The position numbers were made by a program, and so were the translations under genes. From Escherichia phage AV117: 64,000 bases of DNA. How positions within the stretch are numbered: position 1 is the first letter of the stretch; the number at the start of each line of letters is the position of its first letter. Below are positions 1 through 64,000 of the stretch, piece by piece. Under the pieces are notes generated by a model. It ran no database searches, was not told the DNA's origin, and worked only from the letters and a program-made list of their open reading frames with translations. The stretch lies in the sequence record OR352947.1. The stretch is one strand, 5' to 3'.

Positions 1-84
1 AGGACTGGAATTTTTCTGCTAGACTTTCAGGAGTCTCACGAGACAAGGCCAAATCTAATAGCTCTAAACGTTCTTTAAATGATT

Positions 85-429
85 TCATTTAAACCATTCC
101 TTAATACGTTGCCAAATAGATTTTTGTGCTTGTTTATTTACACCAATCGAACGAATAACAGGTTGTGACTGCTGATATTCTTTATAATCTTCTTTATAGA
201 TTTCGTAAGCTGCATCAACAAATGAACTGATCGCTGCCATAAAGTTTTTACGTATACCGCCAGGAGCTACTCCATTAGGGAATTCAGAATTTTCGCGAAT
301 AATTAAATATAACCCAGCTTTAACTTTAACTATAGTTCCAAGATAAGCCCCGTGGTACCAAATATCCCATCCTTCCTGAGTAGGTTCTGCACATTTACGA
401 AGTTCGTTAATAATATTCAGCTTATTCAT
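85..429 (-). CDS. hypothetical protein (114 aa)
   Basis: ORF downstream of motA on same strand; no recognisable motif. Confidence 0.45.
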   Translation of the reverse strand: MNKLNIINELRKCAEPTQEGWDIWYHGAYLGTIVKVKAGLYLIIRENSEFPNGVAPGGIRKNFMAAISSFVDAAYEIYKEDYKEYQQSQPVIRSIGVNKQAQKSIWQRIKEWFK

Positions 430-439
430 TATGTATTCC

Positions 440-1072
440 TCACAGTACGTTAGTTACAAGGGTAATGATTTCTTTGGACACATTAGGGAAGTCAATGTAA
501 GTATATTTACCACCGATCTTAATCTTAACATCATTTTCAAGAGAAGTAAACAGCTTTGATTCAGTTTCTGACATGTTGTATGCAAAGATTCTAAGAGAGC
601 CATTTCGACGAATTTCAATCTGACGAATACCTAGAACTCGTTTTGCAAATCGAACTTCTAAGTTACTACGGTTTTCACCAATTTCTTTAACTTCAACTTT
701 ATCTTTAATATTTTCAAAAACAAAGTTTGCTAATTCATGCATTTCAGGAGTAACTCCACGTGCTTTTCTAGTGTTACGTTTCTGAAGAAGTTCTGGAGCA
801 TTTTCTTGGGCAAAGAGGTCTGCAGCTTTTTGGATAATATCCATTGCTTCGCCTGTTGCTATAAGTCCATCACCAGATTTTTCGACTAAACCTTTCTTAA
901 TCAATACACCAATGTTAGAGTTAACAACCGATGCATTGTATTCCGCTTCCAGAGCTTCACGGACATTGGCAGCAGTGGCGAAGTTGTTCTTAATGATATA
1001 AACCATTATTGCAGCAGTTTTTTCATTCAGAGCGTTTTCGGAAGCTTTGATGATGTAAGCAACTTTAGACAT
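440..1072 (-). CDS. motA: middle transcription activator MotA
   Basis: 210 aa; N-terminus MSKVAYIIKAS...NSNIGVLIKKGLVEKSGDGLI matches my recollection of T4 MotA (211 aa); early promoter and GGAG RBS upstream. Confidence 0.88.
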   Translation of the reverse strand: MSKVAYIIKASENALNEKTAAIMVYIIKNNFATAANVREALEAEYNASVVNSNIGVLIKKGLVEKSGDGLIATGEAMDIIQKAADLFAQENAPELLQKRNTRKARGVTPEMHELANFVFENIKDKVEVKEIGENRSNLEVRFAKRVLGIRQIEIRRNGSLRIFAYNMSETESKLFTSLENDVKIKIGGKYTYIDFPNVSKEIITLVTNVL

Positions 1073-1100
1073 TTTATTTCTCCAAATTAGTATTTGTTTT

Positions 1101-1140
1101 GATAGGTCTATAATATCATGTTTGAAGCAAAAGTAAACTT
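1101..1140 (-). promoter_or_regulatory. T4-type early promoter (GTTTAC-N17-TATTAT) upstream of motA
   Basis: minus-strand reading GTTTAC TTTTGCTTCAAACATGA TATTAT AGACCTATC; approximate coordinates. Confidence 0.6.
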
Positions 1141-1175
1141 TATTTTGGGCTCTTTTTCAAAAGCCCTGGTAAAAT

Positions 1176-1391
1176 TTACAAACTCATTTCTTTAATAAGG
1201 CTAATAAGTTTTGCCTTTTTAGAACGAAGCTTTTCTAAATGATGTCCATTTGAACCGCGAACCACTAAAGAATTGATTTCAACTTCTAAGAAATTTAATT
1301 CTTCAACGAGTGCTTTACGTGGAGCATTCATACCAGGTTTAACTTTACCGAAACGAGTAGTTGTGTTTTGGGTTAATTTCATTTTAGACAT
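1176..1391 (-). CDS. hypothetical small basic protein (71 aa)
   Basis: ORF with near-identical promoter/RBS cassette to motA (start MSK...). Confidence 0.45.
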   Translation of the reverse strand: MSKMKLTQNTTTRFGKVKPGMNAPRKALVEELNFLEVEINSLVVRGSNGHHLEKLRSKKAKLISLIKEMSL

Positions 1392-1421
1392 TTTATTTCT
1401 CCAATTTGGTTGTTTTGTTTT

Positions 1422-1460
1422 GATAGGTCTATAATATCATGTTTGAAGCACATGTAAACT
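1422..1460 (-). promoter_or_regulatory. T4-type early promoter, near-duplicate of the motA promoter
   Basis: gataggtctataatatcatgtttgaagca...gtaaac repeated about 320 bp from the first copy; approximate. Confidence 0.6.
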
Positions 1461-1484
1461 GTTTTGTGAGAAAAATGCACAAAA

Positions 1485-1500
1485 GGGAGCCGAAGCTCCC
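1485..1500 (-). terminator. intrinsic terminator hairpin with UUCG tetraloop, downstream of gene 52
   Basis: gggagc-cgaa-gctccc on plus strand; on minus RNA followed by UUUUGUGCAUUUUU. Confidence 0.55.
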
Positions 1501-1576
1501 TAATCATGTTTGTCCAACCAATACAGCCAAATCACTAGTGCAGCTATTGCACCGAGAAATCCTAAGGCTAGGGCAC

Positions 1577-2902
1577 TCAAAGTGCCTCCAAGTCTTTAGT
1601 GTACTCTGTCACAACATCAGTAGACTTCCAATACTCATTTTCTTCTTTCTTAGCTTTAGCTTCTTCTGCCAGTTTACGCGCTTCGTCGGAAGTGATATGG
1701 AAGATGTTAAGACCTACAAGTTTATCGACATGTTCTTTATACATTTCGATTTGTGCCAGCTCTTCAGTCAAAGCTTTACGAGTCTTGCCCTGAATCACAA
1801 TTTCACCTGTAATAACTTTTTTGATGAAGTGTGCCTTAGCAAAAGCCAGTTTAAATGCTTTTTCAGATTCAAGGATTTTGTTGTCAATACGTTTCTGAAC
1901 GTAAGTCTTACGGACTTCAACAAAATCTTTGATTAAGTCCACTACGTTATCGTAGACAGCTAATTTACCCTTTTCATTAATCACTGTGATGTTTTGCGAA
2001 CGACGTTCGATGAGACTAAAATCTTTCATGATTTTTTCATGACGTAGCTCTTCATCATCAGGAAGCGAGTACTCTTTACGGAACTTCACCTTAAACCCAA
2101 AGCCGTGTTCACCGCAATCATCTTCCCATGAGATTAGACCTTTGTCTTCCAACGGGTCAAGAACCTTACTCACATACGTTTCACGGTCGAATTTATATGG
2201 GATTTCAGTTATCTGCATTTGAGTGCGAGATGTGAACTTATATGTTCCGTGAATCTCATAACGCCCATCAACTTCATGTACTTCACCACGGAATTCCGGA
2301 AATTCAACTTTTGGCTTAGTGACATTTTTACCTTGAAGAGCTTGTAATACAGCCTTTTTGACTGATTTAAAACTATGAGGCAGAATATTTGTTGCGTAAC
2401 CGGTTGCAATACCAGAGACGCCATTCAAAAGAACTGTCGGAATAATAGGAAGATAGAATTTTGGTGGAATGTGTTCTTTATCTTCATGAGCCGGAGCATA
2501 TTCAGTATCTTTATATACGTTATAGAAATTTTTACTTACACGAGCAAAAATATAACGAGATGCTGCAGCTTTTTGGACTGTTCGAGAACCAAAGTTGCCT
2601 TGGCCATCTAACAGTGGATAGTTGTTGTTCCATGTGTTAGCCATCAATGCACCTGCATCTTGTGCAGAAGATTCACCATGGTGATAACCTAAATCTGCAA
2701 CACCGCCTGCAATTGACGCAAGTTTATGAAATTTTTCTTTATTACCACGAGCCAAATCTAACGCACGATGAACCACAAAACGTTGAACCGGCTTAAATCC
2801 ATCAATCATGTTTGGGATTGCACGGTTTTCAACGGTGTACATCGCATATGCTAAGGCTTCGTTATCAATAATACTTTTTAGATTACGAGAATTCAATTGC
2901 AT
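1577..2902 (-). CDS. 52: DNA topoisomerase II medium subunit (gp52, GyrA-like)
   Basis: 441 aa, matching my recollection of T4 gp52 (442 aa); GyrA-type cleavage-domain motifs (PNMIDGFKPVQRFV, GNFGS); map position next to motA. Confidence 0.92.
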   Translation of the reverse strand: MQLNSRNLKSIIDNEALAYAMYTVENRAIPNMIDGFKPVQRFVVHRALDLARGNKEKFHKLASIAGGVADLGYHHGESSAQDAGALMANTWNNNYPLLDGQGNFGSRTVQKAAASRYIFARVSKNFYNVYKDTEYAPAHEDKEHIPPKFYLPIIPTVLLNGVSGIATGYATNILPHSFKSVKKAVLQALQGKNVTKPKVEFPEFRGEVHEVDGRYEIHGTYKFTSRTQMQITEIPYKFDRETYVSKVLDPLEDKGLISWEDDCGEHGFGFKVKFRKEYSLPDDEELRHEKIMKDFSLIERRSQNITVINEKGKLAVYDNVVDLIKDFVEVRKTYVQKRIDNKILESEKAFKLAFAKAHFIKKVITGEIVIQGKTRKALTEELAQIEMYKEHVDKLVGLNIFHITSDEARKLAEEAKAKKEENEYWKSTDVVTEYTKDLEAL

Positions 2903-2906
2903 ATTT

Positions 2907-3047
2907 TCACCATATTAATGAACGAATAACCATTATAACATCTGAAATGAAAAGCACTACTTGGACTAGCCCAAACATCACACCGTAGTACAGAACCGTA
3001 AGCAACAACAAGAGCCCGAAGGCTCCTGCTAAGATTTTCTTAATCAT
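2907..3047 (-). CDS. small hydrophobic membrane peptide (about 46 aa)
   Basis: MIKKILAGAFGLLLLLTVLYYGVMFGL...; start overlaps stop of upstream small ORF (ATGA); below ORF-track cutoff; approximate coordinates. Confidence 0.3.
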   Translation of the reverse strand: MIKKILAGAFGLLLLLTVLYYGVMFGLVQVVLFISDVIMVIRSLIW

Positions 3048-3193
3048 TGCTCGCCTTTTAATACGTTAAGAAGAGCTAAGACCGCTAAGGTACCTTGTGA
3101 CACAGCCTGTTGAAATACTGTTGTTTCGCCTGTAACTAAAGTGTTAACGAATAAAAACGACCAACATAGCAATGCAATAATCCATGCTACCAT
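3044..3193 (-). CDS. small membrane protein (about 49 aa), possible ac-like
   Basis: MVAWIIALLCWSFLFVNTLVTG...; GAGG RBS; T4 has a small membrane protein gene (ac) at this map position; approximate coordinates. Confidence 0.3.
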   Translation of the reverse strand: MVAWIIALLCWSFLFVNTLVTGETTVFQQAVSQGTLAVLALLNVLKGEQ

Positions 3194-3219
3194 TTTAATT
3201 ACCTCAAAAATAAATTAAA

Positions 3220-3237
3220 GGCCTAGCTTAATAGGCC
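3220..3237 (-). terminator. hairpin plus U-run after ndd
   Basis: ggccta-gcttaa-taggcc followed on minus RNA by CUUUAAUUUAUUUUUG. Confidence 0.4.
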
Positions 3238-3245
3238 CGTATAAA

Positions 3246-3692
3246 TTAGTAACTCTGCAGAATGAATTTGAAATTATCTGCCAGAAGACGGTTCATTTCA
3301 GTGAGTGTTTGATATTCTGATGTATGATTGCGAGTGAATGCCAGAGCCAATTGCCCTTTACCATAACCTGTAGTCAGGGGTTTCATGTTCTTAGCTGCAA
3401 CAAAGATTACATCATATTCAATATTGTTAGTGCCCATAGTACGGGCTAGTTGCGAACGGCCTTGACGAATGTGAGAAAGAATTGCGTCCAACCCTTGTTT
3501 AGAACGTTGACGTCCTACAAAGAATCGTGCTGCTACTTGTCGCCAATCAGATGAACCTTTAACAAAGAAGTAAAAACCTTCACGAGAACGAAACTCTTTA
3601 GAAACTTCAGAACCGTATTCGCCATTACGAACTACTGCAACAACTTCACCACCAACTGCCAGAAGGTCTTTACGAGTTAAATATTTGGACAT
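3246..3692 (-). CDS. ndd: nucleoid disruption protein Ndd
   Basis: 148 aa; C-terminal half (QRSKQG..ILSHIRQ.RSQLART...[40 protein letters not shown]) matches my recollection of T4 Ndd. Confidence 0.82.
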
Positions 3693-3730
3693 GCTAATTT
3701 CCTCAATTGATTAATGTTTTTGTAATCCAT

Positions 3731-3766
3731 GAGAGCATTATACTCTGCTCTCAAGAGTTTGTACAA
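3731..3766 (-). promoter_or_regulatory. early promoter (TGTACA-N17-TATAAT) inside the palindrome GAGAGCA...TGCTCTC, upstream of ndd
   Basis: gagagcattatactctgctctcaagagtttgtaca; a near-identical copy lies at 48558-48593. Confidence 0.55.
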
Positions 3767-3768
3767 TT

Positions 3769-3969
3769 TTATTCGGTTATATCAGAACGTTCAAAAAGCT
3801 CTTCAACAGTTAAACATTCTGTGTCATCCTCAATAAAGAATCGGGTCCAACACGTTGGGGCGATACAGTTATGAGTTTGTCCGGCGATAGAAGCTACACG
3901 AATAAGCTGCTGACCATTATTCAGAACAAATTTTTCACCAATTTCAACATCTTTAAAAAGCTTAGCCAT
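3769..3969 (-). CDS. hypothetical protein (66 aa)
   Basis: ORF; the ATG lies only about 10 nt downstream of the -10 element, so either leaderless or mis-started. Confidence 0.35.
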   Translation of the reverse strand: MAKLFKDVEIGEKFVLNNGQQLIRVASIAGQTHNCIAPTCWTRFFIEDDTECLTVEELFERSDITE

Positions 3970-3970
3970 T

Positions 3971-4009
3971 GATAGGACTACTATACCATAATCCTACCTT
4001 GATGTAAAC
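3971..4009 (-). promoter_or_regulatory. early promoter-like element with palindrome AGGACTA...TAGTCCT-like flanks
   Basis: GTTTAC-N18-TATAGT-AGTCCTATC on the minus strand. Confidence 0.45.
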
Positions 4010-4198
4010 AATTAAATTACATTAAAATATGTTAAAGCCAACCATGTTCCAGTGAACGAACATGCGATGTAAAAACCCGTATCACAAATTGTTCTTAGTA
4101 CAATAAGTGCATTTTTCATAAGTACCTCAATGCAATTGAAAATATTATACAAATCATAGGGATACTAAGCAACCATATTCCGATCCACATTTTAGAGC

Positions 4199-4462
4199 TC
4201 ATATCTCAACTTCCGCGAGTTCCATATATCCTTTGTTGATAACCTCTTTAAGGTCTTTAGAAAGAATAACACTAAAATGGTCGTTCATGTGTCCATTAAC
4301 CAGACGAGTTATTTCGGCTTCAGATGACATATAAGGCACGTCTGAGTCCCAATGAGATAGACCCAAATGGGTATAAATCATCCCTTCGTCATCTGCAGTG
4401 TTGTACATTGAAACAAATTCGCCTGTTACTTTATGTTTTGCGTAGAAAAATTTAAATTTCAT
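4199..4462 (-). CDS. hypothetical protein (87 aa)
   Basis: ORF with GAGGA RBS and upstream early promoter. Confidence 0.5.
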   Translation of the reverse strand: MKFKFFYAKHKVTGEFVSMYNTADDEGMIYTHLGLSHWDSDVPYMSSEAEITRLVNGHMNDHFSVILSKDLKEVINKGYMELAEVEI

Positions 4463-4479
4463 GATGTTATCCTCTTTTA

Positions 4480-4518
4480 GATAGGACTACTATATCATAG
4501 TCCTACTTAGTTGTAAAC
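4480..4518 (-). promoter_or_regulatory. early promoter within the palindrome GGACTACTATATCATAGTCC
   Basis: GTTTAC-N18-TATAGT followed by AGTCCTATC then GAGGA RBS. Confidence 0.55.
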
Positions 4519-4530
4519 ACTTTTATGAAA

Positions 4531-5151
4531 TTAAAGTTGAAGATACCACCCGTTGTAGTTGCTCTTGCGGACGATTTTCTTTAGGTCTTCATGGTCTCCC
4601 ACGAACTTTATAGAATAAGAGAAGACGTCAGGTGAGGTTTCTTTGACATCTAATATAATAATGCAATCTGCGACTCTATGGTTCAAGAAGGGCCCTATAT
4701 TGATTCCATTACCACCCGGATAATCACCGCTGTATCCTGTGGTAACCGAAATCCATTTAGAATCTATCTGGTGTGTCTTGACTTCTACACGAATTCCACA
4801 ATACTTGGGGTGGGCCAACACGTCCCATGCATACGTGTACGGGTCTTCTACGTCTTCAATACCTTTATTAACATACCCGTCTAGCCAATTTGCTACTACA
4901 TACTCTGCAAAGACCGCAACCTTACAACGTCGAACTACATCTTCTTTGTTTTGGCCAGGATTTTGGCTCAGGGAATACCGAGCAGTGTCAGCAATCTTCA
5001 CCTTCATTTCACTAGTCAAAAACTCATTCGACAGGATAAATGTCGGAAGATTCTTCAGTCTCAACAGTCCCAAGTTCGTCTTTACCATAGATACCTCTGA
5101 TGTGTAGTTCGCCAAAATAAATGCGGTCACCTTCTTCAAGATATTCTGCAT
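4531..5151 (-). CDS. hypothetical protein, possible DenB-position nuclease
   Basis: 206 aa in the T4 denB map position; weak D...EVK pattern reminiscent of PD-(D/E)xK; true start probably internal. Confidence 0.35.
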   Translation of the reverse strand: MQNILKKVTAFILANYTSEVSMVKTNLGLLRLKNLPTFILSNEFLTSEMKVKIADTARYSLSQNPGQNKEDVVRRCKVAVFAEYVVANWLDGYVNKGIEDVEDPYTYAWDVLAHPKYCGIRVEVKTHQIDSKWISVTTGYSGDYPGGNGINIGPFLNHRVADCIIILDVKETSPDVFSYSIKFVGDHEDLKKIVRKSNYNGWYLQL

Positions 5152-5362
5152 CTACCGGTGGGATTTCAATAACAACTTCGTCGCATTCTAACCAGCCGTA
5201 GTGTGCATCACCAGGATGTTTTACCAATTTAGCGCAATAAACTGATTTACACTTATGATGACCACGAAGATTAGCAATTTTGGATTCTGATACGTCAAAT
5301 GGATGAATCATAATTACCCCTAAAGAAAAAGGGGACCGAAGTCCCCAATTATTATTCTGCAA
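5024..5362 (-). CDS. hypothetical protein (true start probably internal Met near 5311, about 95 aa)
   Basis: the track ORF runs upstream through the rIIB terminator hairpin; internal MIHPFD start has an AGGGG RBS. Confidence 0.4.
   Translation of the reverse strand: MQNNNWGLRSPFSLGVIMIHPFDVSESKIANLRGHHKCKSVYCAKLVKHPGDAHYGWLECDEVVIEIPPVDAEYLEEGDRIYFGELHIRGIYGKDELGTVETEESSDIYPVE
5331..5346 (-). terminator. intrinsic terminator (UUCG tetraloop) immediately after rIIB
   Basis: ggggac-cgaa-gtcccc; minus RNA GGGGACUUCGGUCCCC followed by UUUUUCUUU. Confidence 0.65.
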
Positions 5363-6299
5363 ATAATTCAGTAACGTCTGAAATTACTTCATAACGACAA
5401 GTACGCATCTTAGCATCACCGTAGTCAACTGGGATAGATACAACATCACGTGGATGAACTTTAACCTTAACAACTTTATCTGAGCTAGAACCAAAGTAAC
5501 GAATATATGATTTAGCACAAACATGTAGACCACGGGAGCAGGTTTGAGTATCATCATCGTTAACACGAGTACGAGGCATTGAAACAACTTTACCAGGCGA
5601 GTTATCAAATGTGCCGCTATAGCAATCTAAATAGTCCTTACGAACTACTTTCCACGCATAGAAATGCCCATCTTCAGTGATTTCAATATCGTTTGCAACC
5701 AAGAAGTCGAATAAACGTTGTACAGCTTTTTCGCTTGGGTTTTCTAACAGGTTTTCAAGGAATGGCAGATAGAATTTAAAGTCTTCGCCTTTTTCCATGG
5801 AATCAATAATACGGTTAACCAGTCCTGAACGAATTTCTATACCTTGATAAAATAAACTACCACCTTCAATAGTAACATTACCGTCAACAAACTTACTAAT
5901 AGCTTTCTTGATGTTAATAAGTTCGACAGCTTTACTAAGGTTTCCTGCGACCAAATTAGCTTTAATTTCTTCAAAATTTGCATGACTTGATGGGGTCGCA
6001 TTGTATGCTACGCGTCCTTCAATAATTGAAATAAATTTAGATGACGCGTTCCATACGATTTCTGGACGATGACCGCCGATAATAGGTTCATCATTTTCTG
6101 GAACTTCTTCGATTACATAAGAGGCATCGTTTGCTTCAGGGACAACGCCTTCTGCTTTAAAATTCTTAACAATCTTACGAAGAGTATCTGTTGAAATGTC
6201 GAAGTAATCGGCAATTTCTTTACGAGTCCATTTGCCCGATTCAACCAGGCCATAAGCTTCTAACTGTTCTTCTTGGGACAAGCATTTAATATTGTACAT
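5352..6299 (-). CDS. rIIB: rIIB membrane-associated lysis-inhibition protein
   Basis: 315 aa, matching my recollection of T4 rIIB (312 aa); directly downstream of rIIA. Confidence 0.9.
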   Translation of the reverse strand: MYNIKCLSQEEQLEAYGLVESGKWTRKEIADYFDISTDTLRKIVKNFKAEGVVPEANDASYVIEEVPENDEPIIGGHRPEIVWNASSKFISIIEGRVAYNATPSSHANFEEIKANLVAGNLSKAVELINIKKAISKFVDGNVTIEGGSLFYQGIEIRSGLVNRIIDSMEKGEDFKFYLPFLENLLENPSEKAVQRLFDFLVANDIEITEDGHFYAWKVVRKDYLDCYSGTFDNSPGKVVSMPRTRVNDDDTQTCSRGLHVCAKSYIRYFGSSSDKVVKVKVHPRDVVSIPVDYGDAKMRTCRYEVISDVTELFAE

Positions 6300-6308
6300 A
6301 ATGTTTCC

Positions 6309-8522
6309 TTATTTGGCCGCTTCCACGGCCTTCATGAATTTAACGATTTGAGCGACCTGTTCTTTGGAAAGAGTACCACGTCGTCCCATGTATTCCGACA
6401 CAATATGATAATTGGTTTCGAATTCAATAACCATTTTATCATCATTATCGTAAGCATTATCTTTAAGCTTATCGAAAATTTTAGCACACAGTTCTAACTT
6501 CTTATTCAGATCTCTGTTAGTAGCACCTGAGAATCGATTCCATCCCCATCGATTATTTACTGTTGAAAGTTTTGCAAAATCTTTACTGATTTCTTTGTTC
6601 TTAGAGCTAAAATACTTACTAAGGAAGTTAAGCTCTTCATTACGAGTAATATGATTCAAATAAGGCTGTGCTCTACGACTTGGTGATACATACTCATCAT
6701 AATCTACTTTATCGATTAGCATAATATAGTCATTAATTGATTTTTCGAACAAGCATTCTACTTCACCAAGTTTACGAACTTTCTTAGCAATCTGTGGACG
6801 GACTACAGTGAACTCTTTAATACCTGACAAATCAGCAATACGGGTCAAGAAATTGGAGTCATAGTTCAACCAACCTTTATCTGCGTCAAGACATTCAGCA
6901 TTAGAACGATTACGAACTATAGCATAACCTTGGATTTCATCAGCTTCACTCGCCGGAATAAAGAGATCTTCTGATACCCAAACATCGTTTTCATTCTTAA
7001 AGAACCGATGAGCACTTGGGGATTTAGGACGAGGCCCATTAGAACGAGTCTTGACTTCAATCCATGGCTTAACGATTTGTAAAAGCTCTGAAGTCTTGTA
7101 CATGTTAATGTTGTCGCCATCAAAGATAACTTTAAGGCGTTCCAGAAGTTTCATTGCATCTTCGTCTGTAGGGTCAACGAATAGTACGCTTTTACCAAAA
7201 CCGCGTGGAACTTTACCTGTTAATTTAACCTCGTCTTTAGACATTTCAATTGAATTAAGAGCTCGCATTAATGGAACACGTCCCTTAACGTCGTCAATAA
7301 CAATTTCAACATTTTTAATGTTAATGCCAATCAGACTGTTAATTGAAATAGTTGACGATGAGCTACCACTTTCACGAATACGACGAAGACGAGGGTCTTC
7401 AATGATATCGTATACGACGCCTAGATTACACCATTCAGGTCCCATTTTAAAACGTTTGTACAACTCAGAATAAGTTAGTTGTTCTTTAGAATATTTCAGT
7501 GATTCAATATTAGAACCAGCTTTTTCCATGTATTTACGAGCTGTATAGCCAAGAGAATCGATTTCACGGAATACATGACGTGGATATTCACAATCAATCC
7601 ATTTCTTAGAATCTTCAGCAAATAATTTTGCATCGATTTCTGCAACACGTTTATGGATATTTGCTACTGTACGTTTATCAAATGACAATGCTTCACGAGA
7701 CGGGGCTACATCTAGTTCACCCATAGGGAATTTAATATAAGCTGTAGTGCATCGCGTCATCATCCATGTTTGTTCTTTAATAACACTTCCAATTGGATAT
7801 ACAATACCACCATAAACAGCCATGATATTACCACGTTCACCCCATGGAGCTTCCTTGGCCAAATATACATCATCGAATTCCGGGAAGTATTTGATATCTT
7901 TAACACCACGAACTTCTGCAATATCGCCGAGAGGACGCATAACATAAGCAATTTCGGATGCGAACTTTTCAAAATCTTCTGGGTTAACAGGCACAACTAC
8001 TTCAACGCCGGTCCGGTCATCAGGGCCCATCTTATCTACGAAGGTTGGCTTAATTTGTGGGCCTGTGTCATCTTGGTAGATTACGTAACCACGAACTTCA
8101 CCATTGTGATAAGACGTAAGGTTAAACGTATCAGTATATGCTAATGGAGCTTTAGAACCGAGTCCGAATCCACCGATGAAATCGTTACTCGATGTTTTAG
8201 TTGAAGCAAAATATGAGTTATAGATTCCTGGCTCTTCATCATTACCTCGAATGGTGAAATCACTCATACCAGGACCAAAGTCTCGAACTACAAAACGTGG
8301 GTCTAAACGACCTGGAGCCTGAACAATAAACTTATCAGTGCAACCATTAAGAATTTGTCCATCGATACAGTTTGTGATTAATTCACGTACACAAGCCAAT
8401 TCTTTGTTTGTATAAAGGTCATTAGACAAAATCTTATAAACTTTACTATTGCCTTGAATAGTAAATGCTGTGCTCTTACCGCCTGAACCAATAATTGTTT
8501 CTTTAGCCGTTTCAATAATCAT
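6309..8522 (-). CDS. rIIA: rIIA protein
   Basis: 737 aa; N-terminus MIIETAKETIIGSGGKS...LYTNK...RELITN.ID and long blocks (FIGGFGLGSK, GPQIKPTFV, APSREALS) match my recollection of T4 rIIA. Confidence 0.95.
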   Translation of the reverse strand: MIIETAKETIIGSGGKSTAFTIQGNSKVYKILSNDLYTNKELACVRELITNCIDGQILNGCTDKFIVQAPGRLDPRFVVRDFGPGMSDFTIRGNDEEPGIYNSYFASTKTSSNDFIGGFGLGSKAPLAYTDTFNLTSYHNGEVRGYVIYQDDTGPQIKPTFVDKMGPDDRTGVEVVVPVNPEDFEKFASEIAYVMRPLGDIAEVRGVKDIKYFPEFDDVYLAKEAPWGERGNIMAVYGGIVYPIGSVIKEQTWMMTRCTTAYIKFPMGELDVAPSREALSFDKRTVANIHKRVAEIDAKLFAEDSKKWIDCEYPRHVFREIDSLGYTARKYMEKAGSNIESLKYSKEQLTYSELYKRFKMGPEWCNLGVVYDIIEDPRLRRIRESGSSSSTISINSLIGINIKNVEIVIDDVKGRVPLMRALNSIEMSKDEVKLTGKVPRGFGKSVLFVDPTDEDAMKLLERLKVIFDGDNINMYKTSELLQIVKPWIEVKTRSNGPRPKSPSAHRFFKNENDVWVSEDLFIPASEADEIQGYAIVRNRSNAECLDADKGWLNYDSNFLTRIADLSGIKEFTVVRPQIAKKVRKLGEVECLFEKSINDYIMLIDKVDYDEYVSPSRRAQPYLNHITRNEELNFLSKYFSSKNKEISKDFAKLSTVNNRWGWNRFSGATNRDLNKKLELCAKIFDKLKDNAYDNDDKMVIEFETNYHIVSEYMGRRGTLSKEQVAQIVKFMKAVEAAK

Positions 8523-8534
8523 ATTTTTCTCTCA

Positions 8535-8735
8535 TCACAAGTTACGTTTAAAAATTTCTGCTACTTCAAGAAGTTCTTCTTTAGTAGCTGTATCGGTTTG
8601 TATTTTATATCGAATTTCCTTAAAGCGTTCTTTAAAGGCTTCGGCTGATTCGATATCAAAAAATCTTTGGATAAGCCGGAATTCCCGGAGCACTGCTTTA
8701 TCAAAAAGTTCCAAGTCCACGTTATATGTTCTCAT
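8535..8735 (-). CDS. hypothetical protein (rIIA.1 position)
   Basis: 66 aa ORF directly downstream of rIIA. Confidence 0.45.
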   Translation of the reverse strand: MRTYNVDLELFDKAVLREFRLIQRFFDIESAEAFKERFKEIRYKIQTDTATKEELLEVAEIFKRNL

Positions 8736-8827
8736 AATATTCTCTTCAGTAGATTCCTAGGGCACTATTACTAAAGACCATATAATCTATCATCTTATGT
8801 GTAATAGTGCCTCAGGCTATTCAGGAT

Positions 8828-9928
8828 TTACGCTGCGAAGATTTTATCCCACATCGCAACAACTGCATCTCGATTATACTTCTTCCATACTGCTTCAGCA
8901 CGTTTAACTCGAGCTTCGTATGTGTCAGTGAATTCTAATACAGCTTTTGTGTAAAGCGCAACTACTTCTTTCTTAGGAGTAGAGGAATCAATTTCTACAC
9001 GCACAGTATCTGGGTCGTATTCGAATGTCGCATGAGGATAATCCTTAAAAACTAACTGGATTACAGGGACACCTTTAGAGATAGCTTCAATAGAACTATT
9101 CTCTACTGTACCCGTGTCAGGACACGTATTAATAAGTGCTTTAGCTGTTTTAAGACGTTCCATGATTTCACTGTGTGGAGCATCAATAATAACAGGATAT
9201 TTAGCTGGTGGTGCCCATTTGCTTGGACAGTATCCTGCGCCATTTTCGCCTAGTGCTTTAATCGCTTCAAGAGCAACATCAGTACGACGCATTTTAGTGT
9301 CATAACGTTGTGCACTAATAATCAGATCAGTCGCCGGAAGAACTTCAGGTTTCTCATTCAAACAAATAACCGGATAATCTTCGGCTTCAAACAACGGATT
9401 TGCTCGCCAATAATCATAATCAATTTTGTCAGTCAGACCTGAAGTCATATAACAATATTTGCGTTCAAATTCACGGAAGGCTTTAGTAGGAGCATAACTC
9501 TTACCACCATTCTTATGAATTTGAATAGTCTGGTCCCAAATTTGAACAATGCCACGAGATACCGGTTCAAATGGTGTTGCCATAAAATTCTTATGAACTT
9601 TAGAGAGACCTGCGTCTTTAATTGCCTGAACGGTTAGTTTAGTCGGTTCCATAGTAACAACAAAATCGTATTCATGGATGCCGGCTAGTTCAACAATCTT
9701 ACGAGCCATAGTATAACTCATACCTAGACTGAATTTAGTCAGATGACCAACAGGATGGTGTGTAACTTTCCAGTCACCAAACGTGTCATTGTCAAAGCCG
9801 ATATAATCAATATCAGCACCGATGGACACAAGATATTTCAACACATTTAAATGTACTGCTTCAAGACCACCTTGTACACGGTCAGGATTAAATGGGACTG
9901 CACGAGATGGGATAAACATAACTTTCAT
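8828..9928 (-). CDS. putative GT-B fold glycosyltransferase, candidate hmC-DNA glycosyl(arabinosyl)transferase
   Basis: 366 aa; C-terminal TGTVENSSIEAISKGVPVI resembles the E-x7-E donor-binding motif of GT-B enzymes; lies between rIIA.1 and gene 39 where T4 has gene 60; no T4 agt/bgt homolog seen in the window. Confidence 0.5.
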   Translation of the reverse strand: MKVMFIPSRAVPFNPDRVQGGLEAVHLNVLKYLVSIGADIDYIGFDNDTFGDWKVTHHPVGHLTKFSLGMSYTMARKIVELAGIHEYDFVVTMEPTKLTVQAIKDAGLSKVHKNFMATPFEPVSRGIVQIWDQTIQIHKNGGKSYAPTKAFREFERKYCYMTSGLTDKIDYDYWRANPLFEAEDYPVICLNEKPEVLPATDLIISAQRYDTKMRRTDVALEAIKALGENGAGYCPSKWAPPAKYPVIIDAPHSEIMERLKTAKALINTCPDTGTVENSSIEAISKGVPVIQLVFKDYPHATFEYDPDTVRVEIDSSTPKKEVVALYTKAVLEFTDTYEARVKRAEAVWKKYNRDAVVAMWDKIFAA

Positions 9929-9953
9929 AATTAAGCCTTATTAAAATTAAAAT

Positions 9954-9971
9954 GAAGCTCCCGAAGGAGCT
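9954..9971 (-). terminator. intrinsic terminator (UUCG tetraloop) after gene 39
   Basis: aagctcc-cgaa-ggagctt abutting the gene 39 stop; minus RNA followed by CAUUUUAAUUUUAAU. Confidence 0.6.
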
Positions 9972-11788
9972 TAGGACATCCATTCTTTACGAAGTTCTGA
10001 ATCATCACCCAACAACATTTCAAAGAGTTCTTTCCAATTTTCAGGAAGTTTAACTACGTCGTACACAGGGTTTTGAATCATTTCACGATATTCTGACTTT
10101 TCAAGTGAGCCCAATCCCTTGATGTATCGAATACTATGCTTAGGCAGTGTATCTTTAGCTTCTTCATACTCAGCTACAGTATAAAACCATTTTTGAGTTT
10201 TGCCAATTTGTGCAATAATTACAGGCGTTTTAACAAAGCGAATACGTCCTTGTTCAAACAATTCAGGCCAATTACTAAAGAAAGCAAGCAAAGCCGGATA
10301 AATACTTCCAAGACCGTCATGATCGGCATCGGTCATAATTGCAATATTACGATAGTTCGTATTCTCTGCCTTTTCACCAAGAATAAGACCTGTGATAGCA
10401 CAGATATCAAAGAGCTCTTTGTTCTTCATCATATCAGCATATGACATACCCCAGCTATTCATCACCTTACCACGTAATGGGAATCCACCGTGTAGTTCAC
10501 GGTCACGAACATCAATGAGATAACCAATTGCCGAATCACCTTCTGTTAAAAACAATGTCGTATCCGCATCTTTACCGCATTGGTTAGCTTTAATATGCTT
10601 ATGAACCTTAGCTTTAGTTGCCTTTTTAGCTGCTTTAGTTTCTGCAGCCTTTTCTGCTGCCAATTTACGAGCTAATGCTGCTTCAACAATAGGCATAATC
10701 AAGGCTTCGTTTTTAAGAAGTGCCTGAGCAATTTTCTTAGCATCTAATTGGATATGATTACGAATATCACCATACGTTGACGTTAAACGTTCTTTAGTCT
10801 GAGAATCAAAACGCATGTTGCTCATGTCTCTAATAAACATCAACATTGTGAGACATTCTTTAACACGAGCTTTAGTGACTTCAATACCCTTATATTTCTT
10901 TTTAATACCCGGCAAAAGATGTTCGCAGATATCATCCATTACACATTCAACATGATGACCACCATTTTTAGTATGGATGTTATTCACATAAGTTAAATGA
11001 CGGAAGCCGTCTGGTGATGTTGTGAATGCTATAGAGACTTTATCATTTTCTTGAATGATGTTATCTTCACCAAATTGTTTAGCAAATCGTTTAAAATTAC
11101 CATCAACCTTTTTACCATTAAATGTGAACTTGATATCAGGATAAACGACTGCCAATGTTTGAAGCCGGTCTAAAGTAATATCTAAATAAATTTGAGATAA
11201 ATTATGTTCTTCAAATGAAGAGAAATCAGGAGTGAAGATTACTTTAGTGCCTTTACCTTTAGATTTCTTAGAAGACCATGATTTGTTTTCCATCCCGTTT
11301 GAACAGTTAACAGTGATTTCATTTTCGCCATCTGACGTTATGCCTGTAAACAACGTAGAGAAGATATTAGTTAAACTACTCCCGACGCCGTTCATACCAC
11401 CGGTCTTACGTTCAGAGTCATCGCCAAAGTTACCACCAGCCTTTGGAATAGTCCAGGCTGCTACAGGCCCAGGAATTTGTTCACCTGTTTGGTCGGTAAC
11501 TAAACCTTGAGGAATACCACGTCCGTTATCTTCCACCGAAACTTGATTATTTTTAATTTGCACATCAATTTTATTTGCAAACTTAAATGATGTACGAATA
11601 GCTTCATCAACCGAGTTGTCAATAATCTCATCGATTAATTTAACCAGACCAGGAACATATTCAACTTGTTGATATTTACCAAACAAAAAACGTTCGTGGG
11701 CTTCTTTGGCCGAAGAACCAATATACATGCCACTTCGTTTCTTAATATGTTCTACATCTGACAATACCTTAATTTCATTTTTAATCAT
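9971..11788 (-). CDS. 39: DNA topoisomerase II large subunit (GyrB-like), fused gp39+gp60 form
   Basis: 605 aa; GHKL ATPase motifs (DNGRGIP, GGxxGxG-like) and TOPRIM; length equals the fused 39+60 subunit of non-T4 T-evens. Confidence 0.93.
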   Translation of the reverse strand: MIKNEIKVLSDVEHIKKRSGMYIGSSAKEAHERFLFGKYQQVEYVPGLVKLIDEIIDNSVDEAIRTSFKFANKIDVQIKNNQVSVEDNGRGIPQGLVTDQTGEQIPGPVAAWTIPKAGGNFGDDSERKTGGMNGVGSSLTNIFSTLFTGITSDGENEITVNCSNGMENKSWSSKKSKGKGTKVIFTPDFSSFEEHNLSQIYLDITLDRLQTLAVVYPDIKFTFNGKKVDGNFKRFAKQFGEDNIIQENDKVSIAFTTSPDGFRHLTYVNNIHTKNGGHHVECVMDDICEHLLPGIKKKYKGIEVTKARVKECLTMLMFIRDMSNMRFDSQTKERLTSTYGDIRNHIQLDAKKIAQALLKNEALIMPIVEAALARKLAAEKAAETKAAKKATKAKVHKHIKANQCGKDADTTLFLTEGDSAIGYLIDVRDRELHGGFPLRGKVMNSWGMSYADMMKNKELFDICAITGLILGEKAENTNYRNIAIMTDADHDGLGSIYPALLAFFSNWPELFEQGRIRFVKTPVIIAQIGKTQKWFYTVAEYEEAKDTLPKHSIRYIKGLGSLEKSEYREMIQNPVYDVVKLPENWKELFEMLLGDDSELRKEWMS

Positions 11789-11837
11789 GTTGTCTCCTCG
11801 TTATGAAGGTATTCTATCATCCTAAATCTAAAGCAAA

Positions 11838-11853
11838 AAGGGCCGAAGCCCTT
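11838..11853 (-). terminator. UUCG-tetraloop hairpin plus U-run
   Basis: aagggc-cgaa-gccctt; minus RNA followed by UUUUUGCUUU. Confidence 0.55.
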
Positions 11854-12277
11854 ATTTAAATTTAATTTTCTGAAGTGCATCAATTGCAGCCAAACGCCCT
11901 TGTTCACTTTTAACTGTAATAACCACATCACCTGATACGATCACCGAACCATCAACAAATTCTACAGAGCCTTTTTTGAAATCGACAGCTGTATCTGGTT
12001 CCGGAACTTCTTCAAAGAATTTAAATTCTGCACCATAAAGCAGAATATCACCTTGCATACTATGAATAGTTCGGCCATAATCGCCTACGGCTTCTACGGC
12101 AATAACCGAAACGCCGTAACCAATCATCTCTTCCACAATAAAATCTTTGGACAATAAAGTAGTATGCAGATTAGTATTAAGACGTTTACCAGTCGTATTA
12201 AGAATTCTCAAGAAATTATCTTCTTGACCTTTGATAATACGATATTTCTTACCAACTTCAAAACCTTTAAAAGCCAT
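11852..12277 (-). CDS. hypothetical protein (141 aa; goF-position)
   Basis: ORF downstream of the zinc-ribbon ORF; size and position like T4 goF but sequence not verified. Confidence 0.45.
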   Translation of the reverse strand: MAFKGFEVGKKYRIIKGQEDNFLRILNTTGKRLNTNLHTTLLSKDFIVEEMIGYGVSVIAVEAVGDYGRTIHSMQGDILLYGAEFKFFEEVPEPDTAVDFKKGSVEFVDGSVIVSGDVVITVKSEQGRLAAIDALQKIKFK

Positions 12278-12279
12278 AA

Positions 12280-12459
12280 TTAACCCTTCTTAAGTAAGTC
12301 GTAAAAGCCGCCGTTCACATGTTTAGGAGCAGAAACCCGGCGAGTAGACAGACGATGACATTCAGGGCAAACATCGTTTTCTCGTTCAGAAATCCTTTTA
12401 ATTTTTTCATATTCATGGCCACAATCTTCAGATTGACATTTATAGTCGTATAACGGCAT
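12280..12459 (-). CDS. small zinc-ribbon protein (about 59 aa)
   Basis: MPLYDYKCQSEDCGHEYE...CPECH: two CxxC pairs, FmdB-like arrangement; below track cutoff; approximate. Confidence 0.4.
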   Translation of the reverse strand: MPLYDYKCQSEDCGHEYEKIKRISERENDVCPECHRLSTRRVSAPKHVNGGFYDLLKKG

Positions 12460-12461
12460 TA

Positions 12462-12890
12462 TTATTCCTTAAAATGTGCTTTCAACATTTGATACAAAGA
12501 CCATGCCTGGTCGTTATTTTCGATAGTAATCGTCATCACCGGAAATTCAGACAATTCGTCAAGTTCACCAGAATCTTGCTCTTCGGACGCTTGATATGGA
12601 TTTTCAACTTCGTCAAAGAACTCTGCTTCATTCGTGGAGAGCCAGATAAAGTTTTCATCAAGGATATCACCGCCTGTTGCGTATCCAACCGTGCCAGTAG
12701 ATGTCACAATTTTAGTAGGACGTCCGAGATGGTCAACATCTAAAATTTTAAATGGCTCCATGCCAAGACGTCGTGCATAAATCCCATTATCAGTGTGGTT
12801 TTTAATAAACTCTTCTTGGGCACGTTTATCTTTAAATTGGTACCATGAGTTAACGCGGAATTTATTAGCCATTAGTAAGTTTCCTTCCAA
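12462..12890 (-). CDS. hypothetical protein (142 aa)
   Basis: ORF, acidic C-terminal half. Confidence 0.5.
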
Positions 12891-13144
12891 TAAGTTGTAC
12901 CATTTTCAGTGATTTCACGGAAGATGCCATAGATAGGCATTTCGTCACCGAGTTTTTCGTAAACGTAAACCACTTCGGTGTAGCATAAAAATTCGGTCCA
13001 GTTTTTCTGTACAACAACTAAATCAGGATTAAACAGAACATCTTCAAACTCATCGATGTTTGAATCAGTAGTTACGTTTTTAATGATTTGACGTTTCATA
13101 ATATTCTCCTCTTGTTTTGATAGGTCTATAGTATCATAGACCAT
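12872..13144 (-). CDS. hypothetical protein (real start probably internal at about 13099)
   Basis: the track start lies upstream of the promoter TSS; internal MKRQ start has a GAGGAG RBS. Confidence 0.45.
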
Positions 13145-13156
13145 AGTTGTTGTACA
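13119..13156 (-). promoter_or_regulatory. early promoter within the palindrome GGTCTAT...ATAGACC
   Basis: TGTACA-N17-TACTAT-AGACCTATC on the minus strand. Confidence 0.5.
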
Positions 13157-13681
13157 TCATTTTAGCAAAATAAAATCAACTTGTTCTGACAATGAACGTC
13201 TAAACATTAATTGACAACTTCCGAGGATGAAATCAGGTGCTTCATAGACCGCGATGTAGTATCCTTTAGCTTTCAAGAGTTCAACATCCACCTGGTCATC
13301 AAACCATGCATAAACCGCGTCAACACTTTCAAATCCAAAATATAACCCTTTAGCCCAATCTTCACTCAATTCAAATGAGTGGTCAATTCTATAGTATCTT
13401 AAGATATTTTGTTCAAGGAGTTTGTCTTCATTTACTGTAGGACGATTAGGGACATTATAGTTGTCGCCGTGATGGTAGAAGTTACCTGAGAGTATTCCAT
13501 GCTTATCAAGGAACTCCCATGTTTCTTCAGAGTTGTCGGTGCCCGACCAACCGTATGGCGAACGAGGTTCTTTATTCCAAGAGGTTTCCCAAATTCTGAC
13601 GGCTTTACCATCTTCGATAGCAATTCCTGGTAATGATTCACGTTGAGTACAAAAACTACGTTCTACGCGGTAAACTAACAT
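13157..13681 (-). CDS. hypothetical protein (174 aa)
   Basis: ORF with upstream promoter. Confidence 0.5.
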   Translation of the reverse strand: MLVYRVERSFCTQRESLPGIAIEDGKAVRIWETSWNKEPRSPYGWSGTDNSEETWEFLDKHGILSGNFYHHGDNYNVPNRPTVNEDKLLEQNILRYYRIDHSFELSEDWAKGLYFGFESVDAVYAWFDDQVDVELLKAKGYYIAVYEAPDFILGSCQLMFRRSLSEQVDFILLK

Positions 13682-13699
13682 ATTATTCTCCTCTGGTTG

Positions 13700-13736
13700 A
13701 TATGGTTATAATATCAAAACCAGAGGAGAAGTAAAC
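13700..13736 (-). promoter_or_regulatory. early promoter with -10 element in the loop of the 9-bp inverted repeat CCTCTGGTT/AACCAGAGG
   Basis: GTTTAC-N17-TATTAT on the minus strand; the inverted repeat also contains the GAGGAG RBS. Confidence 0.55.
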
Positions 13737-13740
13737 AACT

Positions 13741-14160
13741 TTATGCAAAAGATGCTGGACAATATTTTTTGATTTGGAACTCAGGAACTACCATGAACTG
13801 TCCAGCGAAAACGATGTTATAAAGCTTAACACCATCTTCTACCCATTGGTCCGAAATAAAACCAGCAACTTGATTCGTTGTCCATGGAGACCCGTCAGTT
13901 GCAGAAGCAATAGTAAATTCATGGTCTTTTACAACTAAAACAGACCTGCACAGTTTCCATTTGAACGCACGTTCTTCTGGTTCAATGAATTGGCTTTTAA
14001 CATAACCAATGTTACCATCGGCGTCACGAACTTTAACTTCGTTACGTCCAAAAACCGGATCACTCACGTAAAGAACTTCAACCAACTTCCCGGCAACTTT
14101 AGAGCGAGAAGCAACAGATACATATACGTAATCACCTGTAGAGAGATTTACAATATTCAT
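13741..14160 (-). CDS. hypothetical protein, paralog family member A
   Basis: shares ASRSKVAGKLVEV and C-terminal DQWVEDG.KLYNIVF.G.F.VV with the next two ORFs. Confidence 0.55.
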   Translation of the reverse strand: MNIVNLSTGDYVYVSVASRSKVAGKLVEVLYVSDPVFGRNEVKVRDADGNIGYVKSQFIEPEERAFKWKLCRSVLVVKDHEFTIASATDGSPWTTNQVAGFISDQWVEDGVKLYNIVFAGQFMVVPEFQIKKYCPASFA

Positions 14161-14169
14161 AATAATTCC

Positions 14170-14688
14170 TTAAGCTTTAAGAGGAGACACATAGCGAGTG
14201 ATTTCAGATTCTTTAACAACTCGGAAGTCACCTAAGAATACGATATTGTATAGCTTTTCACCATCTTCAACCCATTGGTCGCTAATGAAGCCACACATGA
14301 TATCAGTTGTGCTTGGATAACCGTATTCGTCGATGTAATCAAATTCTTTATCGGTTATAAATTCAACGCCTTTGCAAAGAGCCCATTTGAACTGTACATT
14401 AGGTTCAGTAGAAGCAAAATGAGCGCTCACACGAGTTTCCAGGAATTTAGGACTTACGTAAGCGTACTGAGTATCCTGACGTCCAAAACTAGGAATGATT
14501 CGAACTTTAACTTCTTTAATGCGTCCCATGCCATTTGTGCGAAGTCCGACAACTTCAACCAGACGACCTGCGGCTTTAGACCGGGATGCAGTTGATACAC
14601 GCTTAATTTCACCAATAGTAATCATAATTTCTCTCTCTTTGTTTAAATTGAATTCACTATACTCCATCCATCCTTGGATGTACAACAT
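14170..14688 (-). CDS. hypothetical protein, paralog family member B (start probably internal MITIGEIK)
   Basis: ASRSKAAGRLVEV and DQWVEDGEKLYNIVFLGDF motifs; the track start overlaps the promoter. Confidence 0.55.
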   Translation of the reverse strand: MLYIQGWMEYSEFNLNKEREIMITIGEIKRVSTASRSKAAGRLVEVVGLRTNGMGRIKEVKVRIIPSFGRQDTQYAYVSPKFLETRVSAHFASTEPNVQFKWALCKGVEFITDKEFDYIDEYGYPSTTDIMCGFISDQWVEDGEKLYNIVFLGDFRVVKESEITRYVSPLKA

Positions 14689-15224
14689 TAATTAAGGATA
14701 TTAACTACTGCACTACGTGGAACCACACTAAAATCACCGGCATGAACAACGTTCAGAAGTTCAACACCGTCTTCAATCCATTGGTCAGTTACCCATCCAT
14801 TTACTGGACCATCGAATGGGCGTCGAATTGAAACATATTTACACAATAAATCAGTAGGCTCAATAGGCTTAATCAGAGTACCGTACATACAAACGATATC
14901 CATATCAAAGTGGAGACCATCTTTAACAGGTGCTTCTTCAATCAAGAGTTCAAAGTCGGTGCTTGGAAGGGCGGTAGTAGAAATTGTACCGTATAAATTT
15001 TTAATTTCTAAGAATAACCAAGGGCCTTCAACTTGTTTAATGAAGTTAACAATAGTGAAACTATTACCTTGAGTGGCGCCTAAAATTTCACAAAACTTTT
15101 CGTAAGCTCGCACTGAAGCACCGTACCAATTGATTTGTTTTTCGTCTTTCAGGATGTAAGTAGCCGTAGTATTGATATTCATAATGTTTTCCCGTTTGGT
15201 TAAGATAGAAAGATTATACTCCAA
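14688..15224 (-). CDS. hypothetical protein, paralog family member C (start probably internal)
   Basis: C-terminal TDQWIEDGVELLNVVHAGDFSVV; more diverged N-terminus. Confidence 0.5.
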   Translation of the reverse strand: MEYNLSILTKRENIMNINTTATYILKDEKQINWYGASVRAYEKFCEILGATQGNSFTIVNFIKQVEGPWLFLEIKNLYGTISTTALPSTDFELLIEEAPVKDGLHFDMDIVCMYGTLIKPIEPTDLLCKYVSIRRPFDGPVNGWVTDQWIEDGVELLNVVHAGDFSVVPRSAVVNILN

Positions 15225-15242
15225 CCGTCCTTGGTTGTAAAC
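15205..15242 (-). promoter_or_regulatory. early promoter; repeat family TATACTCCAACCxTCCTTGGTTGTAAAC
   Basis: GTTTAC-N18-TATAAT; near-identical copy at 57055-57094 and a third variant at 58045-58086. Confidence 0.5.
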
Positions 15243-15246
15243 TGTT

Positions 15247-15939
15247 TTATCGCTGTTTTACACTTAACGGGTCAGGATTCTCAGGGACATCTTCAAGGCC
15301 AAGCGCATAACGCTGAGCATATTTTAACATCAAAATATCTTTAGCACAATCATGAATACTATCATGGGCAACGAATCCTTTTAGCGTACCCATCGGTAAT
15401 GGACACATACTTAATCCTCGTGTCAACGAGTAAGCTTCGATTGCCGTACGAATATCGCGTTGAGCCCAGAATTTAACCGGTTCTAATTTATCAGTATCAA
15501 TATCCGGTTCAAGAACACCTTCATCACGATAGAGGTCACGAATCAAATCGACCAAGATCGGGAAGTCAAAGCTCATACCACGGCACCACATCTGTGATTT
15601 CCATTGGTCAACTTTATTAGCTCGGCAATAGTCTAAAAAGATTTTAATGCCTTCAAGCGTAGTGACATCGTCTTCAGACGGAGCCAAGTTTTTACGTGCT
15701 TCAGCCGATTGTTCTTTCCACCATTTCATAGTGGATTTAGCAAAAACTCGCTTCCCTTTCTGAGAAGCCAAATTAAATTTAATTCGCTTACCTCGTTGAA
15801 CAAGTTCTTCAAATGATTCAACAACTTCAGGGTCGGAATTATATGCAATAACCGCAAGGTCAATAACAGCCGCTTTTGATGTATTGCCGAATGTTTCAAA
15901 ATCTATAATAACATCAGTGCTCATAATTTTCTCTCTCAA
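15247..15939 (-). CDS. dexA: exonuclease A (DexA, DnaQ-like 3'-5' exonuclease)
   Basis: 230 aa; N-terminal VIIDFETFG exo I motif; map position upstream of dda as in T4. Confidence 0.8.
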   Translation of the reverse strand: MREKIMSTDVIIDFETFGNTSKAAVIDLAVIAYNSDPEVVESFEELVQRGKRIKFNLASQKGKRVFAKSTMKWWKEQSAEARKNLAPSEDDVTTLEGIKIFLDYCRANKVDQWKSQMWCRGMSFDFPILVDLIRDLYRDEGVLEPDIDTDKLEPVKFWAQRDIRTAIEAYSLTRGLSMCPLPMGTLKGFVAHDSIHDCAKDILMLKYAQRYALGLEDVPENPDPLSVKQR

Positions 15940-17249
15940 ATAAAATGGACGTCAAACCGACCACGAGTTGTGCCGACATACAATAACTGTTTAGCTAATT
16001 CTGAATCGGCATAATGGATACACGGTGTATAAACAAAGGCCGTGTCAACAGACATACCCTGGGCCTTATGGAAGGTTGATACTGGTAGTGCCTTCACCTT
16101 AGTGAACATACGTTTAGCATCCCAGAATTCGCTCCATGGAGCTTTACCACCTTTATTCCAAAATTTGTATGTTTCTGCGGTCTTAGCCAAAAACAAATTG
16201 AATTTATAAAGCTCTTCTTCAGAAGAAATAACCTTTATATCTTCGCGGATGTATTCTTCATCATCCCCATATGTTTCTACTGTAAGATTCCAGTATCGTA
16301 TCATATATTCGCCTGAAACACCACGTGCTTTAACGAATGTAGACGTTTCTACAGCATCTCGAATACGAACGAATTGGCCGTTATTGAAAAGCATTTCGGT
16401 CATATTTTTACCATCTAGCTTATATGTCTTAGTAAATGGCTCCTGTAGAACAATGACTTCGTCTTTAATAAATGGTTTTTCTGTTTCAAGAAGTTTTCGG
16501 CGAATAATTGAATTTAGCTTGTCCACCGACTTATTTGTGAATGCCATCATTCGATTTTCGAAAAGGTCTTCAGGAGTTTTAACGACGTTAAAATAGTTCA
16601 TCATATACGATTTAAGGTCTGTATATCCATGAACACCGTGCCCATCAACTACTTTATCGTAAATCCATTTGCCGTTACGAATATCAGTCGCAACATCAAT
16701 AATTGGTGCATTGCTACGTTTAACTTCCGTAAGGTTGCATTGCACGAAGTCTTTGTGAGTGAAGAAAGGACTTAGATACGCAGTTGATTCGCCTGGGTCT
16801 ACCGGACGAATCTGGCATCGGTCGCCGATGCCAATTACTGTACACCATTTAGGGATACTAGCTAACATTATTTTAAACAGAGAACGGTCGCACATTGACG
16901 CTTCATCAAATAACAGTACACGGCACAAGGCTAAGTCGGGGACCTTTTTCTGTTCAAACAATACGTTTTCTTCGTATGTAGTTGGGTTGATTTTAAGAAT
17001 GCTATGAATAGTCGATGCTTCTTGACCTGCAAGTTTGCTTAGAACCTTTTTAGCGGCATGTGTAGGGGCTGCTAAAATAATACCTGATTCTCCAGAAGAA
17101 ATAAGGGCTTCAACGATGAATCTAGTAAGGGTTGTTTTACCTGTACCAGCAGGCCCATTAATAGTTACATGATGTTTCTTTTCTTTAATAGCGTTCATAA
17201 CAACGTTGAAGGCGTTTTTCTGGCCTTCAGTCAAATCATCAAATGTCAT
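15936..17249 (-). CDS. dda: Dda DNA helicase (SF1)
   Basis: 437 aa; Walker A GPAGTGKTT, SF1 motifs; length and N-terminus MTFDDLTEGQKNAF as recalled for T4 Dda. Confidence 0.92.
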   Translation of the reverse strand: MTFDDLTEGQKNAFNVVMNAIKEKKHHVTINGPAGTGKTTLTRFIVEALISSGESGIILAAPTHAAKKVLSKLAGQEASTIHSILKINPTTYEENVLFEQKKVPDLALCRVLLFDEASMCDRSLFKIMLASIPKWCTVIGIGDRCQIRPVDPGESTAYLSPFFTHKDFVQCNLTEVKRSNAPIIDVATDIRNGKWIYDKVVDGHGVHGYTDLKSYMMNYFNVVKTPEDLFENRMMAFTNKSVDKLNSIIRRKLLETEKPFIKDEVIVLQEPFTKTYKLDGKNMTEMLFNNGQFVRIRDAVETSTFVKARGVSGEYMIRYWNLTVETYGDDEEYIREDIKVISSEEELYKFNLFLAKTAETYKFWNKGGKAPWSEFWDAKRMFTKVKALPVSTFHKAQGMSVDTAFVYTPCIHYADSELAKQLLYVGTTRGRFDVHFI

Positions 17250-17557
17250 CGTAAAGTCCCTGCAATTGGAATACTAACAATACGGCCTGTGTCCAGGATT
17301 CGTTGATACAATTTTTGCGTCTCCGCATCTAGTTTAATGTGTTTCATTTCAAGCTTATTAAACCAGAACTTACGCGGAGTTTCGACCATTCTTAGAACTC
17401 CCATTTTTAAATCTGTTTTATACTGTGTTTTCAAAGTATCAAAAACTTTATCTGCAATATCCTTTCTAAAAAATACTGCAGGACGATGCTCATCAAGTGG
17501 AACCGGGACAGTAAATCCTTCCATATCTCGATAAACTATTGCATATACATAAACCAT
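17246..17557 (-). CDS. hypothetical protein (dda.1 position)
   Basis: 103 aa ORF. Confidence 0.45.
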   Translation of the reverse strand: MVYVYAIVYRDMEGFTVPVPLDEHRPAVFFRKDIADKVFDTLKTQYKTDLKMGVLRMVETPRKFWFNKLEMKHIKLDAETQKLYQRILDTGRIVSIPIAGTLR

Positions 17558-17559
17558 AA

Positions 17560-18306
17560 TTAACCTTTAATCAGTTGGAATAATGATGCGCTAAGTGGTA
17601 AGCCACGTTTCAATTTTAATTTACCAATGAAACCAATCTTTTCAAAACGTTGCAGACCTTGGATAACTTTATCATATGTATCGAAAAGCGATTCAGCGTC
17701 AGTTAATTTAGTTTTAGTTTTCCAGTCAGAGCCTTTAAGAAGAACGTTGAGTTTAGTAAGTTCATGGCCTTCTGCTTGATGTGAGCCATTAATGCGTGCT
17801 TTCAAAGCAACAATTCTAAGTTTAGATTCGTTAGATAAAGGTTGATTTTTCATCATGTTCGCCATATGCTTAACACGATTTTCACGTTTTGCTCGGATTT
17901 TTAAAATAGTACCATAAACCTTTTTAATTTGGGCCCATTTCTTCTCGTCGAGATTAAGTTTCTCTACTTTACGGGCAGAAGGATTAGCGATACGTCTTGC
18001 AATGGCATCACGTTTCTCAATAAGTTCTTCTAATGTTAAATCAGAACGAGCCGTGTTATATTTTTTCTTAACTGGGATAACATTACCTTTAATGTAGCCG
18101 ATATCGTTATTAAAACGTTCTAAGGATAATTTCTCACCTTCAACAGAGTTATTGAAAGATTCACCTGAGTAAGCGCAGACCTTTTGATCAAGAATGTTTT
18201 TAAGGTAATTAAAATCTAAGTTAAAATCCTTAGAGCGTCTCTTCGCAGAAGCTCTGGTGTGGTCAAGACGACGATTGATTTTGTTAATTTTATTATTTGA
18301 TAACAT
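17560..18306 (-). CDS. hypothetical basic protein (srd map position)
   Basis: 248 aa, Lys/Arg-rich; positional equivalent of T4 srd, sequence identity not verified. Confidence 0.45.
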   Translation of the reverse strand: MLSNNKINKINRRLDHTRASAKRRSKDFNLDFNYLKNILDQKVCAYSGESFNNSVEGEKLSLERFNNDIGYIKGNVIPVKKKYNTARSDLTLEELIEKRDAIARRIANPSARKVEKLNLDEKKWAQIKKVYGTILKIRAKRENRVKHMANMMKNQPLSNESKLRIVALKARINGSHQAEGHELTKLNVLLKGSDWKTKTKLTDAESLFDTYDKVIQGLQRFEKIGFIGKLKLKRGLPLSASLFQLIKG

Positions 18307-18346
18307 AATATTTTCCTCTGTCTTACGGACGTTAGGTCATTTAGCT

Positions 18347-18384
18347 GATAGGTCTATAATATCATGCCCTCAGGTAGTGTACAC
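18347..18384 (-). promoter_or_regulatory. early promoter
   Basis: GTGTAC-N17-TATTAT-AGACCTATC. Confidence 0.5.
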
Positions 18385-18458
18385 TCTTTTTTCGTAAAAT
18401 GCTTTAATTTTTTATGTGTTATAATGGTTCTGAGTTCCATCTGGTTATTCCAATCCAG

Positions 18459-19067
18459 TCAGTAACTGACAATAGACAGATTCCAGATTGTATAACGTCC
18501 GTCTTGAATAATAGAATCTACACGCAGTGTAGTCCCTATAGGGAGCATAAATTCACATTCGTCAGATATAAGTCTAGCATTAGACCGTCTTGTCGCTTCA
18601 GGGAAAGCTCCATTGAACTCGCAAGATGGTGCAGCCAGAATCATATTAAGCATATGTTCACGGAAGTTGAAAGCAAATGGTGCATCTTTGATGCAGAACA
18701 TATTAAATGTTCCATAAAAATTATATGAAGCAAAGTTACGTGCCACACCAAACACTGGACTAAAGCTCATTACTCTGTCAAATTTAATAATACTACCAAC
18801 GCCTTTATCATCGAGTGTGGCCATAGTTTTCTTAGAGATTCCACGATACATTGTCTCAGGAACTGAAGAAGACCAATTTCTACGAACAATTGCACTTAAA
18901 TCTTGTTGGATGCTGTCTGGCTTGTTTTCCATACACTGCCACAGTACACTTTGTTCAATGTCACTGAATTGCTCATCGATTTTGTACTGAAGCATATCTT
19001 GATAATCCGGGCATTGAGCACGACGAACCATTTCTTCAATTTCACACTCGTTATACGGCATAAACAT
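18459..19067 (-). CDS. modA: ADP-ribosyltransferase, ModA-like
   Basis: 202 aa; R (MYRGIS), S-x-S (SFSP) and E-x-E (DECEF) elements of R-S-E ADP-ribosyltransferases; paralogous to next ORF; T4 modA/modB map position. Confidence 0.65.
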   Translation of the reverse strand: MFMPYNECEIEEMVRRAQCPDYQDMLQYKIDEQFSDIEQSVLWQCMENKPDSIQQDLSAIVRRNWSSSVPETMYRGISKKTMATLDDKGVGSIIKFDRVMSFSPVFGVARNFASYNFYGTFNMFCIKDAPFAFNFREHMLNMILAAPSCEFNGAFPEATRRSNARLISDECEFMLPIGTTLRVDSIIQDGRYTIWNLSIVSY

Positions 19068-19084
19068 TTAGGTTTCTCCTGTGG

Positions 19085-19124
19085 TTGATAAAGGTATAGT
19101 ATCATCATCGGAAGAGTTTGTACA
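19085..19124 (-). promoter_or_regulatory. early promoter upstream of the modA-like gene
   Basis: TGTACA-N17-TACTAT then AGGAG RBS. Confidence 0.5.
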
Positions 19125-19706
19125 CTAAAAATTCAACATTTTCAAATGAATGATTTTGTATAATCGAGATAAAGGGTCATATTCTAAGTCTTCAATTTCC
19201 ACAATCTCAAATCTAGAGATACCTGAGACCATGTACTCTTGTTCAGATTCAATCATATCTAGGACATCGATACGAGTTTCTTCCATAACATGCTTAGGGT
19301 TTTTTCCGGCAAGTACAATGTTAATCATGTTTTGGTAGTAATCAAAAATGAATGGAGCATTCCTGAGACTAAGAATAGTGTACGTCTGATATTCCCAGCT
19401 CCCGGAGAATTGACGAGCTGTACTGAAATCAGTTGTGAACGATGTTACTCGTCCAGGAGACCAATGACATCCAACAGAAAGAAGGGAAAGTCGTTCTACT
19501 TCTTCCGGAGTTACACCGCGGTAGAGTTCTACTGGTACTGTAGAAGTCATATGCTTACGAACAAGATGGTCTAATTCATAGTGGAAATCCGGGTCTTCCT
19601 TAGAATCGGTGCAAGCCCAGAGAATATTTTGTTCTTGGCGGGTGAATTTGCTATCAATCAGATTTGTTAGGTATTCACGTTCTTGAAGTTCAGATTGACA
19701 TGTCAT
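19125..19706 (-). CDS. modB: ADP-ribosyltransferase, ModB-like
   Basis: 193 aa; LYRGV, SFTTDFSTA, SEQEYMV elements of an R-S-E ADP-ribosyltransferase. Confidence 0.65.
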   Translation of the reverse strand: MTCQSELQEREYLTNLIDSKFTRQEQNILWACTDSKEDPDFHYELDHLVRKHMTSTVPVELYRGVTPEEVERLSLLSVGCHWSPGRVTSFTTDFSTARQFSGSWEYQTYTILSLRNAPFIFDYYQNMINIVLAGKNPKHVMEETRIDVLDMIESEQEYMVSGISRFEIVEIEDLEYDPLSRLYKIIHLKMLNF

Positions 19707-19711
19707 GATAG

Positions 19712-19762
19712 ACCTCCATTTAAAGATAAGCCTATCATAACACGAGAGGAGGGAATGTAAAC
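19712..19762 (-). promoter_or_regulatory. early promoter upstream of the modB-like gene
   Basis: GTTTAC-N17-TATGAT then GGAGG RBS. Confidence 0.5.
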
Positions 19763-19922
19763 TACTTTTTAAGCTTTCCTACTAAAGGTCCATCAGGTCC
19801 AGGTTGTTCTAACATGAATAAGGATGCTTTAAAAAGCAATGTCAACCCTTTCACCATTCGATACCATATCTCAAAGTCTTTTTCCTTGATTTCTAGTAAG
19901 AATTTCTCTTTAAATTTCTCTT

Positions 19923-20111
19923 TCATTTCCAAGGACTCCATGGTGGAGGGTCGTCATAATAAGAGGCAAGGTCTTTCAGGGCTTCAACAGGTAAACTAAA
20001 GCCGTGACGTTGTATAATACTATCTAGTTCATCAACAAGTTCACTACGATGCACTTTAGGAGCCTCAACTTCGGGCTCATCAAACATACTCATCAAGTCC
20101 ATATTATTCAC
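19923..20111 (-). CDS. hypothetical acidic protein (62 aa)
   Basis: ORF. Confidence 0.4.
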   Translation of the reverse strand: MNNMDLMSMFDEPEVEAPKVHRSELVDELDSIIQRHGFSLPVEALKDLASYYDDPPPWSPWK

Positions 20112-20568
20112 CGAGATAAAAACTAGCAGGTTCAGAGAATGTTTCTAGCGCTACACCTTTTGTCTTAAAAAATTTCCAAATAGCTCGTTGCAAATGGGTT
20201 AAATCTGCTAATGATGTAATAAAGTATTTTTTAGCAAAATACTTATGGTCTCGCTTTTCAAACAAGTCTAAACGCTTTTCAGGATTCACATAAACTGCAT
20301 TTTCCGTAGATTCATAACCTAAGTCCTTTATGCCTTCTTCAAGACTAAACGGAGAATTTTTAGAACGAGTAATAGCTCCAACTCGCTCTACACGAATTTT
20401 GTAACCTTTAGGAATCTGCAATTTACAGAATTCTTCTACGATATATTGCGGATTATTTAGACTTTTGTTAATGAGAATAGCTATTTCTAGTGGAGTCTTA
20501 TCTTCTACTGGTATATGTTTAAACGACTTGGCTTCAAGCAAATACATTTTAAATAACATAGCATCCAT
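20104..20568 (-). CDS. hypothetical protein (154 aa)
   Basis: ORF. Confidence 0.5.
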   Translation of the reverse strand: MDAMLFKMYLLEAKSFKHIPVEDKTPLEIAILINKSLNNPQYIVEEFCKLQIPKGYKIRVERVGAITRSKNSPFSLEEGIKDLGYESTENAVYVNPEKRLDLFEKRDHKYFAKKYFITSLADLTHLQRAIWKFFKTKGVALETFSEPASFYLGE

Positions 20569-20774
20569 TATAATTTCCTCGATGGTTCACCCATATAAAG
20601 TTTTACAATACGTTCGCCTTCATCTTCGATGAGCTTCTCTTCGTGTTTCTGGAATTCTTTAGCCATATTCTCTTCAAGAACATCCAGCCAATCTTCTGGA
20701 CCGACACCATCGTCCCAGCTTTTAAACCATTTTACTATTCTGTTCATTCGCAGCTCCCTGAGCTTGAACCACAA
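20568..20774 (-). CDS. hypothetical protein (68 aa)
   Basis: ORF. Confidence 0.45.
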   Translation of the reverse strand: MWFKLRELRMNRIVKWFKSWDDGVGPEDWLDVLEENMAKEFQKHEEKLIEDEGERIVKLYMGEPSRKL

Positions 20775-21067
20775 TCAGAATAACTTGACCCAGAATCACC
20801 AGGCCAAGACGATACGTATGAATGATTATAATCGGAAGAGCTTGAAGCATTAACCTGTTTTGTTTTTGGACGAACAACTTCTTCCATCATTCCGTCGCCG
20901 ATATATTCCCAACTTTTTTCGTGTGTATCAGGAATAGGCATCATACCTTCGCCTGGTTTAACAGCAAACAACTTCTTCAGCATCGTAAGCATTAATTGTT
21001 CCTCGAACAAAACGAACACCACCATCGTCCCAACGAATTTCGGCATTAAATTTGACGTCTTCACCAT
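20744..21067 (-). CDS. hypothetical Ser-rich protein (start probably internal)
   Basis: C-terminal SSSSDYNHSYVSSWPGDSGSSYSDCGSSSGSCE; overlaps next ORF. Confidence 0.35.
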   Translation of the reverse strand: MVKTSNLMPKFVGTMVVFVLFEEQLMLTMLKKLFAVKPGEGMMPIPDTHEKSWEYIGDGMMEEVVRPKTKQVNASSSSDYNHSYVSSWPGDSGSSYSDCGSSSGSCE

Positions 21068-21224
21068 CCATCATGAATGAGTGTACGACTACATCATCAT
21101 AATATCCAAGACCGTATTTCAACGAAACTTCTTGAGCAATCAAAGCACCTAATGTGTTATTAGGTTTAATCCAGCGATTTAACATATTGTTCTCCTCTTG
21201 AGTAAGTAAAGAATATCTTAACAC
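20958..21224 (-). CDS. hypothetical protein (88 aa)
   Basis: ORF. Confidence 0.4.
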   Translation of the reverse strand: MLRYSLLTQEENNMLNRWIKPNNTLGALIAQEVSLKYGLGYYDDVVVHSFMMDGEDVKFNAEIRWDDGGVRFVRGTINAYDAEEVVCC

Positions 21225-21266
21225 AGTTTTTAGTGGTTGTAAACTGTAGGTAGAAACAAAAAAAAA

Positions 21267-21288
21267 AGGAATCCCGAAGGATTCCTTA
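21267..21288 (-). terminator. strong intrinsic terminator (UUCG tetraloop) after soc
   Basis: aggaatcc-cgaa-ggattcct; minus RNA followed by a run of about 10 U. Confidence 0.7.
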
Positions 21289-21294
21289 AATTAT

Positions 21295-21531
21295 TTAACC
21301 GCTTACTGGTGTAGGGGTAAACATTGCGGCATTCTTAGTTTTCCAATCAGCTGCGTCAGAAACTACAGTAGAATATGCTGCCTTTTCTGATGGAAAGATT
21401 TGGTAATGAGAATCCGCAATCCGATGTTCGTTTGAATAAATCTCAAACGGTACAGAAACTTCCATACCTTTAACTTCTTTGCCTTCACCCGCTGGATGAG
21501 TAAAGGTCTTGATGTTAACGAAACCACCCAT
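21295..21531 (-). CDS. soc: small outer capsid protein Soc
   Basis: 78 aa; YVNIKTF...HYQ.FPSEKAAYSTV matches my recollection of T4 Soc; late promoter immediately upstream. Confidence 0.85.
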   Translation of the reverse strand: MGGFVNIKTFTHPAGEGKEVKGMEVSVPFEIYSNEHRIADSHYQIFPSEKAAYSTVVSDAADWKTKNAAMFTPTPVSG

Positions 21532-21562
21532 AATTAACTCCTTTGTTGTTTAATTACAGGTG

Positions 21563-21570
21563 TATTTATA
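21563..21570 (-). promoter_or_regulatory. T4 late promoter TATAAATA upstream of soc
   Basis: tatttata on the plus strand (TATAAATA on the coding strand) about 32 nt before the soc ATG. Confidence 0.65.
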
Positions 21571-21577
21571 TCAGTAA

Positions 21578-22114
21578 TCAGTAACCATTATCCTGGCGTT
21601 CAAAGTTGTGTTGGTTTTTCAAGTAGTAAAGTTTAAAGATTTCTTCAGCGGAAAGACCAAGACCTTGGAACATATTCAGAACAAAGTGCAGAATATCAAT
21701 CATCTCGAATTTAATTTCGAGCTGGTCTTCAGGAGACAGTTCATCGATACGACGATTTCGATATTCAGCATGTTGAGCTTTCCAAGGCTTCCATACAGAG
21801 CTAGCGGCTTTTTCACCATTGCTCATACCACCGAGTGAAGTCAACAGTTCACGGAATTCATCATCAATATAATCTTTCTGATTACGCAGCCAATCAACAA
21901 CATCGCCAGCAGTGGCCAATTCGTCAGGATGTTTGTTATGTTCAGGCTTATCATTTGCCAGACGAATCTGTAAAGATTTCTGCATATCAAGCATTACCTG
22001 CAGAGGGTCTTTATCTTCATGAATCAGAGCATTAAAATAAGCTTCTTCTGCTTTATCAACACCAGAAATAAGTTGTGAACATTCGTTAAAGTGCGCCATT
22101 ATTTTTCCTTTCAA
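21578..22114 (-). CDS. 56: dCTPase/dUTPase (gp56, MazG-like dCTP pyrophosphatase)
   Basis: start probably MAHFNEC (as in T4 gp56); DKDPLQVMLDMQ...LANDK and C-terminal EIFKLYYLKN blocks match my recollection of T4 gp56. Confidence 0.88.
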   Translation of the reverse strand: MKGKIMAHFNECSQLISGVDKAEEAYFNALIHEDKDPLQVMLDMQKSLQIRLANDKPEHNKHPDELATAGDVVDWLRNQKDYIDDEFRELLTSLGGMSNGEKAASSVWKPWKAQHAEYRNRRIDELSPEDQLEIKFEMIDILHFVLNMFQGLGLSAEEIFKLYYLKNQHNFERQDNGY

Positions 22115-22189
22115 TTCAGTATAAGAGAGTTTAATTCTAACATTAATTTTATAAAGCGTAATAAATAATAAGGTAACTAAGGAGATATT

Positions 22190-22387
22190 ATGTTTAAACT
22201 TCCATCGTTAATCAACGCTATTAAAGGCAATAAAAAGAAAACTGCTATCGCTGCAATAGTTGTAGGTGGCATTATTTCATGGAACTTCGGGATTGCGCCA
22301 TTGTTAGTTGCCCATGGTGTTATGGTTCCTTCTGTTCCATTGGATACTGTAGTTGATTTAGCCTTTGCTATTATAGGGCTTGTCTAA
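22190..22387 (+). CDS. small membrane protein (65 aa), plus strand
   Basis: strong AAGGAG RBS 7 nt before ATG; two hydrophobic segments; sits in the 56-61 intergenic gap on the opposite strand. Confidence 0.5.
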   Translation: MFKLPSLINAIKGNKKKTAIAAIVVGGIISWNFGIAPLLVAHGVMVPSVPLDTVVDLAFAIIGLV

Positions 22388-23406
22388 ATCTTAGAATAAT
22401 GAGATAATCTCATTTTAGCATGCAACCCACTTGAAATATTCTGTTTCATATATTCTAAAATTTCTTGTGGTGTTGCATTTTCTTTCATTACCATATCATT
22501 CACATCCTTTGATCTCCACGGAGCTCGGTCCCAGAACATGACACGTTCGCCTGCATCAACTAATCGCTTCATGCGAGCTATAGTATCCGGATGCCTAGGT
22601 TCATTATCCATTACCCATACCCGACGTTCTTTAAATGGTACCACATCTAAATCTATTGAGCCGCCTGTAATAGCGATTGCATTGGGTATGAATAAACTAT
22701 CAATAGGGCCTTCCATCACCCAGACGTCTCCTTCCTTAACACGTTCAACACCATAAATTTTTGTTGCAGACTCAAACGCTTTAATAGTGATATATTTCTG
22801 AGGAGCATCTTTACGAAGTGCACGTCCTTGGAATGACTCAGCCTTCCCATCTTTATTAAAAATAGGAATCACTAAACGTGGTTCGGGAATCTCTTTCTTA
22901 TACGTACCAGGTTGAATCTTGTTGACCAATTTAGGCCATTCTAATGTGAACCATAATCTGTCCCATGATTCTTTAGGAATGCATCGAGACTTAACATATT
23001 TCACAATAGGATGCTCTTCAGGCAGCTTGTCCAGACGAGAACAAGACGGCAAAGAATTTATAGTCTTTTTCTCCGGTTCTGGTTTATGTTCAGGAACCTT
23101 TTCAATCTTTGGTTCCATTCTAGCTTTTTCTTTACGAACTTCCATTAGATATTCGCGGTAAAGCTCTTCATCATACTCTTTTAAGTATCCGGAAATTGTA
23201 TTGTGGTATTGACAATTATAGCAATGTACATTACCAGGAGTACCGCCATAATACCATCCGCGAGCTTTCATTGCATCTGTCTGGGAGTCGCCACAAACCG
23301 GACAACGAAATGTTAATTTAAATGTACTTGAATTATTGATTTGTCTAAAACGAGGGAGGTGAGAAAACGCACGATAAGCAAATTCATTATCTATCCATTC
23401 AGCCAT
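22384..23406 (-). CDS. 61: DNA primase (gp61)
   Basis: 340 aa; N-terminal zinc-binding CPVCGDS...CYNC; TOPRIM region; size and order as T4 gp61. Confidence 0.9.
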   Translation of the reverse strand: MAEWIDNEFAYRAFSHLPRFRQINNSSTFKLTFRCPVCGDSQTDAMKARGWYYGGTPGNVHCYNCQYHNTISGYLKEYDEELYREYLMEVRKEKARMEPKIEKVPEHKPEPEKKTINSLPSCSRLDKLPEEHPIVKYVKSRCIPKESWDRLWFTLEWPKLVNKIQPGTYKKEIPEPRLVIPIFNKDGKAESFQGRALRKDAPQKYITIKAFESATKIYGVERVKEGDVWVMEGPIDSLFIPNAIAITGGSIDLDVVPFKERRVWVMDNEPRHPDTIARMKRLVDAGERVMFWDRAPWRSKDVNDMVMKENATPQEILEYMKQNISSGLHAKMRLSHYSKI

Positions 23407-23445
23407 AGTATTCTCCAGAGGCCTTAAATTAATAAGGCCATCATA

Positions 23446-23940
23446 TCACAACTTATTAATATTTACTTTAATTCGCTTTCTTTTCTTGGAAGGAATTTGT
23501 TCTGGACCTTTATTTACGACTGCACCTGTAGTTGTTCCTGATGCAATAGCTTGAGGACTACCGCCTGAATCACCAGCAACCATATCCTCAAATAAAGGGA
23601 GTTCTTTAAATATTTCTTTCTGTTGTTCTTCCGTAATGTTATAGCGTGAAGCTACAGCACTCCAGGCAGACATCATTGAGGCCATTCCATTAAGACCTGG
23701 AACAGTGCTCATCATTCGCTTCATTGAACGAACTGAAGCATGAAAAGGTGTATACGCAGCTTTCTCTTCGGGAGTAGAAGGACGTTTAAGAACACTTCCA
23801 CGTTCATCGATGATTTTGGCTTCGTATGCTTTCCATTCGGTAAAAGGTTTTTGCATTAGTCGAATAAACTTATATGCGTAAACAGAATCTATTGCAGTGT
23901 TAATAATACCCATAGGTACCTCCTGAGTATATTTAATCAA
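23446..23940 (-). CDS. hypothetical protein with basic C-terminal tail
   Basis: 164 aa; C-terminal PSKKRKRIKVNINKL. Confidence 0.45.
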   Translation of the reverse strand: MIKYTQEVPMGIINTAIDSVYAYKFIRLMQKPFTEWKAYEAKIIDERGSVLKRPSTPEEKAAYTPFHASVRSMKRMMSTVPGLNGMASMMSAWSAVASRYNITEEQQKEIFKELPLFEDMVAGDSGGSPQAIASGTTTGAVVNKGPEQIPSKKRKRIKVNINKL

Positions 23941-24130
23941 TTACAAAGATTGCTTTGTCACCATTTATATCTGTGACTTCATATGTAGTGCCTTCATACT
24001 GTGGAATATTCCAAATTACACCATCATTAGCTTTTACGCTAATATGGTATTGGTGTTTTGAAACAACTTCATAATCTTCAAAACTTGTAAAAACACTAAT
24101 TTTAGAACCAGTGCAAATTGCAGTAGTCAT
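23933..24130 (-). CDS. hypothetical protein (65 aa)
   Basis: ORF. Confidence 0.4.
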   Translation of the reverse strand: MTTAICTGSKISVFTSFEDYEVVSKHQYHISVKANDGVIWNIPQYEGTTYEVTDINGDKAIFVID

Positions 24131-24131
24131 T

Positions 24132-24791
24132 TTAACCTCGATTCATAAATGCATTAAATATTTGGTCATCAACAGAAATTTCTAATTCGACTTCAATTGC
24201 TTCAGCCTTTTCTTCAGGTGGTAATTCGTATCCACACACTACAATTTTTTCATCAATATCAAAATATACGGAAGCAATATGATTAATGTTATTTTCGGTT
24301 AAGTCTAAATCAACATCAACATCTTTTTGACCTACACTTAAAGGATAACTAATACGGGTTATTTTATTATCTTTAACAAAGAGACCACCGACATACTCTG
24401 TACTACGTTTGAAGTTTACACGTTTCCGAAATGAAAGATATGATGCATCTTTACCGTGAGCTCGGCTCATAGGACATAATGAATAGCTAGAATAAGAGAT
24501 GTCAAATCCTACACCTTCAATATGAGCCAACGCGTCATGATTAAACCAATTATAATCATATGCCAAATCCATTATATTGTAATATGTGAAAGGCACCGGA
24601 TTAACATCATACGTTGTACCTTTAAAATCTGCCCAGGCAACGATTTCGTTATCTTTAACAATTACAAAAATTACACCAATATGGTATCCGTTATTATTTT
24701 CGTTCGGCGTTATATTATAACATTGTGCATTAGGAAATTTACCATATTTAAATGGCGCATTTTTGTGCATATAATAAATCATATTATTCAC
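24132..24791 (-). CDS. hypothetical protein (219 aa)
   Basis: ORF. Confidence 0.5.
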   Translation of the reverse strand: MNNMIYYMHKNAPFKYGKFPNAQCYNITPNENNNGYHIGVIFVIVKDNEIVAWADFKGTTYDVNPVPFTYYNIMDLAYDYNWFNHDALAHIEGVGFDISYSSYSLCPMSRAHGKDASYLSFRKRVNFKRSTEYVGGLFVKDNKITRISYPLSVGQKDVDVDLDLTENNINHIASVYFDIDEKIVVCGYELPPEEKAEAIEVELEISVDDQIFNAFMNRG

Positions 24792-25077
24792 CTGTGATTT
24801 CGGTTACGATATCTTTGTTATCGAAATTAGGGTCACAATACAAAACATAATTGTACTGCATGATGCCGCCAGTCTTAAGTTGTTCAACAACTTTATTAAC
24901 CATATTAGGACGGTCTCGTTTAGTGATGTTCATGATATCAGAGAAGATTTGTTGTTCAACATCTTCTTGATTTGCAGTCATTGACCACTCACAGAGGTCT
25001 TTATCATAACCTGCTGTAACTGGAGCCGGTGCACATGATACTGCAAGTAAGATTGCTGCCAATGATAACTTTTTCAT
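24784..25077 (-). CDS. sp: Spackle periplasmic protein (superinfection exclusion / lysozyme inhibitor)
   Basis: 97 aa; signal peptide then AGYDKDLCEWSMTA...IMNI.KRDRP...GG.MQYNYVLYCD.NF.NK.I..E..GE matches my recollection of T4 Sp. Confidence 0.82.
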   Translation of the reverse strand: MKKLSLAAILLAVSCAPAPVTAGYDKDLCEWSMTANQEDVEQQIFSDIMNITKRDRPNMVNKVVEQLKTGGIMQYNYVLYCDPNFDNKDIVTEITGE

Positions 25078-25140
25078 TTTAACTCCTTAGTTGATTTGAT
25101 AGGACTACTATACTATAGTCCATCTATAATGTAAACAAGT

Positions 25141-25389
25141 TTATTCTTTTTCGCGAATAATAATTACTTGTTGAGTCTGCTGAGCAGATTTCTTTTCGGC
25201 AACGATAGACCAAATTAAAGTTCCAATCCAACCAACCATCGTCCAGTTAAAGAGTAAAGATACAAAGAAGATTGCTGTTGTGCTTTTTGTGCCACGAATA
25301 AGTGCGATTACCCAAGGCAACATGTAAATGATGATTGAACCAATACCTGCGATTAAAACTGCTACTGAACTAGCTACGAATAATTCCAT
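25141..25389 (-). CDS. imm: superinfection immunity protein Imm-like (membrane)
   Basis: 82 aa; LPWVIALIRGTK...IFFVSLLFNWTMVGW...LIWS fits the Imm superinfection-immunity family signature as I recall it. Confidence 0.6.
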   Translation of the reverse strand: MELFVASSVAVLIAGIGSIIIYMLPWVIALIRGTKSTTAIFFVSLLFNWTMVGWIGTLIWSIVAEKKSAQQTQQVIIIREKE

Positions 25390-25404
25390 GTTAATTTCCT
25401 CTTG

Positions 25405-25447
25405 ATTTGTTATGTTTATAATATCTTGTTTTGACTTTGGCGTAAAC
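25405..25447 (-). promoter_or_regulatory. early promoter upstream of the imm-like gene
   Basis: GTTTAC-N18-TATTAT. Confidence 0.45.
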
Positions 25448-25450
25448 CAA

Positions 25451-25819
25451 TTAATTAAATTTGTTTAAACGTTCAATACACTGGACGTAGTTATTTGCGA
25501 TTTGTTTCTGGGTAGGCTCTTTACCGGTTGTTTCAACATAGCGAATGAATGCTATTTCAGTAGCCTGTAGACAATGTTCTTTAACGCGTTGTTCTTTTGG
25601 CAATGCTACAGTATCAGAGTCACGATAACGTTGAGCATGGGCATCAGCTTGAATCATTCGATTACCTACAGTAACCGGGTCTTCCACTTCAACTTTAGGT
25701 TGGTCATACTGTTTAACATTCGGATTGTAAATCAGTTGGCCAACGTTATTAGGGATAAAGCCATGGGCACCACATCCGGTTAATCCAAATACCATTGCTA
25801 AAGCGATTAATTTTTTCAT
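25451..25819 (-). CDS. putative lipoprotein (122 aa)
   Basis: signal peptide with lipobox LTGC. Confidence 0.5.
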   Translation of the reverse strand: MKKLIALAMVFGLTGCGAHGFIPNNVGQLIYNPNVKQYDQPKVEVEDPVTVGNRMIQADAHAQRYRDSDTVALPKEQRVKEHCLQATEIAFIRYVETTGKEPTQKQIANNYVQCIERLNKFN

Positions 25820-25879
25820 TTCAATTTCCTCTGTAGTTGATAGAAAGATAGTAACACAGTATGCGATGCTTGTAAACAG

Positions 25880-26092
25880 CTATTTTAAACTTTTGCGAAA
25901 TTTGCGTTTTTCTTGACGAATCTGTCGTTTAGTCGGACGTACAGCAAATTTAACGAAGTCCACTTTGCCATGTGGAAACTTTTCAGATGCTTCACAGTCC
26001 ATCATTAGTTCCCATCCTTCCAGAATAAGAGCTTTCCATTGCGTAGTTGATGCAAATTCGTATGTTGATGGTTTAAACACAGTTGAATACAT
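25880..26092 (-). CDS. small basic protein with C-terminal VRPTKRQIR motif
   Basis: 70 aa; shares the RPTKR(Q/M)(L/I)R..KR motif with ORFs at 53862-54041 and 54466-54663. Confidence 0.45.
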   Translation of the reverse strand: MYSTVFKPSTYEFASTTQWKALILEGWELMMDCEASEKFPHGKVDFVKFAVRPTKRQIRQEKRKFRKSLK

Positions 26093-26093
26093 A

Positions 26094-26306
26094 TTATCCT
26101 CTTAAATCAGCTTCAAAAACTTTCTCGTCATTAACAAATGCTTTAACTAATGCGTTGTTCACTTCAGCAAGTTGTACAGCAACCCACTCAATTTCTTCAC
26201 GGTCACCTGATAACATGATATCTTTAGTGAACATCTCACCGCTTTTAAACCAACCAATAAAAGTAACTTTAGTTAATTTGCTCATATTTCCTCGCAAAAT
26301 GCCCAT
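26094..26306 (-). CDS. dmd: Dmd (discriminator of mRNA degradation; antitoxin vs RnlA/LsoA)
   Basis: start probably MSKLTKV; VTFIGWFK...MFTK.I....D...W...Q.AEVN.ALVKAF..D.KV.E.D.RG matches my recollection of T4 Dmd (60 aa). Confidence 0.8.
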   Translation of the reverse strand: MGILRGNMSKLTKVTFIGWFKSGEMFTKDIMLSGDREEIEWVAVQLAEVNNALVKAFVNDEKVFEADLRG

Positions 26307-26599
26307 TCAGCGTGATAAACTGTAGCACCTTTAGTATCATTCATTTGAACTACATCTACCGGAGAAATTACTCGATAGAGACGTGGTTCACCTCCATAAG
26401 AGCGTGCTGCTCGTCCTGCATAAATCTTTGCTAAACCGATATCTTCAGTAAAGAATACCCGATCCAAGTTTTTCTTACGTCCTGTTTCAGACAGAACTCC
26501 TGTTTCTTCAGGAGGACAAAGCATGTTTTCGATGTTAGCTGAACTACTTGAACCGTGATAAAAAATCTTAAATTCTGCTTTACAATCGATGGTTTTCAT
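26282..26599 (-). CDS. hypothetical protein (105 aa)
   Basis: ORF with GGAGAA RBS and promoter upstream. Confidence 0.45.
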   Translation of the reverse strand: MKTIDCKAEFKIFYHGSSSSANIENMLCPPEETGVLSETGRKKNLDRVFFTEDIGLAKIYAGRAARSYGGEPRLYRVISPVDVVQMNDTKGATVYHAEWAFCEEI

Positions 26600-26607
26600 T
26601 TTGTTCT

Positions 26608-26654
26608 CCAGTAGTTGATAGGTCTATAATAACACAACTACTGGAGAAGTAAAC
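26608..26654 (-). promoter_or_regulatory. early promoter with -10 element flanked by the 10-bp inverted repeat CCAGTAGTTG/CAACTACTGG
   Basis: GTTTAC-N17-TATTAT-AGACCTATC; the first 30 nt are duplicated at 59682-59711. Confidence 0.55.
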
Positions 26655-27029
26655 TTAAAAACGTAATTTAGATACATCTGCGTTGATTTCGCTTTGGTTT
26701 GCGTCGTATGCAATTAAACGAACAGCTTTAGATGGGTCATTCAATGCATAGAAATGATGGAACATTGCTCGAACGATATCACCATTTACGAGTTCTACCT
26801 GGATAGGAGAACCTTTTTCGAGTTGGAAATGTTCATAAGCTTTGATGGTTCGCAGATAATCAAGTTTTTGATTTCCGGCTCCAACAATTTGTACAATACG
26901 TTTGCCCATGTTTTCCATACGAGATACAATAGTTTTAGGAGCAAGAATAACGTAGGTTGCCAGCGGAGAAACTACTTCAACAGTTGTGTTTTCGGTGATT
27001 GCAGTAAAAATTGCTTGAGACATATTCAT
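26655..27029 (-). CDS. hypothetical protein (124 aa)
   Basis: ORF. Confidence 0.5.
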   Translation of the reverse strand: MNMSQAIFTAITENTTVEVVSPLATYVILAPKTIVSRMENMGKRIVQIVGAGNQKLDYLRTIKAYEHFQLEKGSPIQVELVNGDIVRAMFHHFYALNDPSKAVRLIAYDANQSEINADVSKLRF

Positions 27030-27054
27030 AATGTTTTCCTCTTGGTTTGTGTAA

Positions 27055-27088
27055 GTACATCATATCATGCCTAGAGGAAGATGTAAAC
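27055..27088 (-). promoter_or_regulatory. early promoter directly downstream of the gene 41 terminator
   Basis: GTTTAC-N18-TATGAT. Confidence 0.5.
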
Positions 27089-27093
27089 CCCGA

Positions 27094-27111
27094 AAGGAGA
27101 CCGAAGTCTCC
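27094..27111 (-). terminator. UUCG-tetraloop hairpin after gene 41
   Basis: aggagac-cgaa-gtctcct; a T-run follows on the plus strand and a weaker U-tract on the minus. Confidence 0.5.
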
Positions 27112-27117
27112 TTTTTG

Positions 27118-28560
27118 TTAAAATTTTAACTCATTGGCTAAGCTATCTAGGTCAGCACGTGTTGCTTTGGCTTTACCTACGCGTTCCGTACGATTCACCT
27201 CTGCCTGACGCATCTGAGCACCTGCGTTTTCATTTACTGTGTTAGGTGTGTTCATGCCTTCTTGCTCAATCTCAACCCATTTCTGGTTGCCTTTACGTAC
27301 ACCCATCAGGAATTTATTCCACTTATTCTTATCACCATATCGTGATTTGATCTGTTTGATAAGTTGTTGTTCAGCTTGTGCAAGTTCTTCGGTTTCAATT
27401 ACGGCCAACATGAAATCTGCTGTTGCTGGTAAACCTGCTGATTCTGCAATATCACTCATGTTCATATCCGAAGCATCCCATGCTGCACGTCCTACTTGAG
27501 CTGCAGTCCATAGAACTGTTTCAGATTCTACTGCTAATGCACGAAGTTCTTCTGCGATAGCTTTAACTAATGTGTAGCTATTTTCAGTGTAAACTCTGAT
27601 ACGACAAGACCCACAAATACCTAAGTAATCAACCATGATTACAGATGGCACAAAGTTCTTCTTGAGTTTCAATTCATTAAGCAATGCACGGAATGTATTA
27701 GCATTAGCTCCGCCAGTAGGATACTGTTTAACTACTAAACGTCCTAATGTTGTTTTTGAACGCCATTTTTCCATCTTGGCTTTATATTCAGCATAAGATA
27801 CGTTACCATCATCAATATCATCAAGTGATACGTCAAGCATGTTTGCATCTATACGCTTAGCGCAAACTTCTTCGGCCATTTCCATGGAAATATAAAGAAC
27901 ATTATGACCTGTTTGAAGATAATCTGCAGCAAGTGAACAAAGGCCTAAAGATTTACCAACGTTAACACCAGCCATTAAAACATTCAGCGTACCGGTTTCA
28001 GCACCACCTTTAGTGATTTTATTCAGAACGTTTAATTTGAACGGGACCTTACGTGCTTTATTTAGATAAGAAAGCCAGCGTGCTTCATAGTCTTCCATCC
28101 AGTCATGTCCAACATAACTATCAAACGAAATTGAAAGTGCTTGACGCATAATATCAGGAATAGCTCCTACGTCAGGCATTTTCTTGTTACGTTGTTCTGG
28201 AGGTAGTTCAGCATTAGACTGAATCTCAATGATTTTGGACGTAGCGTTATACATCGCTTTTTGCTGGACGTATTTCTCAGTTTCTTTAACCAACCATTCG
28301 TGGTCTTCAGGAGTATCAGCCAATTTTTCAATTAGGTCTGAAGTTCCTTTATATTCAGCTTCAGTTAAAGAACTGTTATCTAAAGCCACCTTTAATGCAT
28401 TTATAGACGGCATTGCATTATATTCGTTAACGTGGCTCTTTATAATTTTAAAGACATTTTTTGCCGGTCCACGCTCAAAATACTCAGAATCCATATAAGG
28501 CCAGACCTTAGAAAAATAAGCCTGGTCATATACTAGATGAGACAAAATAATTTCTACCAC
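27118..28560 (-). CDS. 41: replicative DNA helicase gp41 (DnaB-like)
   Basis: 480 aa; Walker A GVNVGKS, RecA-like core; position between 61 and uvsX. Confidence 0.95.
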   Translation of the reverse strand: MVEIILSHLVYDQAYFSKVWPYMDSEYFERGPAKNVFKIIKSHVNEYNAMPSINALKVALDNSSLTEAEYKGTSDLIEKLADTPEDHEWLVKETEKYVQQKAMYNATSKIIEIQSNAELPPEQRNKKMPDVGAIPDIMRQALSISFDSYVGHDWMEDYEARWLSYLNKARKVPFKLNVLNKITKGGAETGTLNVLMAGVNVGKSLGLCSLAADYLQTGHNVLYISMEMAEEVCAKRIDANMLDVSLDDIDDGNVSYAEYKAKMEKWRSKTTLGRLVVKQYPTGGANANTFRALLNELKLKKNFVPSVIMVDYLGICGSCRIRVYTENSYTLVKAIAEELRALAVESETVLWTAAQVGRAAWDASDMNMSDIAESAGLPATADFMLAVIETEELAQAEQQLIKQIKSRYGDKNKWNKFLMGVRKGNQKWVEIEQEGMNTPNTVNENAGAQMRQAEVNRTERVGKAKATRADLDSLANELKF

Positions 28561-28569
28561 GATAACTCC

Positions 28570-28932
28570 TTAAAAGAATTTAAATTTTTTCTTGGTCCGT
28601 TCATTAAAAGCTTGTTGTACTTGCATTGTAACACATTTTTCAACATGCGGTGCAAGTTCTGCTTTTCTGTCCTGGTCAAGAACTGCAAAGTCCATTACGA
28701 TTTTACCATCAACCCAGTCTAGTTTTGTAATATAGACTATATGATGAGAACCATCTTCAAGTGTAATCAGAATCTCTTGAATGACATTTTCCATTGCTGA
28801 ACGGATAATTTTAAGAGATTCATTAAACACTCGTTCTTTGCGAATGTCTTCCCCTTCCGAAGAAGGGGATTCATCAACGATTTCTAGATTTAAATCATCG
28901 AGATTATTCATCGAAATCTTCCATTTCGTCAA
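28570..28932 (-). CDS. 40: gp40-like protein (head vertex assembly chaperone position)
   Basis: 120 aa between 41 and uvsX as in T4; sequence identity not verified. Confidence 0.5.
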   Translation of the reverse strand: MTKWKISMNNLDDLNLEIVDESPSSEGEDIRKERVFNESLKIIRSAMENVIQEILITLEDGSHHIVYITKLDWVDGKIVMDFAVLDQDRKAELAPHVEKCVTMQVQQAFNERTKKKFKFF

Positions 28933-30076
28933 GGTCGTTTTCTATATCTGCTGCAGACGGAGCATCAGAAGTTTTAACCGGAACTTTAGTTGTGGCTTTG
29001 CAATTAATAAGGTCATTAACAGCGTCATCAACTTCTTTAATAGAAGAGATAGCACCTAGTTTATATTTAGTTTCAATTGCATCTCGGAAAGGTTTGTGTT
29101 TAAACAAAGGTCCCCAGAATTCTACACAATCAGTAGCTTTAGCACGCCATGATTTTTCTTCACGAATCATTTCGCCAGTTTCTTCGTCAAGGAATTCACG
29201 AGCATACCAACCAGCTTTAGGCTTAACTACAAAACCAATTTCAGTTGCCATTTCTAACAAGCCACTGAATGGGTCGATACCACCATCAAAATTAACAGTG
29301 ATTGGGAAAGTAGATTTTTCTTTAACGGTGCGAGATTTTTCTGCTTTCAACGTGAAGTCATAACCGGTCAATTCTGTACCTTCTTTAACCTGACGTTTAG
29401 AGATAAAAAATACCGTGTTGGCAGAATAAAGAATACCTGTACCACCACCCATAATCTCTTTAGGATACAATCCGCCGATTTCCATTGCTGTATGGTTGAT
29501 TGCAACACATGGAATATCTTTAATAGTCAGATAAGGAGTCACAATGCGGAACAGAGATTTAAGTGCCTTAGCACGAGACATATCACCTACAACTTTCTCG
29601 TTCAATGCATCTTCAGTTTCTTTCTTAGATGCAGTATTACCGATTGAATCGATAAAGATAATAACTTTATCACCGCGTTCAATCGCGTCAAGCTGATTAG
29701 TCATATCAACTTTAAGTTGTTCGACAGATTGAATCGGAGTATGAACTACACGGTCTAAATCAACACCCATTGAACGAAAATAAGATTCTGAAGCACCAAA
29801 TTCCGAATCATAGAACAAACAAATTGCATCTTTATATTTCTTCATATATGCTGCAACCATGGTCAGCCCAAACAACGTTTTAAAGTGTTTAGAAGGAGCA
29901 GCAAAAATAGTTAAGCCTGATTGCAACCCGGCATTCAGTGCACCACCTAATGCAATATTCAACATCGGAATACGAGTAGGGACTTCATCGCGATTATTAA
30001 ACAACTTAGACTTAGTCAAGTCTGCAGTCATTTTAGAAGTAGAAGCTTTAATCAGACGAGATTTTAAATCAGACAT
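28904..30076 (-). CDS. uvsX: UvsX recombinase (RecA/Rad51-like)
   Basis: 390 aa; RecA core, Walker-type motifs; length as T4 UvsX. Confidence 0.95.
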   Translation of the reverse strand: MSDLKSRLIKASTSKMTADLTKSKLFNNRDEVPTRIPMLNIALGGALNAGLQSGLTIFAAPSKHFKTLFGLTMVAAYMKKYKDAICLFYDSEFGASESYFRSMGVDLDRVVHTPIQSVEQLKVDMTNQLDAIERGDKVIIFIDSIGNTASKKETEDALNEKVVGDMSRAKALKSLFRIVTPYLTIKDIPCVAINHTAMEIGGLYPKEIMGGGTGILYSANTVFFISKRQVKEGTELTGYDFTLKAEKSRTVKEKSTFPITVNFDGGIDPFSGLLEMATEIGFVVKPKAGWYAREFLDEETGEMIREEKSWRAKATDCVEFWGPLFKHKPFRDAIETKYKLGAISSIKEVDDAVNDLINCKATTKVPVKTSDAPSAADIENDLDEMEDFDE

Positions 30077-30175
30077 TGTATTTTTCCATAGGCATCATTA
30101 TATTTTACTCATGTTTAAAAGATAAGACGATTATATACTAACGGTTATACAGCATTTAAAACTTTAAACAGGCTC

Positions 30176-30724
30176 TTAACGAGCCCATTTGATAATTTCT
30201 GTAATCAAATTATTACGTTCGCTTGCATTAAATCCTATAACTTTGTTAGCACCATCATGATTAAGTAATTGATACGTTTGGATTTTGTTATGAATTGCAA
30301 ACTCTTCAAAATATGAAATGACTGTATTAAAACCGAATGAAGACAAAGTAATAAGGTCGTCTTCAAAACTTTCAGTCATTTCGTTACGTGTTAAAATAAT
30401 TGTGAACACATCATGGTTTTGGCAAAGACGAACATAATCCTGTTCATAAACGTCAAGAACCGAGTCCACATCTTGTCGAATACGTCCATAAACCCAGTTA
30501 CTAATATATCCACGGTCTAACAGATAAATCTTAGTAGGGTCTAAATAATTCAACATCGTTTCGAAACAGCCAACTTCATTTCGAGACTTAACATCGAAAC
30601 GTCCATCAACTGTTCGTTTAGGGAAATCAATCTTTACATATCTTTCACTAATTTCCATTATGTCATTAATGAAAGTTGTTTTACCAGCATTATCCGGGCC
30701 ATCTACTAAAATAATTTTAGCCAT
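30176..30724 (-). CDS. thymidylate-kinase-like P-loop nucleotide kinase
   Basis: 182 aa; P-loop ILVDGPDNAGKTT (compare Tmk GxEGxGKTT) and LLDRGY (Tmk DRY-like motif). Confidence 0.55.
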   Translation of the reverse strand: MAKIILVDGPDNAGKTTFINDIMEISERYVKIDFPKRTVDGRFDVKSRNEVGCFETMLNYLDPTKIYLLDRGYISNWVYGRIRQDVDSVLDVYEQDYVRLCQNHDVFTIILTRNEMTESFEDDLITLSSFGFNTVISYFEEFAIHNKIQTYQLLNHDGANKVIGFNASERNNLITEIIKWAR

Positions 30725-30725
30725 T

Positions 30726-31625
30726 TTATTCCTCGATTACGACATCTTCATATTTAGGTATATTATACGGCGAAGAAATTAAAGCATTAAAGTAGATGAA
30801 CTCGCCAAGACCTGGATGGAATACTTCTTCAGGATTTTCGAAGTATTGAATCTTCGGACGTCCTTTAAGAATTTGATAGTACTCAGTTTTAGTTGGTTTA
30901 AAAATTCGAATCAGCGCTTCTTCAGGATACTTATTTCTGTCGAAGCTATTATTTGGATCGGTTATATAAAGCGGTTGACCTAATTGAATTGCACATTCAA
31001 CCACTTGTTCAAAACGATAGCACGGGTCACTAATTCGAAATGGATGAAAAATACCATCTAGATGAATAGGAGCCAAATCACCTACAAGACGCTGCATGAT
31101 GGAAGGACGTATAACTTTCTGCGTTACGATAATCTTATTACCATCTGCACCTGCGTTAACCAGCACTTCTTTTTGACGTTCATTCAACACAGTAGTTTGA
31201 AGTGAACGATTAACAGACAACATGTCGGTTTTTAAGAATTCGTCAATATAAAAACGTGGTTTATTAGGGTCTGCAGTGATATTGAAATTGAATTCTACGT
31301 CAAAAGTGCCGTCATATCCAGTGATATCTGTGATTAGAAAATCACAATCATAATAATCAATTAATGAATCAACCACAAATTCATTTTCAGACCAGAAATA
31401 TTTACGAGTGTTATATGCGTTATCTTTATACCATAATGGAACAAACTTAAATTCTGGGAAAAGTCGTTCACATTCTTTAATATCAGATGCATTACGTGGA
31501 TATGTAATCACATCACCCGGATTAGCACGGTGCAAATGAAGTTGGAAGTTGCCATCCTTAAGGATAGCATACTGTCCAGTTTCATAAGACCGCATACTCA
31601 AGATAGGTACGCGGAAAATAGCCAT
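30726..31625 (-). CDS. hypothetical enzyme (299 aa) in the T4 beta-gt map position
   Basis: no recognisable motif; 1-nt gap to downstream kinase and shared stop/start with the hydroxymethylase. Confidence 0.5.
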   Translation of the reverse strand: MAIFRVPILSMRSYETGQYAILKDGNFQLHLHRANPGDVITYPRNASDIKECERLFPEFKFVPLWYKDNAYNTRKYFWSENEFVVDSLIDYYDCDFLITDITGYDGTFDVEFNFNITADPNKPRFYIDEFLKTDMLSVNRSLQTTVLNERQKEVLVNAGADGNKIIVTQKVIRPSIMQRLVGDLAPIHLDGIFHPFRISDPCYRFEQVVECAIQLGQPLYITDPNNSFDRNKYPEEALIRIFKPTKTEYYQILKGRPKIQYFENPEEVFHPGLGEFIYFNALISSPYNIPKYEDVVIEE

Positions 31626-32341
31626 TAGTCAAGGAATCCTTTAACATAATCAAAATCACGTTCAAACACATGGGCACTTACCATGGTATGAGTATAATCA
31701 CCAACTTCTACACCACATTCTTTAGCGATATAATGAAGTAATTTTCCTTGGAGATAAAAATCCAACTGCATAACAACAGCACAGTTCTGAGAACGCATAT
31801 GGCAGTGGGTATAAAGCTTACCATCACGAATATAATAAGTCACTGAGTCAGTACATGGATATTCAAGTGTTTCGTCCGAATCAAGCAAAGCCTGATCTGA
31901 ACTTTCAAGAATTTGAAACACAACTCTTCGAGAGTTAGGTTTTTCTTTAAGTTCTTTTAGAAGAGTTGGTAACTGGGCCGCAATGCGAGGACCGTAGAAA
32001 GTGTTGAAGTTTGCAGGCAAAGCATCTGATTTCGGTTTAGAAATAAATTTAGCGACGTTAGGATATGCCTTAAATGCTTCTTCTGCATCAGTACCACCAG
32101 AAATCATAAATTTCCAGAAATCTTCAGCATATTCATAAGAGATGCGATTAATACGTGGGTCGGTCATTTTGAATGATGAAGGGGTATCAACAACTACTGT
32201 CATAGACCCAATTTCATTACAACGTCCAATACGAGAATCAGTAACGAACTGTGGATTTTCTAAAATTTCACGATTGACAGCTTTAAATGCGGATTGAAAA
32301 TCTTCGGCTTTAATATATTTCATTGTGTTATGTTTTCCCAT
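31625..32341 (-). CDS. 42: deoxycytidylate 5-hydroxymethyltransferase (gp42-type, thymidylate-synthase fold)
   Basis: 238 aa; PNSRRVVFQIL, YPCTDSVTYYIRDGKL (catalytic Cys), MRSQNCAVVMQLDF align by eye with the T4 gp42 blocks I recall; an Asp appears at the base-specificity position. Confidence 0.78.
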   Translation of the reverse strand: MGKHNTMKYIKAEDFQSAFKAVNREILENPQFVTDSRIGRCNEIGSMTVVVDTPSSFKMTDPRINRISYEYAEDFWKFMISGGTDAEEAFKAYPNVAKFISKPKSDALPANFNTFYGPRIAAQLPTLLKELKEKPNSRRVVFQILESSDQALLDSDETLEYPCTDSVTYYIRDGKLYTHCHMRSQNCAVVMQLDFYLQGKLLHYIAKECGVEVGDYTHTMVSAHVFERDFDYVKGFLD

Positions 32342-32354
32342 GTTTACCTCAATA

Positions 32355-32390
32355 CAGTTATTATATACTCAATTCATAAAGCTTATTTGA
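32355..32390 (-). promoter_or_regulatory. candidate MotA-dependent middle promoter upstream of the hydroxymethylase gene
   Basis: minus strand AAGCTTTA (MotA-box-like) - 11 nt - TATAAT, then GAGGT RBS; approximate. Confidence 0.4.
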
Positions 32391-32478
32391 ATTTCTTAGC
32401 GATGTTGATATAACGTAGAGCTTCGGCTTAGTATTCCAATTGAACAGGTCCTTTAATCACTTTAGCCGCTTTAGTTTC

Positions 32479-32502
32479 AAAAAGGCCCTTATGGGCCTTT
32501 TT
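32479..32502 (-). terminator. strong symmetric hairpin terminator after the 386-aa gene
   Basis: aaaaaggccc-ttat-gggccttttt: 10-bp stem flanked by A5/T5, could terminate in either direction. Confidence 0.55.
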
Positions 32503-32579
32503 AAGAATTTGTTCGTTGCTGTTAATTTTAATAGTCAAAATCTCTTCGTTAAGTTGGTGGTTAAAAGTTTTTCTAGAAA

Positions 32580-33740
32580 TCATTCTGGGTACCTCAAAGC
32601 GTCATCAGAGTTAGTTATATCAATAATAGATATAGAGTTTTCTGATAACCCATTTTTAGATAACTGACGTTTATAATATCTTTCACAATATGTACACGTC
32701 GTCCCACAGATTTCATTAGCACAATCGAAATCTGGATGTTTGAACCACCTTTTTTCTAAAAAGCCGTCTAACAAAGAGGTTTCAATATTTACCGTATGTG
32801 AAAACTCAGTCTCATTTTCAAGAGTGAAAATGGTCTCTAAAGGCTTCCACAATTCCAACAAATTACCTTCAAATTTTTCAGAAGCATAAGCTTCAAGAAC
32901 TTTCAAAATGTAGTCTGTGCTACCTGTACGTCCTGAAACTTTGAATTGAGTGATACCAATATCATTATAAAGTTTCAAATCTTGAGGACGAACAAAACGA
33001 GTTCTCAACCAGTTAAATGGGTCTGTATCACGAGCTTTAATACAGTGTTGCATTGGATATCCATTTAAGGATTTGGCATCATCTACTGTAACGTCAGTGC
33101 TATGGAAAATATAGCAAGAGTCACGATAGCTACAATGTGTTGTATACCCTTTACCAGCATTAGAACAGAACTCATTTACAAGAACTTCAAATATTATATT
33201 GTTCTTATTACAAAACTCTGCTGCACGTTTCAGGAAAGAAACTGAACGGTTCTTATGAATTCCACAGCAGACCTTTTTGATATTATATTGGTCATGCAAG
33301 TATTTGATTTGAGTTACAGCATCGACATGTAGAATTGTTGAAACTTCAATCTCAATGTCTTTATTGACTTCACGAACAATTTCCATAACAACAGGGTTAG
33401 CGATAGTAATACGCCATACGCCTATTGACCAAAGATACTGAACATAATCCTGAATAGCTTTCTTCTTCCACTCAACTAGTTCTCTTTTTGAACCAGGATT
33501 TATCGTGTTGAGTGTATAGTTAAAGCAAATACCTAATTCGTTACAACGTTTAACGTAATCTTCTAACATCTTTTTGTCAACGTCAGGAAGCCTAAAATCA
33601 GGTCTGGCTGCTACAAAAGCCATTTCTCTTGTAGAGCCGTATACTTCGTTTATCAAGCTATTAGGATAAGTTTTATTGAGCTCTACGATTTTATCAAGAA
33701 GAGCTAAATCAAAATTCGTTCCGATTTTAAAAGTATTCAT
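32580..33740 (-). CDS. hypothetical Cys-rich enzyme (386 aa)
   Basis: C-terminal cluster CANEICGTTCTYCERYY (contains C-x3-C-x2-C) plus internal VCCG and CS..AGKGYTTHCSYRDSC; possible metal/Fe-S site; function unknown. Confidence 0.5.
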   Translation of the reverse strand: MNTFKIGTNFDLALLDKIVELNKTYPNSLINEVYGSTREMAFVAARPDFRLPDVDKKMLEDYVKRCNELGICFNYTLNTINPGSKRELVEWKKKAIQDYVQYLWSIGVWRITIANPVVMEIVREVNKDIEIEVSTILHVDAVTQIKYLHDQYNIKKVCCGIHKNRSVSFLKRAAEFCNKNNIIFEVLVNEFCSNAGKGYTTHCSYRDSCYIFHSTDVTVDDAKSLNGYPMQHCIKARDTDPFNWLRTRFVRPQDLKLYNDIGITQFKVSGRTGSTDYILKVLEAYASEKFEGNLLELWKPLETIFTLENETEFSHTVNIETSLLDGFLEKRWFKHPDFDCANEICGTTCTYCERYYKRQLSKNGLSENSISIIDITNSDDALRYPE

Positions 33741-33800
33741 TTTTTTTTTTGCATCCCACGTTAATTGATGCGATGGTTTTTGCAGGTCTTACTTAAATTA

Positions 33801-34202
33801 TTATAGATTCGGTTTATATGATTTAAATGTTTCGAATTCGCCTTTATTCATAAGAGCTTTGAATTCGTCAGGACGCATAGCTTTGTCGTCGATAATCCAA
33901 TCATATACTGGTTTATGTGTTAGCAAATTATGGTACTTCAATCCAATGTTTGCCAAGTTCTGAATCAGACTTGGGAGAATGTCAATTGCTATACGACCAG
34001 GACCGACTGACTTCATACCGCGAGCAGTGTAAAGCGTTATGGTATGCCCTGCATCATACAGGGCATTAATGGCAGACACCATTTCGACGTCTGGTTTGAA
34101 GTTCACGTAATCACGATTGTTATTCCACTCTGTTATACAATCATCGACATCAAAACAAAGATTAAGCATGTTTTCTACACGGTGCATTAGATTCGTTCCC
34201 AT
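33801..34202 (-). CDS. HAD-superfamily phosphatase, small cap-less (KdsC/GmhB-like) form
   Basis: 133 aa; motif I FDVDDCIT (DxDx[TV]), LYTAR, K, DWIIDD; overlaps the upstream gene by 16 nt. Confidence 0.6.
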   Translation of the reverse strand: MGTNLMHRVENMLNLCFDVDDCITEWNNNRDYVNFKPDVEMVSAINALYDAGHTITLYTARGMKSVGPGRIAIDILPSLIQNLANIGLKYHNLLTHKPVYDWIIDDKAMRPDEFKALMNKGEFETFKSYKPNL

Positions 34203-35872
34203 TGATGAGTGATATCGCCACCGATTGGACGATAAGAAACACCGGTTTCTTTATCAGTTAGTACCCATTTACCAGGATTTTTTGTAATCAGAGTAGCCGT
34301 TACAGGTTCTGCTACGTCATAACTAATAGAGCCGTCCTGAAGTACACGGCCCATGTTACGTAATTGCTTAGTCAGAAGTTCCATACCTTTATAATATGCG
34401 GCTACCGCTTTAAGTGGATTATTCTTGAAATAACCACCTAATGCAATCCAGATAATTGCCGCTGCCAAATGATGATACTCGTTAAACGAACTCATCTTTC
34501 CATATTTGTAAACTAATGGATTGATGTTAATAGACACATTACAAGTTGTTTCATCGATAGTAAACTGTCCCCAGGTCGGATTAGCATTGAATTCATCATA
34601 ACCTGAAACAGCGTAAAGCACTTTAGCTTCATCATACAATTTTGGGCCGTAAATCTTGGTTTCGCCAAAATATCCACGAGGGTCGATAAACTTGACTTCG
34701 CCGTTATCAGTAATCATAGTATTACTGAAGTTCGGGTCACCATGAATAACAGAGTACTGTCCCTGAGAACGGTTATGATAACGAATAAGGTGTTCTAAAG
34801 CTTGTTTCAGCATTGGTTTCAGACGCCCAATCTTAGTGTAGTTCACATGTGTGATTTTACCAAATGAATCAATCAATGGTTGAATACTTTCACAACGATC
34901 AATGACTTTAGTATAGAATTCTTTAGTGAAATCACGACGAACAGTTTCAGGACTTACAAAATAAGTGTCTGTGCTGAATTTCAGTGCGTCTAAAATTGCA
35001 TCAACAATTTGTGGACGAGCAAGACTCGATTTGGATTTAATATATTCAAATGCTGGCTTACCTTTAATGCGTTCCATTTCAAAGTTATTTTCATTAACAG
35101 AAACTAACTGAGGAACTGAATCTGATTTCACTTTAAGATACCATGAAATCTCATCTTTCTGAAGAGCTCGACCCTGTTCGGTTAATGCGAATTTAGTTAC
35201 AGTTTCTTCACCAATTTCAACTGCATTAAAACTACGATTAAGTTCACGAACTTCATGAGCTTTTTCAAGTTTAGGCATATCACCTAAATCAATTAGATTC
35301 ATAAGCTCTGATTTATTGAATGCGCTGCCGTAAAGGAATTCTACGAAATCGCGTCCTTTGCAGTATTCATGAATTTCCTCATCAGTAGAACCCATATAGA
35401 ATTCCCAGTCTTTGAACTGATAAATTCCTACAACATTACCACCTGTTGAACCTACGTTAGTGATATTTTCACCGTCGAAATTATATCGACATTCGTCACC
35501 CTTAACATAGATTGCGTTAACATTCCAAGACCATGAACCAAAATCAGGAATAATATCACACCAGTTAACAATTACATTATGGCCGTCTAAATCTTTGTGC
35601 AATTTAGCAAGAGCATAAGCAGAACCATACGCTTCATCAACTGTACGAATAGTCACATTGAACCCTTCTTGCTCACAATAAGCTCGAACAGTTTCAGCAA
35701 ATTTTGAATGAACTACTACAATAATTTCATCTGCGCCAAGGTCAGAATAAATTGTATACAAATTGCTCAGAATAGTGTCTTGTTTATAATTAACAAGCAC
35801 CTTAGGAATATGATGCGTTATTGGATACAAACGAGTTGCCAGTCCAGCACCAAGAATAACAGCTTTTTTCAT
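34187..35872 (-). CDS. bifunctional sugar-1-phosphate nucleotidyltransferase (N-terminal) / APH-like anomeric sugar kinase (C-terminal)
   Basis: 561 aa; N-terminal AVILGAGLATRLYPIT..IPK (RmlA/GlmU-type GxGTRL motif); C-terminal VIHGDPNFSNTMI and FIDPRG (HxDxxxxN catalytic loop and IDxxG of aminoglycoside/choline-kinase fold). Confidence 0.7.
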   Translation of the reverse strand: MKKAVILGAGLATRLYPITHHIPKVLVNYKQDTILSNLYTIYSDLGADEIIVVVHSKFAETVRAYCEQEGFNVTIRTVDEAYGSAYALAKLHKDLDGHNVIVNWCDIIPDFGSWSWNVNAIYVKGDECRYNFDGENITNVGSTGGNVVGIYQFKDWEFYMGSTDEEIHEYCKGRDFVEFLYGSAFNKSELMNLIDLGDMPKLEKAHEVRELNRSFNAVEIGEETVTKFALTEQGRALQKDEISWYLKVKSDSVPQLVSVNENNFEMERIKGKPAFEYIKSKSSLARPQIVDAILDALKFSTDTYFVSPETVRRDFTKEFYTKVIDRCESIQPLIDSFGKITHVNYTKIGRLKPMLKQALEHLIRYHNRSQGQYSVIHGDPNFSNTMITDNGEVKFIDPRGYFGETKIYGPKLYDEAKVLYAVSGYDEFNANPTWGQFTIDETTCNVSININPLVYKYGKMSSFNEYHHLAAAIIWIALGGYFKNNPLKAVAAYYKGMELLTKQLRNMGRVLQDGSISYDVAEPVTATLITKNPGKWVLTDKETGVSYRPIGGDITHQWERI

Positions 35873-35913
35873 GTTGTGGTCCTCATTGGTAAGTAGGAGT
35901 ATTGTACACTATT

Positions 35914-36057
35914 CTAGTTAAAGCATTCATACTTTGCTTGTAGTCCAATCATAATCCATCCGATTATAAGAGTCGGAACCATTACTGGAGCCGTTAAGCT
36001 CCAGTAGATAGTCATGACAAGCATCAATAGTAAAAGTCCTATTGTTATTGCTTTCAT
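35914..36057 (-). CDS. small membrane protein (about 47 aa), translationally coupled to the isomerase gene
   Basis: MKAITIGLLLLMLVMTIYWSL...; ATG overlaps the SIS gene stop (ATGA); GAGG RBS; approximate. Confidence 0.35.
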   Translation of the reverse strand: MKAITIGLLLLMLVMTIYWSLTAPVMVPTLIIGWIMIGLQAKYECFN

Positions 36058-36689
36058 TGTTCGCCTCGTAACATGGCACCTAGTGCACCGCCAGGGTGGA
36101 ACTTAAGGAAGTCATTAGAGGTAAATCCACGCTCAGACGAAAGGTTGATAGCAAACGTATCGATAAGCGCTAACAACAATGTAGTGGACATAGTCGGAGC
36201 CAGAGAATTCTCATCAACCTCTACTGCGATGCCTGTACAGAAAGAGTAATCAAAAAGGGCTTCATTTTCTTGTGGAATGTCTGGGTTACAATGCAACAGA
36301 ATCTGTTTGACGTTAGGACGAATCATTTTAAGATGCTTAGCCACGCCTATCATTTCTTCAGTTTTACCAGAACGACTAATATGAATCAACACATCATTAG
36401 GCGCAATGAATCCTGCATCACCGTGAGAATAATGCCCAGTGTTCAAGTACATACTCGGGATACCGAGTGAAGCAAATGTCTCAGAAGCTTTAGTTGCAAT
36501 ATTAGCATTCTTACCAACACCCGTAATAATTACTCGGCTTTCATAATTACTAAGTCCAGGGCGTCGAAGAGTTTCTAGAATAGCATTATAACGAGCAGGG
36601 TTTTGACTAATTACTTTGGCCATAGCGGCCAAAGAAGAAGCTTGTTTTATGATTGCGTCAATAGCGATAGTAATAGGAGTAGTTTTCAT
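36054..36689 (-). CDS. arabinose-5-phosphate isomerase-like SIS-domain protein (KpsF/GutQ-type, no CBS domains)
   Basis: 211 aa; FASLGIPSMYLNTGHYSHGDAGFI, ISRSGKTEEM, LAPTMSTTLLLALIDTFAI and RGFTSNDFLKFHPGGALG align block-for-block with the KpsF motifs I recall. Confidence 0.78.
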   Translation of the reverse strand: MKTTPITIAIDAIIKQASSLAAMAKVISQNPARYNAILETLRRPGLSNYESRVIITGVGKNANIATKASETFASLGIPSMYLNTGHYSHGDAGFIAPNDVLIHISRSGKTEEMIGVAKHLKMIRPNVKQILLHCNPDIPQENEALFDYSFCTGIAVEVDENSLAPTMSTTLLLALIDTFAINLSSERGFTSNDFLKFHPGGALGAMLRGEQ

Positions 36690-36729
36690 ATTTCTCTCAT
36701 TTAATTAGTTTACCGTCCATGACATTATA

Positions 36730-39441
36730 TCAAAAATCGAACATATCGAACAGAGATGCTTTCTTCTCGTAATCGAGTTTCGCTGCTGATGTGAATCCTT
36801 CAAGTGGTTTAATAAATGTCTTCTCAAGGAGAACAGTGTAGTCCATCCAATGAAGTACGTCGTCTTTAATTAAATCTGTGATTTCAGTACCAGAAGGCCA
36901 TGCGATACATTTATCACCGAATGGGTTTCCTTCACGTAAAGGCAGAACATATACTTTTTCACCTTCTACAACTTGCGGTGCATCGATATTACCTTTGATA
37001 GCCCGGTTATACGTCAGAATTCCACGAATATGGAATGGACATTTAGGACCAGGGAATCCACCTACATCATATTTAGCAATGTTATTCGCAGAAGATACCG
37101 ACGCGATGCTAATATAATTCAATTGACGGAATTCTTTTTCAAACTCTTTAAAATATTCTTGTAATGATTCTTCACCTTCTTGAAGCATACGACGAATACA
37201 TTCTTTAAGAGCTTTCTGTACTGCTTTAGGAGTCGAAGATTTCTGAGTCTCTAGACCCATGATTTTGAGTTTAGGCTCAGCGTAACGAGTACCTTCCATA
37301 TCCCACACGTTTAATGCATAACGTTTCTTACCAGTCCAGAATCCGCCAATACCTTTAGAACCAAGCGGAGGCCCAGCGATAGCTTCTCGGTCCATGAACA
37401 TTAAGTGTTGTTTATTGTTCATGTATTCACACATTTCACGGAAACCTCTATCAATAGCTGGTTCCATACGTTCACGTGCAAACTTATCTAAGAAGTCTAC
37501 CCAATGGTTGGTATCACGGAATTTAGATTCACCAACCTTATCGATAATTTTATCAGCAGATACGTAAATAGAGTCTGTATCACCGTAAAGAACGAAAGCT
37601 TCACCTTCTGTGCCACAAACTTCATTCAGATATTCATTAACTTTACGTTCAATCCACTGTAAAGCCATTTGACCAAATGTTGTGATTGCAGTAGCATTAC
37701 GCAAATCATAATAACGGAACCAAACGTTTCCAAGTGCACCATAAAGTGAGTTGATAAGCAATTTACGGTTAATTTGGGCAGTCATACCTGCAACTTCAGT
37801 ACGTTGAGCTCTAAACAACATTTCATTAAGAGATTTAGCAGACAACTTTTTAATCTTTTCTTTAATCTCATCACTGAAGTCGAAACGATAATCAACATCT
37901 AATGGTTCGTCAACAGAAAGATTAGGATTATGCAATGCCTCTTTAATTATTTCACCATTACGTTGAGCTGCAAGCATGTAACCTTTATGTTCTTTACGTT
38001 GATTAAAGACCTTAGTGATTTCGGTTGGAACTACACCGTCACGGTCTTTATAATACATCATGCCGTTAGGAGAACAACTGTACACATCAGAAGGACGCTC
38101 AGCGATTGCGTTAATATAATCATGCAGTGGAGCTACTTTAAACGTTCCTGCTATTGTTTCTGGGCTAATATTCACTTGGCGAATAATACTTGGATACAGA
38201 GATGTAAGGTCGAAACTCATTACATATTTGTATCGATTTGGAATAGGTTCCTTAACAAAAGCGCCAGGATAAGGTTGAACCGGGTGAGAACGACCTTGTG
38301 GAATCACCTTGTTCTGCTCTTTAAGGCTATTAAAAATAATAGCATCCCATGTTTTAATTGGACTAAACACAGATTGAATCTGTATCTTAGCATAATAACC
38401 CATGTCCAAGCTCAAGTTAATGAACTGACGTTTACCATCAATTTGCAATACACGATACACGTCGATAATGTTATAAGAAATATATCGTTGGTGATTGCTT
38501 TCACGAAGCTTAGAAATAGGGCCGTCATATTTCAGTTTACCAACGTTCAATTCAAATTCTGAAATGTAATCCAGAGAATATGATGGTTGATTGGTAAAAG
38601 AGAATTTTTTGTAAAGGTCAATGTAATCAAGAACAGAGATACCGAACAATGTAATGATTTCACGAGAACCATACATGTTTTCGATAACTTTAACACGAGT
38701 TTTACGATGTGGTGACAACCGTTTTGCTGTGGATTCGCCAAAAATATTCTTGATTCGGTTATACACATATGGAATATCAAATGACTCAACGTTCCATCCA
38801 GTCAAAATGACAGGAGTTTTCTGTTGCCAGAAGTTGAGATATTCCATCAACAATTCTTTTTCGTTATCGAACGGCATATAAATGATTTTATCGATAATTT
38901 CGGATGGAACTTCATCACCACCTTGTTCTTGAAGCTTAGCCGCAATTTCGATAGACCATTCTTCTACATTACCATATGGAGAATTCAATAGATCAAATAC
39001 GTAGAACCTGTCGTCAATTGAGTCATAATGGGTGATAGCATCAATCGGATGTTTTGCTTGTGACGGCTCAGGGAACCCGTCCGGAGATGTTACTTCGATG
39101 TCGAAGTTAGCCACACGAATTTTTGTATGGTCGTATTTGATTTCATAGTTATAAGTGTCAGACAAATACGCTAATTTGAAATCGTCCATGCCAAGTGCTT
39201 CAAGTCCGATATCTTCCATGCGTTTAATCCATTGGGAGGCATCACGCATATTGGCGAACAACTTACGAGTACACGGCTTACCGTAGATATCGAAATATTT
39301 CGTAGCCTGACTTTCTGGACAATGAGCAAACAGTGATGGTTTATATTCTACTTCACGAGTACGTTCACGGCCATTAGAATCGATGTAACGTTCAAAAATT
39401 GAATCACCAATCTGTTCAACCGTTAAGTAAAATTCTTTCAT
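36730..39441 (-). CDS. 43: DNA polymerase gp43 (family B)
   Basis: 903 aa; exo motifs (FDIEV, YNIIDV), polymerase motifs (DxxSLYPS, YGDTDS); N-terminus MKEFYLTVEQIGDSIFERYIDSNGRERTREVEYKPSLFAH matches the RB69 polymerase as I recall it. Confidence 0.97.
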   Translation of the reverse strand: MKEFYLTVEQIGDSIFERYIDSNGRERTREVEYKPSLFAHCPESQATKYFDIYGKPCTRKLFANMRDASQWIKRMEDIGLEALGMDDFKLAYLSDTYNYEIKYDHTKIRVANFDIEVTSPDGFPEPSQAKHPIDAITHYDSIDDRFYVFDLLNSPYGNVEEWSIEIAAKLQEQGGDEVPSEIIDKIIYMPFDNEKELLMEYLNFWQQKTPVILTGWNVESFDIPYVYNRIKNIFGESTAKRLSPHRKTRVKVIENMYGSREIITLFGISVLDYIDLYKKFSFTNQPSYSLDYISEFELNVGKLKYDGPISKLRESNHQRYISYNIIDVYRVLQIDGKRQFINLSLDMGYYAKIQIQSVFSPIKTWDAIIFNSLKEQNKVIPQGRSHPVQPYPGAFVKEPIPNRYKYVMSFDLTSLYPSIIRQVNISPETIAGTFKVAPLHDYINAIAERPSDVYSCSPNGMMYYKDRDGVVPTEITKVFNQRKEHKGYMLAAQRNGEIIKEALHNPNLSVDEPLDVDYRFDFSDEIKEKIKKLSAKSLNEMLFRAQRTEVAGMTAQINRKLLINSLYGALGNVWFRYYDLRNATAITTFGQMALQWIERKVNEYLNEVCGTEGEAFVLYGDTDSIYVSADKIIDKVGESKFRDTNHWVDFLDKFARERMEPAIDRGFREMCEYMNNKQHLMFMDREAIAGPPLGSKGIGGFWTGKKRYALNVWDMEGTRYAEPKLKIMGLETQKSSTPKAVQKALKECIRRMLQEGEESLQEYFKEFEKEFRQLNYISIASVSSANNIAKYDVGGFPGPKCPFHIRGILTYNRAIKGNIDAPQVVEGEKVYVLPLREGNPFGDKCIAWPSGTEITDLIKDDVLHWMDYTVLLEKTFIKPLEGFTSAAKLDYEKKASLFDMFDF

Positions 39442-39499
39442 TTAATTTCCTTTAGACGAGTTATTGTCTTTTGTTTGTTGATGAACTTATTATACTCCA

Positions 39500-39519
39500 A
39501 ATGGGACCGAAGTCCCATT
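39500..39519 (-). terminator. UUCG-tetraloop terminator after regA
   Basis: tgggac-cgaa-gtccca; a TATAAT box for gene 43 follows immediately downstream on the coding strand. Confidence 0.55.
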
Positions 39520-39522
39520 GCT

Positions 39523-39900
39523 TTAATTACCAATTGTATATTTTGCTTTCAAAGTCCAGTCATCTTTCTGTTTAAAAGAGATAACACGGAAGTTATTAGT
39601 CAAGCCAAACAGATCTTCACGAGCAGAGTCTTCAATAACAATCAATCCCCAGTCTTCAAGCAACTGAGCAATCGAATCACGTCGCTGATAGTCTTCACCG
39701 TCAATATCAACCAGACGTCCGTCCATACGCAGCATTTCTTTAAAGTGGACGATGTAATATTTACCTTGCTTTTGGAGGATATGACAAGACTGGTAAAGGA
39801 CTTTATCCTTGTTATTAGCGATGCCCATACGGGTCAAAGTCTCTTTGACTTTCAGAAAATCTTCAGGGTTCTTCAATTTAATTTCAATCATTTTTACCAT
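39523..39900 (-). CDS. regA: translational repressor RegA
   Basis: start probably MIEIKL; [36 protein letters not shown] matches my recollection of T4 RegA. Confidence 0.92.
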
Positions 39901-40457
39901 TCCAATGCTAATTTTTTAAATTGTTTTTGTTCTTTCACATTTTTTGTAACTTCTTTGAGAAACTCATCAGTGACCATGGCCTTCAGTTCTTTAAGGACTA
40001 TTGGCAACTTGTTATTTTTTTCAAGGAGCCGCTTATACTCAGTAGCATCATTCATGTTGATTGTGTAATGTTTCATCAACAGTTTGATAACTAGTAACTC
40101 TGAAGTGTCTTCGACTAGTTTAGCCCATTTAGAGAATCGACGACCACGAGGAATTGCCGCCATCATATAGTTGAAGTGCGCTTCATCACTTAATTCAGAA
40201 CCGACTAAGTTCATCATGTAAACAGCTGGCATACATTCTGGGAACTGGGATAATGAGTTCTCAACCATAAATTTTGAGTAGTCGACCTGAGCAATTGACA
40301 TAGATTTCTTTTCATTAATAGCATTAATGATTTTAAAGAATTCATTCTCAGGTTTTTCTTTAAACATATCAGCACATTTTTGAATCGCATCAGCGTCATT
40401 AGACTTCCATGCAATTTGGTGCTCGTTAAGCCGGACGTCATCATCGAATAAGTTCAT
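39894..40457 (-). CDS. 62: clamp loader small subunit gp62
   Basis: 187 aa (T4 gp62 is 187 aa as I recall); directly downstream of gene 44. Confidence 0.85.
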
Positions 40458-40458
40458 A

Positions 40459-41421
40459 TTATTTCCAAGTCAGTTCGCAGGTCAGTTGAAGAAGCATATA
40501 CATAACATGTAATTCAATATTACTTGCTAATCCATGAAACTTATTGTTTTCGCCTGCAATTTCATAAAGCGAAATAATACTTTTACCAGGTGCAACTTGG
40601 TCATAACATTCTGAAACTAATTTATCGATGAACCATGAATAATCTGCGGCATATTTTGGAGCTAATGCACGAAGCTGTTTGATATCTTTGTTCTTCATTG
40701 CTTCGATAACATCAGAGACTGTGCCACGGTCATTAGTTACGATAGACAAAATACCCGCATCAAGAACACCTTTAGACGAGTACTGGTCTAATTGACCAAT
40801 TGTGCGACGAAAGTCTGGGAAGTTCTTTTTAACCAGAGCTGCAACAACTTTCATATCAGCGATTTCGATATTTTCATTCTTACAGATTTCAACCATACGA
40901 TGAATCATTTTCTTCATCATCGAGATTTTATCTTCTTCGGTTGGACGTCCGAATTCGATAACTCGACAACGACTACGTAATGGTTCAATAATTCCATCGA
41001 TGTTGTTAGCAGTAATAATAATAGAACAGTTACTAGAGAATTCTTCCATAAACGTACGAAGGTGTCGTTGTGATTCGGCGAGGCCACTACGGTCAAATTC
41101 ATCAATAACAATAACTTTAGGCTTGCCTTCCATTGAGACTGAACGAGCGAATGCGGTTAACGGACCCCGCACAAAATCAATCTTACAATCAGAACCGTTG
41201 ACGAACATCATTTCGGCATTGATATCATTACATAATGCTTTTGCTACGGTTGTTTTACCTGTACCAGGAGAAGGAGAGTGCAAAATAATATGAGGAAGTT
41301 TTCCTTTAGATACTAAAGACTTGAATGTTTCATGGTCATACGCAGGCAGAATACATTCGTCAATGGAAGAAGGACGATATTTCTGTTCTAGAATGTGTTC
41401 TTTGGAATTGATAGTAATCAT
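40459..41421 (-). CDS. 44: clamp loader ATPase subunit gp44 (AAA+)
   Basis: 320 aa; Walker [11 protein letters not shown], Walker [12 protein letters not shown]-like motif. Confidence 0.93.
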
Positions 41422-41496
41422 GTAATTTTCCTCATTATCATTAAACTGGAGGATTTCTCCTCCATAATCGTATCACAATAAACGTAAAGCTTTAAC

Positions 41497-42198
41497 TTAA
41501 AAGTCGTGAGTAGAATCGGCTTCCATCGCAATAACATAACTTACTTGAGAGCTTTCAAACTTGGCTGCAACTTTATCACCAGCTCCCCACAGCATTACTT
41601 TATAGTTACCTGGCTGGATTTTCATATTAGCCATATTGATTACGAAGTTAAAATTGTTAGAACCATCATAATCGGTAAGAGTCAAAGAATACTTAGGACG
41701 GGTTAGTCCAGAATCTTCAACTTTATTATAGCCATTGATAACAATTTTACCATCTTTATTTGTAATAGCAATTGTATCAATCTGAAGACCACGTGAAACT
41801 CGAAGCAATTGTTGAAGGTCTTCAGCTTTAATTTCAGTAATCACAGAAGCCACTGGGAATTGAATTGGCTTATTAGGAAAAACAATGGTGCTCTTGTCAG
41901 CGGCAGGCCAATAAACCGTGGAACGTGTATCTGCAATTTTAATATTGCCATCGGTGTGCATTGAAATTTCAGCATCATCAGACACTAAACTCAAAATGCT
42001 TAAGAAGCTATTCAAATCATAAAGTGCTACGTCAAAATCAATTTCATCAGAGATATTTGCTTCCGCATAAGTGGTGCCATTAACTGCACGAGTCATAATA
42101 AATTTACCTTGACTCAGCAGAATACCGGAGTTAATAGAGGCAAAGTTTTTCAGAATAGCGATAGTATCTTTAGACAGTTTCATTTTATTTCCTTTCAA
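41497..42198 (-). CDS. 45: sliding clamp gp45
   Basis: start probably second Met (MKLSKDT); long blocks (FIMTRAVNGTTYAEANISD, EIKAEDLQQLLRVSRGLQIDTIAIT, EADSTHDF) match my recollection of T4 gp45. Confidence 0.95.
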   Translation of the reverse strand: MKGNKMKLSKDTIAILKNFASINSGILLSQGKFIMTRAVNGTTYAEANISDEIDFDVALYDLNSFLSILSLVSDDAEISMHTDGNIKIADTRSTVYWPAADKSTIVFPNKPIQFPVASVITEIKAEDLQQLLRVSRGLQIDTIAITNKDGKIVINGYNKVEDSGLTRPKYSLTLTDYDGSNNFNFVINMANMKIQPGNYKVMLWGAGDKVAAKFESSQVSYVIAMEADSTHDF

Positions 42199-42225
42199 GA
42201 CAATTCAAAGTTTATAACAAATTTA

Positions 42226-42642
42226 TTATGCAGCAACCATTTGCTTTTTAATAGCTTCAGGCAGTGATTCAATATATTCTGGAATTTTAGAAGCAACAAT
42301 TTCGCCAGCTGCAATTAGTTGTTCGTCGGCATCAACACAGTAGAGATCTTCCAGACGCTCAGAACCATCTTTATCAAGAACGATTTTTCCGCCGGCTTCA
42401 ATAGAATCTTTATAGTGCTTACGCATCAGATGAATCCACATATCAGATACATCGTTATCAATAAAACCATAAATCATAAAACGAGTTTCTTGTGGCAAAG
42501 ATTGGAGTTTTTTAGCACTTGCGTCATCACAATGCAGGACCCATGCTTTACGAACACGATTATGGTTATGTGGGTTAGCGTCAGTACGGATAGAAGTAAC
42601 TTTCAGATCAGCAGCAGTGAAACCTTTAGCAGTAGTAAACAT
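42226..42642 (-). CDS. hypothetical protein (RpbA map position)
   Basis: 138 aa downstream of gene 45; identity to T4 RpbA not verified. Confidence 0.45.
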   Translation of the reverse strand: MFTTAKGFTAADLKVTSIRTDANPHNHNRVRKAWVLHCDDASAKKLQSLPQETRFMIYGFIDNDVSDMWIHLMRKHYKDSIEAGGKIVLDKDGSERLEDLYCVDADEQLIAAGEIVASKIPEYIESLPEAIKKQMVAA

Positions 42643-42654
42643 ATTATTTCTCTC

Positions 42655-42855
42655 TTATTCGTAGAAGTCGGTAACTGTCCATGCGGAATTGCGATTAGAC
42701 ATTATTTTATTATACTCATCTTTAAAAGCAGATTTGAGCATTTGTTCAGTAACAATATGTTCTTCGCCTGAAAACGTATTGGTCAAAACATATTTTTTAA
42801 TTTCAGGGACAACTAGAAGATGTTGTCCGGTTGAATACTCCATGTTGTTCTCCAT
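42655..42855 (-). CDS. hypothetical protein (66 aa)
   Basis: ORF. Confidence 0.4.
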   Translation of the reverse strand: MENNMEYSTGQHLLVVPEIKKYVLTNTFSGEEHIVTEQMLKSAFKDEYNKIMSNRNSAWTVTDFYE

Positions 42856-42897
42856 TTAATTTGATGTGGTCATTATAACCACATCGTGTTAAAGCGT

Positions 42898-44586
42898 TTA
42901 TGAAACAGTCATTACCGTAAATCGTCCAACTTTGCTCATCTGAAGATGTTGTCCGTACCGTTGAGGGTCATGGTCTCGATGGGAGATAATGAACACATTA
43001 GTATTTTGTAAACTTCCAAGGATGGTATCTATAGCCTTAACAGCCTCAGAATCGACAGCACCATCAAAAACCTCATCAAGAATCAGAGTGTTGATTTTAA
43101 CACCAGAGACCTTTTCAGCAATATCTCGCCATGTAAACAACAATGCGATATCGATACGTGCCTTTTCACCTTGACTAAATGAAGCATAACTAAAATCTTC
43201 ACGACCACGTGATTTTATAGATTCATTGAATTCTTCGTCAATAGAAAACACGTAATCAGCTTCCATGATTTTAAGATAATGGTTAATCTGCTTGTTGAAC
43301 AGAGGCACATATTTTTTAATGATAGCACCTTTAATACCAGAATCTTTTAACATATCTGTGATAATACCACGATGGTATTTTTCAAGAACGATATCTGATT
43401 TTGTTTTAATGATTTTATCAAGTTCTTTTTGAAGCAAAGCTATCTCATCGGCATGGTCGATAAATTCAGCTGAGGCTTGTTCTATTGCAGCTTTAACTTT
43501 CTTAGCTTTATCAATAGTGGCAATCATTGCTTGTTTCTTAGTACGAATATCAGATGCAAGGTCCTGTTTAGTCTTAACATTAGCTCTATATTCGTCAACT
43601 AGGACACTCAGATTATCTCTGTGACATGTAAGTTGCTCGAATGAGTGATTACATTCGTGAAGCTTATCGGTAATCTTAGAGACAATAGGGTCACCCTGGT
43701 GCAACTGTGATGCGCAAGTAGGACATGTACCACCATCATGATACATCTTAATAACTTTATTATATGAGTCAATTTTAGATTTAATCAAGAATGCTTCTTG
43801 TCCTATCTTGTTGAATGCCTCAGTAGGGTCTTCATCAAGAACGATATTAAGTAGTCGCTCATTAGCTTCTTCGATTTCTGCTTTTAATGAACGAGCTTCT
43901 TTGGCTAGGTCGTCATACATATTCTGTAGACGCGCTACATTATCACCAGATAATTTCTTTTGACGTTCGATATTCTCGTTATAAATCTTAATTTGTTGGA
44001 TAATACCATCTTTCTTGGCATCGAGAACTTGTCCCTGGGAATTAAGTTCTCGAACTTGAGACTTATTGATTTTATCCATTTCAGCGAGTGTGCCGACTTC
44101 TAAAAGGTCTTCGACAAGTTTTCTGCGAGCAGGGGTGCTAAGAGCCATGAAAGGGGTATACCCTGCCGTCCCAAGCACAACGATTTGTTTAAAAGACGCG
44201 TATGACATTCCGATGCTACGTTCAAATTCTTCTTGGAAGTCACGACTGCTGGCAGATTCATCAAGACGAACACCGTCAACGGAGATTTCGAAAATATTGG
44301 GTTTTTGGCCACGTTTAATGAAGTATTTTTTACCATCGAATTCCATCCAAAGCTCAACTAAGAGCTCTTTCTTGTTCGTGCTATTAATGATTTGCCCTTT
44401 CTTAACATCACGAAATGGTTTACCGAAAAGTCCGAAAGTAATGGCTTCTAACATCGTAGATTTACCACCACCATTTTTACCAGTGATTAATGTCTTTTGG
44501 ACTTTATCTAATTGGATGTCAATAGGATTCCCACCTACCGACATGATGTTTTGATAACGAACACGATTTAATTTAAATGATTTCAT
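42898..44586 (-). CDS. 46: recombination endonuclease subunit gp46 (Rad50/SbcC-like ATPase)
   Basis: 562 aa; Walker A GKNGGGKST, long coiled-coil with CPTC zinc hook, C-terminal signature/Walker B (LILDE). Confidence 0.93.
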   Translation of the reverse strand: MKSFKLNRVRYQNIMSVGGNPIDIQLDKVQKTLITGKNGGGKSTMLEAITFGLFGKPFRDVKKGQIINSTNKKELLVELWMEFDGKKYFIKRGQKPNIFEISVDGVRLDESASSRDFQEEFERSIGMSYASFKQIVVLGTAGYTPFMALSTPARRKLVEDLLEVGTLAEMDKINKSQVRELNSQGQVLDAKKDGIIQQIKIYNENIERQKKLSGDNVARLQNMYDDLAKEARSLKAEIEEANERLLNIVLDEDPTEAFNKIGQEAFLIKSKIDSYNKVIKMYHDGGTCPTCASQLHQGDPIVSKITDKLHECNHSFEQLTCHRDNLSVLVDEYRANVKTKQDLASDIRTKKQAMIATIDKAKKVKAAIEQASAEFIDHADEIALLQKELDKIIKTKSDIVLEKYHRGIITDMLKDSGIKGAIIKKYVPLFNKQINHYLKIMEADYVFSIDEEFNESIKSRGREDFSYASFSQGEKARIDIALLFTWRDIAEKVSGVKINTLILDEVFDGAVDSEAVKAIDTILGSLQNTNVFIISHRDHDPQRYGQHLQMSKVGRFTVMTVS

Positions 44587-44837
44587 ATGTATTCTCTTCG
44601 AATGAAGTCCTCTACATATTTTAACATGTCATCTCTATCAGCAAAATATTCATCTAGTTCTGCATACATAACAACACCTGGTGCGTACTCACAGGTAACG
44701 TACATTGTTCCAAAGAAACGAGGAGTTGATTCCTCGTAATTCTCAGTCCATTCAACGATACCAATATAACCATCACCAATACTAAACTCATGACGATGGA
44801 TTTCATAATCTGTCTTAGTCATTATATGCATCCTCAA
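44583..44837 (-). CDS. hypothetical protein (84 aa)
   Basis: ORF between 46 and 47. Confidence 0.45.
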   Translation of the reverse strand: MRMHIMTKTDYEIHRHEFSIGDGYIGIVEWTENYEESTPRFFGTMYVTCEYAPGVVMYAELDEYFADRDDMLKYVEDFIRREYI

Positions 44838-45066
44838 TACACGCTTCAGCCATTTTAAGAATAGAGCCAGGAGTATCGTTGTCCATTATATTAAAGCTAA
44901 ATTCAATAGCCCAGTCGGTGCAGACATGAACTGCTTTAACTTCATTGCCTTCAACGCGTAATGGCTCAATCCAATACTTGATAGTGTTCTCGAATCCATC
45001 GTCATCTTTAACGTCCATTTCAACTTCAAGGTTGAGTCCAGCATTGTTAAATTCATCTAAAGTCAT
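44815..45066 (-). CDS. hypothetical protein (83 aa)
   Basis: ORF between 46 and 47. Confidence 0.45.
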   Translation of the reverse strand: MTLDEFNNAGLNLEVEMDVKDDDGFENTIKYWIEPLRVEGNEVKAVHVCTDWAIEFSFNIMDNDTPGSILKMAEACIEDAYND

Positions 45067-46082
45067 TGTGTTGCCTCAATATAAAGTTCGTTGGAATATT
45101 TGACCAGCGCTTCTCTGTCTTCGTCTGAGATATCTGGAATCGCGTCAATATATTCTTTAATGATATCTTGAAGTGATTTAATCTCGATTTCCTGGTCGTC
45201 ATCAGATTCAACACTGTTATCAACTTTAGAAACCATACGAAGAGAGTGAACTACTTTTTCAAGTTCAGATTCAAACTTAGTCAACTCTGAATCAATTTCT
45301 GATACTATAACACGTACGGCTAGATTAGTATAATCAGAATAATTGATTTTGCCTTTAAACGGATAAGTGATTCGTCGATGCCATGTTGTTTCATTAGGAA
45401 TAAATTCCATACGTTCAACATCGGTGTCAAATACCCAGAATCCTCGAGGGTCGTTTTCATCACCTGCAGTAAGGGTCCATGGTGTCCCAATATATTTGAC
45501 GTTAGCAGCTTCAGAGATTGTGTGGAAGTGGCCGGACCAGACTTGTTTATAGGTCTTTAAGAAATCAGGTTCAAGCCCATGAGACTTCATTCCTTTATAG
45601 AAATAAAAGCCATTCAGTTCCCAGTGCCCAACACAAAAAGAAGCAGATGAAGTTTTGATATGTTCAAGAATTTCACCAGTATTTTCTTCGCACATCCAAG
45701 GAATTAAATCAATCAAACATCCGTCAAAATCTACTGTAGTAGGCTTATCATATACTTTAACATTAGGATATTTAGCTAAAAGCTCAGTAGAAGCGTTTGG
45801 AGTTAAAGTATTTTTAAAGTGCATATCATGGTTTCCTACAACAGTATGTAGGGTAATACCAGCATCATCAAGCATTTGAACTATTTCACGTGCGAACTCC
45901 ATAGTTTTATGCGTGATTGCTTTTCGCACATCAAAAATATCACCGTATTGAATCCATGTAGTAATTCCATTTTTCTTGGAATATTCTATCGCCTGCTTAA
46001 TTCCATCCAACTGAATGGATTGAACCCACTCATCATCGGCTTTAACACCTAAATGCCAATCACCTAAATTTAAAATTTTCAT
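45063..46082 (-). CDS. 47: recombination endonuclease subunit gp47 (Mre11/SbcD-like)
   Basis: 339 aa; calcineurin-like phosphoesterase motifs (LGDWH, GNHD, GHWE). Confidence 0.93.
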   Translation of the reverse strand: MKILNLGDWHLGVKADDEWVQSIQLDGIKQAIEYSKKNGITTWIQYGDIFDVRKAITHKTMEFAREIVQMLDDAGITLHTVVGNHDMHFKNTLTPNASTELLAKYPNVKVYDKPTTVDFDGCLIDLIPWMCEENTGEILEHIKTSSASFCVGHWELNGFYFYKGMKSHGLEPDFLKTYKQVWSGHFHTISEAANVKYIGTPWTLTAGDENDPRGFWVFDTDVERMEFIPNETTWHRRITYPFKGKINYSDYTNLAVRVIVSEIDSELTKFESELEKVVHSLRMVSKVDNSVESDDDQEIEIKSLQDIIKEYIDAIPDISDEDREALVKYSNELYIEATQ

Positions 46083-46134
46083 ATTATTTCCTCATTAGTT
46101 AATTCATTCTATCATCCGTTTATAAAGCAAAAAA

Positions 46135-46154
46135 AGGAACTCCGAAGAGTTCCT
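46135..46154 (-). terminator. UUCG-tetraloop terminator upstream of gene 47
   Basis: aggaactc-cgaa-gagttcct; minus RNA followed by UUUUUUUGCUUU. Confidence 0.6.
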
Positions 46155-46368
46155 ATCCACATAGTACACCGTACAGAGGCTCATTTGAACTTTTAAATCG
46201 AATGGGCTTGTATGTAATAGTTCCTTCTGCTTTAGCTTTATCATGAGACTCTTTAAAACGTCTCATCATTTCTACTTTAGAGGAACGAATTTTATTATAA
46301 TCTATTTCAGAAGTCGGGATGTTCGTCATGCATAAGCACCTCTCAGAAAATGCCTAAATCAATTTCTC

Positions 46369-46590
46369 TCATCGTTTCCACCATTTCTTAACTTGAAATG
46401 AATCAACCCACACGAGTTGTTTTGGGTCTGCCTTTACAATAGGCGGACAAATTTCTGTAATAGAACCGTCGTGATATTCCTTTTCAGAGATTTTAACACA
46501 AAGAGGACCTCCCAATTTAAGGGTGAATCCTGCGTTCAGATTAAGACGTTTAAACTTTGTTTGAACTAGCGCCATTAATGATGTCCTCAA
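46369..46590 (-). CDS. hypothetical protein (73 aa)
   Basis: ORF. Confidence 0.4.
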   Translation of the reverse strand: MRTSLMALVQTKFKRLNLNAGFTLKLGGPLCVKISEKEYHDGSITEICPPIVKADPKQLVWVDSFQVKKWWKR

Positions 46591-46873
46591 TAGCCTGACG
46601 AGTAGTAACCCACTGGATTTTAATTAACTTGTCATTATATGGTTGTCGTAGAATATCCCGAGATTTCTTAATAGCATATTCGTAAGCTTCGAAGTTGTTT
46701 TGAATTGCTGCTTCTTGAGCATGAGCATAAAGACGGTTTAGTTCAAAACGATTCTTTTTAAGAATCTTTTCGGATTTTTTACGTGCTTCAGCTTCATTTT
46801 TCTTTTGGATTTCTTGTAGCATTTTAGCTACTGCATCTTCTGCTTCTTTATTTTCAATAATCTCGGTAGTCAT
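46550..46873 (-). CDS. hypothetical protein (107 aa)
   Basis: ORF, predicted helical. Confidence 0.45.
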   Translation of the reverse strand: MTTEIIENKEAEDAVAKMLQEIQKKNEAEARKKSEKILKKNRFELNRLYAHAQEAAIQNNFEAYEYAIKKSRDILRQPYNDKLIKIQWVTTRQAIEDIINGASSNKV

Positions 46874-46874
46874 A

Positions 46875-47168
46875 TTATCTCATTAAATTAAAATAAAAAC
46901 GTCCATCCTCTTCAATACAGAACTCATACTCGACCGGAGTCCCATTTATCGAAAATGACACGTCATGTGGGTTCAAAGGGTCGATGTCAAAATTAATTTT
47001 AAATTCACGACCCAACAGTTTTATCAAATAAGGGATTGCTTCGTCAAAAGGTTCTTCTAAGTAGTTAGAGATGTCAATTGTCATCCTCATATAAAAAATC
47101 CAAACTAGGCGAATCGCTAACAACTTCCTTCTTTTCAGCCCCAGGAGCTTTATAAGCGGATTCTTCAT
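46875..47168 (-). CDS. hypothetical protein (start probably internal)
   Basis: the track ORF overlaps the gene 55 3' end. Confidence 0.4.
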
Positions 47169-47631
47169 AATGCGTCATTTTATCGTAGATGTCTTGAATA
47201 AACGTTTCATCTACCAACGCTACCATATCATCGTCATGACTGTCGTAGACGTTATGAACGAAGTAACTATATTTCTTTGCAACTTCCTTACGTTCTTTTT
47301 TGATACGTTGGACAAAAGCATTAAAACAAGCTCGAGTTATGTATGCATGTGGGTTATTGTACTTAGTTTCGTCGAAATTATGAAGTCCCTTAATAGAGGC
47401 TTCAATCCCATCTGCAATCATCTCCTGCTTCCAAGACTGGGTATATCCTGAAAAGTTGAAACGTTTGGACAGGCCTTCGGCGATAAGCATAATTGCTAAA
47501 CCGATGGTATCATTCTGACGAATAATTTTGTTTGGGTCTTTATTATTTAAGAGCTCCTTTTTCCACTCGATTATAGCGGCGAGAAGCTCTTTATTATTCA
47601 CATAGTTATTTTTAGGTTTTTGTTCAGTCAT
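47074..47631 (-). CDS. 55: late-transcription sigma factor gp55
   Basis: 185 aa; [64 protein letters not shown] matches my recollection of T4 gp55. Confidence 0.95.
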
Positions 47632-47703
47632 AAGTACCTCTTAGCTCAATTCATAGGTCTATTATATCATAATATTTAGAGACCTATCTTAAAGCACGAG
47701 ATA

Positions 47704-47973
47704 CTATCGGAGCAAACAATAAGCCTGAAACACTTTTTCCATTAAACGTTTGAACTCATGGATATCGATATAAAGCTCAGTAAGACCGGCATTATAAAGA
47801 AAATCTAAAAAGTTCTCATGTGTTTCGTTATAGTCGCCTTCGTTTAATTGAGATACATGAGTTTCCCAAAAACCAACACCTTTAACGAATGGAAAATACG
47901 TGACTTTCATGTATTCGTCAACATAAAATTCGCCCAGCTTTTCTTCAGTTATACTGATTCGAGTTAATTTCAT
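47704..47973 (-). CDS. hypothetical protein (89 aa)
   Basis: ORF. Confidence 0.45.
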   Translation of the reverse strand: MKLTRISITEEKLGEFYVDEYMKVTYFPFVKGVGFWETHVSQLNEGDYNETHENFLDFLYNAGLTELYIDIHEFKRLMEKVFQAYCLLR

Positions 47974-48197
47974 TCTAGTTCCTTTGCTGCTTCAAGAGCA
48001 TCATCCAACGAATCAAATTGGTCAACGAAATCGATATTCAACGCATCGTCAGCCGTAGCATATAGCCACCATTGTTTGAATTCATATTCTAGGATAAATC
48101 CAAGCCCTTCAATCTGAGAAAGACCTAGGCTATTTGTACCAACTTCGTAACCAGCTAGACGCAGGTCATTAATCAAAGATTCTGTTAATACGCTCAT
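47970..48197 (-). CDS. hypothetical acidic protein (75 aa)
   Basis: ORF. Confidence 0.45.
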   Translation of the reverse strand: MSVLTESLINDLRLAGYEVGTNSLGLSQIEGLGFILEYEFKQWWLYATADDALNIDFVDQFDSLDDALEAAKELE

Positions 48198-48565
48198 TTT
48201 ACCGCCTTAACAATTTTCAGGTCAACGAATTTTTTCTTACGTTGATTTTTCATACGACGGATAGTCTTTTCAGAGATTTCATGTTTCTGATAAGCTTTAG
48301 ATTCAACACCAAATGCAGCAACGTCAAATTCAGAAAGAATATATTGTACTAGAATTTCACGAATAGAATTACGTCCAATTTTCTGGTCGTGTTTTTGCAT
48401 GATTTCATAAAGACGGAATTCCCATGCGTCAAGGACTTGAGGAGTAACAATATTGCCGGATTCCAGAAGAGCAACAACTTTATCGAAAGCGAAAGAATTA
48501 ACTACGTTTTTGATTTTAGTAGACATATTATTTTCCTCGGTTATTTTATTATCCAATGAGAGCAT
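48194..48565 (-). CDS. hypothetical protein (real start probably internal MSTKIKN at about 48526)
   Basis: the track start overlaps the -10 of the duplicated promoter; internal start has a GAGGAAAA RBS. Confidence 0.45.
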   Translation of the reverse strand: MLSLDNKITEENNMSTKIKNVVNSFAFDKVVALLESGNIVTPQVLDAWEFRLYEIMQKHDQKIGRNSIREILVQYILSEFDVAAFGVESKAYQKHEISEKTIRRMKNQRKKKFVDLKIVKAVK

Positions 48566-48593
48566 TATACTCTGCTCTCAAGAGTTTGTGCAT
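48558..48593 (-). promoter_or_regulatory. early promoter, near-identical duplicate of the ndd promoter
   Basis: gagagcattatactctgctctcaagagtttgtgca, 1 mismatch over about 35 nt versus 3731-3766. Confidence 0.55.
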
Positions 48594-48832
48594 TATTCCG
48601 TGATAAGATAATGTAAATAGTTTGCTTGACGAACACTGATATCAACACCCATATCAAAGATACCTTTATAGAACGGGTATTTGTTTTCAGTAGAATCTAG
48701 ACTAAAAGCCTTTCCACCACAACTAACGGTAATAGCATCAGTTAAAGTGTCATATACAAACTTAATAGTTGAGCCATTCACTACGACTTCAAGACGTTTT
48801 TTCGATGTAATAACGTCTAATTCTTGTTCCAT
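48593..48832 (-). CDS. hypothetical protein (79 aa)
   Basis: ORF. Confidence 0.45.
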   Translation of the reverse strand: MEQELDVITSKKRLEVVVNGSTIKFVYDTLTDAITVSCGGKAFSLDSTENKYPFYKGIFDMGVDISVRQANYLHYLITE

Positions 48833-48895
48833 GATATTTTCCTCATTTTAAGACGATAGGAAGATAATAACACGTCTTCCTATCGTTGTACATTA

Positions 48896-49108
48896 TTAAC
48901 CGAACTTTTTAGCGCCTTTCCAGCCTTCATACATAGCTGCACAAGTCAGTAGTACAGCGTGCTGGCATTCTTTGTATTTGTAAATCCAGAACCAACGTAA
49001 AAAGTCTTCGTCCTCAACGCCGTTGAGTTTCATATTGGCAAAGAATTCGGCACGTTCTTCACGAAGTTGCCATGACACAATATTTTCAGGATTCATTTTG
49101 TGTTCCAC
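48896..49108 (-). CDS. hypothetical protein (70 aa)
   Basis: ORF. Confidence 0.45.
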   Translation of the reverse strand: MEHKMNPENIVSWQLREERAEFFANMKLNGVEDEDFLRWFWIYKYKECQHAVLLTCAAMYEGWKGAKKFG

Positions 49109-49320
49109 GTCCCATTTTCATCGATGAACTTAATCCAGTCATTTACAGACCATTTAGTTGTATCACCCTTTGGATTAACATTTAAAGTATATAATCCCTG
49201 CTTAAAAAGCATTCGTTTGATATTCATAATTTCCTCAACTGTAACGATAACATTCATTAGCTTTACGTTTGGCTTCAGTATGAGAAGTATTATAATCATA
49301 ATCTTCTTTACTGTAAACAT
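49093..49320 (-). CDS. hypothetical protein (start probably internal at about 49227)
   Basis: internal MNIKRM start has a GAGGAAATT RBS. Confidence 0.4.
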   Translation of the reverse strand: MFTVKKIMIIILLILKPNVKLMNVIVTVEEIMNIKRMLFKQGLYTLNVNPKGDTTKWSVNDWIKFIDENGTWNTK

Positions 49321-49555
49321 CTTTTTTCAACTTACGAACTTCTTTGCGGAGTTGTCGATTCATTTCGTTCTTGACTTCGGAATCAACGCCTTTCATACGT
49401 TTCCATTTATCTGAGCGGAAAATGTTTTCAACCATGTCTTTGTGGCTAACACCGTCAGGAGCTTTACGTTTACCAAAATAGTCGTAATCACGAACTTTCA
49501 AATCTTTACGACGATACGTTTTACCCATAAGTACCTCAGAGGTTGATTGATACAA
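49235..49555 (-). CDS. hypothetical basic protein (106 aa)
   Basis: Lys/Arg-rich ORF. Confidence 0.45.
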   Translation of the reverse strand: MYQSTSEVLMGKTYRRKDLKVRDYDYFGKRKAPDGVSHKDMVENIFRSDKWKRMKGVDSEVKNEMNRQLRKEVRKLKKDVYSKEDYDYNTSHTEAKRKANECYRYS

Positions 49556-49784
49556 TGCGTTTGATAAAATTCATTTCACTTACTGAAAGGTCTTTAAGAC
49601 CGATTGATTCTAAACGCTGAGTAAGCGTCAACATTGGGATATAGTCCCATTGTGTTTTAGACGTTTGATAAGTACGGACGCCATTAGCAATTTCAACATG
49701 CAAATCGGAAATGGTAACGAATACTGGACGTTCGTTGTTTACATTAAGAGTTAGAACAACTTTCTTTGAATCTAAACTAATCAT
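49536..49784 (-). CDS. hypothetical protein (82 aa)
   Basis: ORF. Confidence 0.45.
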   Translation of the reverse strand: MISLDSKKVVLTLNVNNERPVFVTISDLHVEIANGVRTYQTSKTQWDYIPMLTLTQRLESIGLKDLSVSEMNFIKRIVSINL

Positions 49785-50083
49785 GGCTTAATTTCCTTCG
49801 CAATTGAACAGAAGATACCACGGTCACAAAGCATTTCACCAATTTCTGGATATTTGATTGAACGGTACCAAACATCCAGGCTTGAAACTCTGGTTATCTG
49901 TATTGCATTACCATTGACAGAATAGTACTGGTCGACCTTAATTTCTTTATCTTCAATTGTCATTTTATTTTCCTCTATAGTAGATGGTTTAATCTTAACA
50001 CATCTATTGAGGATGTAAACTGTTTTATGAAAATATTTTCGATTTGAGAGGGGCACAAGGAGATAGTGAAGTGAAGATTCCAA
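49781..50083 (-). CDS. hypothetical protein (100 aa)
   Basis: ORF. Confidence 0.4.
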   Translation of the reverse strand: MESSLHYLLVPLSNRKYFHKTVYILNRCVKIKPSTIEENKMTIEDKEIKVDQYYSVNGNAIQITRVSSLDVWYRSIKYPEIGEMLCDRGIFCSIAKEIKP

Positions 50084-50128
50084 TGGATTATATTAGAAAT
50101 GAGATAAAGAAGACCAGGCGGCACCTGG

Positions 50129-50581
50129 TCAATCTTCTATGATATCAGAGTCATATCCTAATGAAATCAAGGACTTTTTAAACTCTGCAATATTCTTTTG
50201 TTTCTTATCATTTAAAAATATGACAGGATAACGAATATTAAGTGAAGTGAATCCTGCACGTTTAGCAAGAGATACGATTAAAGGACGGTCATATTCAATC
50301 TTACCATTATTAGTGAGGACTTTATAAAATGTATAAGGAGCATTGAGCTCCTTTAAAAGTTTTGTAACAGTATAACATCCCGGACAACGTCCTACTTCTT
50401 CAGGGATGCCATAAATTTCAATCTTGTTCTTTAAGTTCGAGTTTTGTTCCACGAGAAATAATTCCTTGGTAAGCCCAATAAGGAGGATTAACAGAATCCT
50501 CGCCAGAGTTTTCTTCAGGAAAATAAACCTGGATAACAAATCCAGATGCATCAAAGGTAAAATAAACCGTAGGCAGTTCAC
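50129..50581 (-). CDS. nrdH: NrdH-like glutaredoxin (true start probably internal, possibly GTG near 50452)
   Basis: CPGC redox motif in IEIYGIPEEVGRCPGCYTVTKLL; the N-terminal 45 aa of the track ORF overlap the upstream gene. Confidence 0.55.
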   Translation of the reverse strand: MNCLRFILPLMHLDLLSRFIFLKKTLARILLILLIGLTKELFLVEQNSNLKNKIEIYGIPEEVGRCPGCYTVTKLLKELNAPYTFYKVLTNNGKIEYDRPLIVSLAKRAGFTSLNIRYPVIFLNDKKQKNIAEFKKSLISLGYDSDIIED

Positions 50582-50735
50582 CTAACAATTCGGCGCGAGC
50601 ATTAATTTCTTCGAGATCTCGTTCACGTCCAGCCCAAAAACTAGGATTTAGACTACATTCATAGAAATAATAGTCATTACCGAACATATCAAAACCTTTC
50701 CAACTCTCTACCACATACTGCTCAAAACTAATCAT
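50418..50735 (-). CDS. hypothetical protein (105 aa)
   Basis: ORF. Confidence 0.45.
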   Translation of the reverse strand: MISFEQYVVESWKGFDMFGNDYYFYECSLNPSFWAGRERDLEEINARAELLGELPTVYFTFDASGFVIQVYFPEENSGEDSVNPPYWAYQGIISRGTKLELKEQD

Positions 50736-50737
50736 AA

Positions 50738-50977
50738 TTAAGCCTTTTTATCAAGAACAGAATTCAGTTTATTAGTAATTTTGTCCAAACGTTCATTGAA
50801 TTCGCTGGAGGATAAACCCTTTTCCGGAGAAATTAAACTAATCACGAAAAATACACCAGTAAAAGGAATAAGAAAAATAGCTCCAACTGCCATAAACAAA
50901 AAGAACGTTACAGTTGTAAGAAAATCAGCTAAACCTTTACGAAATTTATACATATTTACCCTTAATTGATTAACCAA
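50738..50977 (-). CDS. hypothetical membrane protein (79 aa)
   Basis: one long hydrophobic segment. Confidence 0.45.
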   Translation of the reverse strand: MVNQLRVNMYKFRKGLADFLTTVTFFLFMAVGAIFLIPFTGVFFVISLISPEKGLSSSEFNERLDKITNKLNSVLDKKA

Positions 50978-51067
50978 ACATTGATAAACACTAAACTATA
51001 TTGCGAATAAAATTCTGGACCAAAACGAAAAATCATATCATTTATAGTATCCATAGTGTAATTCAAT

Positions 51068-51538
51068 TTAATCATGTTTCCACACCCCATCGGTATTTGA
51101 CCAAAGTCGCTGATTATCTGATCCTCGCCACAGTTTTTTGGTCGGAAGATTTTTCTCATACTTCCCATCAATAATAACATCAACATATTTAAGCATTTCT
51201 AGTTGTTTAATATCTTCAAACTTGTACCCTGTCCACAACCAAATGCTTTTATTGGGATAAAGATTTTTTACTGTTTGAGCAATGCAATGAACAACATCTC
51301 TGTTATCAGGATAAAGAGGGTCTCCTCCAGTTATAGTTAATCCTTCTATATAATCATTATTCAAACATTCAATTAATTGCTCTAGTGTTTCACCAGTGAA
51401 TGGAATACCATTTCTAGCGTTCCATGTTGATTTATTATAACACCCTTCACATTTATGCAAACAACCTGTAACGAAAAGAACGACCCTGCATCCAGGGCCA
51501 TTCACAAAATCACAGGGATAAAATCTATCATAATTCAT
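51068..51538 (-). CDS. nrdG: anaerobic ribonucleotide reductase activating protein NrdG (radical SAM)
   Basis: 156 aa; CxxxCxxC radical-SAM motif (GCLHKCEGC); directly downstream of nrdD. Confidence 0.92.
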   Translation of the reverse strand: MNYDRFYPCDFVNGPGCRVVLFVTGCLHKCEGCYNKSTWNARNGIPFTGETLEQLIECLNNDYIEGLTITGGDPLYPDNRDVVHCIAQTVKNLYPNKSIWLWTGYKFEDIKQLEMLKYVDVIIDGKYEKNLPTKKLWRGSDNQRLWSNTDGVWKHD

Positions 51539-53352
51539 TGGTGTTTAACCCTATGCATGATTTCTTTATTTTTGCCGAGATTAAATCCACGTTCATTCGG
51601 ATTTCCAAGATAACCGCATGTTCTTCTTATTGTGTTCATCTTTTTAGGATCAGTTTCTCCACAAATAGAACAAACAAATCCGTTTTCGGTAGGAGTCATT
51701 TCATGGGTACTTCCACACGTAAAACATTTATCTACTGGCATATTAACACCAAAATAATCTAAATGTTGCGCAGCATAATCCCAGACAGCCTCAAGACCTT
51801 TTAGGTTATTTTTCATATCAGGAAGTTCAACATAAGAAATGTGTCCACCGGTCGCAATGAAATGATATGGGGCTTCGCGAGAAATCTTTTCAAACGGAGT
51901 AATATTTTCTTCTACTGAAACGTGGAAACTATTAGTGTACCAGCCTTTATCAGTAACATCTTTTACACTTCCATATTTTTCGATATCAAGTTTACAGAAG
52001 CGATAGCACAGGTTTTCAGCAGGTGTAGAATACAAGCTAAAAGCAAAACCGGTTCTTTCGGTCCACTGCTTAAGACGAGCATTCATTTTAGTTAAAATTT
52101 CCTTTCCAATATCACGACCGACAAGAATATTCAATTCGTGAATACCAATGTATCCTAAGGACACTGAACTTCTACCGTTTTTAAATAACTCAATTATATC
52201 GTCCTCAGGTTTAAGACGAACCCCGAATGCACCTTCTTGGTAAAGAATAGGAGCAACAGTAGCTTTAACTCCTTTTAAGGAACTAATTCTACACATCAAA
52301 GCTTCAAAACACAGATCCATTCGTTCATTAAATAGCTCAACAAATTTCTGTTCATTGAATTGTGTTCCAATATAAGAATCTAACGCAATACGAGGAAGAT
52401 TCAGTGTTACAACACCAAGATTATTACGTCCATCAAGAATTTCATTACCGGTCGAATCTTTCCATACGCTCAAGAAACTACGGCAACCCATTGGAGAAAC
52501 AGGAACAGATGAACCGGTGATAGCTTTATTATTCTTAACTGAAATAATATCAGGATACATTCTTTTGCTTGCGCATTCTAAAGCAAGCTGCTTAATATCA
52601 TAGTTCGGGTCGTCTTTATAAAGATTGACACCCTCTTCAACGAACATAACAAGTTTAGGGAAAATAGGAGTTATTCCATCACGACCAAGACCTTTGATAC
52701 GATTTTTCAGAATTGCTTTCTGAATCATTCGTTCAGTCCAGTCAGTTCCCGTGCCAAATGTAATTGTTACAAAAGGCGTTTGTCCGTTTGAACTAAAGAG
52801 AGTATTTACTTCGTATTCATACGCTTGGAATGCATCGTATACGTCTTTTTCTGTTTTAGATTGGGCATAATTCAACGCATCAGCGATTTGCCATTTTTCT
52901 GCATCCTCAATATGTTTTGCATAGGTGCGTTTAACATAAGGAGAAAGTACTTTATCTACATTAGCAAAAGTCGTTCCGCCGTACTGATGTGAAGCAACTT
53001 GTGCAGTAATTTGTGCCATAATTGCAGTAGCAACGCCGATTGATTTAGGAGTTTCAATTTGAGCATTGCCTAATTTAAATCCATTCTCAAGCATCCCCTT
53101 TAAATCGACTAAACAGCAATTAGTAAATGGAAGAGCAGGAGAATAATCAATATCATGGAAATGGATAATTCCGCTTTCATGTGCTTTCATAATAAAAGAC
53201 GGGACCATATTTTTGGCAATGTGCTTAGACACAATACCAGCCATAAGGTCCCGTTGAGTTGGAAAAACACGAGAATCTTTATTAGCATTCTCGTTCAAAA
53301 GATCTTTATTAGTTTTATGAATTAATCCTTCAATTTCTTTTTCAATTTTCAT
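51535..53352 (-). CDS. nrdD: anaerobic ribonucleoside-triphosphate reductase NrdD
   Basis: 605 aa; C-terminal zinc-ribbon cysteines and glycyl-radical motif RRTCGYLG; uninterrupted (no intron). Confidence 0.95.
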   Translation of the reverse strand: MKIEKEIEGLIHKTNKDLLNENANKDSRVFPTQRDLMAGIVSKHIAKNMVPSFIMKAHESGIIHFHDIDYSPALPFTNCCLVDLKGMLENGFKLGNAQIETPKSIGVATAIMAQITAQVASHQYGGTTFANVDKVLSPYVKRTYAKHIEDAEKWQIADALNYAQSKTEKDVYDAFQAYEYEVNTLFSSNGQTPFVTITFGTGTDWTERMIQKAILKNRIKGLGRDGITPIFPKLVMFVEEGVNLYKDDPNYDIKQLALECASKRMYPDIISVKNNKAITGSSVPVSPMGCRSFLSVWKDSTGNEILDGRNNLGVVTLNLPRIALDSYIGTQFNEQKFVELFNERMDLCFEALMCRISSLKGVKATVAPILYQEGAFGVRLKPEDDIIELFKNGRSSVSLGYIGIHELNILVGRDIGKEILTKMNARLKQWTERTGFAFSLYSTPAENLCYRFCKLDIEKYGSVKDVTDKGWYTNSFHVSVEENITPFEKISREAPYHFIATGGHISYVELPDMKNNLKGLEAVWDYAAQHLDYFGVNMPVDKCFTCGSTHEMTPTENGFVCSICGETDPKKMNTIRRTCGYLGNPNERGFNLGKNKEIMHRVKHQ

Positions 53353-53822
53353 TTTAAACTCTTTCTAAGCTGCTTTTTGAATGAAGCTATTAATTGTGTT
53401 TTGGTATCAGATTCATTATATTCAAATCCTCTTTGAAGCATCTCAGCCATCATTTCCTCTTTACCTAGTCTTGAGAACTCTTTAGTTTTGTCTGGAACAA
53501 AATTAGGATGGATATTATTATCAGAATAATCTTGTTTCAAATAAGCAAGAAGAGCTTCAAGCCATTCGAGGTAGTCGACATCACGTCCTTTAAGACCGGA
53601 ACGGTTGAACTTATGCTTCATTTGACCTTCTGCTGCGTTGCACAGATTACAGAGTAACCCACGAACTCTACCGGCTTGTGGCCCGTTTAATTCGTGGTCG
53701 TGGTCAAGGTGGTTACCTTGAACATCAGGGTCTAATTCACGGTGGCAAATAGGACACTTACCGTTCTGTGCATCATAAAATTTTTGTTTTTCTTCTTTAT
53801 ATTTTGCGCCTGATAATAACAT
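53349..53822 (-). CDS. 49: endonuclease VII (gp49, Holliday junction resolvase)
   Basis: 157 aa; near-identical to T4 gp49 as I recall it (KEEKQKFYDAQNGKC.IC.REL...HLDHDHELNGP.AG.VRGLLCNLCNAAEGQMKHKF...LQRGFEYNESDTKTQLIASFKKQLRKSLK). Confidence 0.95.
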   Translation of the reverse strand: MLLSGAKYKEEKQKFYDAQNGKCPICHRELDPDVQGNHLDHDHELNGPQAGRVRGLLCNLCNAAEGQMKHKFNRSGLKGRDVDYLEWLEALLAYLKQDYSDNNIHPNFVPDKTKEFSRLGKEEMMAEMLQRGFEYNESDTKTQLIASFKKQLRKSLK

Positions 53823-53851
53823 GATAAACCCTTACCTTAAATAGATAAGGG

Positions 53852-53859
53852 TATTTATA
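53852..53859 (-). promoter_or_regulatory. T4 late promoter TATAAATA upstream of gene 49
   Basis: tatttata on the plus strand about 30 nt before the gene 49 ATG. Confidence 0.6.
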
Positions 53860-53861
53860 AT

Positions 53862-54041
53862 TTAGTAAACGTTATAAAAGTCTCGATGAAAACGTTTATA
53901 TTGGCGAATCATTCTTTTAGTAGGACGTGTTACCGAAATGATTGAAGTCCTCATGTTCGGATTGTTTGGAGCACCAATTATAACAAATTTCCAAGATTTT
54001 TGACCGTTTGTTCTTTCGCCAAAAAATAATGCAGTTTTCAT
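53862..54041 (-). CDS. small basic protein (about 59 aa) with TRPTKRMIR motif
   Basis: MKTALFFGERTNGQKSWKFVIIGAPNNPNMRTSIISVTRPTKRMIRQYKRFHRDFYNVY; AAGGG RBS; below track cutoff; approximate. Confidence 0.4.
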   Translation of the reverse strand: MKTALFFGERTNGQKSWKFVIIGAPNNPNMRTSIISVTRPTKRMIRQYKRFHRDFYNVY

Positions 54042-54050
54042 AATAAGCCC

Positions 54051-54464
54051 TTAACTTAAACGTCTTTCTAAATATTCAATGTATTCCGCTGCGGCTTGCA
54101 TCAGATTACCTTCATAACCGTCATTATTTTCTTGGGCGGCTAATTTAGCTAAAGCATAAGAAATACGTTCACCTTCGAATTCGCCAAGTCCACCATCACA
54201 AACTACTTGGTCAATTTCTTCGAGTTCATCTATTGAATGGGATTCCCAGAAGCACCAAAGAGAAGTATCACGGTCATAGATGCAAAGTTTCTCACCTGTG
54301 TTCAACATCACTTCGATAATGCCATGGTCGCCATAACCATCTTCGGCAGTAGTACCAATTACCTTGATGATCGTATCTTTCTTTAATTCGGGAAACTTAT
54401 CTTGGAGTTCTTCGTCTTCTTTAACAATCTTGAACCATTTACCGCGAGTTTCAGAAATATTCAT
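54051..54464 (-). CDS. hypothetical acidic protein (137 aa)
   Basis: ORF. Confidence 0.5.
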   Translation of the reverse strand: MNISETRGKWFKIVKEDEELQDKFPELKKDTIIKVIGTTAEDGYGDHGIIEVMLNTGEKLCIYDRDTSLWCFWESHSIDELEEIDQVVCDGGLGEFEGERISYALAKLAAQENNDGYEGNLMQAAAEYIEYLERRLS

Positions 54465-54465
54465 A

Positions 54466-54663
54466 TCAATATTCTCTATAAAAGTTACGATGAGAACGTT
54501 TAGCTTTGCGAAGCTGACGTTTAGTAGGACGAACTGTAAATGGTTGTCCAGAGAAAAAATTTGGTTCAGTTTTAATCAACACATACCAATCGTGTTCGCC
54601 GCTTTTTAATAAACGATATAACAATTTAACTTGCATAATAATCTCTTCCAATTTCCAAATCAA
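54466..54663 (-). CDS. small basic protein with VRPTKRQLR motif (start probably MQVKLL at about 54636)
   Basis: paralog of the 53862-54041 and 25880-26092 ORFs. Confidence 0.45.
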   Translation of the reverse strand: MIWKLEEIIMQVKLLYRLLKSGEHDWYVLIKTEPNFFSGQPFTVRPTKRQLRKAKRSHRNFYREY

Positions 54664-54764
54664 TCATATCGTTTACTGTAGGTTCATCATAACACGTTTC
54701 TTCGTCGTTGTAAACTGTTTCGACGTCTGGCTCGACAGTTTCCCATCGAGCCGAATACCATGGT

Positions 54765-55121
54765 TTAACCCCGGAGTTTATTGAGCTCTTCATAATCAAT
54801 CCAGGATTCTAGCCCTGACGGCAGGTCACATTCAATGTTCCACAGAAGCTCTTCAACGGCTTGCAGGCGATTATATTCTTCAACGGTAATGGTAACCATT
54901 GGTGCAACCGGTTCCGCCTTTTTAACCATCATATCGTTCATCAGGACGTAAAGGTCATCACGAACGACGGTGTCGTTCCAACCCCATGATTTGGCTTCGT
55001 AAGCTAATGATGAAGGGAGCACATTTAAAACTTCAATAATAGTTGGAGCATCAGGACCAAGTTCATTGGCACAAACTTCGTATACATCTTGGAAATCTTT
55101 AAGATTTAATGAATATGTCAT
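54765..55121 (-). CDS. hypothetical protein (118 aa)
   Basis: ORF. Confidence 0.5.
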   Translation of the reverse strand: MTYSLNLKDFQDVYEVCANELGPDAPTIIEVLNVLPSSLAYEAKSWGWNDTVVRDDLYVLMNDMMVKKAEPVAPMVTITVEEYNRLQAVEELLWNIECDLPSGLESWIDYEELNKLRG

Positions 55122-55396
55122 TTAAAATATTCTCGCAGTTGGTCAAATCCACCAATATGACTTCCATCAGGAGCAAACACTTGAGGCATAGTCAATCCGA
55201 CTTGTGATTCACGTCCAAGCTTAACCAGAAGCTCAGCAATTTTCTCATCATCAAAAACACCTTTTTCTGGCATAACATTAATGAATTCGAATGGCTGTTT
55301 CTTAACAGTCAGCAATCGTTTCGCATTATCACAATAAATGCATTTATGAATAGTAGAGTCATACCCGTACACTTTAAACATTATTTTTCCTTTCAT
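55118..55396 (-). CDS. nrdC: thioredoxin/glutaredoxin NrdC
   Basis: start probably MFKVYGYDS; CIYC redox motif (T4 has CVYC); near-identical to T4 NrdC (87 aa) as I recall it. Confidence 0.9.
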   Translation of the reverse strand: MKGKIMFKVYGYDSTIHKCIYCDNAKRLLTVKKQPFEFINVMPEKGVFDDEKIAELLVKLGRESQVGLTMPQVFAPDGSHIGGFDQLREYFK

Positions 55397-55787
55397 CGAT
55401 TAAATATGTAATGCCAAATACAATACATGTAATAAAACCTGTGATACAGATAGAAACCAACAACACTGTACCAAAGAACCAAATCAAGTTATCTTTAGTA
55501 GTTTGTTTGATATCCATCTCACGAATTTCTATAGCTATCGTATCACCTTTATTCAGAAGCGTATAAAACGACGGTGATACATGCCTGTCAAAAACACGGC
55601 CTTGTTCATCTTTATAAACTGCAATAAATTCCAATTTAGAATATTTTCCTGTAGATTGGCCTGAGATTAATTCCACTACCTCCACAGGAATTACTTTAGT
55701 TTCCATGTAAGTATTCTGGCTGTTCCAAATGAATGGAATAATAGCAAAAACTAAAGCTGCGATAAAACAACGAAGGCTATATCTCAT
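55374..55787 (-). CDS. hypothetical membrane protein (137 aa)
   Basis: N- and C-terminal hydrophobic segments. Confidence 0.5.
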   Translation of the reverse strand: MRYSLRCFIAALVFAIIPFIWNSQNTYMETKVIPVEVVELISGQSTGKYSKLEFIAVYKDEQGRVFDRHVSPSFYTLLNKGDTIAIEIREMDIKQTTKDNLIWFFGTVLLVSICITGFITCIVFGITYLIDERKNNV

Positions 55788-56092
55788 TATAATGTTCTCT
55801 CAAATTTGTGGAAGCATTTACGGCATTTCAATTTCAAGTTATCAGTGGTCCAGTTAACCAGTTGGACTTGGATAGTTCCACATTCCGGGCACGGATGTTT
55901 TGCTGCCGTTTTGGCAGCATTTTCACGTCGTTCAACCATTTTCATTATTTCGTTCCATGCCGGAGGAACGAACTCTCCTTCACCGTGGATTTTATCTCGC
56001 TGAACAAATTCAATCTTTGAACTATCGTCAATAAACTTAACCAAGCCGTGATTAGTGCTCATATCAATATCCTCTAAAAGACGTAGTTTCAT
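55787..56092 (-). CDS. hypothetical zinc-ribbon protein (101 aa)
   Basis: CPECG...CRKC. Confidence 0.5.
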   Translation of the reverse strand: MKLRLLEDIDMSTNHGLVKFIDDSSKIEFVQRDKIHGEGEFVPPAWNEIMKMVERRENAAKTAAKHPCPECGTIQVQLVNWTTDNLKLKCRKCFHKFERTL

Positions 56093-57036
56093 TATAAAAC
56101 CTCAATGGCATTTCGTAAACCATCAGCTTTTGCATTCAGAGCTTTTAATGATTTAGTTTGTTCTGCAATCTGGGCTTCGACTTCTTTCAGGCGAGATTTG
56201 AGATATTCGCGTTCTTCTCTTAAGTTATCAACTTTTTCTGCTTTAGGCTCTTTAATAGGCTTATACTCGTTAGGGTTCTTCAACTTAATTTGAATGCGAG
56301 AACTGTATAACATTGAACCATTATCTTCGGTTTCATCATACATTTCTACCACGTCCATGATTCTTAACATCATGCGAAGTTTATAAGACAGCGAACGAAT
56401 GGTTTTGTTGTGCTTATTAATTTCTTCGGCTTTCATGGTACCGAGATTACGTGAGTAGTAATAAGGAACCTGGATATCAATTGATAATGATGCGGTACCA
56501 TTACCTGTTGGTTTGAACACTGCAGTAACCCAATCTTTAGCATGAACTGTATTTGTACGATCATCGCCACCTGTGAATAATTTACGTGAATGTTTAAAAA
56601 GCATATTCACTTGGTTATTGAATTCACAAGCAAATTTATCAGCAAATTTAGTTTCAGGAATGGTAGTTAACCAATCAGCCAAATGAGTCTTTTTAACATC
56701 ATTAACAATAGTGAATTCAACCAAATCGGTTTTAGATGTCACAGATTTAATAAAGCTCGGCTTCATAAAGTTTTTAATGTTATCGCGAGCTACAGTAGAA
56801 GATAATAAACGAGAACGTTTGAACCATTGAAGCAGTGTCCCTAATGAATGAGAATACGCATTCTGAGTATCTTTACAGATATGATTTTCTTGGCCTGTGT
56901 ATGTACCAAAATCGCGAAGAATACCACTTACTACATCTCGGTGTGGAACATCAAATCCTAGTGCACCAGTAGCGCGCTGAGCATGAACGTTAGCGATAAG
57001 ACCTGCAAAATAATCAATGTAATGTGAACGTGTCAT
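56092..57036 (-). CDS. hypothetical protein with C-terminal coiled coil (314 aa)
   Basis: C-terminal heptad-like LREEREYLKSRLKEVEAQIAEQTKSLKALNAKADGLRNAIEVL. Confidence 0.5.
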   Translation of the reverse strand: MTRSHYIDYFAGLIANVHAQRATGALGFDVPHRDVVSGILRDFGTYTGQENHICKDTQNAYSHSLGTLLQWFKRSRLLSSTVARDNIKNFMKPSFIKSVTSKTDLVEFTIVNDVKKTHLADWLTTIPETKFADKFACEFNNQVNMLFKHSRKLFTGGDDRTNTVHAKDWVTAVFKPTGNGTASLSIDIQVPYYYSRNLGTMKAEEINKHNKTIRSLSYKLRMMLRIMDVVEMYDETEDNGSMLYSSRIQIKLKNPNEYKPIKEPKAEKVDNLREEREYLKSRLKEVEAQIAEQTKSLKALNAKADGLRNAIEVL

Positions 57037-57054
57037 AATATTTTCCTCTCGTTA

Positions 57055-57094
57055 AGATAGAAAGATTATACTCCAACCATCCTTGGTTGTAAAC
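57055..57094 (-). promoter_or_regulatory. early promoter, near-identical duplicate of the 15205-15242 element
   Basis: gttaagatagaaagattatactccaaccatccttggttgtaaactg. Confidence 0.5.
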
Positions 57095-57098
57095 TGAT

Positions 57099-58031
57099 TT
57101 ATGATTTTAATGCATTCATTGCGTTAAAAAGTTTAGAGTACTGCAACTGGAGCTTGGTAACTACTTGTTGAGCATCACGAAGCTTAGCTTGTGCTTTGTC
57201 AAGTTCAACAGACAGTTGGTCCGCAGTGGCTTTGATTTGATTATAATAGTAATCTTCGGCAGGAAGAAGACCGTTAGAGATTTCCAGTTTAGTCGACGGT
57301 GTGCCATTAAACATAACAGGTTGTGCTGAAGCCGCATTAATCTTACCGATAGTCGGGGCGACAATAATTGACGCTTCGAACGTTGCATTTTCCTTTTTAA
57401 GATTTTTATAATATTCAGAGTCTTTGTGCCACCATGGCGCAGGAACCTTTTTACCAATAGATACACGAGCCTGGATAGCGATATGGCCCTTATTCTTGAT
57501 AACGTCGATAATATTAAGCTCACGAGAATAAATTGCTTTAATCTGGTAAATATTATCACCTAACACTTCCAACGCTTGGTGGAATACACGAGCAACGTTA
57601 TCATTCTTAGGTTTATACGTAAGAGTGAACTCGTTCTCACTGATAACCATGATTTCTAACTTATCGTAAGTATATTTCAAATGTTTCATGTTAATTGCTT
57701 GAGGACGAATACGAGAAGCAATGGCCATCAGATTGTTAAGGTTATTTCTGAACTGTTTAGCAAAATATTGTCCTTCACCGCCAATACAAAAATTACGAAG
57801 TTTCTGTTTGGCTAATAAACGACTGAACTCGCCATTTTTAATGAACTCTTTAACTGGTGTGTTAGTAACGCATTCAAATTGAGTAAACTTACGAGAAGTA
57901 ATCCCATAATATGAACAGATTTCCTCAATCTCTTCAGGAGTCTTTACAGGCATACGGATAGGATTAGGTCCTGGGGTATATGCGTTCGAGGTAAATTCTT
58001 TGATAAGTTCTCTACGTGTAATAAAAGCCAT
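57099..58031 (-). CDS. hypothetical protein with C-terminal coiled coil (310 aa)
   Basis: C-terminal ADQLSVELDKAQAKLRDAQQVVTKLQLQYSKLFNAMNALKS. Confidence 0.5.
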   Translation of the reverse strand: MAFITRRELIKEFTSNAYTPGPNPIRMPVKTPEEIEEICSYYGITSRKFTQFECVTNTPVKEFIKNGEFSRLLAKQKLRNFCIGGEGQYFAKQFRNNLNNLMAIASRIRPQAINMKHLKYTYDKLEIMVISENEFTLTYKPKNDNVARVFHQALEVLGDNIYQIKAIYSRELNIIDVIKNKGHIAIQARVSIGKKVPAPWWHKDSEYYKNLKKENATFEASIIVAPTIGKINAASAQPVMFNGTPSTKLEISNGLLPAEDYYYNQIKATADQLSVELDKAQAKLRDAQQVVTKLQLQYSKLFNAMNALKS

Positions 58032-58044
58032 TTTATATTCCTCA

Positions 58045-58086
58045 TGTTGAAAAATTTATTATACTCCAACCATCCCTGGTTGTACA
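58045..58086 (-). promoter_or_regulatory. early promoter, third member of the TATACTCCAACC repeat family
   Basis: TGTACA-N17-TATAAT then GAGGAA RBS. Confidence 0.5.
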
Positions 58087-59082
58087 TCATTCCTTAAGAA
58101 GTTTTACTACTTGAATAAGATTAGCTCGTTCCGTTTTATTTTTACCATTTAAGCCTGCTAATCGTGAGATTTCATCATCAGTCTGTTGAATAGTTACATT
58201 AAGTTCGTTAATCAAAGCTTCAAAGTATTTGATTTGCTCAGCATGTTTTGATTCAAATTTCTGAACCGGAATAACGTCTTGGTTCAGTTCATCAATAAGG
58301 TCTTTAAGAGCATCTTCTTGGTTGATATCATATTCAACTTCTTTTATTTCTTCAACGAGCTCGTCTTTATATCTAACGTCTTTTAGTCCTGGTGCTGGTC
58401 CTGAAATCTCTTCTTTAAGAGTACAAACATATCCAATACGGTATCCAATGCCGTCTCGCTTGATATCAACTTCGTCAATAAATCCACAATGTTTAAGACC
58501 AGAGCCGATTAGGTCAAAATATCCTTGACGTCGTCCTTCAAACGTTACACGAACTACTAAGACAGTTTTACCTGCAACCTTTTGAAGCTCACATTTATAA
58601 AAGTTTGTTGAACCTGAATACCGTGGATGAGTTTTAAAGTTCATCTGACGATCTAGGCCCATTTGTAAGCGTGCTGATACGGCCATAAAACGTGTTTGGT
58701 TCTCGTTAAGATGAGCAACAATCCATTTCAAAGGCATTTTACACTGTTCACGACCGAACAAATCAGTACGTCCTAGATTACGCAGAATGTTGTTAGAGTT
58801 AATCATCGACAGAACGTTAAGTTTATTCAGCGCGCTGAAGATTCCATCAGCCATTGATTTTCCGTAACCTTTACACGCTTTAATAAGCGCTCGCGGTAGA
58901 TTAGTATAAATTTCAGACGGCATATGAAAATCAAATTTACTAGTCAGTAATTGATGAACTTGGATAGCAATTTGCTCATAATTAAGTGCTCTGCGATCAT
59001 TATGGTCTTTAAACCACACTTTAATCTGTGAAGCACATAAACCGTTAATTTCATGTTTTACCGCATCAGATGTAATGCTCAT
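58087..59082 (-). CDS. hypothetical protein with C-terminal coiled coil (331 aa)
   Basis: C-terminal heptad-like region after residue 240. Confidence 0.5.
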   Translation of the reverse strand: MSITSDAVKHEINGLCASQIKVWFKDHNDRRALNYEQIAIQVHQLLTSKFDFHMPSEIYTNLPRALIKACKGYGKSMADGIFSALNKLNVLSMINSNNILRNLGRTDLFGREQCKMPLKWIVAHLNENQTRFMAVSARLQMGLDRQMNFKTHPRYSGSTNFYKCELQKVAGKTVLVVRVTFEGRRQGYFDLIGSGLKHCGFIDEVDIKRDGIGYRIGYVCTLKEEISGPAPGLKDVRYKDELVEEIKEVEYDINQEDALKDLIDELNQDVIPVQKFESKHAEQIKYFEALINELNVTIQQTDDEISRLAGLNGKNKTERANLIQVVKLLKE

Positions 59083-59144
59083 AACTATTTCCTCAGATTG
59101 AATTGGAACTCAAAACCATTATAACCCGTCCTTGGGTAAAGCGT

Positions 59145-59672
59145 TTATGCGTGAACCGTCTTTAAACGTTCTTCAAATTTCCGAAGAGTACTAATACGTT
59201 CTGCTTTCTGTTTTGTATAGTTTGCAATACGTTCTGAAGTGAGAGCGTATCGTTCATTTACTGTTTCTTTCATGAAGTCAGGGATTTCACGAGAAGCTTT
59301 AATTTCATCAAACTTATCGAGTACTGCCTGGTCTTCAGCGATTAAATTTTCGTACATCTCGATATCTTTCTTGATAAACTCGATATCTTCCTGGGTTACT
59401 TTGGATAAACGAGATGCTTTATCCTTTTTGTACTGCTCGTTAGTTTCACGAGACCAGAATAATGTACGTTTTTTGTTAGTGTTTTTGTAGACTTCCACAA
59501 TTCCAACTGAATCGATGATAGCAATCCAATTCCAGCGAGATTTGAAAATCTGACCTCCGTCTACGGTAATCTCGTTACCATAAGCAACGTCATTAAAGAA
59601 CTTGCTTTGTGCTTCAGATTTAAATTTACCGTCGTTATAATTTACCAGGTTGAAAATATCTTTAGCGTTCAT
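59145..59672 (-). CDS. hypothetical protein (175 aa)
   Basis: predicted helical/coiled-coil C-terminal half. Confidence 0.5.
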   Translation of the reverse strand: MNAKDIFNLVNYNDGKFKSEAQSKFFNDVAYGNEITVDGGQIFKSRWNWIAIIDSVGIVEVYKNTNKKRTLFWSRETNEQYKKDKASRLSKVTQEDIEFIKKDIEMYENLIAEDQAVLDKFDEIKASREIPDFMKETVNERYALTSERIANYTKQKAERISTLRKFEERLKTVHA

Positions 59673-59681
59673 GTTTTACCT

Positions 59682-59728
59682 CCAGTAGTTGATAGGTCTA
59701 TAATAACATAACCATAGACCTTGTAAAC
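59682..59728 (-). promoter_or_regulatory. early promoter, partial duplicate of the 26608-26654 element
   Basis: ccagtagttgataggtctataataaca shared; GTTTAC-N17-TATTAT. Confidence 0.5.
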
Positions 59729-59730
59729 AA

Positions 59731-60018
59731 CTAAAAGAAACTTTTTTCGGTATTTTTTCCACTGAACCAAACCGATTTCGGAATTTTCTGTAATTTTTCA
59801 GATTTAAGTTTCTCTTCCTGTTCTTTCTTATATGCATCCTTGTCGTACTGGAACAACTCTAGGGCATTCTTTTGCAAACGATCTAAGGTAATTAAGGCTT
59901 TAGTTTTTCCTTTCAAGGAAGAGTCCTGGCGAACCTCCTCGCTGTATTGCATCGTAGAACTAACCATACGATGAGCATACAGTTCGACTGCGGCTTTAAT
60001 TTTTTGCATAAAATCCAT
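59731..60018 (-). CDS. hypothetical protein (95 aa)
   Basis: ORF. Confidence 0.4.
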   Translation of the reverse strand: MDFMQKIKAAVELYAHRMVSSTMQYSEEVRQDSSLKGKTKALITLDRLQKNALELFQYDKDAYKKEQEEKLKSEKLQKIPKSVWFSGKNTEKSFF

Positions 60019-60156
60019 AACATATCCTCTTTGATTTGTATACCATTATTTTTAAATATTTCTATGCCCTCAGTAGGTTCCTGGTGTCCTTCTTTGAGGT
60101 AAGCCATATGATTATTCATCTTTATGGCTTTTGTTACCTCAGAACTTCCTATAAGC

Positions 60157-61158
60157 TTATTTCAGTAAAGTTACTTCAGAGATTTCCTCCCAACCATCTT
60201 TATCAGTTGAAATAAAATCTGCTACATAAAGAGCCGTACGTAATGATACATTGCGAAGACGAGATACGTTGGCCTTCATCCAGGACAATGCTTTATACGT
60301 TTCTGCATCTGTCAGACCACGTTTCTGCATCATGTCAGTAGATAATATTACATCTTCAACTCGAACCATAATCTCTTCATTAGAGTGTACTCCGAGGTCG
60401 AGATACACTGAACGAGATACTAAAGCTTGAAGGTGTGGGGCAAGTTTCGAACCGCGTTCTAACTCTTTATCGATATCAACGTTTGTAATGAAAACGATAG
60501 TACCTTCAAACTCAAATTCTTTATCAATACCCTTATCATCGAGATAAGATGACGCAGTGCTCCAGCAAACTTTGCGTTTATCTCCAGTATCTAATGCTGC
60601 TTTAAGAAGGTTCAAGATGTCCATATCCGAGAATACGTCAACGTCGTCGATTAAGAGAACGCTGTCTGCATCACGGTTGAGCCAAAGTTGTTCGTAAAGG
60701 CCAATACCAGAGATTTTACCATTAATGCTTTTGTATTTGATGAAACCATTATCATTAGCATTATTAAGTGCTTTATCCAGAGAATACGTCTTACCAATAC
60801 CAGCTGCACCTGAAATAATGAGTGAACGAATTTTGCCATCGATAATGCCATTCGTCATCATGTTCATTACTTTAAAGCGTTTGTTGATACGAGTTTTCAT
60901 ATCTTCAGTGCTTTCAACAACTGCAACTGGTGATGTCTCAACTCCTTCCATTACGATGTCTGATTTGAAGACCCATACTCCACGTTCAGAACCATCAATC
61001 ATAACGAAAATTTTACCATCACCTAAGTGGGAACATTCAGGATTAAGCTTTGCCGGGAACCATGTCTTTGTGGCAACATAAGAACCAGAGATTTCGTTAT
61101 TACGATAGATACCTTTTTTGATTTGAACGTTGAACATTTTATTCTCCAATTTACTCAT
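60157..61158 (-). CDS. P-loop NTPase of unknown function (333 aa)
   Basis: Walker A SGAAGIGKT and Walker B VLLIDDVD; N-terminal domain of about 110 aa with no recognised motif. Confidence 0.55.
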   Translation of the reverse strand: MSKLENKMFNVQIKKGIYRNNEISGSYVATKTWFPAKLNPECSHLGDGKIFVMIDGSERGVWVFKSDIVMEGVETSPVAVVESTEDMKTRINKRFKVMNMMTNGIIDGKIRSLIISGAAGIGKTYSLDKALNNANDNGFIKYKSINGKISGIGLYEQLWLNRDADSVLLIDDVDVFSDMDILNLLKAALDTGDKRKVCWSTASSYLDDKGIDKEFEFEGTIVFITNVDIDKELERGSKLAPHLQALVSRSVYLDLGVHSNEEIMVRVEDVILSTDMMQKRGLTDAETYKALSWMKANVSRLRNVSLRTALYVADFISTDKDGWEEISEVTLLK

Positions 61159-61164
61159 TTCGTT

Positions 61165-61205
61165 TCGATAGGTCTATAATAACATATCCTAAAAGCATGT
61201 ACACT
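61165..61205 (-). promoter_or_regulatory. early promoter downstream of the 61236-61253 terminator
   Basis: GTGTAC-N17/18-TATTAT-AGACCTATC. Confidence 0.5.
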
Positions 61206-61235
61206 ACTTTTTTAAAAATATTTTAACCCCCTAAA

Positions 61236-61253
61236 GGGACCCGAAGGTCCCCA
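61236..61253 (-). terminator. UUCG-tetraloop hairpin after the small secreted-protein gene
   Basis: gggacc-cgaa-ggtcccc. Confidence 0.5.
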
Positions 61254-61256
61254 CAT

Positions 61257-61520
61257 TTACTTATCGCACTTAGCAACATAATTAGGCATATCACAGAATA
61301 CGGAGCGAGTAACTACTCGGCCCTTTGACCATGCTTCAGTTGCTTGTCCGGCTGTGCTATTAATATAGCTTGATCTAATGTTCTCAATACCCTGAGAATG
61401 TGATGCATTTACAGAACCATTAGAAGTCCCAGAAGACTGGTTACTACCAGCTGCACCCGTGGTAGCACCAACAGAGAATGCCATCATTACTGCGAATAAA
61501 CCAATTACTAATTTTTTCAT
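61257..61520 (-). CDS. small secreted protein (87 aa) with signal peptide
   Basis: MKKLVIGLFAVMMAFSVGA signal sequence; Ser/Gly/Asn-rich mature region; C-terminal Cys pair; late promoter upstream. Confidence 0.5.
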   Translation of the reverse strand: MKKLVIGLFAVMMAFSVGATTGAAGSNQSSGTSNGSVNASHSQGIENIRSSYINSTAGQATEAWSKGRVVTRSVFCDMPNYVAKCDK

Positions 61521-61551
61521 ATTTACCTCAAGTTAATGGTTATTTATCTAC

Positions 61552-62541
61552 TTATTTATAGTAAGAATTATGATTTTCGAGATAGACTTGTTCAAGGAAG
61601 TCATCCCAGAAACTCATATCTACTTTTTGTTGCATACCGTTCTTGGCAGCTTGTTCTGACGCATGTTCAACTTGGTCAACGATATCTTCTAGGAATTCTT
61701 GAACAGTTTTAAACGTATGTTTACCAAGCTTAACATCGAGAATAAATGGAGCATCCTGAAGTGGGTAAACCAGGTCGCCTGTTTTGTAAATTTCCAATAA
61801 TTGAAGTCCACCACGACATGCATGACTCAATGCTTTCCAGTCAATACCTTCGTTAGCTTCTGCCTTACGAGCACGTTCACCATAGTTCTCTTCCAGTTTA
61901 ACCAGGATGGCATTGAACTCTTTATTGGTTAACGTGTCTTGGAATTTACGGTCTAACAGATTATAGAATGTTTGCTTACCTGTTTTCTCGTTTTCAGTTT
62001 CAACCCACGAAGCAAATTCACCTACAGGCAGAACATTCTTCATATGTGATAAACGAATTACCGCACCATTATCAAAGTATTGTCCCCATTCATTAGAACG
62101 TTTAAGGGCTTGACGAAGAACAGCCAGTCGAGAACCCTTGACACCGTATTTAGAAGCTTGCTTACGGACATACCCTAAATAAGATTTCATGTTAGTGGTA
62201 TAGAAACGAGACCTGTTATCTTGAATATACTTCCATACATCAGGCAAATCAGATTTAACTACTAAACTTGGTGGAGTGTGAAGCATATCTAATGCGACGG
62301 TTTCACCATCCGCCGCTAATTTAAAGAAATATTTGAGACTATACAACTCATGGTCTACGTCGTCTTTTGTGTTCTTAGAAGATGTGTTATTCGTGTTCTT
62401 GCTCATGTGTTCTTTAACGTTACCGGTCAAGATATCACGAGCGTGAGGGACATAAATTTCTTTAAAATCGACGTCAGATTCAGGAGTAGACGTTCCGTAA
62501 AGGTGGCTACCAAAGTAGCCTTTCATAATTGTTTTCATCAT
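61552..62541 (-). CDS. Pol-beta-superfamily nucleotidyltransferase-fold protein (329 aa)
   Basis: N-terminal GYFGSHLYGTSTPESDVDF (GS...[DE]x[DE] minimal NTase signature) with a downstream acidic residue (VALDML); helical C-terminal domain. Confidence 0.5.
   Translation of the reverse strand: MMKTIMKGYFGSHLYGTSTPESDVDFKEIYVPHARDILTGNVKEHMSKNTNNTSSKNTKDDVDHELYSLKYFFKLAADGETVALDMLHTPPSLVVKSDLPDVWKYIQDNRSRFYTTNMKSYLGYVRKQASKYGVKGSRLAVLRQALKRSNEWGQYFDNGAVIRLSHMKNVLPVGEFASWVETENEKTGKQTFYNLLDRKFQDTLTNKEFNAILVKLEENYGERARKAEANEGIDWKALSHACRGGLQLLEIYKTGDLVYPLQDAPFILDVKLGKHTFKTVQEFLEDIVDQVEHASEQAAKNGMQQKVDMSFWDDFLEQVYLENHNSYYK
61553..61560 (-). promoter_or_regulatory. T4 late promoter TATAAATA upstream of the secreted-protein gene
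   Basis: tatttata on the plus strand about 33 nt before the ATG at 61520. Confidence 0.5.
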
Positions 62542-63011
62542 TTAGCCTTATATTCAAGAGTAGGACAGATTTTTTCTTTACGAGCTTTAAGGTATTCACC
62601 TATTAATGATTTCTTACGTTCAATAGGTTCAAGTCCGTTTTTAATTCGTTCTTGGTTTTGCGCAATGAGCTCAATTTCTTTATAATATTTTCTGTCGTTA
62701 TATTTGTCTAACAACCAAGACGGACCAATTACCAACCCGGCAGAAATAAAAGCCATGACTGCTACCATTAAAATGCCTACACCAATTGAGGCCGGAACTA
62801 ATGTCCATAGACTGCTAAAAACAAAGAATCTAGTTAAAATTTCTTGGCCAATGATTGTTACTGCTGCTAAAATCGCAAATCCAATAATTGAAACAGCCAA
62901 TACCGGGATTAACGTTTTCCAAAAATAAGCACACAACGTTTTCGGACGATTCCATGTACTATTGAACGCGGCATAAATTTTAAAGTGCCAAGAGTTTTCA
63001 TTGATAATCAT
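62538..63011 (-). CDS. hypothetical membrane protein (157 aa)
   Basis: 2-3 predicted TM helices (LIPVLAVSIIGFAILAAVTIIG; VGILMVAVMAFISAGLVIG). Confidence 0.5.
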   Translation of the reverse strand: MIINENSWHFKIYAAFNSTWNRPKTLCAYFWKTLIPVLAVSIIGFAILAAVTIIGQEILTRFFVFSSLWTLVPASIGVGILMVAVMAFISAGLVIGPSWLLDKYNDRKYYKEIELIAQNQERIKNGLEPIERKKSLIGEYLKARKEKICPTLEYKAK

Positions 63012-63020
63012 AATAATTCC

Positions 63021-63563
63021 TTATTTCAAAGTCGGGATAATAGAATCAAGATAAGCTTTAAGAGCAACTGCTTCATCTTTGTCTAATGTAACGATATGTT
63101 GACGAAGGTCATCAATTTGACGAATAACTACGACATCACCATCTTCATAAGAAGGATTAACGCCTAGGACTGTTGTATAGTCAGGGCGGTCCTGATTTGT
63201 AATAAAAGCATTACGGCATTTAGCCCATTGAAGTTTGGCCTTTTTGGCTGTTTCAGATTCCATGAATTCTTTCACTTTAGCGACGAATGTTTTCCAATTA
63301 TTAATAGAAAAACATTCGTCTTCAGTTTCGATATTAACCCCACTATAAAGTCCATGATAAAAACGAACTTGAAGGTCTTCGTTAATGTTAATTACAGATG
63401 CATGACCCGGTGGATTGAGTTTCAAAATCTTGTCTAGTTCCATAGGAAGAATAGTAGCAGCATCATCTTCTTGTGTCAGAACATACACATAACCACGTTT
63501 TTCGATACATAAATCACCAAACAACTCGGTTGTTTCAATTACAGTTTTCATATTATTCACCAA
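63021..63563 (-). CDS. hypothetical protein (180 aa)
   Basis: ORF. Confidence 0.5.
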   Translation of the reverse strand: MVNNMKTVIETTELFGDLCIEKRGYVYVLTQEDDAATILPMELDKILKLNPPGHASVININEDLQVRFYHGLYSGVNIETEDECFSINNWKTFVAKVKEFMESETAKKAKLQWAKCRNAFITNQDRPDYTTVLGVNPSYEDGDVVVIRQIDDLRQHIVTLDKDEAVALKAYLDSIIPTLK

Positions 63564-64000
63564 TTAAAGTTTCAACAAAATTCACCAAAGCATTCTGACA
63601 AGCATCAACCTGATTTTCATAAAAGTCTACATTATCATTTACCGCATGATAAGCTACATCATTCAAATCTGAATCGGCTTCACGTAAGTCACGGATAAGG
63701 TCCATCAATTTATTAGCTTGTTCACGGGTCATTTTACCATACTCGTTTCAATAAGATTCACTATGCCGTTTACCATGTTATAAGTAAACATCGGATAATT
63801 GTATTGTACTACAACATAAGCGATAAGCAAAAGTTTCATTTTGTTCTCCATTTGTTTTGGTAGGACTACTATAACATAGTCCTACCAAGACGTAAACTAC
63901 CGATTGTGTTTTAAATGTTGATAAAGCTCTTCAACTTGTTTGGGGTCCAAAACAATTAAGTCATTTTCTTGGCGAAGATAAATCCATCCCTTATCCCCAG

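Follow-up and report, generated by a model that had tools for sequence, protein, structure and literature searches.

The sequences that recur almost unchanged at distant places in the window, by which we mean the whole stretch of 64,000 nucleotides analysed from Escherichia phage AV117 (OR352947.1), are very probably cassettes that carry the early promoters of a T4-like phage and belong to a published kind, the PeSLs (promoter-early stem-loops). PeSLs were defined in RB49/phi1 and linked to indels (Arbiol 2010, PMC2839356), and were extended to PST/T4 and nt-1/KVP40 (Comeau 2014, PMC4122927); the ndd neighbourhood, where one of the repeats studied here lies, is a PeSL example in T4/PST (PMC4122927). 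For "probably all" T4-like phages PeSLs have only been predicted, and RB69 and Mosigvirus are named in neither paper (PMC2839356, PMC4122927). The original prediction, made from the sequence of the window, took the repeats for promoter and ribosome-binding cassettes that had been shuffled by short-homology recombination or were held by strong selection. This was right in kind, but it overlooked the stem-loops and did not identify the elements as PeSLs.

Over its first 8 kb, which carry motA, ndd, rIIB and rIIA, the window shares 97.7% identity with Mosigvirus PNJ-6, and 95–98% with HX01, ST0, JS09 and other RB69-like phages (genus Mosigvirus). By sequence identity it is thus an RB69-like phage of this genus. 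The gene order, as given by the annotation of PNJ-6 and O157 typing phage 6, is that of a T4-like early/middle region, spanning motA, ndd, rIIB/rIIA, dda, modA and genes 41, 43 and 55, up to the nrdC cluster. The minus strand carries nearly all of the genes, and the elements must therefore be read on that strand.

Repeats within the window

The four pairs of repeats that had been picked out in the original prediction proved to be the four longest exact repeats of the window (37, 34, 29 and 28 nt) when all maximal repeats were listed. The ndd element at 3731–3766 matches 48558–48593 at 34 of 36 positions, within an exact run of 34 nt (3729–3762, identical to 48556–48589). The motA cassette is duplicated as claimed, with 50 of 55 positions identical between 1093–1147 and 1414–1468 (spacing 321, exact run 37 nt); the part comprising its ribosome-binding site and ATGTCTAAA is repeated exactly over 22 nt at a spacing of 319 (1064–1085 and 1383–1404). 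The segment 26608–26637 matches 59682–59711 at 29 of 30 positions, with an exact run of 29 nt. The copy of 15205–15242 lies at 57057–57094, the coordinate given for it in the original prediction having been off by 2; the two are identical at 37 of 38 positions and contain exact runs of 28 and 17 nt. The third variant of this element, near 58044–58095, is also present, at 65% identity over 52 nt and with an exact 18-nt core (57065–57082, identical to 58058–58075). Two further families were found that had not been listed: GATAGGACTACTATA at 3971, 4480, 25098 and 63859 (and 13119), and GATAGGTCTATAATA at 1101, 1422, 18347, 26617, 59691 and 61167.

Repetition on this scale is well above chance. 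There are 57 exact repeats of at least 20 nt in the window, as against none in order-2 Markov simulations of it, and 73 of 18 nt, as against 0.3 expected from the same simulations. It is also above what a shared promoter consensus gives. When 26 cassettes were aligned on the -10 and the -10 hexamer was left out, the mean identity over all 325 pairs was 0.44 (sd 0.11), compared with 0.87 for the 15.2k/57.06k pair, 0.85 for the motA tandem, 0.83 for ndd/48.5k and 0.74 for 26.6k/59.7k. An assembly artefact was considered as the source of the repeats and is ruled out, because the same cassettes recur in many independently sequenced genomes.

Layout of the cassettes and promoter assignment

We catalogued 26 intergenic cassettes on the minus strand, all with one layout; those discussed below are given in Table 1 together with the genes between them. 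Read along the minus strand, AT-rich DNA is followed by GTTTACA or TGTACA, by 16–17 nt and by a TATAAT-like hexamer. Then there is often an nnnnCTATC motif, which from its place probably surrounds the transcription start, and a leader of 10–49 nt with a Shine–Dalgarno sequence (SD) leads to the ATG. The cassettes lie between genes, each just ahead of the SD and ATG of a gene that is often small or unknown; this position is that of PeSLs, as judged from the cassettes themselves and from the annotation of relatives.

Table 1. Cassettes and cassette-bounded genes in the window
Feature	Positions	Strand	Remarks
motA early-promoter cassette	1064..1147	-	-35 1132-1137, -10 1110-1115, leader, SD, ATG 1070-1072; upstream of 210-aa MotA ORF
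71-aa ORF between tandem motA cassettes, variable unit	1176..1391	-	
Second motA-type cassette	1383..1468	-	-35 1453-1458, -10 1431-1436; preceded by terminator hairpin GGGAGCTTCGGCTCCC at 1484-1501
ndd cassette	3690..3770	-	-35 3760-3765, -10 3737-3742; stem-loop GAGAGCA/TGCTCTC 3731-3752 encloses -10; z = -3.2
Reference copy of TAGGAyTA...TAGTCCTA family	3971..4026	-	copies 4480-4535, 25098-25153, 63859-63914; more distant 13119-13174
13.7k cassette	13679..13751	-	9-bp stem CCTCTGGTT/AACCAGAGG over SD; z = -7.3; bounds 941-bp unit 13735-14677
14.66k cassette, CAxCCAaggaTGGxTG spacer-hairpin family	14623..14693	-	compensatory stem variant
164-aa gene between 14.66k and 15.2k cassettes, variable unit	14688..15182	-	
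15.2k cassette	15180..15250	-	perfect TTTACA-N17-TATAAT; spacer hairpin; 37/38 identical to 57.06k copy
Member of TATTATAGACCTATC family	18339..18393	-	another copy 61159-61213
26.6k cassette	26597..26669	-	12-bp stem CTCCAGTAGTTG/CAACTACTGGAG; -10 in loop, 3' arm over SD; z = -5.8
124-aa ORF with cassette, variable unit	26655..27115	-	-10 27059-27064; terminator GGAGACTTCGGTCTCC directly upstream of -35
48.5k cassette, ndd family	48524..48597	-	upstream of 110-aa gp55.2-like ORF; stem-loop 48558-48579; z = -2.9
79-aa ORF (RB69ORF075c-like) with own cassette, variable unit	48593..48900	-	-10 48864-48869; 9-bp stem GATAGGAAG/CTTCCTATC
57.06k cassette, twin of 15.2k	57034..57102	-	upstream of 314-aa nrdC.3-like gene
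310-aa nrdC.5-like gene between 57.06k and 58.06k cassettes, variable unit	57099..58031	-	
58.06k cassette, third member of 15.2k/57.06k family	58029..58095	-	TGTACA -35
59.7k cassette	59670..59743	-	29 nt (-10 to SD) common to 26.6k; different 5' arm (AGGTCTAT/ATAGACCT)

On sequence evidence, all 26 carry a sigma-70-type early promoter with AT-rich upstream DNA, and in their repeated copies they are conserved well beyond the hexamers; both are features of PeSLs. From sequence and position we predict that the cassettes are active as T4-type early promoters. The early promoters of T4 have an extended consensus of UP element, -35, TGn and -10, conserved beyond the -35 and -10 themselves (Hinton 2010, PMC2988021). 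They share with the cassettes the hexamers, the spacing, the frequent TG before the -10 and the AT-rich upstream DNA, and they too stand before early genes, which in the window are motA, ndd and genes of the modA region. That account is one of recognition by RNA polymerase; it does not extend to the spacers and leaders that are specific to each family, to the stem-loops or to a role in recombination.

A generic sigma-70 scan was set aside as evidence for promoters. In DNA this AT-rich the total number of matches was not above that in shuffled sequence (58 and 68, compared with 63.6 and 70.2 in shuffles), and only the top minus-strand matches are informative: the best matches (at least 10 of 12 positions) number 21 on the minus strand and 6 on the plus strand, and many of the cassettes are among them.

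Stem-loops and their covariation

Most cassettes contain an inverted repeat, placed either so that the -10 lies in the loop or within the spacer. The stem TAGGACTA/TAGTCCTA is that of the 4.49k cassette, and the cassettes at 3.98k, 25.1k and 63.9k have variants of it. The stem CAACCA/TGGTTG is present at both 57.06k and 58.06k; the 15.2k stem differs from it in one pair, and the 14.66k stem is a compensatory variant. With z-scores derived from mononucleotide shuffles, 13 of the 26 cassettes have a hairpin at z < -2, as do 11% of random 64-nt segments (Mann–Whitney p = 6e-4). A stable stem-loop in or next to the promoter, as in PeSLs, is therefore found here both by this count and by the covariation of the stem shared by the ndd and 48.5k cassettes.

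That stem was aligned in 11 distinct copies, taken from the window, four Mosigviruses, Dhakavirus and IMG/VR contigs. Pairing is retained in 96.6% of cells, and three of the eight pairs show compensatory changes, giving the variants GAGAGCA/TGCTCTC, GGGAGTA/TACTCCC and GGGACCA/TGGTCCC. The observed covariation score was attained in none of 500 shuffles, and every slid register fails. Single compensatory changes were also seen in the 26.6k stem (A-T to G-C in O157tp6) and in the 13.7k stem (G-C to A-T in ESCO47). Judged by the changes in the ndd/48.5k stem, which support the earlier suggestion of selection on the full element, the stem is a selected feature. The ndd/48.5k stem tolerates G-U pairs on the sense strand, and a G-U pair is a C-A mismatch on the opposite strand; the tolerance therefore favours a structure in RNA or in a single DNA strand over a binding site for a protein on duplex DNA. 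A search of the window against Rfam 15 gave no matches at the gathering score.

Possible roles of the stem

The PeSL papers propose that the stem terminates or attenuates transcription (PMC2839356). Among the cassette stems examined, none has a U-tract on its 3' side on the sense strand. Intrinsic terminators are expected to carry such a tract, and a role of the embedded stems as intrinsic terminators is thus not supported; the "terminator" half of the PeSL definition probably does not apply to them, and terminator activity is doubtful. GC-rich terminators with tetraloops do occur, as separate elements that precede only some of the cassettes (at 1484–1501 and just upstream of the -35 at 27.06k).

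The stem probably works in RNA that reads through from upstream, and the transcript from the cassette's own promoter would be without the 5' arm. This arrangement has a precedent in the T4 genes e, soc, 49 and I-TevI, in which hairpins sequester the ribosome-binding site and only the proximal transcript is translatable (Uzan and Miller 2010, PMC3014915). It might be, then, that the stems serve mainly to block the SD or start codon in read-through RNA, each gene being translated from the transcript of its own promoter. We consider this doubtful, with perhaps one chance in several. The predicted accessibility of the initiation region is indeed lower in read-through RNA than in the own transcript (0.51 and 0.74 respectively, Wilcoxon p = 4e-7), the difference exceeding 0.35 in seven cassettes (for example 13708, 26626, 19734 and 57065), and four cassettes lie at or below 5% of shuffled controls for read-through accessibility. 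Over the 26 cassettes, however, shuffling the upstream half gave 0.54 as against 0.51 (p = 0.27), and SD occlusion is therefore not general. Moreover, in nine cassettes, among them ndd and 48.5k, the stem is self-contained and does not involve the SD. It follows that translational gating is a property of a subset and not of the family, and occlusion was rejected as the general role of the stem. In the folding predictions it clearly fits four to seven cassettes, including 26.6k, 13.7k, 19.7k and 57.06k. These have the T4 arrangement, with the 5' arm upstream of the proximal start and the 3' arm over the SD or AUG. They differ from it in that the proximal promoter is late in T4 and early here, and most cassettes of the window, unlike the T4 hairpins, leave the SD unoccluded.

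It is very improbable that the inverted repeats are operators, conserved because a dimeric phage or host protein binds around the -10 and switches the early promoters off. The repeats do overlap the -10, a typical position for an operator; the shut-off of early promoters is described as not completely understood (PMC3014915); and in one GenBank record a possible protein-binding site is marked at a repeat in 56.6–58.6k, where the 57.06k and 58.06k cassettes lie. Against this, the stems differ completely between families (GAGAGCA, TAGGACTA, CTCCAGTAGTTG, CAACCA and GATAGGAAG), so that there is no common recognition sequence, and what orthologues retain is the pairing, with G-U tolerated, and not the sequence.

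Variable genes and hybrid cassettes

The syntenic regions of PNJ-6, O157tp6, ESCO47 and Dhakavirus dhabil were each compared with the window. ESCO47 is a Mosigvirus that is about 77–95% identical to the window over aligned blocks. The comparison of orthologous loci, a check that had been proposed with the original prediction, found that cassette boundaries do coincide with gene gain and loss: six cassette-bounded units vary among relatives. Five of the six leave behind one hybrid cassette, with the crossover between the -35 and the SD, and the sixth (48589–48886) has a short repeat on both sides, at the -35. Together with two gene replacements, these units place cassettes at the borders of indels and replacements among close relatives, as is the case for PeSLs.

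The unit at the motA locus (1148–1468, with the 71-aa ORF) amounts to about 320 bp and is missing in about half of the Mosigvirus records. O157tp6 and ESCO47 have a single cassette at this locus, in which the upstream part of the distal copy is fused to motA at the shared TTGGAGAAATAAAATGTCTAAA. The unit 57091–58058, with the 310-aa nrdC.5-like gene, is missing in ESCO47, G2469 and FL18; the cassette that remains consists of the 58.06k -35 and the 57.06k leader, with the crossover inside a shared core of 24 nt. AV115 and PTK are missing the 557-bp unit between 14.66k and 15.2k (164-aa gene), and at the AV115 junction the 14.66k leader is joined to the 15.2k promoter at the -10. The unit 13735–14677, which holds two motB-like genes, is missing in ESCO47, with the junction at the -35. 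The unit 26634–27082 (124-aa ORF) is missing in ESCO47, SQ17 and Mizar. Its junction lies between the -35 and -10 in ESCO47 and at the SD in SQ17, and since these junctions differ, we conclude that the unit was lost twice independently. Finally, the unit 48589–48886 (79-aa ORF) is missing in ESCO47, AV109 and AV116; its flanking cassettes belong to different families, and only AATAATG(T/C)ACAA at the -35 flanks the unit on both sides.

In the replacements, at 15.2k (in ESCO47) and at 49.99k, the upstream gene and GTTTACA are kept, and divergence sets in with the base that follows. In ESCO47 the gene at the 21.2k locus is the same, but the -10 and leader before it come from another cassette family. 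The 48.5k core is replaced by a GGGCTTCGGCCC terminator, with the downstream GGATAATAAAAT kept, in a group that we label Tequatrovirus-like solely from its protein identity of about 75%.

The single hybrid cassettes found where the window has two around a gene are what supports the idea of recombination put forward in the original prediction. We do not use the enrichment of breakpoints as an argument. Ten of the 36 ESCO47 breakpoints fall inside cassette spans, which make up 1.8% of the window; this is very strong against a uniform null, but weak against an intergenic-only null, because whole-gene indels must end in intergenic DNA, much of which is probably taken up by cassettes. The case for recombination at cassettes therefore rests on the hybrid junctions. 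Not all indels are cassette-mediated: 19159–19663 (PNJ-6) is a microhomology deletion inside a modB-like gene, 25900–26104 falls at a 70-aa ORF (25880–26092) that has no cassette of its own, and there are homing-endonuclease insertions in relatives.

Age and maintenance of the pairs

It had been suggested that the repeats reflect either recent promoter shuffling or selection. Recombination and selection both apply; "recent" does not hold for the flagged pairs, of which two are also found in Dhakavirus and a third has its ndd core shared by ESCO47, and the evidence from these comparisons points to pairs that are old and have been maintained. The sister genus Dhakavirus also has the tandem motA pair, including an ORF between the copies, and the duplication therefore predates the split of Dhakavirus and Mosigvirus. 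Within a genome the two copies have been homogenised. In Dhakavirus L081 both read TTC (TTTACTTC) and in L082 both read TTA (TTTACTTA); all Dhakavirus tandem copies have TTTAAA and TACTAT, where the window has TTCAAA and TATTAT in both of its copies. Such homogenisation, as seen in these sequences, is the mark left by gene conversion or by unequal crossing-over. When the 71-aa ORF was used to scan viral contigs of IMG/VR, only two Dhakavirus loci came back, which give a hint of concerted evolution and are too few for a tree.

The similarity of 26.6k and 59.7k is likewise found in dhabil, where it is the 59.7k copy that bears the CTCCAGTAG stem. At ndd the situation differs: the dhabil core is unlike the 48.5k type, and all Mosigviruses examined, including the divergent ESCO47, have the 48.5k-type core. 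The latter is ancestral at its own locus, because it is present there in Dhakavirus. From this distribution the ndd core seems to derive from a single transfer, made after the split of the genera and before the radiation of Mosigvirus. At the 57k locus there is a block allele, CTTT or GAAT, right after the -10, and each form matches a different member of the family; mosaic alleles of this kind suggest gene conversion between distant pairs.

These observations bear on the view that the repeats arose by convergence, through selection for the long T4 early-promoter consensus (UP element, -35, TGn, -10 and start region) and with no exchange of DNA between loci. T4 early promoters share a consensus that extends beyond the -35 and -10 (PMC2988021), GTTTACA and a TATAAT-like -10 are found in all 26 cassettes, often with CTATC, and background identity is already 0.44; even so, we give convergence very little chance, because the flagged pairs are identical at spacer and leader positions that are free to differ between families and that covary within stems, their exact runs of 28–37 nt go far beyond the consensus, and, as a sole explanation, it is already contradicted by the sequences of the hybrid cassettes at deletion junctions and of the tandem copies that carry the same substitution within a genome.

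Discussion

The reading that we prefer is that the repeats are PeSL-type early-promoter cassettes. Like PeSLs, they are repeated, lie between genes and unite a sigma-70-type early promoter, with AT-rich DNA before it, and a stem-loop with the SD and start codon; the stem is mostly between the -35 and -10 or over the -10. They border small variable genes and bound indels between close relatives, and recombination between tandem copies deletes the gene between them. The -35 is GTTTACA, as in the PeSLs of PST/T4. They differ from the published PeSLs in the genus and in the stems: the stems of RB49/phi1 PeSLs are polyG/polyC and those of the window are AT-rich to mixed and family-specific, and the embedded stems here have no U-tracts. 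Strong promoter activity in vivo and the formation of mini-circles are further traits of PeSLs, studied in PMC2839356 with reporter assays and outward-facing PCR.

Host sigma-70 RNA polymerase probably fires at the cassettes immediately after infection. As the cassettes share 20–55 nt and sit between genes, they can act as portable homology for recombination. A crossover inside them would delete, insert or swap a single gene unit, with one functional hybrid promoter as the outcome, and gene conversion between copies may hold some pairs near-identical. Arbiol et al. compared PeSLs with Botstein–Campbell linkers and with integron-like gene cassettes (PMC2839356). In those systems, as probably here, conserved boundaries target the exchange of single genes and bring expression signals with them. 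Integrons have a dedicated integrase and an attC-type site, neither of which is found here, and exchange presumably proceeds by the general recombination system of the phage.

We think it rather unlikely, though less so than convergence or operators, that cassette exchange is targeted and not a by-product of general homologous recombination. Clues in this direction are that junctions cluster between the -35 and the SD, that two replacements diverge right after GTTTACA, and that one gene was lost at least twice, with different junctions. The signal could lie in the selected stem-loops, for example if they extrude as hairpins and endonuclease VII cuts them, or if they form R-loops at very strong promoters and so start recombination-dependent replication. 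If exchange were targeted, ongoing ectopic conversion would keep ndd/48.5k and 15.2k/57k identical, and these phages would carry an integron-like system without an integrase.

Compared with what we drew from the PeSL papers, the present analysis adds the covariation of the stems, the concerted evolution of the tandem pair and, for the loss of one gene, two junctions that arose independently. The added value is a clean set of junctions, with the signals of stem covariation and concerted evolution; a specialist would not be surprised by the result. Covariation, G-U tolerance and concerted evolution provide testable handles on the role of the stem and on targeting, which are questions left by the PeSL papers, and about 150 sequenced Mosigvirus genomes can be used for a test at the level of populations.

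The repeats, including the "direct repeats" that annotation pipelines see in RB69-like phages, are thus explained as part of the ordinary biology of this phage group, and the PeSL picture is extended to the RB69-like genus. For therapeutic or typing phages of the Mosigvirus group, this picture predicts which of the small genes are gained and lost.

Sequence variation at the 57k cassette

Within the family of early-promoter cassettes that share a spacer hairpin, the 57k locus was found in two allelic forms. The four bases directly after its -10 element are CTTT in the window and in RB69, and GAAT in the Mosigvirus genomes PNJ-6 and O157tp6 (O157 typing phage 6). The first allele is that of the 15.2k cassette and the second that of the 14.66k cassette, a pattern which, on sequence comparison, looks like that of short tracts converted from one member of the family to another.

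Coordinates in the window of the features compared among genomes
Feature	Position	Strand	Context or comparison
Bases after -10, 57k locus	57058-57064	(-)	Compared with 15206-15212 and 14649-14655
70-aa ORF	25880-26092	(-)	Genome comparison
Further sites of basic-tail sequence	53873-53927; 54477-54531		
Deletion in PNJ-6	19159-19663	(-)	Inside 193-aa modB-like ADP-ribosyltransferase gene
Cassette with shortened leader	3969-3990	(-)	Before 66-aa ORF at 3769-3969

The GenBank record of phage ATK47 (KT184309) carries the annotation 'direct repeat sequence1 posible binding site of StbAB', placed at some point within the part of that record which matches window 56600-58560, a segment containing the 57.06k and 58.06k cassettes. 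This site is an annotator's guess, and is made unnecessary by the reading of the cassettes as promoter-early stem-loops (PeSL).

Insertions, deletions and other repeats

PNJ-6 lacks 503 bp of the modB-like gene, with the microhomology ACAAA(T)C at the junction; this deletion is not cassette-mediated. Both PNJ-6 and O157tp6 have an extra 330-390 bp at window 21560-21615, where a pair of small ORFs follows their dCTPase gene, and there is no cassette within 300 nt of this site. Two homing-endonuclease insertions are likewise missing from the window: one of approximately 1.05 kb inside nrdD of PNJ-6 (site 52812-52817), and one of approximately 0.8 kb adjoining gene 46 in the divergent genome ESCO47 (site 42835-42909).

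The repeat listing of the window also includes an exact 20-nt repeat in coding DNA (17130-17149 and 41248-41267), whose copies sit in the dda helicase gene and in a clamp-loader (gene 44-like) gene. Judging from the sequence by eye, we take it to encode the Walker A motif. The repeat is a coding coincidence, with no relation to the cassettes.

The 70-aa ORF is present in the window and PNJ-6 and missing in O157tp6 and ESCO47. Its C-terminal tail is basic (VRPTKRQIRQEKRKF), and similar tails are found in two more small ORFs of the window (TRPTKRMIRQYKRF and VRPTKRQLRKAKRS). The three look like a small paralogous family.

A shortened leader

Compared with its relatives, the cassette before the 66-aa ORF has a leader from which approximately 18 nt have been lost, the Shine-Dalgarno sequence among them. 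The leader reads ...CTATCAATG in the window and ...CTATCAAAA(C/T)ATGAGGAA(T/C)ACAAAATG in PNJ-6 and ESCO47; that of O157tp6 is equally full-length, with a variant start (...CTACTGAAACATGAGGAACACAAAATG). As predicted from its sequence, the mRNA of the 66-aa ORF in the window would be nearly leaderless.

Follow-up and report, generated by a model that had tools for sequence, protein, structure and literature searches.

The question raised by this locus is what is encoded by three consecutive minus-strand genes in Escherichia phage AV117, and why their products resemble one another. The genes lie within a window of 64,000 nucleotides (record OR352947.1; the window is the whole stretch of DNA that was analysed). 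A sequence-only reading had described them as a tandem triplication, with products of 139, about 152 and about 164 aa, and the present analysis finds ORFs of 139, 151 and 164 aa, referred to here as A, B and C. Taken together with the functional reading of B given below, there is roughly an 80% probability that this locus represents the motB.1-motB-motB' cluster of a T-even phage of Mosigvirus type, specifying members of the phage-restricted MotB family. The earlier observation is confirmed in part, and the interpretation placed upon it is likewise partly supported. The genes concerned are:

15936-17249, minus strand, dda
15247-15924, minus strand, dexA
14688-15182, minus strand, gene C (motB.1), 164 aa
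14170-14625, minus strand, gene B (motB), 151 aa
13741-14160, minus strand, gene A (second motB), 139 aa
13157-13681, minus strand, motB.2, 174 aa, ortholog of T4 MotB.2

On the minus strand the genes run dda, dexA, C, B, A, motB.2, cef and goF, so that the cluster sits between dexA and cef, in an early region that is non-essential, and in an arrangement of the Tevenvirinae type. The 1.9-kb cluster region has matches in 428 phage records, the closest being Escherichia phages AV112 and AV113 (98.5%) and after them JS09, SSE1 and ST0 (~96%), all of them RB69-like Mosigvirus, and by these matches the phage of the window is of an RB69/JS09-like (Mosigvirus) T-even type. The RB69 record of 2003 (GenBank AY303349) lists motB.1, ORF012c, motB, RB69ORF010c ('similar to motB') and motB.2, in that order, and JS09 has a matching gene order with matching names, the counterpart of gene C being labelled motB.1. 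A duplication origin of motB genes has been proposed, with RB69 carrying two motB genes and one motB.1 (Patterson-West et al. 2021, PMC7827196). Since the 2003 annotation and the 2021 study already give both family and arrangement, the cluster is not new; it is real but ordinary, and re-identifying a published family in its published arrangement has little discovery value in itself.

Two alternative starts were considered and rejected. The cluster had been taken to end at 15224, but the TTG at that position, which would give C 178 aa, lies inside the -10 element of the promoter-like site of C and outside the family profile, and the start is the ATG at 15182. An ATG at 14688, which would give B 172 aa, is upstream of the predicted transcription start and also outside the family profile. 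The neighbouring motB.2, called a 'transcriptional regulator' in some records, was rejected as a fourth member: it belongs to phrog_1106, has no Pfam motB match, and shows no BLAST similarity to the family.

All three products score above the gathering cut-off (25 bits) of the Pfam family PF17613 ('motB', modifier of transcription), with 78.1 bits for A (E 8.8e-22), 130.5 for B (E 6.8e-38, profile positions 2-160 of 162) and 34.6 for C, where the match is confined to residues 88-159. Similarly, A and B match phrog_1671 ('MotB-like transcriptional regulator') with E values of 3.1e-51 and 1.9e-63, while the main match of C is phrog_2333 (E 1e-80), with a secondary phrog_1671 match (E 8e-15) in its C-terminal part only. 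Direct comparison gives the same division. For A and B the homology runs from end to end (44.8% identity over 145 aa, E 4e-29, Smith-Waterman z = 47 against shuffles), whereas C aligns with them at the C-terminus only, at 62% identity over 29 aa with A (E 2e-7, z = 15.7) and 44% over 36 aa with B (E 2e-6, z = 16.2). The block common to all three is G[FW][IV][ST]DQW[VI]EDG.[KE]L[YL]N[IV]V..G.F.VV, and the conserved core, DQW[VI]EDG..L.N[IV]V..G.[FY].V[VI], sits in a domain of ~55-75 aa. An N-terminal block, ASRSK(V/A)AG(K/R)LVEV, had also been ascribed to all three; it occurs in A and B, but the alignment of the three proteins revealed no counterpart in C. A and B are whole-gene paralogs, to which C is joined by a C-terminal domain of ~55 aa only, so that paralogy holds at the level of the domain, and a simple triplication does not, the N-terminal domain of C being unrelated.

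Published work on the family describes a KOW-like N-terminal domain and a conserved C-terminal domain in MotB, with the same C-terminal domain standing behind other N-terminal domains in MotB.1 and two further categories (Patterson-West et al. 2021, PMC7827196). The two-domain MotB architecture (KOW-like barrel with SRSK.AG.LVEV plus the C-terminal domain) is present in A and B and absent from C, which has the C-terminal domain alone and therefore falls in the MotB.1 subgroup, not MotB proper. A search of 1.84 billion proteins with a profile of the shared C-terminal domain, made from A, B and C, retrieved 26 clusters (50% identity), all of them short MotB/MotB.1-type proteins and the majority with a KOW-like N-terminal domain; no relatives outside T4-like phages were found by this search. 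The MotB family appears, from these searches, to be narrow and limited to T4-like phages, and across it the C-terminal domain is fused to several differing N-terminal domains.

The domains of the three proteins lie at:

14928-15182, minus strand, C N-terminal domain (residues 1-85), predicted alpha+beta fold with one helix and five strands
14865-14909, minus strand, C linker motif FDMDIVCMYGTLIKP (residues 92-106), in a disordered linker
14691-14864, minus strand, C C-terminal domain (residues 107-164), the shared barrel
14428-14625, minus strand, B N-terminal domain (residues 1-66), basic and KOW-like, net charge +8
14173-14391, minus strand, B C-terminal domain (residues 79-151), net charge -6, preceded by a linker
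13969-14160, minus strand, A N-terminal domain, in a two-barrel architecture as in B
13744-13968, minus strand, A C-terminal domain, the shared barrel

Gene B specifies a protein with 47% identity to T4 MotB over 161 aa (E 1e-40) and 93% to RB69 MotB, and is the ortholog of T4 MotB. The C protein has 36.6% identity to T4 MotB.1 over 134 aa (E 6e-23), which identifies it as the T4 MotB.1 ortholog. Gene A specifies a further MotB paralog, also of full length, and corresponds to RB69ORF010c. Aligned with B, it has lost the basic hairpin and most of the linker, and has kept all of the family-invariant residues. A-type copies occur in ~207 of the 777 phage records having any MotB, in Mosigvirus and some Tequatrovirus (e.g., RB68), and their products share 83-99% identity, with nothing between 60 and 80%.

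Comparison of motB.1 sequences also brought to light a discrepancy among reference records. In the T4 reference (NC_000866 / AF158101), the DQWIEDG codons of motB.1 contain one G too many (ATTGGAAGATGG vs ATTGAAGATGG in the two sequence versions), which cuts the product to 119 aa and leaves the remaining 29 codons intact in another frame. Thirteen other records, of T4, RB55 and RB59, do not have the extra G and specify an uninterrupted 143-aa protein, the sequence of which is present on 256 contigs. The frameshift was not mentioned in the literature examined on it. Published T4 MotB.1 work refers to the 119-aa (13.8 kDa) reference form (PMC12152347), in which the last 24 residues of the C-terminal domain are missing; if constructs followed the reference annotation, experiments with '13.8 kDa MotB.1' may have used an incomplete conserved domain. 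Frame errors in the RB69 record break motB.1 into a 132-aa ORF and the 29-aa ORF012c, whereas in the window it is one intact ORF of 164 aa. ORF012c, a 'Category 3' peptide, is on this comparison the out-of-frame tail of motB.1 and not a separate gene.

Structure prediction, which the sequence-only reading had proposed as a check, was carried out for A and C, and the AF2 models show a common C-terminal barrel. The model of A, built with family alignments (pLDDT 84.8), has two five-stranded barrels (residues 11-61 and 73-133), and in that of C (pLDDT 79.5) a disordered stretch (87-103, pLDDT <50) separates an N-terminal domain of alpha+beta type (8-83) from a C-terminal barrel (116-163). The conserved motif forms strands 2-4 of the predicted five-stranded C-terminal barrel. 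A PDB sequence search with both family profiles found nothing, and a Foldseek search with the C model matched T4 P39415. Because A and C share the C-terminal domain alone, we attribute to it the Tudor-like fold matches obtained with both models, the match lists themselves giving no aligned ranges. The resemblance to Tudor, PWWP, chromo and KOW small beta-barrels (SH3-like) is one of fold to a predicted barrel, at 9-22% identity, and not one of family membership. An HHpred assignment has placed the MotB C-terminal domain in the cold-shock/OB DNA-binding fold (PMC7827196). The structure matches of the models do not support this, nor a likeness of the domain to eIF5A C-terminal domains, as no OB or cold-shock entries are among the best 60 of either list, and the shared domain is predicted to be Tudor-like rather than OB-like.

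Each gene had been credited with an early promoter of its own. Sigma-70-type consensus matches, here called promoter-like sites, are found at C and B only, and none was found directly upstream of A. They are listed below, together with the features at the boundary of the cluster:

about 15213-15242, minus strand, promoter-like site 5' of C (GTTTACA, 17-nt spacer, TATAAT; 11/12), predicted start ~15206
14656-14684, minus strand, promoter-like site 5' of B (TGTACA, 17-nt spacer, TATAGT; 9/12, weaker), predicted start ~14649
13708-13735, minus strand, promoter-like site 5' of motB.2 (TTTACT, 16-nt spacer, TGnTATTAT), predicted start ~13701
13686-13730, minus strand, 18-bp-class hairpin at the cluster boundary, with the motB.2 promoter-like site embedded in it

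The ATG of A lies 9 nt past the stop codon of B, across the intergenic sequence TAAGGAATTATTATG, which carries the Shine-Dalgarno sequence AAGGA, and on this basis we take A to be the second cistron on the transcript of B. The region has no more promoter matches than shuffling would predict, but a 25-mer repeated four-fold does exceed that expectation. The B and C sites have the spacer CCAAGGAnGGnTGGAG in common, and the 25-mer TACAnCCAAGGAnGGnTGGAGTATA, comprising promoter spacer and -10, has four copies in the 64-kb window, where none are expected: upstream of B, of C, and of two unrelated ORFs at 57036 and 58031. The C site and the copy at 57067 share a longer promoter-plus-leader repeat of ~46 nt (~57045-57097). 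The exact 25-mer is kept upstream of motB in RB69 and JS09, and RB69 also has a copy 5' of motB.1. The ORFs behind the other two copies (three large ORFs, 56092-59082) show no mutual paralogy by BLASTP.

A repeated early-promoter element of 25-46 nt before variable-region genes is reminiscent of the PeSL cassettes of T4-type phages, and repeats of this kind have been proposed as substrates for modular shuffling (Arbiol et al. 2010; Comeau et al. 2014). PeSLs consist of a terminator stem-loop followed by a promoter, whereas here there is a short inverted repeat (CAACCA/TGGTTG) inside the promoter spacer. No terminator was detected upstream of the promoter repeat, and the RNA upstream of it folds no better than shuffled sequence (z 0.19 and -0.68); lacking an upstream terminator or structure, it was not accepted as a PeSL. 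The hairpin upstream of motB.2, by comparison with shuffles, is stable (dG -23.9 kcal/mol, z -5.7), with the -10 in its loop and the motB.2 Shine-Dalgarno sequence GAGGAG paired in its 3' arm. A hairpin that sequesters the Shine-Dalgarno sequence and includes a promoter is a classic feature of T4, where it keeps read-through transcripts translationally silent.

What is known of function comes from T4. T4 MotB belongs to the early proteins; its over-expression is toxic, and it binds DNA, whether modified or unmodified, without sequence specificity (PMC6070864). It also co-purifies with both H-NS and StpA, and raises burst size two-fold (Patterson-West et al. 2018, PMC6070864). On proV it dominates or alters the footprint of H-NS, and it relieves the repression of part of the H-NS regulon (PMC7827196). 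The T4 MotB.1 N-terminal domain has been described as LSm-like and grouped with those of GoF and Frd.2 (Kim et al. 2025, PMC12152347), and a T4 delta-motB.1 mutant is without phenotype (PMC12152347). The genes had been assigned to an early host-takeover region; the early location holds, given the dexA-cef setting, and host takeover is borne out as far as T4 MotB interferes with H-NS (PMC6070864, PMC7827196). The charges of the four proteins differ considerably:

T4 MotB: pI 9.23, net +6, N-terminal domain +5, C-terminal domain +1
B: pI 7.71, net +1, N-terminal domain +8, C-terminal domain -6
A: pI 5.82, net -1, N-terminal domain -1, C-terminal domain 0
C: pI 4.58, net -9, N-terminal domain -4, C-terminal domain -4

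By its orthology to T4 MotB, B most likely has a MotB-like role, namely early, non-specific DNA binding that disturbs H-NS. Charge makes such a role plausible for B and doubtful for A and C, both of which would be poor candidates for the bulk coating of DNA proposed for B. The basic charge of MotB proper resides in the KOW-like N-terminal domain and is absent from the shared domain, which points to the N-terminal domain of B as the DNA-binding element. Conversely, the C-terminal domain common to A, B and C is either neutral or acidic in each of them, and so is more likely a protein-binding or oligomerisation module than a DNA binder. Having lost net positive charge, A probably has a narrower or different role than B, and would be a specialised partner or variant of it and not a second DNA coater.

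In the mechanism proposed here, C and B would each be transcribed from a sigma-70-type early-promoter-like site, with A as the second cistron of B, and B would be made immediately after infection. As the ortholog of T4 MotB, B would bind double-stranded DNA non-specifically, chiefly via its strongly basic N-terminal barrel, and would coat or compact DNA and displace or remodel H-NS/StpA, leading to a modest gain in burst size. The differing N-terminal domains would confer differing activities, and the shared barrel would serve as a common protein-binding or assembly module. B is far less basic overall (pI 7.7) than T4 MotB (9.2), so that even DNA coating by B is extrapolated. The published cold-shock/OB assignment (PMC7827196) runs against this account and would favour DNA binding by the shared domain. 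The charge gradient (9.2, 7.7, 5.8, 4.6) and the Tudor-like fold argue that the shared domain is not the DNA binder, which changes the experiments that would be sensible for MotB.1 and the second MotB.

A more speculative extension, tentatively put forward and on balance improbable, is that the C-terminal barrel is a Tudor-like adaptor that brings three N-terminal heads to one partner, which could be the H-NS/StpA filament, RNA polymerase, or the proteins themselves. The heads would be the basic KOW barrel of B, the charge-neutral KOW barrel of A and the LSm-like domain of C. As part of the same proposal, A, made from the mRNA of B, might tune B as a partner or competitor that does not itself coat DNA, and the disordered motif D.D[VI]..[MA]Y..[PL], recurrent in MotB.1-type proteins, might be a second docking peptide.

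Three other explanations need to be weighed against the MotB reading. That the similarity of the three proteins is due to chance or low complexity can be given next to no credence. It could draw on the short span of the A-C and B-C matches (29-36 residues by BLASTP), but the alignment named earlier as the check on this point gave Smith-Waterman z values of 16-47 against shuffles, the Pfam and PHROG profile matches are above threshold, and the explanation was rejected on these grounds. In addition, the motif is diverse in composition (D, Q, W, E, G, L, N, V, F), falls on core strands of a confidently predicted barrel, and as part of the C-terminal profile retrieves only MotB/MotB.1-type proteins from the 1.84 billion searched. 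It is also very improbable, if less so, that A is a redundant copy of motB in the course of decay towards a pseudogene. It is the shortest copy, and is without the basic hairpin, most of the linker, net positive charge and a promoter of its own; against this, its ORF is intact with a good Shine-Dalgarno sequence and retains every family-invariant residue. This interpretation was rejected on the dN/dS of A (0.08-0.23), its 83-99% conservation across ~207 records of two genera, and the confident two-domain AF2 model.

The sequence-only reading had favoured diversified paralogs evolving against the host. Put more fully, this would be an arms race of three fast-diversifying proteins, each tuned to a different host target or defence, with copy number and sequence varying by host-specific selection, and we consider it unlikely, though by a smaller measure than gene decay. 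The genes do lie in an early 'hyperplastic' region that is dispensable, no more than about a quarter of MotB-bearing records (~207/777) have copy A, the C-terminal domain stands behind several N-terminal domains across the family, and H-NS silencing is itself a defence against foreign DNA. There are also signs of mobility. Compared with Tequatrovirus RB68, amino acid identity is 91% for A, 85% for B and 76% for C, against 69% for dexA and 43% for motB.2. As the cassette is more RB68-like than the genes beside it, it would have moved between genera, and these values suggest lateral exchange, which also counts in favour of an arms race. Selection tells otherwise. In comparisons of the window with JS09, RB69, RB68 or T4, dN/dS is 0.08-0.23 for A, 0.17-0.26 for B and 0.06-0.29 for C, i.e. 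0.06-0.29 for all three genes in every comparison, with 0.02-0.09 for dda and dexA. This indicates purifying, and not gene-wide diversifying, selection on the three genes, somewhat looser than that on dda and dexA. The A-type proteins form one tight group with a gap at 60-80%, and this, together with the low dN/dS, points to a conserved function and not arms-race diversification. Neither is the duplication recent: the identity of A to B (45%) is not above that of B to T4 MotB (47%), so that the A/B split appears, from these values, to be at least as old as that between the MotB proteins of Mosigvirus and Tequatrovirus. No PADLOC-type or published anti-defence link for the family was found in the literature searched, and in laboratory strains a T4 motB mutant has only a 2-fold effect on burst size and a motB.1 mutant no phenotype.

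The MotB reading can finally be set beside the systems already described. B shares with T4 MotB 47% full-length identity, the same KOW-like and C-terminal domains, the same place downstream of dexA/motB.1 and an early-type promoter, but its linker is shorter by 11 aa and it is far less basic (pI 7.7 vs 9.2). A shares the architecture of T4 MotB, with 38.5% identity, but is 23 aa shorter, slightly acidic, and without the basic hairpin or its own promoter; the T4 genome, unlike that of this phage, has a single motB. C is the ortholog of MotB.1 of the proposed GoF/Frd.2/MotB.1 LSm-like group, with one helix and five strands predicted in its N-terminal domain, and differs from T4 MotB.1 in a 21-aa linker insertion with the motif FDMDIVCMYGTLIKP, which T4 MotB.1 lacks. 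The closest parallels are the clusters of RB69, JS09 and RB68, which have the same gene order, the same lengths (151 and 139 aa) and the same 9-nt B-A junction, with 88-93% amino acid identity for A and B in the case of RB69.

The order of genes in the dexA-motB region is not constant across genera. In T4 and RB68 it is dexA, motB.2, motB.1 and motB, compared with dexA, motB.1, motB, the second MotB paralog motB' and then motB.2 in RB69 and in the window (13157-15182). Identity between RB68 and the window is 76–91% for the motB.1/motB/motB' cassette versus 69% for the flanking dexA and 43% for motB.2, a disparity that points to lateral exchange of the cassette. A metagenomic protein of 43 aa, P0242, joins residues 1-15 of MotB.2 to the C-terminal 28 residues of MotB.1 and looks like a deletion variant in some T4-type phage from which most of motB.2 and motB.1 has been removed.

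Features in and around the cassette, and at distal sites (window coordinates)
13686-13735, minus strand: hairpin before motB.2 (-23.9 kcal/mol, z -5.7)
14770-14790: counterpart of the extra-G site in T4 motB.1 (record NC_000866.4, ~7299-7314; extracted locus ~1800-1815)
14865-14909: short motif FDMDIVCMYGTLIKP, residues 92-106 of the MotB.1 ortholog, in its disordered linker (pLDDT <50)
14658-14682, 15215-15239, 57067-57091 and 58060-58084, minus strand: copies of the promoter-like 25-mer
56092-59082, minus strand: a row of three ORFs, encoding 314, 310 and 331 aa

The hairpin holds the Shine-Dalgarno sequence of motB.2 in its 3' arm and the -10 element of that gene's own predicted promoter in its loop. 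In transcripts reading through from motB and motB', the ribosome-binding site of motB.2 would be masked by the hairpin, and in promoter-proximal transcripts it would be left unmasked.

The 25-mer TACAnCCAAGGAnGGnTGGAGTATA is of the early-promoter type, contains the inverted repeat CAACCA/TGGTTG, and occurs four times in the window, with none expected. Two of the copies (15193-15245 and 57045-57097) have about 46 nt in common, including the 5' leader. This repeat may be a substrate for shuffling, similar to the mobile PeSL cassettes of T4-type phages, but in those a terminator precedes the promoter, while none was found upstream of the 25-mer in the window. Copies also precede two of the three distal ORFs, the middle one of which matches Pfam DUF7235 (E 1e-109); BLASTP found no mutual similarity among the three.

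The linker motif has the consensus D.D[VI]..[MA]Y..[PL]. Many proteins whose C-terminal domain is of the MotB.1 type contain it as well, either N-terminally or in the linker, and in one case it is duplicated. T4 MotB.1 and MotB proper lack it. The motif could serve as a docking peptide.

T4 MotB.1 is annotated as 119 aa (13.8 kDa) because the reference carries a single extra G within the conserved DQWIEDG codons (ATTGGAAGATGG versus ATTGAAGAyGG); in 13 other records of T4, RB55 and RB59 the reading frame is uninterrupted and gives a protein of 143 aa. Any published MotB.1 constructs that were built according to the T4 reference annotation may be missing part of this domain. RB69ORF012c (29 aa), the MotB-like peptide that Patterson-West 2021 (PMC7827196) call 'Category 3', is the C-terminus of RB69 motB.1 (AY303349, extracted locus 1801-2297), out of frame because of two extra bases in that record. 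The window has motB.1 as a single, intact ORF of 164 aa.

Follow-up and report, generated by a model that had tools for sequence, protein, structure and literature searches.

In phage AV117, genes 56 and 61 are both transcribed from the minus strand, and a single short open reading frame (ORF) between them points the other way. We asked whether this ORF is a gene, when during infection it could be transcribed, and what kind of protein it would make. The stretch of DNA analyzed, hereafter the window, comprises 64,000 nucleotides of Escherichia phage AV117 (OR352947.1). Its sequence is that of a Mosigvirus (RB69-like), with 99% identity to phage LNA2 over 2 kb and 97–98% identity to many other phages.

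The ORF runs from an ATG at 22190 to a TAA stop at 22385–22387 on the plus strand (22190..22387), exactly as an earlier, sequence-only reading of this DNA had placed it, and encodes 65 amino acids. On one side lies the dCTPase/dUTPase gene 56 (21578..22099, minus strand), an early/middle gene identified by phrog_173 (E = 4e-45), the Pfam dUTPase_2 family, and the annotation of phage SF; its conserved start is the ATG at 22099, as opposed to the TTG at 22114 given in the automatic ORF list. On the other side lies the early DNA primase gene 61 (22384..23406, minus strand; phrog_47, E = 5e-101, and SF annotation). The same reading had put the ORF between the dCTPase and primase genes, both on the minus strand, which holds for position and orientation; the ORF is not wholly contained in the gap, since its last 4 nt overlap gene 61. 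The two genes converge so that the ORF's TAA and the TAG of gene 61 (22386–22384, minus strand) share the 4 nt at 22384..22387, and a tail-to-tail stop overlap is likewise seen in T4, RB51, IME08, Merlin, and STP4-a.

The orientation of the ORF sets it apart from its surroundings. In the near-identical annotated phage SF, 62 of 63 coding sequences over 42 kb lie on the early strand; the sole exception, KNT93_gp166, is the counterpart of this ORF and is labeled "hypothetical protein." What had been proposed as one of very few plus-strand genes is, over this annotated region, the only one.

Sequence comparison indicates that the ORF is a genuine protein-coding gene, accessory and conserved across Tevenvirinae. 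A tblastn search matched it in 692 phage records, with at least 80% query coverage in a single match in 685 of them; protein identity exceeds 90% within Mosigvirus and is about 55% in Tequatrovirus. Against PHROGs, residues 1–65 align with profile positions 1–65 of 65 of phrog_2024 (E = 2.6e-27), and divergent orthologs of the JD18, IME08, and CJ20 type match the same family at E values of 1e-24 to 1e-28. The ORF shares with phrog_2024 the full-length match, the size, the adjacency to gene 61, and the strand; it is a member of that family, with no difference to report. Ratios of nonsynonymous to synonymous change fall between 0.09 and 0.27 (Nei–Gojobori, informative pairs). Among 13 aligned sequences, variable columns at codon positions 1, 2, and 3 number 44, 19, and 56, respectively; second positions vary least, a pattern that points to a hydrophobic protein under purifying selection. 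Upstream, an AAGGAG Shine–Dalgarno (SD) sequence can be read at 22179–22184. The strong ribosome-binding site reported earlier is therefore present, with a spacer to the ATG of 5 nt and not the 7 nt claimed. When ten orthologous upstream regions are aligned, only AGGAG(G) and the ATG come close to being invariant.

The opposite view, that the ORF is spurious or unexpressed and merely occupies an intergenic spacer, can draw on two points: the ORF is unannotated in the T4 reference record and in that of IME08, and a search of the literature on T4 ribosome profiling and small proteins, T4 start-site mapping and antisense transcripts, and RB69 RNA-seq time courses turned up no mapped RNA end, footprint, or peptide for it. 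Against this view, seven genera preserve the reading frame, with identities of 45–55% or lower, dN/dS lies well below 1, and both the SD sequence and the promoter box described below are conserved. We regard a spurious ORF as very unlikely, to the point of being effectively excluded. The earlier call of a real protein-coding gene on the plus strand is backed by the substitution ratios, the codon-position pattern, and the conserved coverage.

Seven genera (Mosig-, Tequatro-, Gapriver-, Dhaka-, Jiaoda-, Moon-, and Gelderlandvirus) carry an ortholog that is oriented opposite to gene 61 and lies tail to tail with it. Same-place, same-orientation copies include those of T4 and RB51 (Tequatrovirus), CJ20 (Gaprivervirus), Yersinia phage P8, IME08 and NC-G (Dhakavirus), JD18 (Jiaodavirus), Merlin (Moonvirus), and STP4-a (Gelderlandvirus). 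T4 has gained dam, IME08 mobE, and P8 a homing endonuclease gene on one or the other side of the ORF, which remains intact in all three; NC-G carries two tandem copies. The ORF is absent from Slopekvirus KP27 and from a Krischvirus, in which genes 61 and 56 are directly adjacent. When 1.84 billion representative proteins were searched with a profile, the only matches were six representatives, all from the ORF's own family, so that the family appears confined to the T-even phage group; a word-indexed homolog search found only close relatives.

The gene is not new to databases. Hundreds of genomes list it under the label "hypothetical protein," it has its own PHROG, and the identical protein occurs on 156 contigs. 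Other phrog_2024 members carry the names RB69ORF029w, RB32ORF030w, KNT93_gp166 (SF), and AU097_gp010 (JD18). Named members are mostly "hypothetical protein," the exceptions being "Holin" in UniRef (OE5505) and "putative membrane protein" in GenBank (KpnM6E1). The T4 ortholog (66 residues; NC_000866.4, 17738..17938) is unannotated in the reference record, and the IME08 copy is likewise unannotated in its own.

The strand of the gene bears directly on its timing. In T4, early and middle transcripts are all of one polarity, and late transcripts alone use both strands (PMC2988020). Because early and middle transcription in T4 runs only on the other strand, the ORF would be transcribable only late, and its expression is apparently confined to late infection. 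T4 late promoters consist of an 8-bp TATAAATA box located roughly one helical turn upstream of the start site; among 50 listed sites, 32 are perfect and 9 have A at −13, the commonest variant (PMC2988020).

A box of this type, AATAAATA, lies at 22160–22167 on the plus strand, starting 30 nt and ending 22 nt before the ATG. It matches TATAAATA at 7 of 8 positions and has the A-for-T change at −13 of the gp55-type T4 promoter. The late-promoter-like sequence noticed earlier about 30 nt upstream of the ORF thus corresponds to the commonest T4 variant; it occurs once in the 64-kb window on either strand, and its core is conserved before orthologs. Related strings are scarce throughout the window: VATAAATA occurs 3 times against 20.6 expected, TATAAATA 3 times against 7.1, and NATAAATA 6 times against about 28. 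All three perfect TATAAATA boxes stand 29–31 nt before minus-strand ATGs, those of soc, an endonuclease-VII-like ORF, and a small secreted ORF. The box before the plus-strand ORF is itself a variant and not the consensus, which counts against the late-promoter reading.

Comparable boxes precede the orthologs. Measured to the ATG, the T4 copy has GATAAATA at 21 nt, RB51 has AATAAATA at 22 nt, CJ20 and P8 have CATAAATA at 16 nt, and IME08 has a perfect TATAAATA at 21 nt; JD18 has both GATAAATA and CATAAATA, at 33 and 12 nt, and in NC-G CATAAATA stands before the first of the two tandem copies. The ATAAATA core is thus found 12–33 nt before the ortholog ATG in T4, RB51, CJ20, P8, IME08, NC-G, and JD18, and it is retained in three different Tequatrovirus upstream contexts. 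By genus, NATAAATA precedes the ortholog in five (Mosig-, Tequatro-, Gapriver-, Dhaka-, and Jiaodavirus); in Moonvirus and Gelderlandvirus, represented by Merlin and STP4-a, only ATTAAATA is present, 14–15 nt from the ATG. Taken as a sequence feature, AATAAATA is a credible putative late promoter, from which transcription would start near G22173 and give a leader of about 17 nt.

The same gap holds a candidate middle promoter for gene 56 (22134..22158, minus strand), made up of a MotA-box-like CGCTTTA (22158–22152), a 12-nt spacer, and a −10 element, TAGAAT (22139–22134). The candidate and the late box point away from each other with 1 nt between them; in RB51 and IME08, perfect TGCTTTA boxes occupy the corresponding gap. 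We considered whether ATAAATA is kept only as a part of the gene 56 middle promoter and ruled this out on two observations. The order of the late and MotA boxes in RB51 is reversed relative to the window, and in T4 dam separates the late box from gene 56, with ATAAATA still kept. Because the order differs in RB51 and dam intervenes in T4, the late box appears to be conserved with the ORF and not as part of a gene 56 promoter.

Late genes embedded in the early region have precedents in T4 soc and gene 49, which likewise have a TATAAATA-type box about 20–30 nt before the ATG. In the window, the box is perfect for soc and for the gene-49-like ORF but is the A(−13) variant for the plus-strand ORF. 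The two known genes also lie on the early strand, where early read-through is possible; for the ORF, on the opposite strand, late promoters would be the sole route. In the mechanism that we propose, RNA polymerase carrying gp55 and gp33 and activated by the gp45 sliding clamp would transcribe the ORF from AATAAATA, starting near position 22173.

A terminator scan of 21400–23500 detected no terminator-like site, and because none follows the ORF, a late transcript would run antisense into gene 61. The main function of the locus might lie in this RNA: Late antisense transcription into gene 61 would help shut off primase and the read-through 61–56 mRNA, the peptide being secondary. The convergent, overlapping stops fit such a role, as does the lack of a terminator-like site in the scanned interval. 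Several features tell against it. Purifying selection acts strongly on the amino-acid sequence, and the SD sequence is conserved; JD18 is an exception to the open 3′ end, with a GC-rich hairpin directly 3′ of the ORF; P8 and CJ20 keep 120–850 nt between the ORF and gene 61; and the putative plus-strand mRNA folds without unusual structure (z = −0.74). An Rfam search of 21000–23600 gave only chance matches at snoRNA level. We hold an RNA-level main function to be improbable. Antisense and protein roles are not mutually exclusive, and the selection seen on the protein sequence argues against antisense as the sole role.

The predicted product has a mass of 6.7 kDa, a pI of 9.8, and a GRAVY score of 1.2. 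An AlphaFold2 model built on a 15-sequence alignment (mean pLDDT 82) has helices at residues 3–11, 15–41, and 51–61, with a proline-rich loop at 42–50. Residues 1–17 (22190..22240) form a predicted cytoplasmic part in which an amphipathic helix (3–11) is followed by a basic cluster, KGNKKK. These 17 residues include five lysines and no acidic residue, a net charge of +5 before the hydrophobic core, and this +5/0 arrangement holds in T-even members. Residues 18–41 (22241..22312) form the putative transmembrane helix, as judged from hydropathy, the AlphaFold2 model, and conservation, with invariant W31-N32-F33 and P37. The presumed periplasmic tail, residues 42–65 (22313..22384), comprises an H-G-x3-P-x3-[LM]-[DE] turn and an amphipathic helix (51–61) bearing D52 and D56. 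Its last 23 residues hold two aspartates, no basic residue, and a hydrophobic GLV end; the tail is net acidic (−1 to −2) in most lineages and neutral in JD18 and STP4-a.

The sequence-only reading had described a small membrane protein with two hydrophobic helices. Hydropathy and the model agree on a hydrophobic helix at about residues 18–41, which upholds the membrane-protein call and the first helix (15–41 in the model); the second, 51–61, is not a credible transmembrane segment in view of its two aspartates and the insertion sums. On a simplified insertion scale, the best 19-residue window sums to about −3 to +4 kcal/mol across the family and the tail to +5 to +13 kcal/mol; on this scale the transmembrane helix itself is borderline in several lineages, at up to +3.6 kcal/mol. 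A two-transmembrane hairpin was ruled out: The 11-residue helix 51–61, with two aspartates, is too short and too polar. The most likely topology, from these predictions, is a single transmembrane helix with the N terminus cytoplasmic and a short, acidic, amphipathic tail in the periplasm. The 65-residue product would then insert in the inner membrane with its N terminus (+5) inside and helix ~18–41 across, leaving a 24-residue acidic tail in the periplasm whose short amphipathic helix would rest at the membrane surface.

The core conserved across the seven genera, W-N-[FYL]-x3-P-x-A-x-[AS]-[HQY]-G-x3-P-x3-[LM]-[DE], extends over the outer part of the helix, about half of it, and the membrane interface. 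The conserved WNF, within the membrane, and H-G-x3-P-x3-L-D/E, at its outer interface, have the look of a surface that touches a partner membrane protein, not of a pore. Database searches offered no functional name. The protein matched nothing in Pfam or NCBIfam; four family members matched no PADLOC model at E values up to 10; and a profile search of PDB sequences gave nothing below E = 1, from which the protein is apparently in no solved T4 structure. Foldseek against BFVD returned orthologs only, one of them with the automatic name "Holin."

Evidence on dispensability comes from the genome-reduced T4_583L, which is viable with a burst size of 109 vs. 120 for wild type (PMC9825161). Its deposited sequence (MZ375356) has a 2-nt deletion in the ortholog, with a frameshift after residue 22, and a 4-nt deletion between the SD sequence and the ATG. 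Because T4_583L is viable with a frameshifted ortholog, the gene appears to be accessory and dispensable on a laboratory host, as read from a deposited sequence, one such host, and a multiply deleted background. Combining coding status, promoter, topology, and dispensability, we conclude that the ORF probably encodes a real, late-transcribed, single-pass accessory protein of the inner membrane.

The sequence-only reading had pointed to lysis, superinfection exclusion, and anti-defense as common roles of small T-even membrane proteins. Our preferred candidate role, put forward tentatively and with low confidence, is that of a nonessential modulator of a late envelope event: Most likely the protein would act on holin T or its antiholins to time or inhibit lysis, or would keep the membrane intact until lysis. 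The ORF lies away from t, rI, rIII, and the spanin genes and has no homology to them. Direct participation in lysis, as a holin- or pinholin-like pore or a membrane-depolarizing peptide, is a different matter. The protein is small, hydrophobic, and presumably late; it has the transmembrane domain, at least one, that is expected of holins (helix ~18–41); its OE5505 ortholog bears the "Holin" label; and positions 52 and 56, both conserved as polar or acidic, might face the lumen of a channel formed by oligomers. Yet the basic cluster is N-terminal, and a basic or charged cytoplasmic tail at the C terminus is missing; the second segment lacks the length to cross the membrane; and in the genomes examined the flanks are dCTPase and primase genes, not a lysis cassette. 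Holin T, moreover, is already present in T-even phages; burst size is near normal in T4_583L, where the ORF is frameshifted, which argues against an essential part in lysis; and the "Holin" name, on 1 of about 30 named members listed, looks automatic. The protein is not a typical holin, and direct action as a pore or depolarizing peptide seems highly improbable to us. Class II holins and pinholins such as phage 21 S68 and T7 gp17.5 resemble it in size (60–70 residues), hydrophobicity, presumed late expression, and inner-membrane location; both of their transmembrane domains are full-length, their C-terminal tail is charged, and their genes sit in lysis cassettes, whereas the ORF product has one credible transmembrane helix, a hydrophobic acidic C terminus, a basic N terminus, and a gene between replication genes. 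No sequence similarity between the ORF protein and these holins was found.

Superinfection exclusion or anti-defense would have the protein block entry of secondary phage DNA or neutralize a late-firing membrane defense. No more than 3 kb separates the ORF from sp, imm, and dmd, and the accessory, laboratory-dispensable character of the ORF is typical of host-interaction genes. Imm and Sp are, however, separate genes about 1.5–2 kb off (SF annotation), and the known exclusion and anti-defense genes of T-even phages are early and on the other strand, whereas the ORF would be expressed late only; it lacks the early-strand, early expression of Imm and Sp. No Imm or Sp homology emerged from PHROGs, where phrog_2024 was the only match, or from Pfam, NCBIfam, and the 1.84-billion-protein profile search, and the empty PADLOC, Pfam, and NCBIfam results also weigh against this role. 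The protein is, in addition, fairly well conserved across genera with different hosts and is not rapidly diversifying (dN/dS ~0.2). The late timing accords better with a part in lysis than with exclusion or anti-defense of the classical early kind, and we rate an exclusion or anti-defense role unlikely. A membrane-bound assembly helper acting late—for example, where proheads are initiated or baseplates attach at the inner membrane—would also suit the inferred timing and location, and T4 prohead assembly begins on the inner membrane. Near-normal burst size without the ORF, the lack of a matching chain among solved T4 structures, and the fact that nothing ties the ORF to assembly genes make an assembly role distinctly improbable.

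Two further comparisons help to place the protein. T4 Imm, Sp (spackle), and the antiholin RI are, like it, small accessory proteins of the envelope, located in the inner membrane or periplasm, and they act there through protein contacts. They differ in being encoded by early-strand genes and in having no detectable homology to the ORF; RI and Sp leave the cytoplasm by means of signal or SAR sequences, whereas the ORF protein is predicted to be anchored by an N-in transmembrane helix. Type I toxins such as Hok and TisB share with it a short basic segment, a single transmembrane helix, and convergent RNA overlap. Relative to these toxins, the ORF protein is longer, has a conserved extracytoplasmic motif, belongs to a putative phage late gene, and has no dedicated antisense regulator in evidence.

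For the T-even phages, the locus matters in several ways. As the only opposite-strand gene in an early region of about 40 kb, the ORF offers a clean example of a gene that would depend on late promoters only. Its absence from the T4 reference annotation means that T4 screens, transcriptomes, and proteomes relying on NC_000866.4 cannot see the ortholog; this missing annotation, and the subfamily-wide reach of a putative late membrane protein, are the fresh angles that the locus brings. Small membrane proteins of this kind have repeatedly proved to control lysis or host interactions. It is conceivable, if rather doubtful, that phrog_2024 represents an overlooked component of the late envelope that tunes holin T or the RI/RIII antiholins, or that protects the energized membrane until lysis. 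If so, the combination of missing annotation and dispensability may be how such a component escaped 60 years of T4 genetics.

This early-region window contains far fewer T4-type late-promoter octamers than chance predicts: across its whole length, NATAAATA was observed 6 times against about 28 expected. Four sites lie on the minus strand (21563-21570, 53852-53859, 61541-61548, and 61553-61560) and two on the plus strand (10297-10304 and 22160-22167), the latter being the late-promoter-like box upstream of the small membrane protein gene (22190..22387, plus strand; phrog_2024). Perfect TATAAATA occurs three times in the window, in each case 29-31 nt upstream of a minus-strand ATG; the genes behind these boxes, all minus-strand, are soc at 21531, an endonuclease-VII-like ORF (53349..53822), and an 87-aa ORF (61257..61520). 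The GATAAATA site at 10297 is antisense within the topoisomerase gene and has no ORF behind it.

The late box at 22160-22167 stands back to back with, and 1 nt from, a MotA-box-like element upstream of gene 56 (CGCTTTA, 12-nt spacer, TAGAAT; 22134..22158, minus strand), so that early/middle and late promoters diverge from a core of ~35 bp. In T4, the equivalent gene-56 transcript primes the replication origin oriA (note in NC_000866). Gene 56 itself (minus strand) starts at TTG 22114 in the mechanical ORF list, but its conserved start is the ATG at 22099, preceded by a Shine–Dalgarno sequence (SD); read from this ATG it encodes 173 aa, matching the annotation of the near-identical phage SF.

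Two boxes, a perfect TATAAATA and a GATAAATA, precede the 87-aa ORF at 61257..61520, which may encode a further small envelope protein expressed late. Its product carries a clear signal-peptide-like N-terminal segment (MKKLVIGLFAVMMAFSVGA...).

On the gene 61 (primase) side, JD18 (Jiaodavirus) carries a GC-rich hairpin, GGGGCttcgGCCCC (1726..1745 of its locus), exactly between the stops of the convergent ORF and gene 61, which may act as a bidirectional terminator; no such hairpin separates the ORF from the primase gene in the Mosigvirus window or in T4. CJ20 (Gaprivervirus) has a second opposite-strand ORF beyond gene 61 (CJ20_018, 137 aa; 4361..4774, plus strand in its locus).

In Dhakavirus NC-G (MK310184; 1216..1665 of its locus) the small membrane protein gene is present as two divergent tandem copies: copy 1, IME08-type with CATAAATA upstream, is frameshifted after ~25 codons, its remainder readable in another frame, and copy 2, Mosigvirus-type and intact, has an ATG overlapping the stop of copy 1. 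Either allele replacement is under way here, or a T-run was misread in sequencing. In phage a48, the annotated ORF is cut to 41 aa (583..708 of its locus) by a 1-nt deletion within an A-run, which may be a sequencing error. In T4_583L (MZ375356), a viable, genome-reduced T4 clone, the ortholog (511..790 of its locus) carries an internal 2-nt deletion and a second deletion, of 4 nt, between SD and ATG.

Intact 66-aa orthologs lack annotation in both the T4 reference genome (NC_000866.4, 17738..17938, plus strand; 3239..3439 of its locus) and IME08 (HM071924; 1077..1277, minus strand in its locus). Each lies inside an "empty" gap of ~300 nt beside gene 61, with dam on the other side in T4 and mobE in IME08. 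The gene is thus invisible to analyses built on the T4 annotation.

Follow-up and report, generated by a model that had tools for sequence, protein, structure and literature searches.

The DNA analysed here (the window) comprises 64,000 nucleotides of Escherichia phage AV117 (OR352947.1). It is that of a Mosigvirus, i.e. an RB69-like T4-type phage, and shares 98.6% DNA identity with Mosigvirus AV112; values of about 98% were obtained with known Mosigviruses in general. Between the primase gene 61 (22384-23406) and the helicase gene 41 (27118-28560), which flank the cluster under study, the minus strand carries in this direction the genes for AdfA (the T4 61.2 orthologue), Sp (spackle), Imm, Imm.1, the 61.4 orthologue, Dmd, a 105-aa protein with a predicted ADP-ribosyltransferase fold and a 124-aa protein of unknown function (26655..27029, minus strand; phrog_10668). 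A preliminary description of the window had placed sp, a gene of the Imm family, a lipoprotein gene and dmd together in this interval, and all four were found there on the minus strand. Its list of four genes was incomplete in that the 61.4 orthologue is located between the lipoprotein gene and dmd; it also did not mention that the genes for AdfA and the ADP-ribosyltransferase-fold protein flank the block. ORFs of 91, 80, 69 and 106 aa on the plus strand of the cluster had no PHROG match and were rejected as spurious.

The layout was common to the 154 phage records that matched over 80% or more of the cluster. RB69 genes RB69p034 to RB69p041 (61.2, sp, imm, imm.1, 61.4, dmd, ORF040c, ORF041c) are the same genes in the same order, on the same strand and with the same spacing, and the RefSeq entry annotates sp-imm-imm.1-61.4-dmd accordingly; protein identities were 95-100% (Sp 95/97, Imm 81/82, Imm.1 120/122, 61.4 70/70, Dmd 60/63). 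The arrangement is ordinary and previously annotated, the position of imm having been part of the public RB69 annotation since 2003, with names, genes and order known; what is new is some comparative detail. No discussion of the imm position in RB69 was found in the literature searched.

The gene for AdfA, anti-DarT factor A (24132..24782, minus strand), matched PF23813 with 402 bits, and its product is 67% identical to T4 gp61.2. Possible start codons are ATG at 24782, ATG at 24770 and GTG at 24791. The site corresponding to residue 164 of RB69 is occupied by His, the allele that neutralises DarT1 (PMC11257639), whereas the RB69 reference has Arg164; the activity of the present copy is a prediction. 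The sp gene (24784..25077, minus strand; phrog_1586) codes for a predicted periplasmic inhibitor of the gp5 lysozyme of an incoming phage. Its product covers profile positions 1-96 of 96 of PF25676 (144.8 bits), begins with a hydrophobic signal segment (residues 1-23) and is 65% identical to T4 Sp. The 61.4 orthologue (DUF7279; 25880..26092, minus strand; PF23945, 72.1 bits), the product of which is 57% identical to T4 gp61.4 in BLASTP, is missing in Mosigvirus FP43.

Dmd (26094..26285, minus strand; phrog_2102), a predicted antitoxin against RnlA/LsoA-type toxins, matched positions 3-60 of 60 of PF17587 (72.8 bits) and is 55% identical to T4 Dmd. Its start, previously assigned to 26306, is probably the ATG at 26285, because this codon is accompanied by a GAGGA Shine-Dalgarno sequence and an ATGA overlap with the upstream stop codon, and because the Pfam match starts only at residue 11 of the longer ORF and public annotations have the same 63 aa that result from this start. 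Via the ATGA overlap, dmd is predicted to be translationally coupled to the 105-aa gene (26282..26599, minus strand; RB69 ORF040c), and the two products may constitute a toxin-antitoxin-like pair. The minimal ADP-ribosyltransferase fold of the 105-aa protein is predicted solely by a structural model, and a sequence search of the PDB gave no match. Residues H15, Y60 and E103, invariant in 30 sequences, are candidates for the catalytic residues of H-Y-E clade ADP-ribosyltransferases, and NAD-dependent activity is putative. Dhakavirus Bp7 and Gaprivervirus TH22 also have the 105-aa gene upstream of dmd (86-90% identical). Unlike the window, T4 has no ADP-ribosyltransferase-fold gene at this place; the putative coupling matters when the function of Dmd is extrapolated from T4.

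The imm gene (25141..25389, minus strand) codes for a predicted superinfection immunity inner-membrane protein of 82 aa. The proposed membership in the Imm family held: the protein matched PF14373 (Imm_superinfect) over all 42 positions of the profile with 57 bits (cut-off 27.9), and phrog_1039 with an E value of 2.5e-30. In BLASTP, 52 of 83 positions (63%) were identical to T4 Imm over the full length with one gap (E 7e-36). Hydrophobic regions comprise residues 1-34 and 38-64 (Kyte-Doolittle). Judged by these sequence comparisons, the protein is a true orthologue of T4 Imm. Five Imm proteins and four Imm.1 proteins were used as tblastn queries against the window; only the known genes were detected. 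No second copy or remnant of imm was found, either at the canonical position, where it would have contradicted the preliminary description, or elsewhere. A 30-residue match at 39464-39553 (E 0.057) overlaps the 3' end of regA in another frame and was dismissed as chance. In all 1037 phage records inspected, imm was present at one place per record. Among the records compared, a single one showed an Imm identity of 80-90%.

The lipoprotein gene (25451..25819, minus strand; phrog_1754) has a product of 122 aa that matched PF17578/DUF5481 with 36.7 bits (cut-off 27) and T4 Imm.1 with 32% identity (BLASTP, E 2e-18), by which homology it is the orthologue of T4 imm.1. That this gene is imm.1 and travels with imm had been missed in the preliminary description. 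The lipobox reads LTGC; L-x-G-C is near-invariant among the homologues, of which 20 were found, and there are two near-invariant Cys residues. An AlphaFold2 model with a mean pLDDT of only 61.6 predicts a C-terminal three-helix bundle and a disordered N-terminal stretch of 46 residues. As a conserved neighbour, imm.1 adjoins imm in 23 of 23 T4-like IMG/VR loci, with at most a 47-codon ORF between the two. A literature search for imm.1 returned vaccine papers only, which were irrelevant.

Early-promoter motifs were found 19 times in the window against an expectation of 0.7, with 18 of the matches on the minus strand and five of them within about 2 kb (25107-27088). Upstream of sp, the motif GTTTACA-N17-TATAGT (25107..25136, minus strand) is accompanied by a short hairpin (25100-25125, z -2.1), the loop of which contains the -10 element. 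The motif upstream of imm is GTTTACG-N17-TATTAT (25418..25447, minus strand; no significant hairpin), and that upstream of imm.1 (25848..25877, minus strand) is a candidate left recombination junction. Upstream of the 105-aa gene, the motif lies within a PeSL-like 14-bp hairpin (26599..26654, minus strand; inverted repeat I3) with a folding energy of -21.5 kcal/mol and a z score of -4.6, while the motif preceding the 124-aa gene (27059-27088, minus strand) is accompanied by a terminator-like hairpin (27090-27115). The eight intergenic spacers that were compared can all be aligned on GTTTAC, the -10 element, the Shine-Dalgarno sequence and ATG. No Rfam family matched near its gathering score, a sub-threshold 'mir-2010' match being merely the promoter hairpin, and a generic terminator scan gave no enrichment.

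The spacers resemble PeSL elements (PMC2839356, PMC4122927) in that both are short intergenic early-promoter cassettes (TTTACW-N17-TAYWAT) concentrated where gene content differs between relatives. A stem-loop was present in three of the five spacers; the two that bracket imm.1 had no significant one (z +1.4 and +0.4), so that the full promoter-plus-stem-loop (PeSL) definition does not extend to them. Recombination between near-identical genomes was not observed here.

In T4, imm is located between 42 and 43, as the preliminary description stated, in the order 43 - imm.1 - imm - unannotated 49-codon ORF - 42. The imm pair thus lies beside gene 43 and 6 kb from sp, whereas in the window it lies beside sp. 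Common to both phages are the position of imm.1 upstream of imm, the shared strand and an early promoter before imm.1. The 11 bp between imm.1 and imm in T4 contain no promoter, unlike the corresponding spacer of the window with its promoter motif. In the T4 block 61.2 - sp - 61.4 - dmd, the genes sp, 61.4 and dmd are contiguous, and the window differs from it by the inserted imm.1-imm. The notion that relocation had grouped three superinfection-exclusion and antitoxin functions was therefore overstated: imm.1-imm was added to genes that are already adjacent in T4. Dhakavirus Bp7 and Gaprivervirus TH22 have the order 43 - imm - 45/47-codon ORF - imm.1-like lipoprotein gene; they differ from the window in that imm is at gene 43, the lipoprotein gene is downstream of imm, 61.4 abuts sp directly and an isomerase (SIS) gene is absent. 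Gene 43 adjoins imm in T4, Melville, PKO111, CF1, PS2, Bp7, TH22 and L092 and also in 21 of the 23 T4-like IMG/VR loci, the remaining two being Mosigvirus-like. As eight other T4-like lineages keep imm at gene 43, its position in Mosigvirus is derived, and it is lineage-wide. The location of imm and imm.1 beside spackle and away from the DNA polymerase gene is a true lineage-specific rearrangement.

In the window, a thymidylate-synthase homologue (31625-32341) takes the place of gene 42, and no imm is present between it and the DNA polymerase gene 43 (36730-39441). As noted earlier, this interval is filled with sugar-pathway genes, which are arabinosylation genes (PMC13326640). Present in it is a small membrane ORF of 47 codons (35914..36057, minus strand; phrog_3610, E 1e-26) that marks the ancestral imm locus and corresponds to RB69 ORF054c, annotated there as 36 aa although the intact ORF has 47 aa. 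It is the '42-imm intercistronic' ORF of T4, follows imm in T4, Dhakavirus and Gaprivervirus, and occupies the same place downstream of 43 in the window, Bp7 and TH22. DNA and protein alignments with the copies of T4, Bp7, TH22, L092 and RB69 gave 51-58% identity, and the ORF is intact in all of them. Its ATG overlaps the stop codon of the isomerase gene (ATGA) in the same way as it overlaps the imm stop codon in T4, TH22 and L092. The 47-codon ORF is a footprint, left behind at the old site when imm and imm.1 moved together. The opposite polarity, with imm beside sp as the ancestral state and a move to the gene 43 side in the other genera, is a formal alternative for which nothing specific speaks. 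Seven genera or more would each have had to undergo this move, unless it took place once in an ancestor not shared with Mosigvirus; yet the replication genes of Mosigvirus nest close to those of Dhakavirus and Tequatrovirus. Moreover, Mosigvirus has retained the 47-codon ORF on the side of gene 43, as would be expected only after a departure of imm from there, and we regard this polarity as hardly credible.

The gene for arabinose-5-phosphate isomerase (SIS domain; 36054..36689, minus strand; PF01380; annotated as RB69p055), the function of which was assigned previously (PMC13326640, PMC6024577), lies between 43 and the 47-codon ORF, i.e. in the slot of imm in Dhakavirus and Gaprivervirus. The suggestion that the sugar island displaced imm agrees with this finding insofar as the isomerase gene occupies the exact slot of imm with the same ATGA overlap. 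It fails to account for Bp7, in which a homologous arabinosylation-type island between the small ORF and uvsX (identities of 42% for the kinase/nucleotidyltransferase, 62% for the phosphatase, 79% for the thymidylate-synthase homologue and 67% for the glycosyltransferase) coexists with imm beside 43. Since Dhakavirus keeps imm at 43 despite its related island, insertion of the island alone did not evict imm.

We consider it probable that imm.1-imm moved internally, likely mediated by promoters, into a run of early genes that would protect the infected cell. In the common ancestor of Mosigvirus, the pair would have been transferred from downstream of gene 43 to the intergenic slot between 61.4 and sp, most likely by recombination between near-identical early-promoter sequences (GTTTAC-N17-TAYNRT plus leader). 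At the old site, the 47-codon ORF would have been kept and imm replaced by the isomerase gene of the DNA-arabinosylation cluster. What we infer is how the recombination took place, in which order the events occurred and whether the new position brought a functional benefit. Promoter-mediated shuffling has been described in T4-type phages (PMC2839356, PMC4122927), and the 61.4-sp slot is variable, with goF-like cargo in the Tequatroviruses Ozark and ADUt. The junctions were compared by scoring upstream regions of 73 nt pairwise, with a suggestive outcome for the left and an uninformative one for the right junction. On the left, there is a likeness between the 3' end of 61.4 plus GTTTAC and the 61.4-sp spacer of T4, and also between the leader CTATCAACTACAGAGGAAATT and the one found downstream of gene 43 in Bp7 and T4. 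The leader motif CTATCAACTAC occurs also upstream of the unrelated 105-aa gene, so that this likeness may reflect a generic promoter consensus. On the right, the imm-sp spacer was not specifically similar to the spacer between 61.4 and sp of T4, and the crossover points were not located. No intermediate genome was found, and either the move or the sugar-gene replacement may have come first.

Alternatively, the ancestor may have swapped its whole 43-uvsX segment with a Dhakavirus-like phage that had the arabinosylation cluster and thereby lost imm.1-imm, the pair beside sp being derived from a Tequatrovirus-like co-infecting phage and kept because immunity was advantageous. Products of 43, uvsX and the thymidylate-synthase homologue are indeed nearer to those of Bp7 (83, 90 and 79% identity) than of T4 (62, 68 and 25%), while 61, AdfA, 41 and 40 are nearer to T4 (74, 67, 85 and 80%) than to Bp7 (60, 31, 68 and 43%). 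Imm itself is 63% identical to the T4 and 50% to the Bp7 protein, Imm.1 matches T4 (32%) whereas the Bp7 lipoprotein was not matched by BLAST, and the order imm.1>imm is that of T4, unlike imm>orf47>imm.1 in Dhakavirus. However, the identity of Imm to its T4 counterpart is like that of its neighbours (sp 65%, 61.4 57%, dmd 55%, AdfA 67%), a divergence that would be seen just as well after long co-residence in a T4-affine segment, and a donor of higher identity was not found among the 1037 records. The outcome is the same as that of an internal move, and only the origin of the copy differs. We consider replacement with re-acquisition rather unlikely and favour the internal move.

After such a move, the pair belongs to a series of small early genes that spans 3 kb and would jointly protect the newly infected cell; most of these genes have a T4-type early-promoter motif of their own. 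On the envelope side, Sp would inhibit the gp5 tail lysozyme of later phages in the periplasm and Imm would block DNA entry at the inner membrane; the lipoprotein Imm.1 is assigned to the same side. On the cytoplasmic side, AdfA would act against DarT and Dmd as an antitoxin mimic against RnlA/LsoA, together with the minimal ADP-ribosyltransferase putatively coupled to dmd. One might argue that sp, imm and dmd lie side by side owing to selection for function, for example by co-regulation or contact between Sp, Imm and Imm.1, and not as a by-product of neutral shuffling: the arrangement has become fixed, as seen in 154 records, all genes are early with a promoter motif each, and Sp, Imm and Imm.1 all act at the envelope. 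Yet common descent by itself would lead to fixation in one genus, and T4 and seven other lineages work with a distance of 6 kb between imm and sp. With a promoter for each gene, the move created no operon coupling. T4 Imm and Sp act independently of each other. Selection for adjacency appears improbable.

Phage biology is little altered by these findings, since genes, order and names were available from RB69 and more than 150 related records. The comparison sets the polarity, with the imm position of Mosigvirus as the derived state and a footprint at the old site, and identifies the 61.4-sp slot as a place where accessory cassettes have repeatedly been inserted. In every examined T4-like lineage that has them, imm, imm.1 and the 47-codon ORF are neighbours, and imm is predicted to be translationally coupled to the gene for the 47-residue peptide in T4, Gaprivervirus and L092. 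Tentatively, and with more doubt than confidence, Imm, Imm.1 and the 47-residue membrane peptide may be seen as one envelope module. As imm.1 is always found with imm, imm.1 and the unannotated 47-49-codon ORF of T4 are reasonable candidates for deletion tests of T4 immunity. Should Imm.1, the peptide or both act in superinfection immunity, Mosigvirus would represent a natural split-module experiment and offer new handles on the mechanism of Imm.

Gene order was derived from an ORF listing combined with Pfam and PHROG scans. In transcription order, and all on the minus strand, gene 41 (27118-28560) is followed by genes for a 124-aa protein without assigned function (phrog_10668), a 105-aa protein (26282-26599; phrog_2110), Dmd (PF17587, 72.8 bits), a 70-aa DUF7279 protein, a 122-aa DUF5481 lipoprotein (25451-25819), an 82-aa Imm_superinfect protein (25141-25389; 57 bits, cut-off 27.9), Sp (24784-25077; PF25676, 144.8 bits) and AdfA (24132-24782; PF23813, 402 bits), then by two small ORFs and finally gene 61 (22384-23406). 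The cluster of sp, an Imm-family gene, a lipoprotein gene and dmd between genes 61 and 41, as claimed in the preliminary description, is thus present, with dmd likely starting at 26285 rather than 26306. Its minus-strand orientation, shared by the neighboring genes, is the direction of early transcription in T4-type phages. The sole plus-strand gene with family support in this stretch lies between genes 56 and 61 (22190-22387) and encodes a hydrophobic 65-aa protein (phrog_2024; RB69 ORF029w). The 8.2 kb around the cluster are 98.6% identical to Escherichia phage AV112, classed as a Mosigvirus like RB69, and identity to the remaining 29 of the matches listed (including ST0, HX01 and JS09) is 97.6-98.3%; in 150 records the match extends over at least 80% of the region.

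Direct BLASTP matches to T4 proteins indicated orthology beyond mere family membership. The 82-aa protein is 63% identical to T4 Imm over its full length which, together with the Pfam score, places it in the Imm family; the lipoprotein matches T4 Imm.1 (32% identity, E 2e-18), and the 70-aa protein T4 gp61.4 (57% identity). Gene order in T4 is 43, imm.1, imm, 42, b-gt, segA, uvsX, 40, 41, dmd, 61.4, sp, 61.2, 61.1, 61. In the window, the interval between a thymidylate-synthase homologue standing in for gene 42 (31625-32341, minus strand) and gene 43 (36730-39441) contains a SIS-domain gene, a nucleotidyltransferase/kinase gene, a 133-aa gene, a U32-like gene and a 51-aa ORF, but no Imm-family ORF. 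The genes of this interval correspond to RB69 arabinosylation genes (PMC6024577, PMC13326640). A tblastn search of the window with nine query proteins (Imm and Imm.1) detected a single imm and a single imm.1, hence no second imm at the canonical position; the 1037 phage records that match Imm each do so in a single place.

The relocation of imm relative to T4 is real, and the Mosigvirus position is the derived one, since eight other lineages (Tequatrovirus T4, Gelderlandvirus Melville, Jiaodavirus PKO111, Moonvirus CF1, Muldoonvirus PS2, Dhakavirus Bp7, Gaprivervirus TH22 and the metagenomic T4 relative L092) have imm adjoining gene 43, and imm lies on the gene 43 side in 21 of 23 T4-like IMG/VR loci collected by Imm profile. 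It was found beside sp only in the remaining two, both Mosigvirus-like.

An imm.1-family lipoprotein gene adjoins imm in all 23 loci, with at most a small ORF between them. Its position is upstream of imm in T4 and in Gelderland-, Moon-, Jiaoda- and Muldoonvirus, whereas Dhaka- and Gaprivervirus have it downstream, beyond a small ORF; phrog_1754 includes both Bp7_0090 and the window lipoprotein. With LAGF in place of the lipobox LAGC, the Imm.1 homologue of L092 (718-1086) would be a soluble protein of the periplasm rather than a lipoprotein; L092 also carries a Phage_FRD3 gene between 43 and imm.1. The small ORF (phrog_3610; 45-49 codons, two hydrophobic stretches) lies directly 3' of imm in T4, Bp7, TH22 and L092. 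In T4 this membrane ORF is intact though unannotated in RefSeq (NC_000866 26230-26376; 49 codons), filling the '42-imm intercistronic region'; the RB69 annotation, at 36 aa, is undersized. RB69 RefSeq labels ORF054c 'similar to T4 42-imm intercistronic region'. In the window (36057-35914, minus strand; 47 codons) and in RB69 the ORF is intact, still downstream of gene 43, and 51-58% identical to its T4, Bp7, TH22 and L092 counterparts. Its ATG in the window overlaps the stop codon of the SIS (arabinose-5-phosphate isomerase) gene (36054-36689), as it overlaps imm by ATGA in T4, TH22 and L092; the ORF is translationally coupled to imm in those three genomes and to the isomerase gene in the window. 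Retention of the small ORF at gene 43 and its overlap with the isomerase gene indicate that imm.1-imm left while the small ORF stayed. It splits the arabinosylation cluster (30176-36689, minus strand) between the isomerase and nucleotidyltransferase/kinase genes.

A sugar-pathway gene now fills the slot that imm occupies in Dhakavirus and Gaprivervirus, and to this extent the proposal that the modification island displaced imm is partly supported. However, Bp7 has a homologous island (nucleotidyltransferase/kinase 42% identical to the window protein, phosphatase 62%, nucleotide kinase 36%, glycosyltransferase 67%, thymidylate-synthase homologue 79%, the latter vs 25% to T4 gp42) and keeps imm at gene 43, so presence of the island alone is not enough to evict imm; the distinctive feature of Mosigvirus is the isomerase gene in the imm slot, a replacement that may have caused the transfer, followed it or accompanied it. 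In RB69 the thymidylate-synthase homologue produces 5-hydroxy-dCMP, and the genes around it are responsible for arabinosylated 5-hydroxycytosine (PMC13326640).

Gene-by-gene identities place genes 61 to 40 closer to T4 and uvsX to 43 closer to Dhakavirus, with the boundary between gene 40 and uvsX (window 28570-30076 vs 27118-28932): gp40 is 80% identical to T4 vs 43% to Bp7, UvsX 68% vs 90%. Imm (63% to T4, 50% to Bp7) and the order imm.1-imm track the T4-affine part that now holds them, which fits an internal move within a T4-affine ancestor. Re-acquisition of the pair after a segment swap fits as well.

Across the window there are 19 matches to the motif GTTTAC-N17-19-TAYNRT (0.7 expected), 18 of them on the minus strand. 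Five fall within 25107-27088, where sp, imm, imm.1 and the genes for the 105-aa and 124-aa proteins are each preceded by one. Aligned from the -35 box through the start codon, eight motif-bearing spacers of T4 and the window stay in register. At the left junction, similarity to the T4 61.4-sp spacer covers the 3' end of 61.4 and the -35 box, and the leader matches the one found 3' of gene 43 in T4 and Bp7; comparison of the right junction was uninformative. The stem-loop at 26599-26653 is strong, the one at the sp promoter moderate and that after gene 41 terminator-like; neither spacer next to imm.1 has one. The transfer of imm.1-imm probably came about by recombination between early-promoter cassettes. 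Such shuffling is known for T4-type phages (PMC2839356, PMC4122927); the pattern is similar, but the relevant imm.1 junctions fall short of the full definition. The 61.4-sp slot holds a goF-like gene in the Tequatroviruses Ozark and ADUt, and Mosigvirus FP43 (L095) lacks 61.4; cassettes have been gained and lost here repeatedly. The goF-like gene encodes 84 aa; the slot content lies at L094 946-1200 in Ozark and at L093 998-1499 in ADUt, which has a 60-aa ORF there as well. Whereas imm.1 and imm of T4 lie 11 bp apart behind one promoter, each envelope gene in the window has its own early-promoter motif, so the new position creates no operon.

By what is established for these families, Sp reaches the periplasm, where it inhibits the gp5 lysozyme of phages that arrive later; Imm, in the inner membrane, prevents DNA entry; and Dmd neutralises RnlA/LsoA. 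Hydropathy, lipobox and signal sequence agree with the envelope locations assigned to the sp, imm and imm.1 products. AdfA binds DarT1, His164 being the allele reported to neutralise it and Arg164 the inactive one (PMC11257639). As AdfA has His164 in the window and Arg164 in the RB69 reference, the window phage may be resistant to DarTG1, unlike RB69. The stop codon of the 105-aa gene overlaps the dmd start, and its product is confidently modeled with an ADP-ribosyltransferase fold (pLDDT 87.8). The family (H15, Y60, R63 and E103 invariant) is 60-90% conserved among T4-like phages of many hosts and absent from T4; a phage ADP-ribosyltransferase-Dmd pair has been predicted computationally (PMC9503650).

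A literature search found no paper remarking on the imm position. The layout itself is nonetheless public, being annotated in the genus type phage (RB69 RefSeq NC_004928, RB69p035-p039: sp, imm, imm.1, 61.4, dmd, in identical order) and in more than 150 relatives, the cluster occurring at 80% coverage or more in 154 phage records. What is new is modest and comprises the ORF left behind as a footprint, the constant pairing of imm with imm.1, and the arrangement in promoter cassettes.
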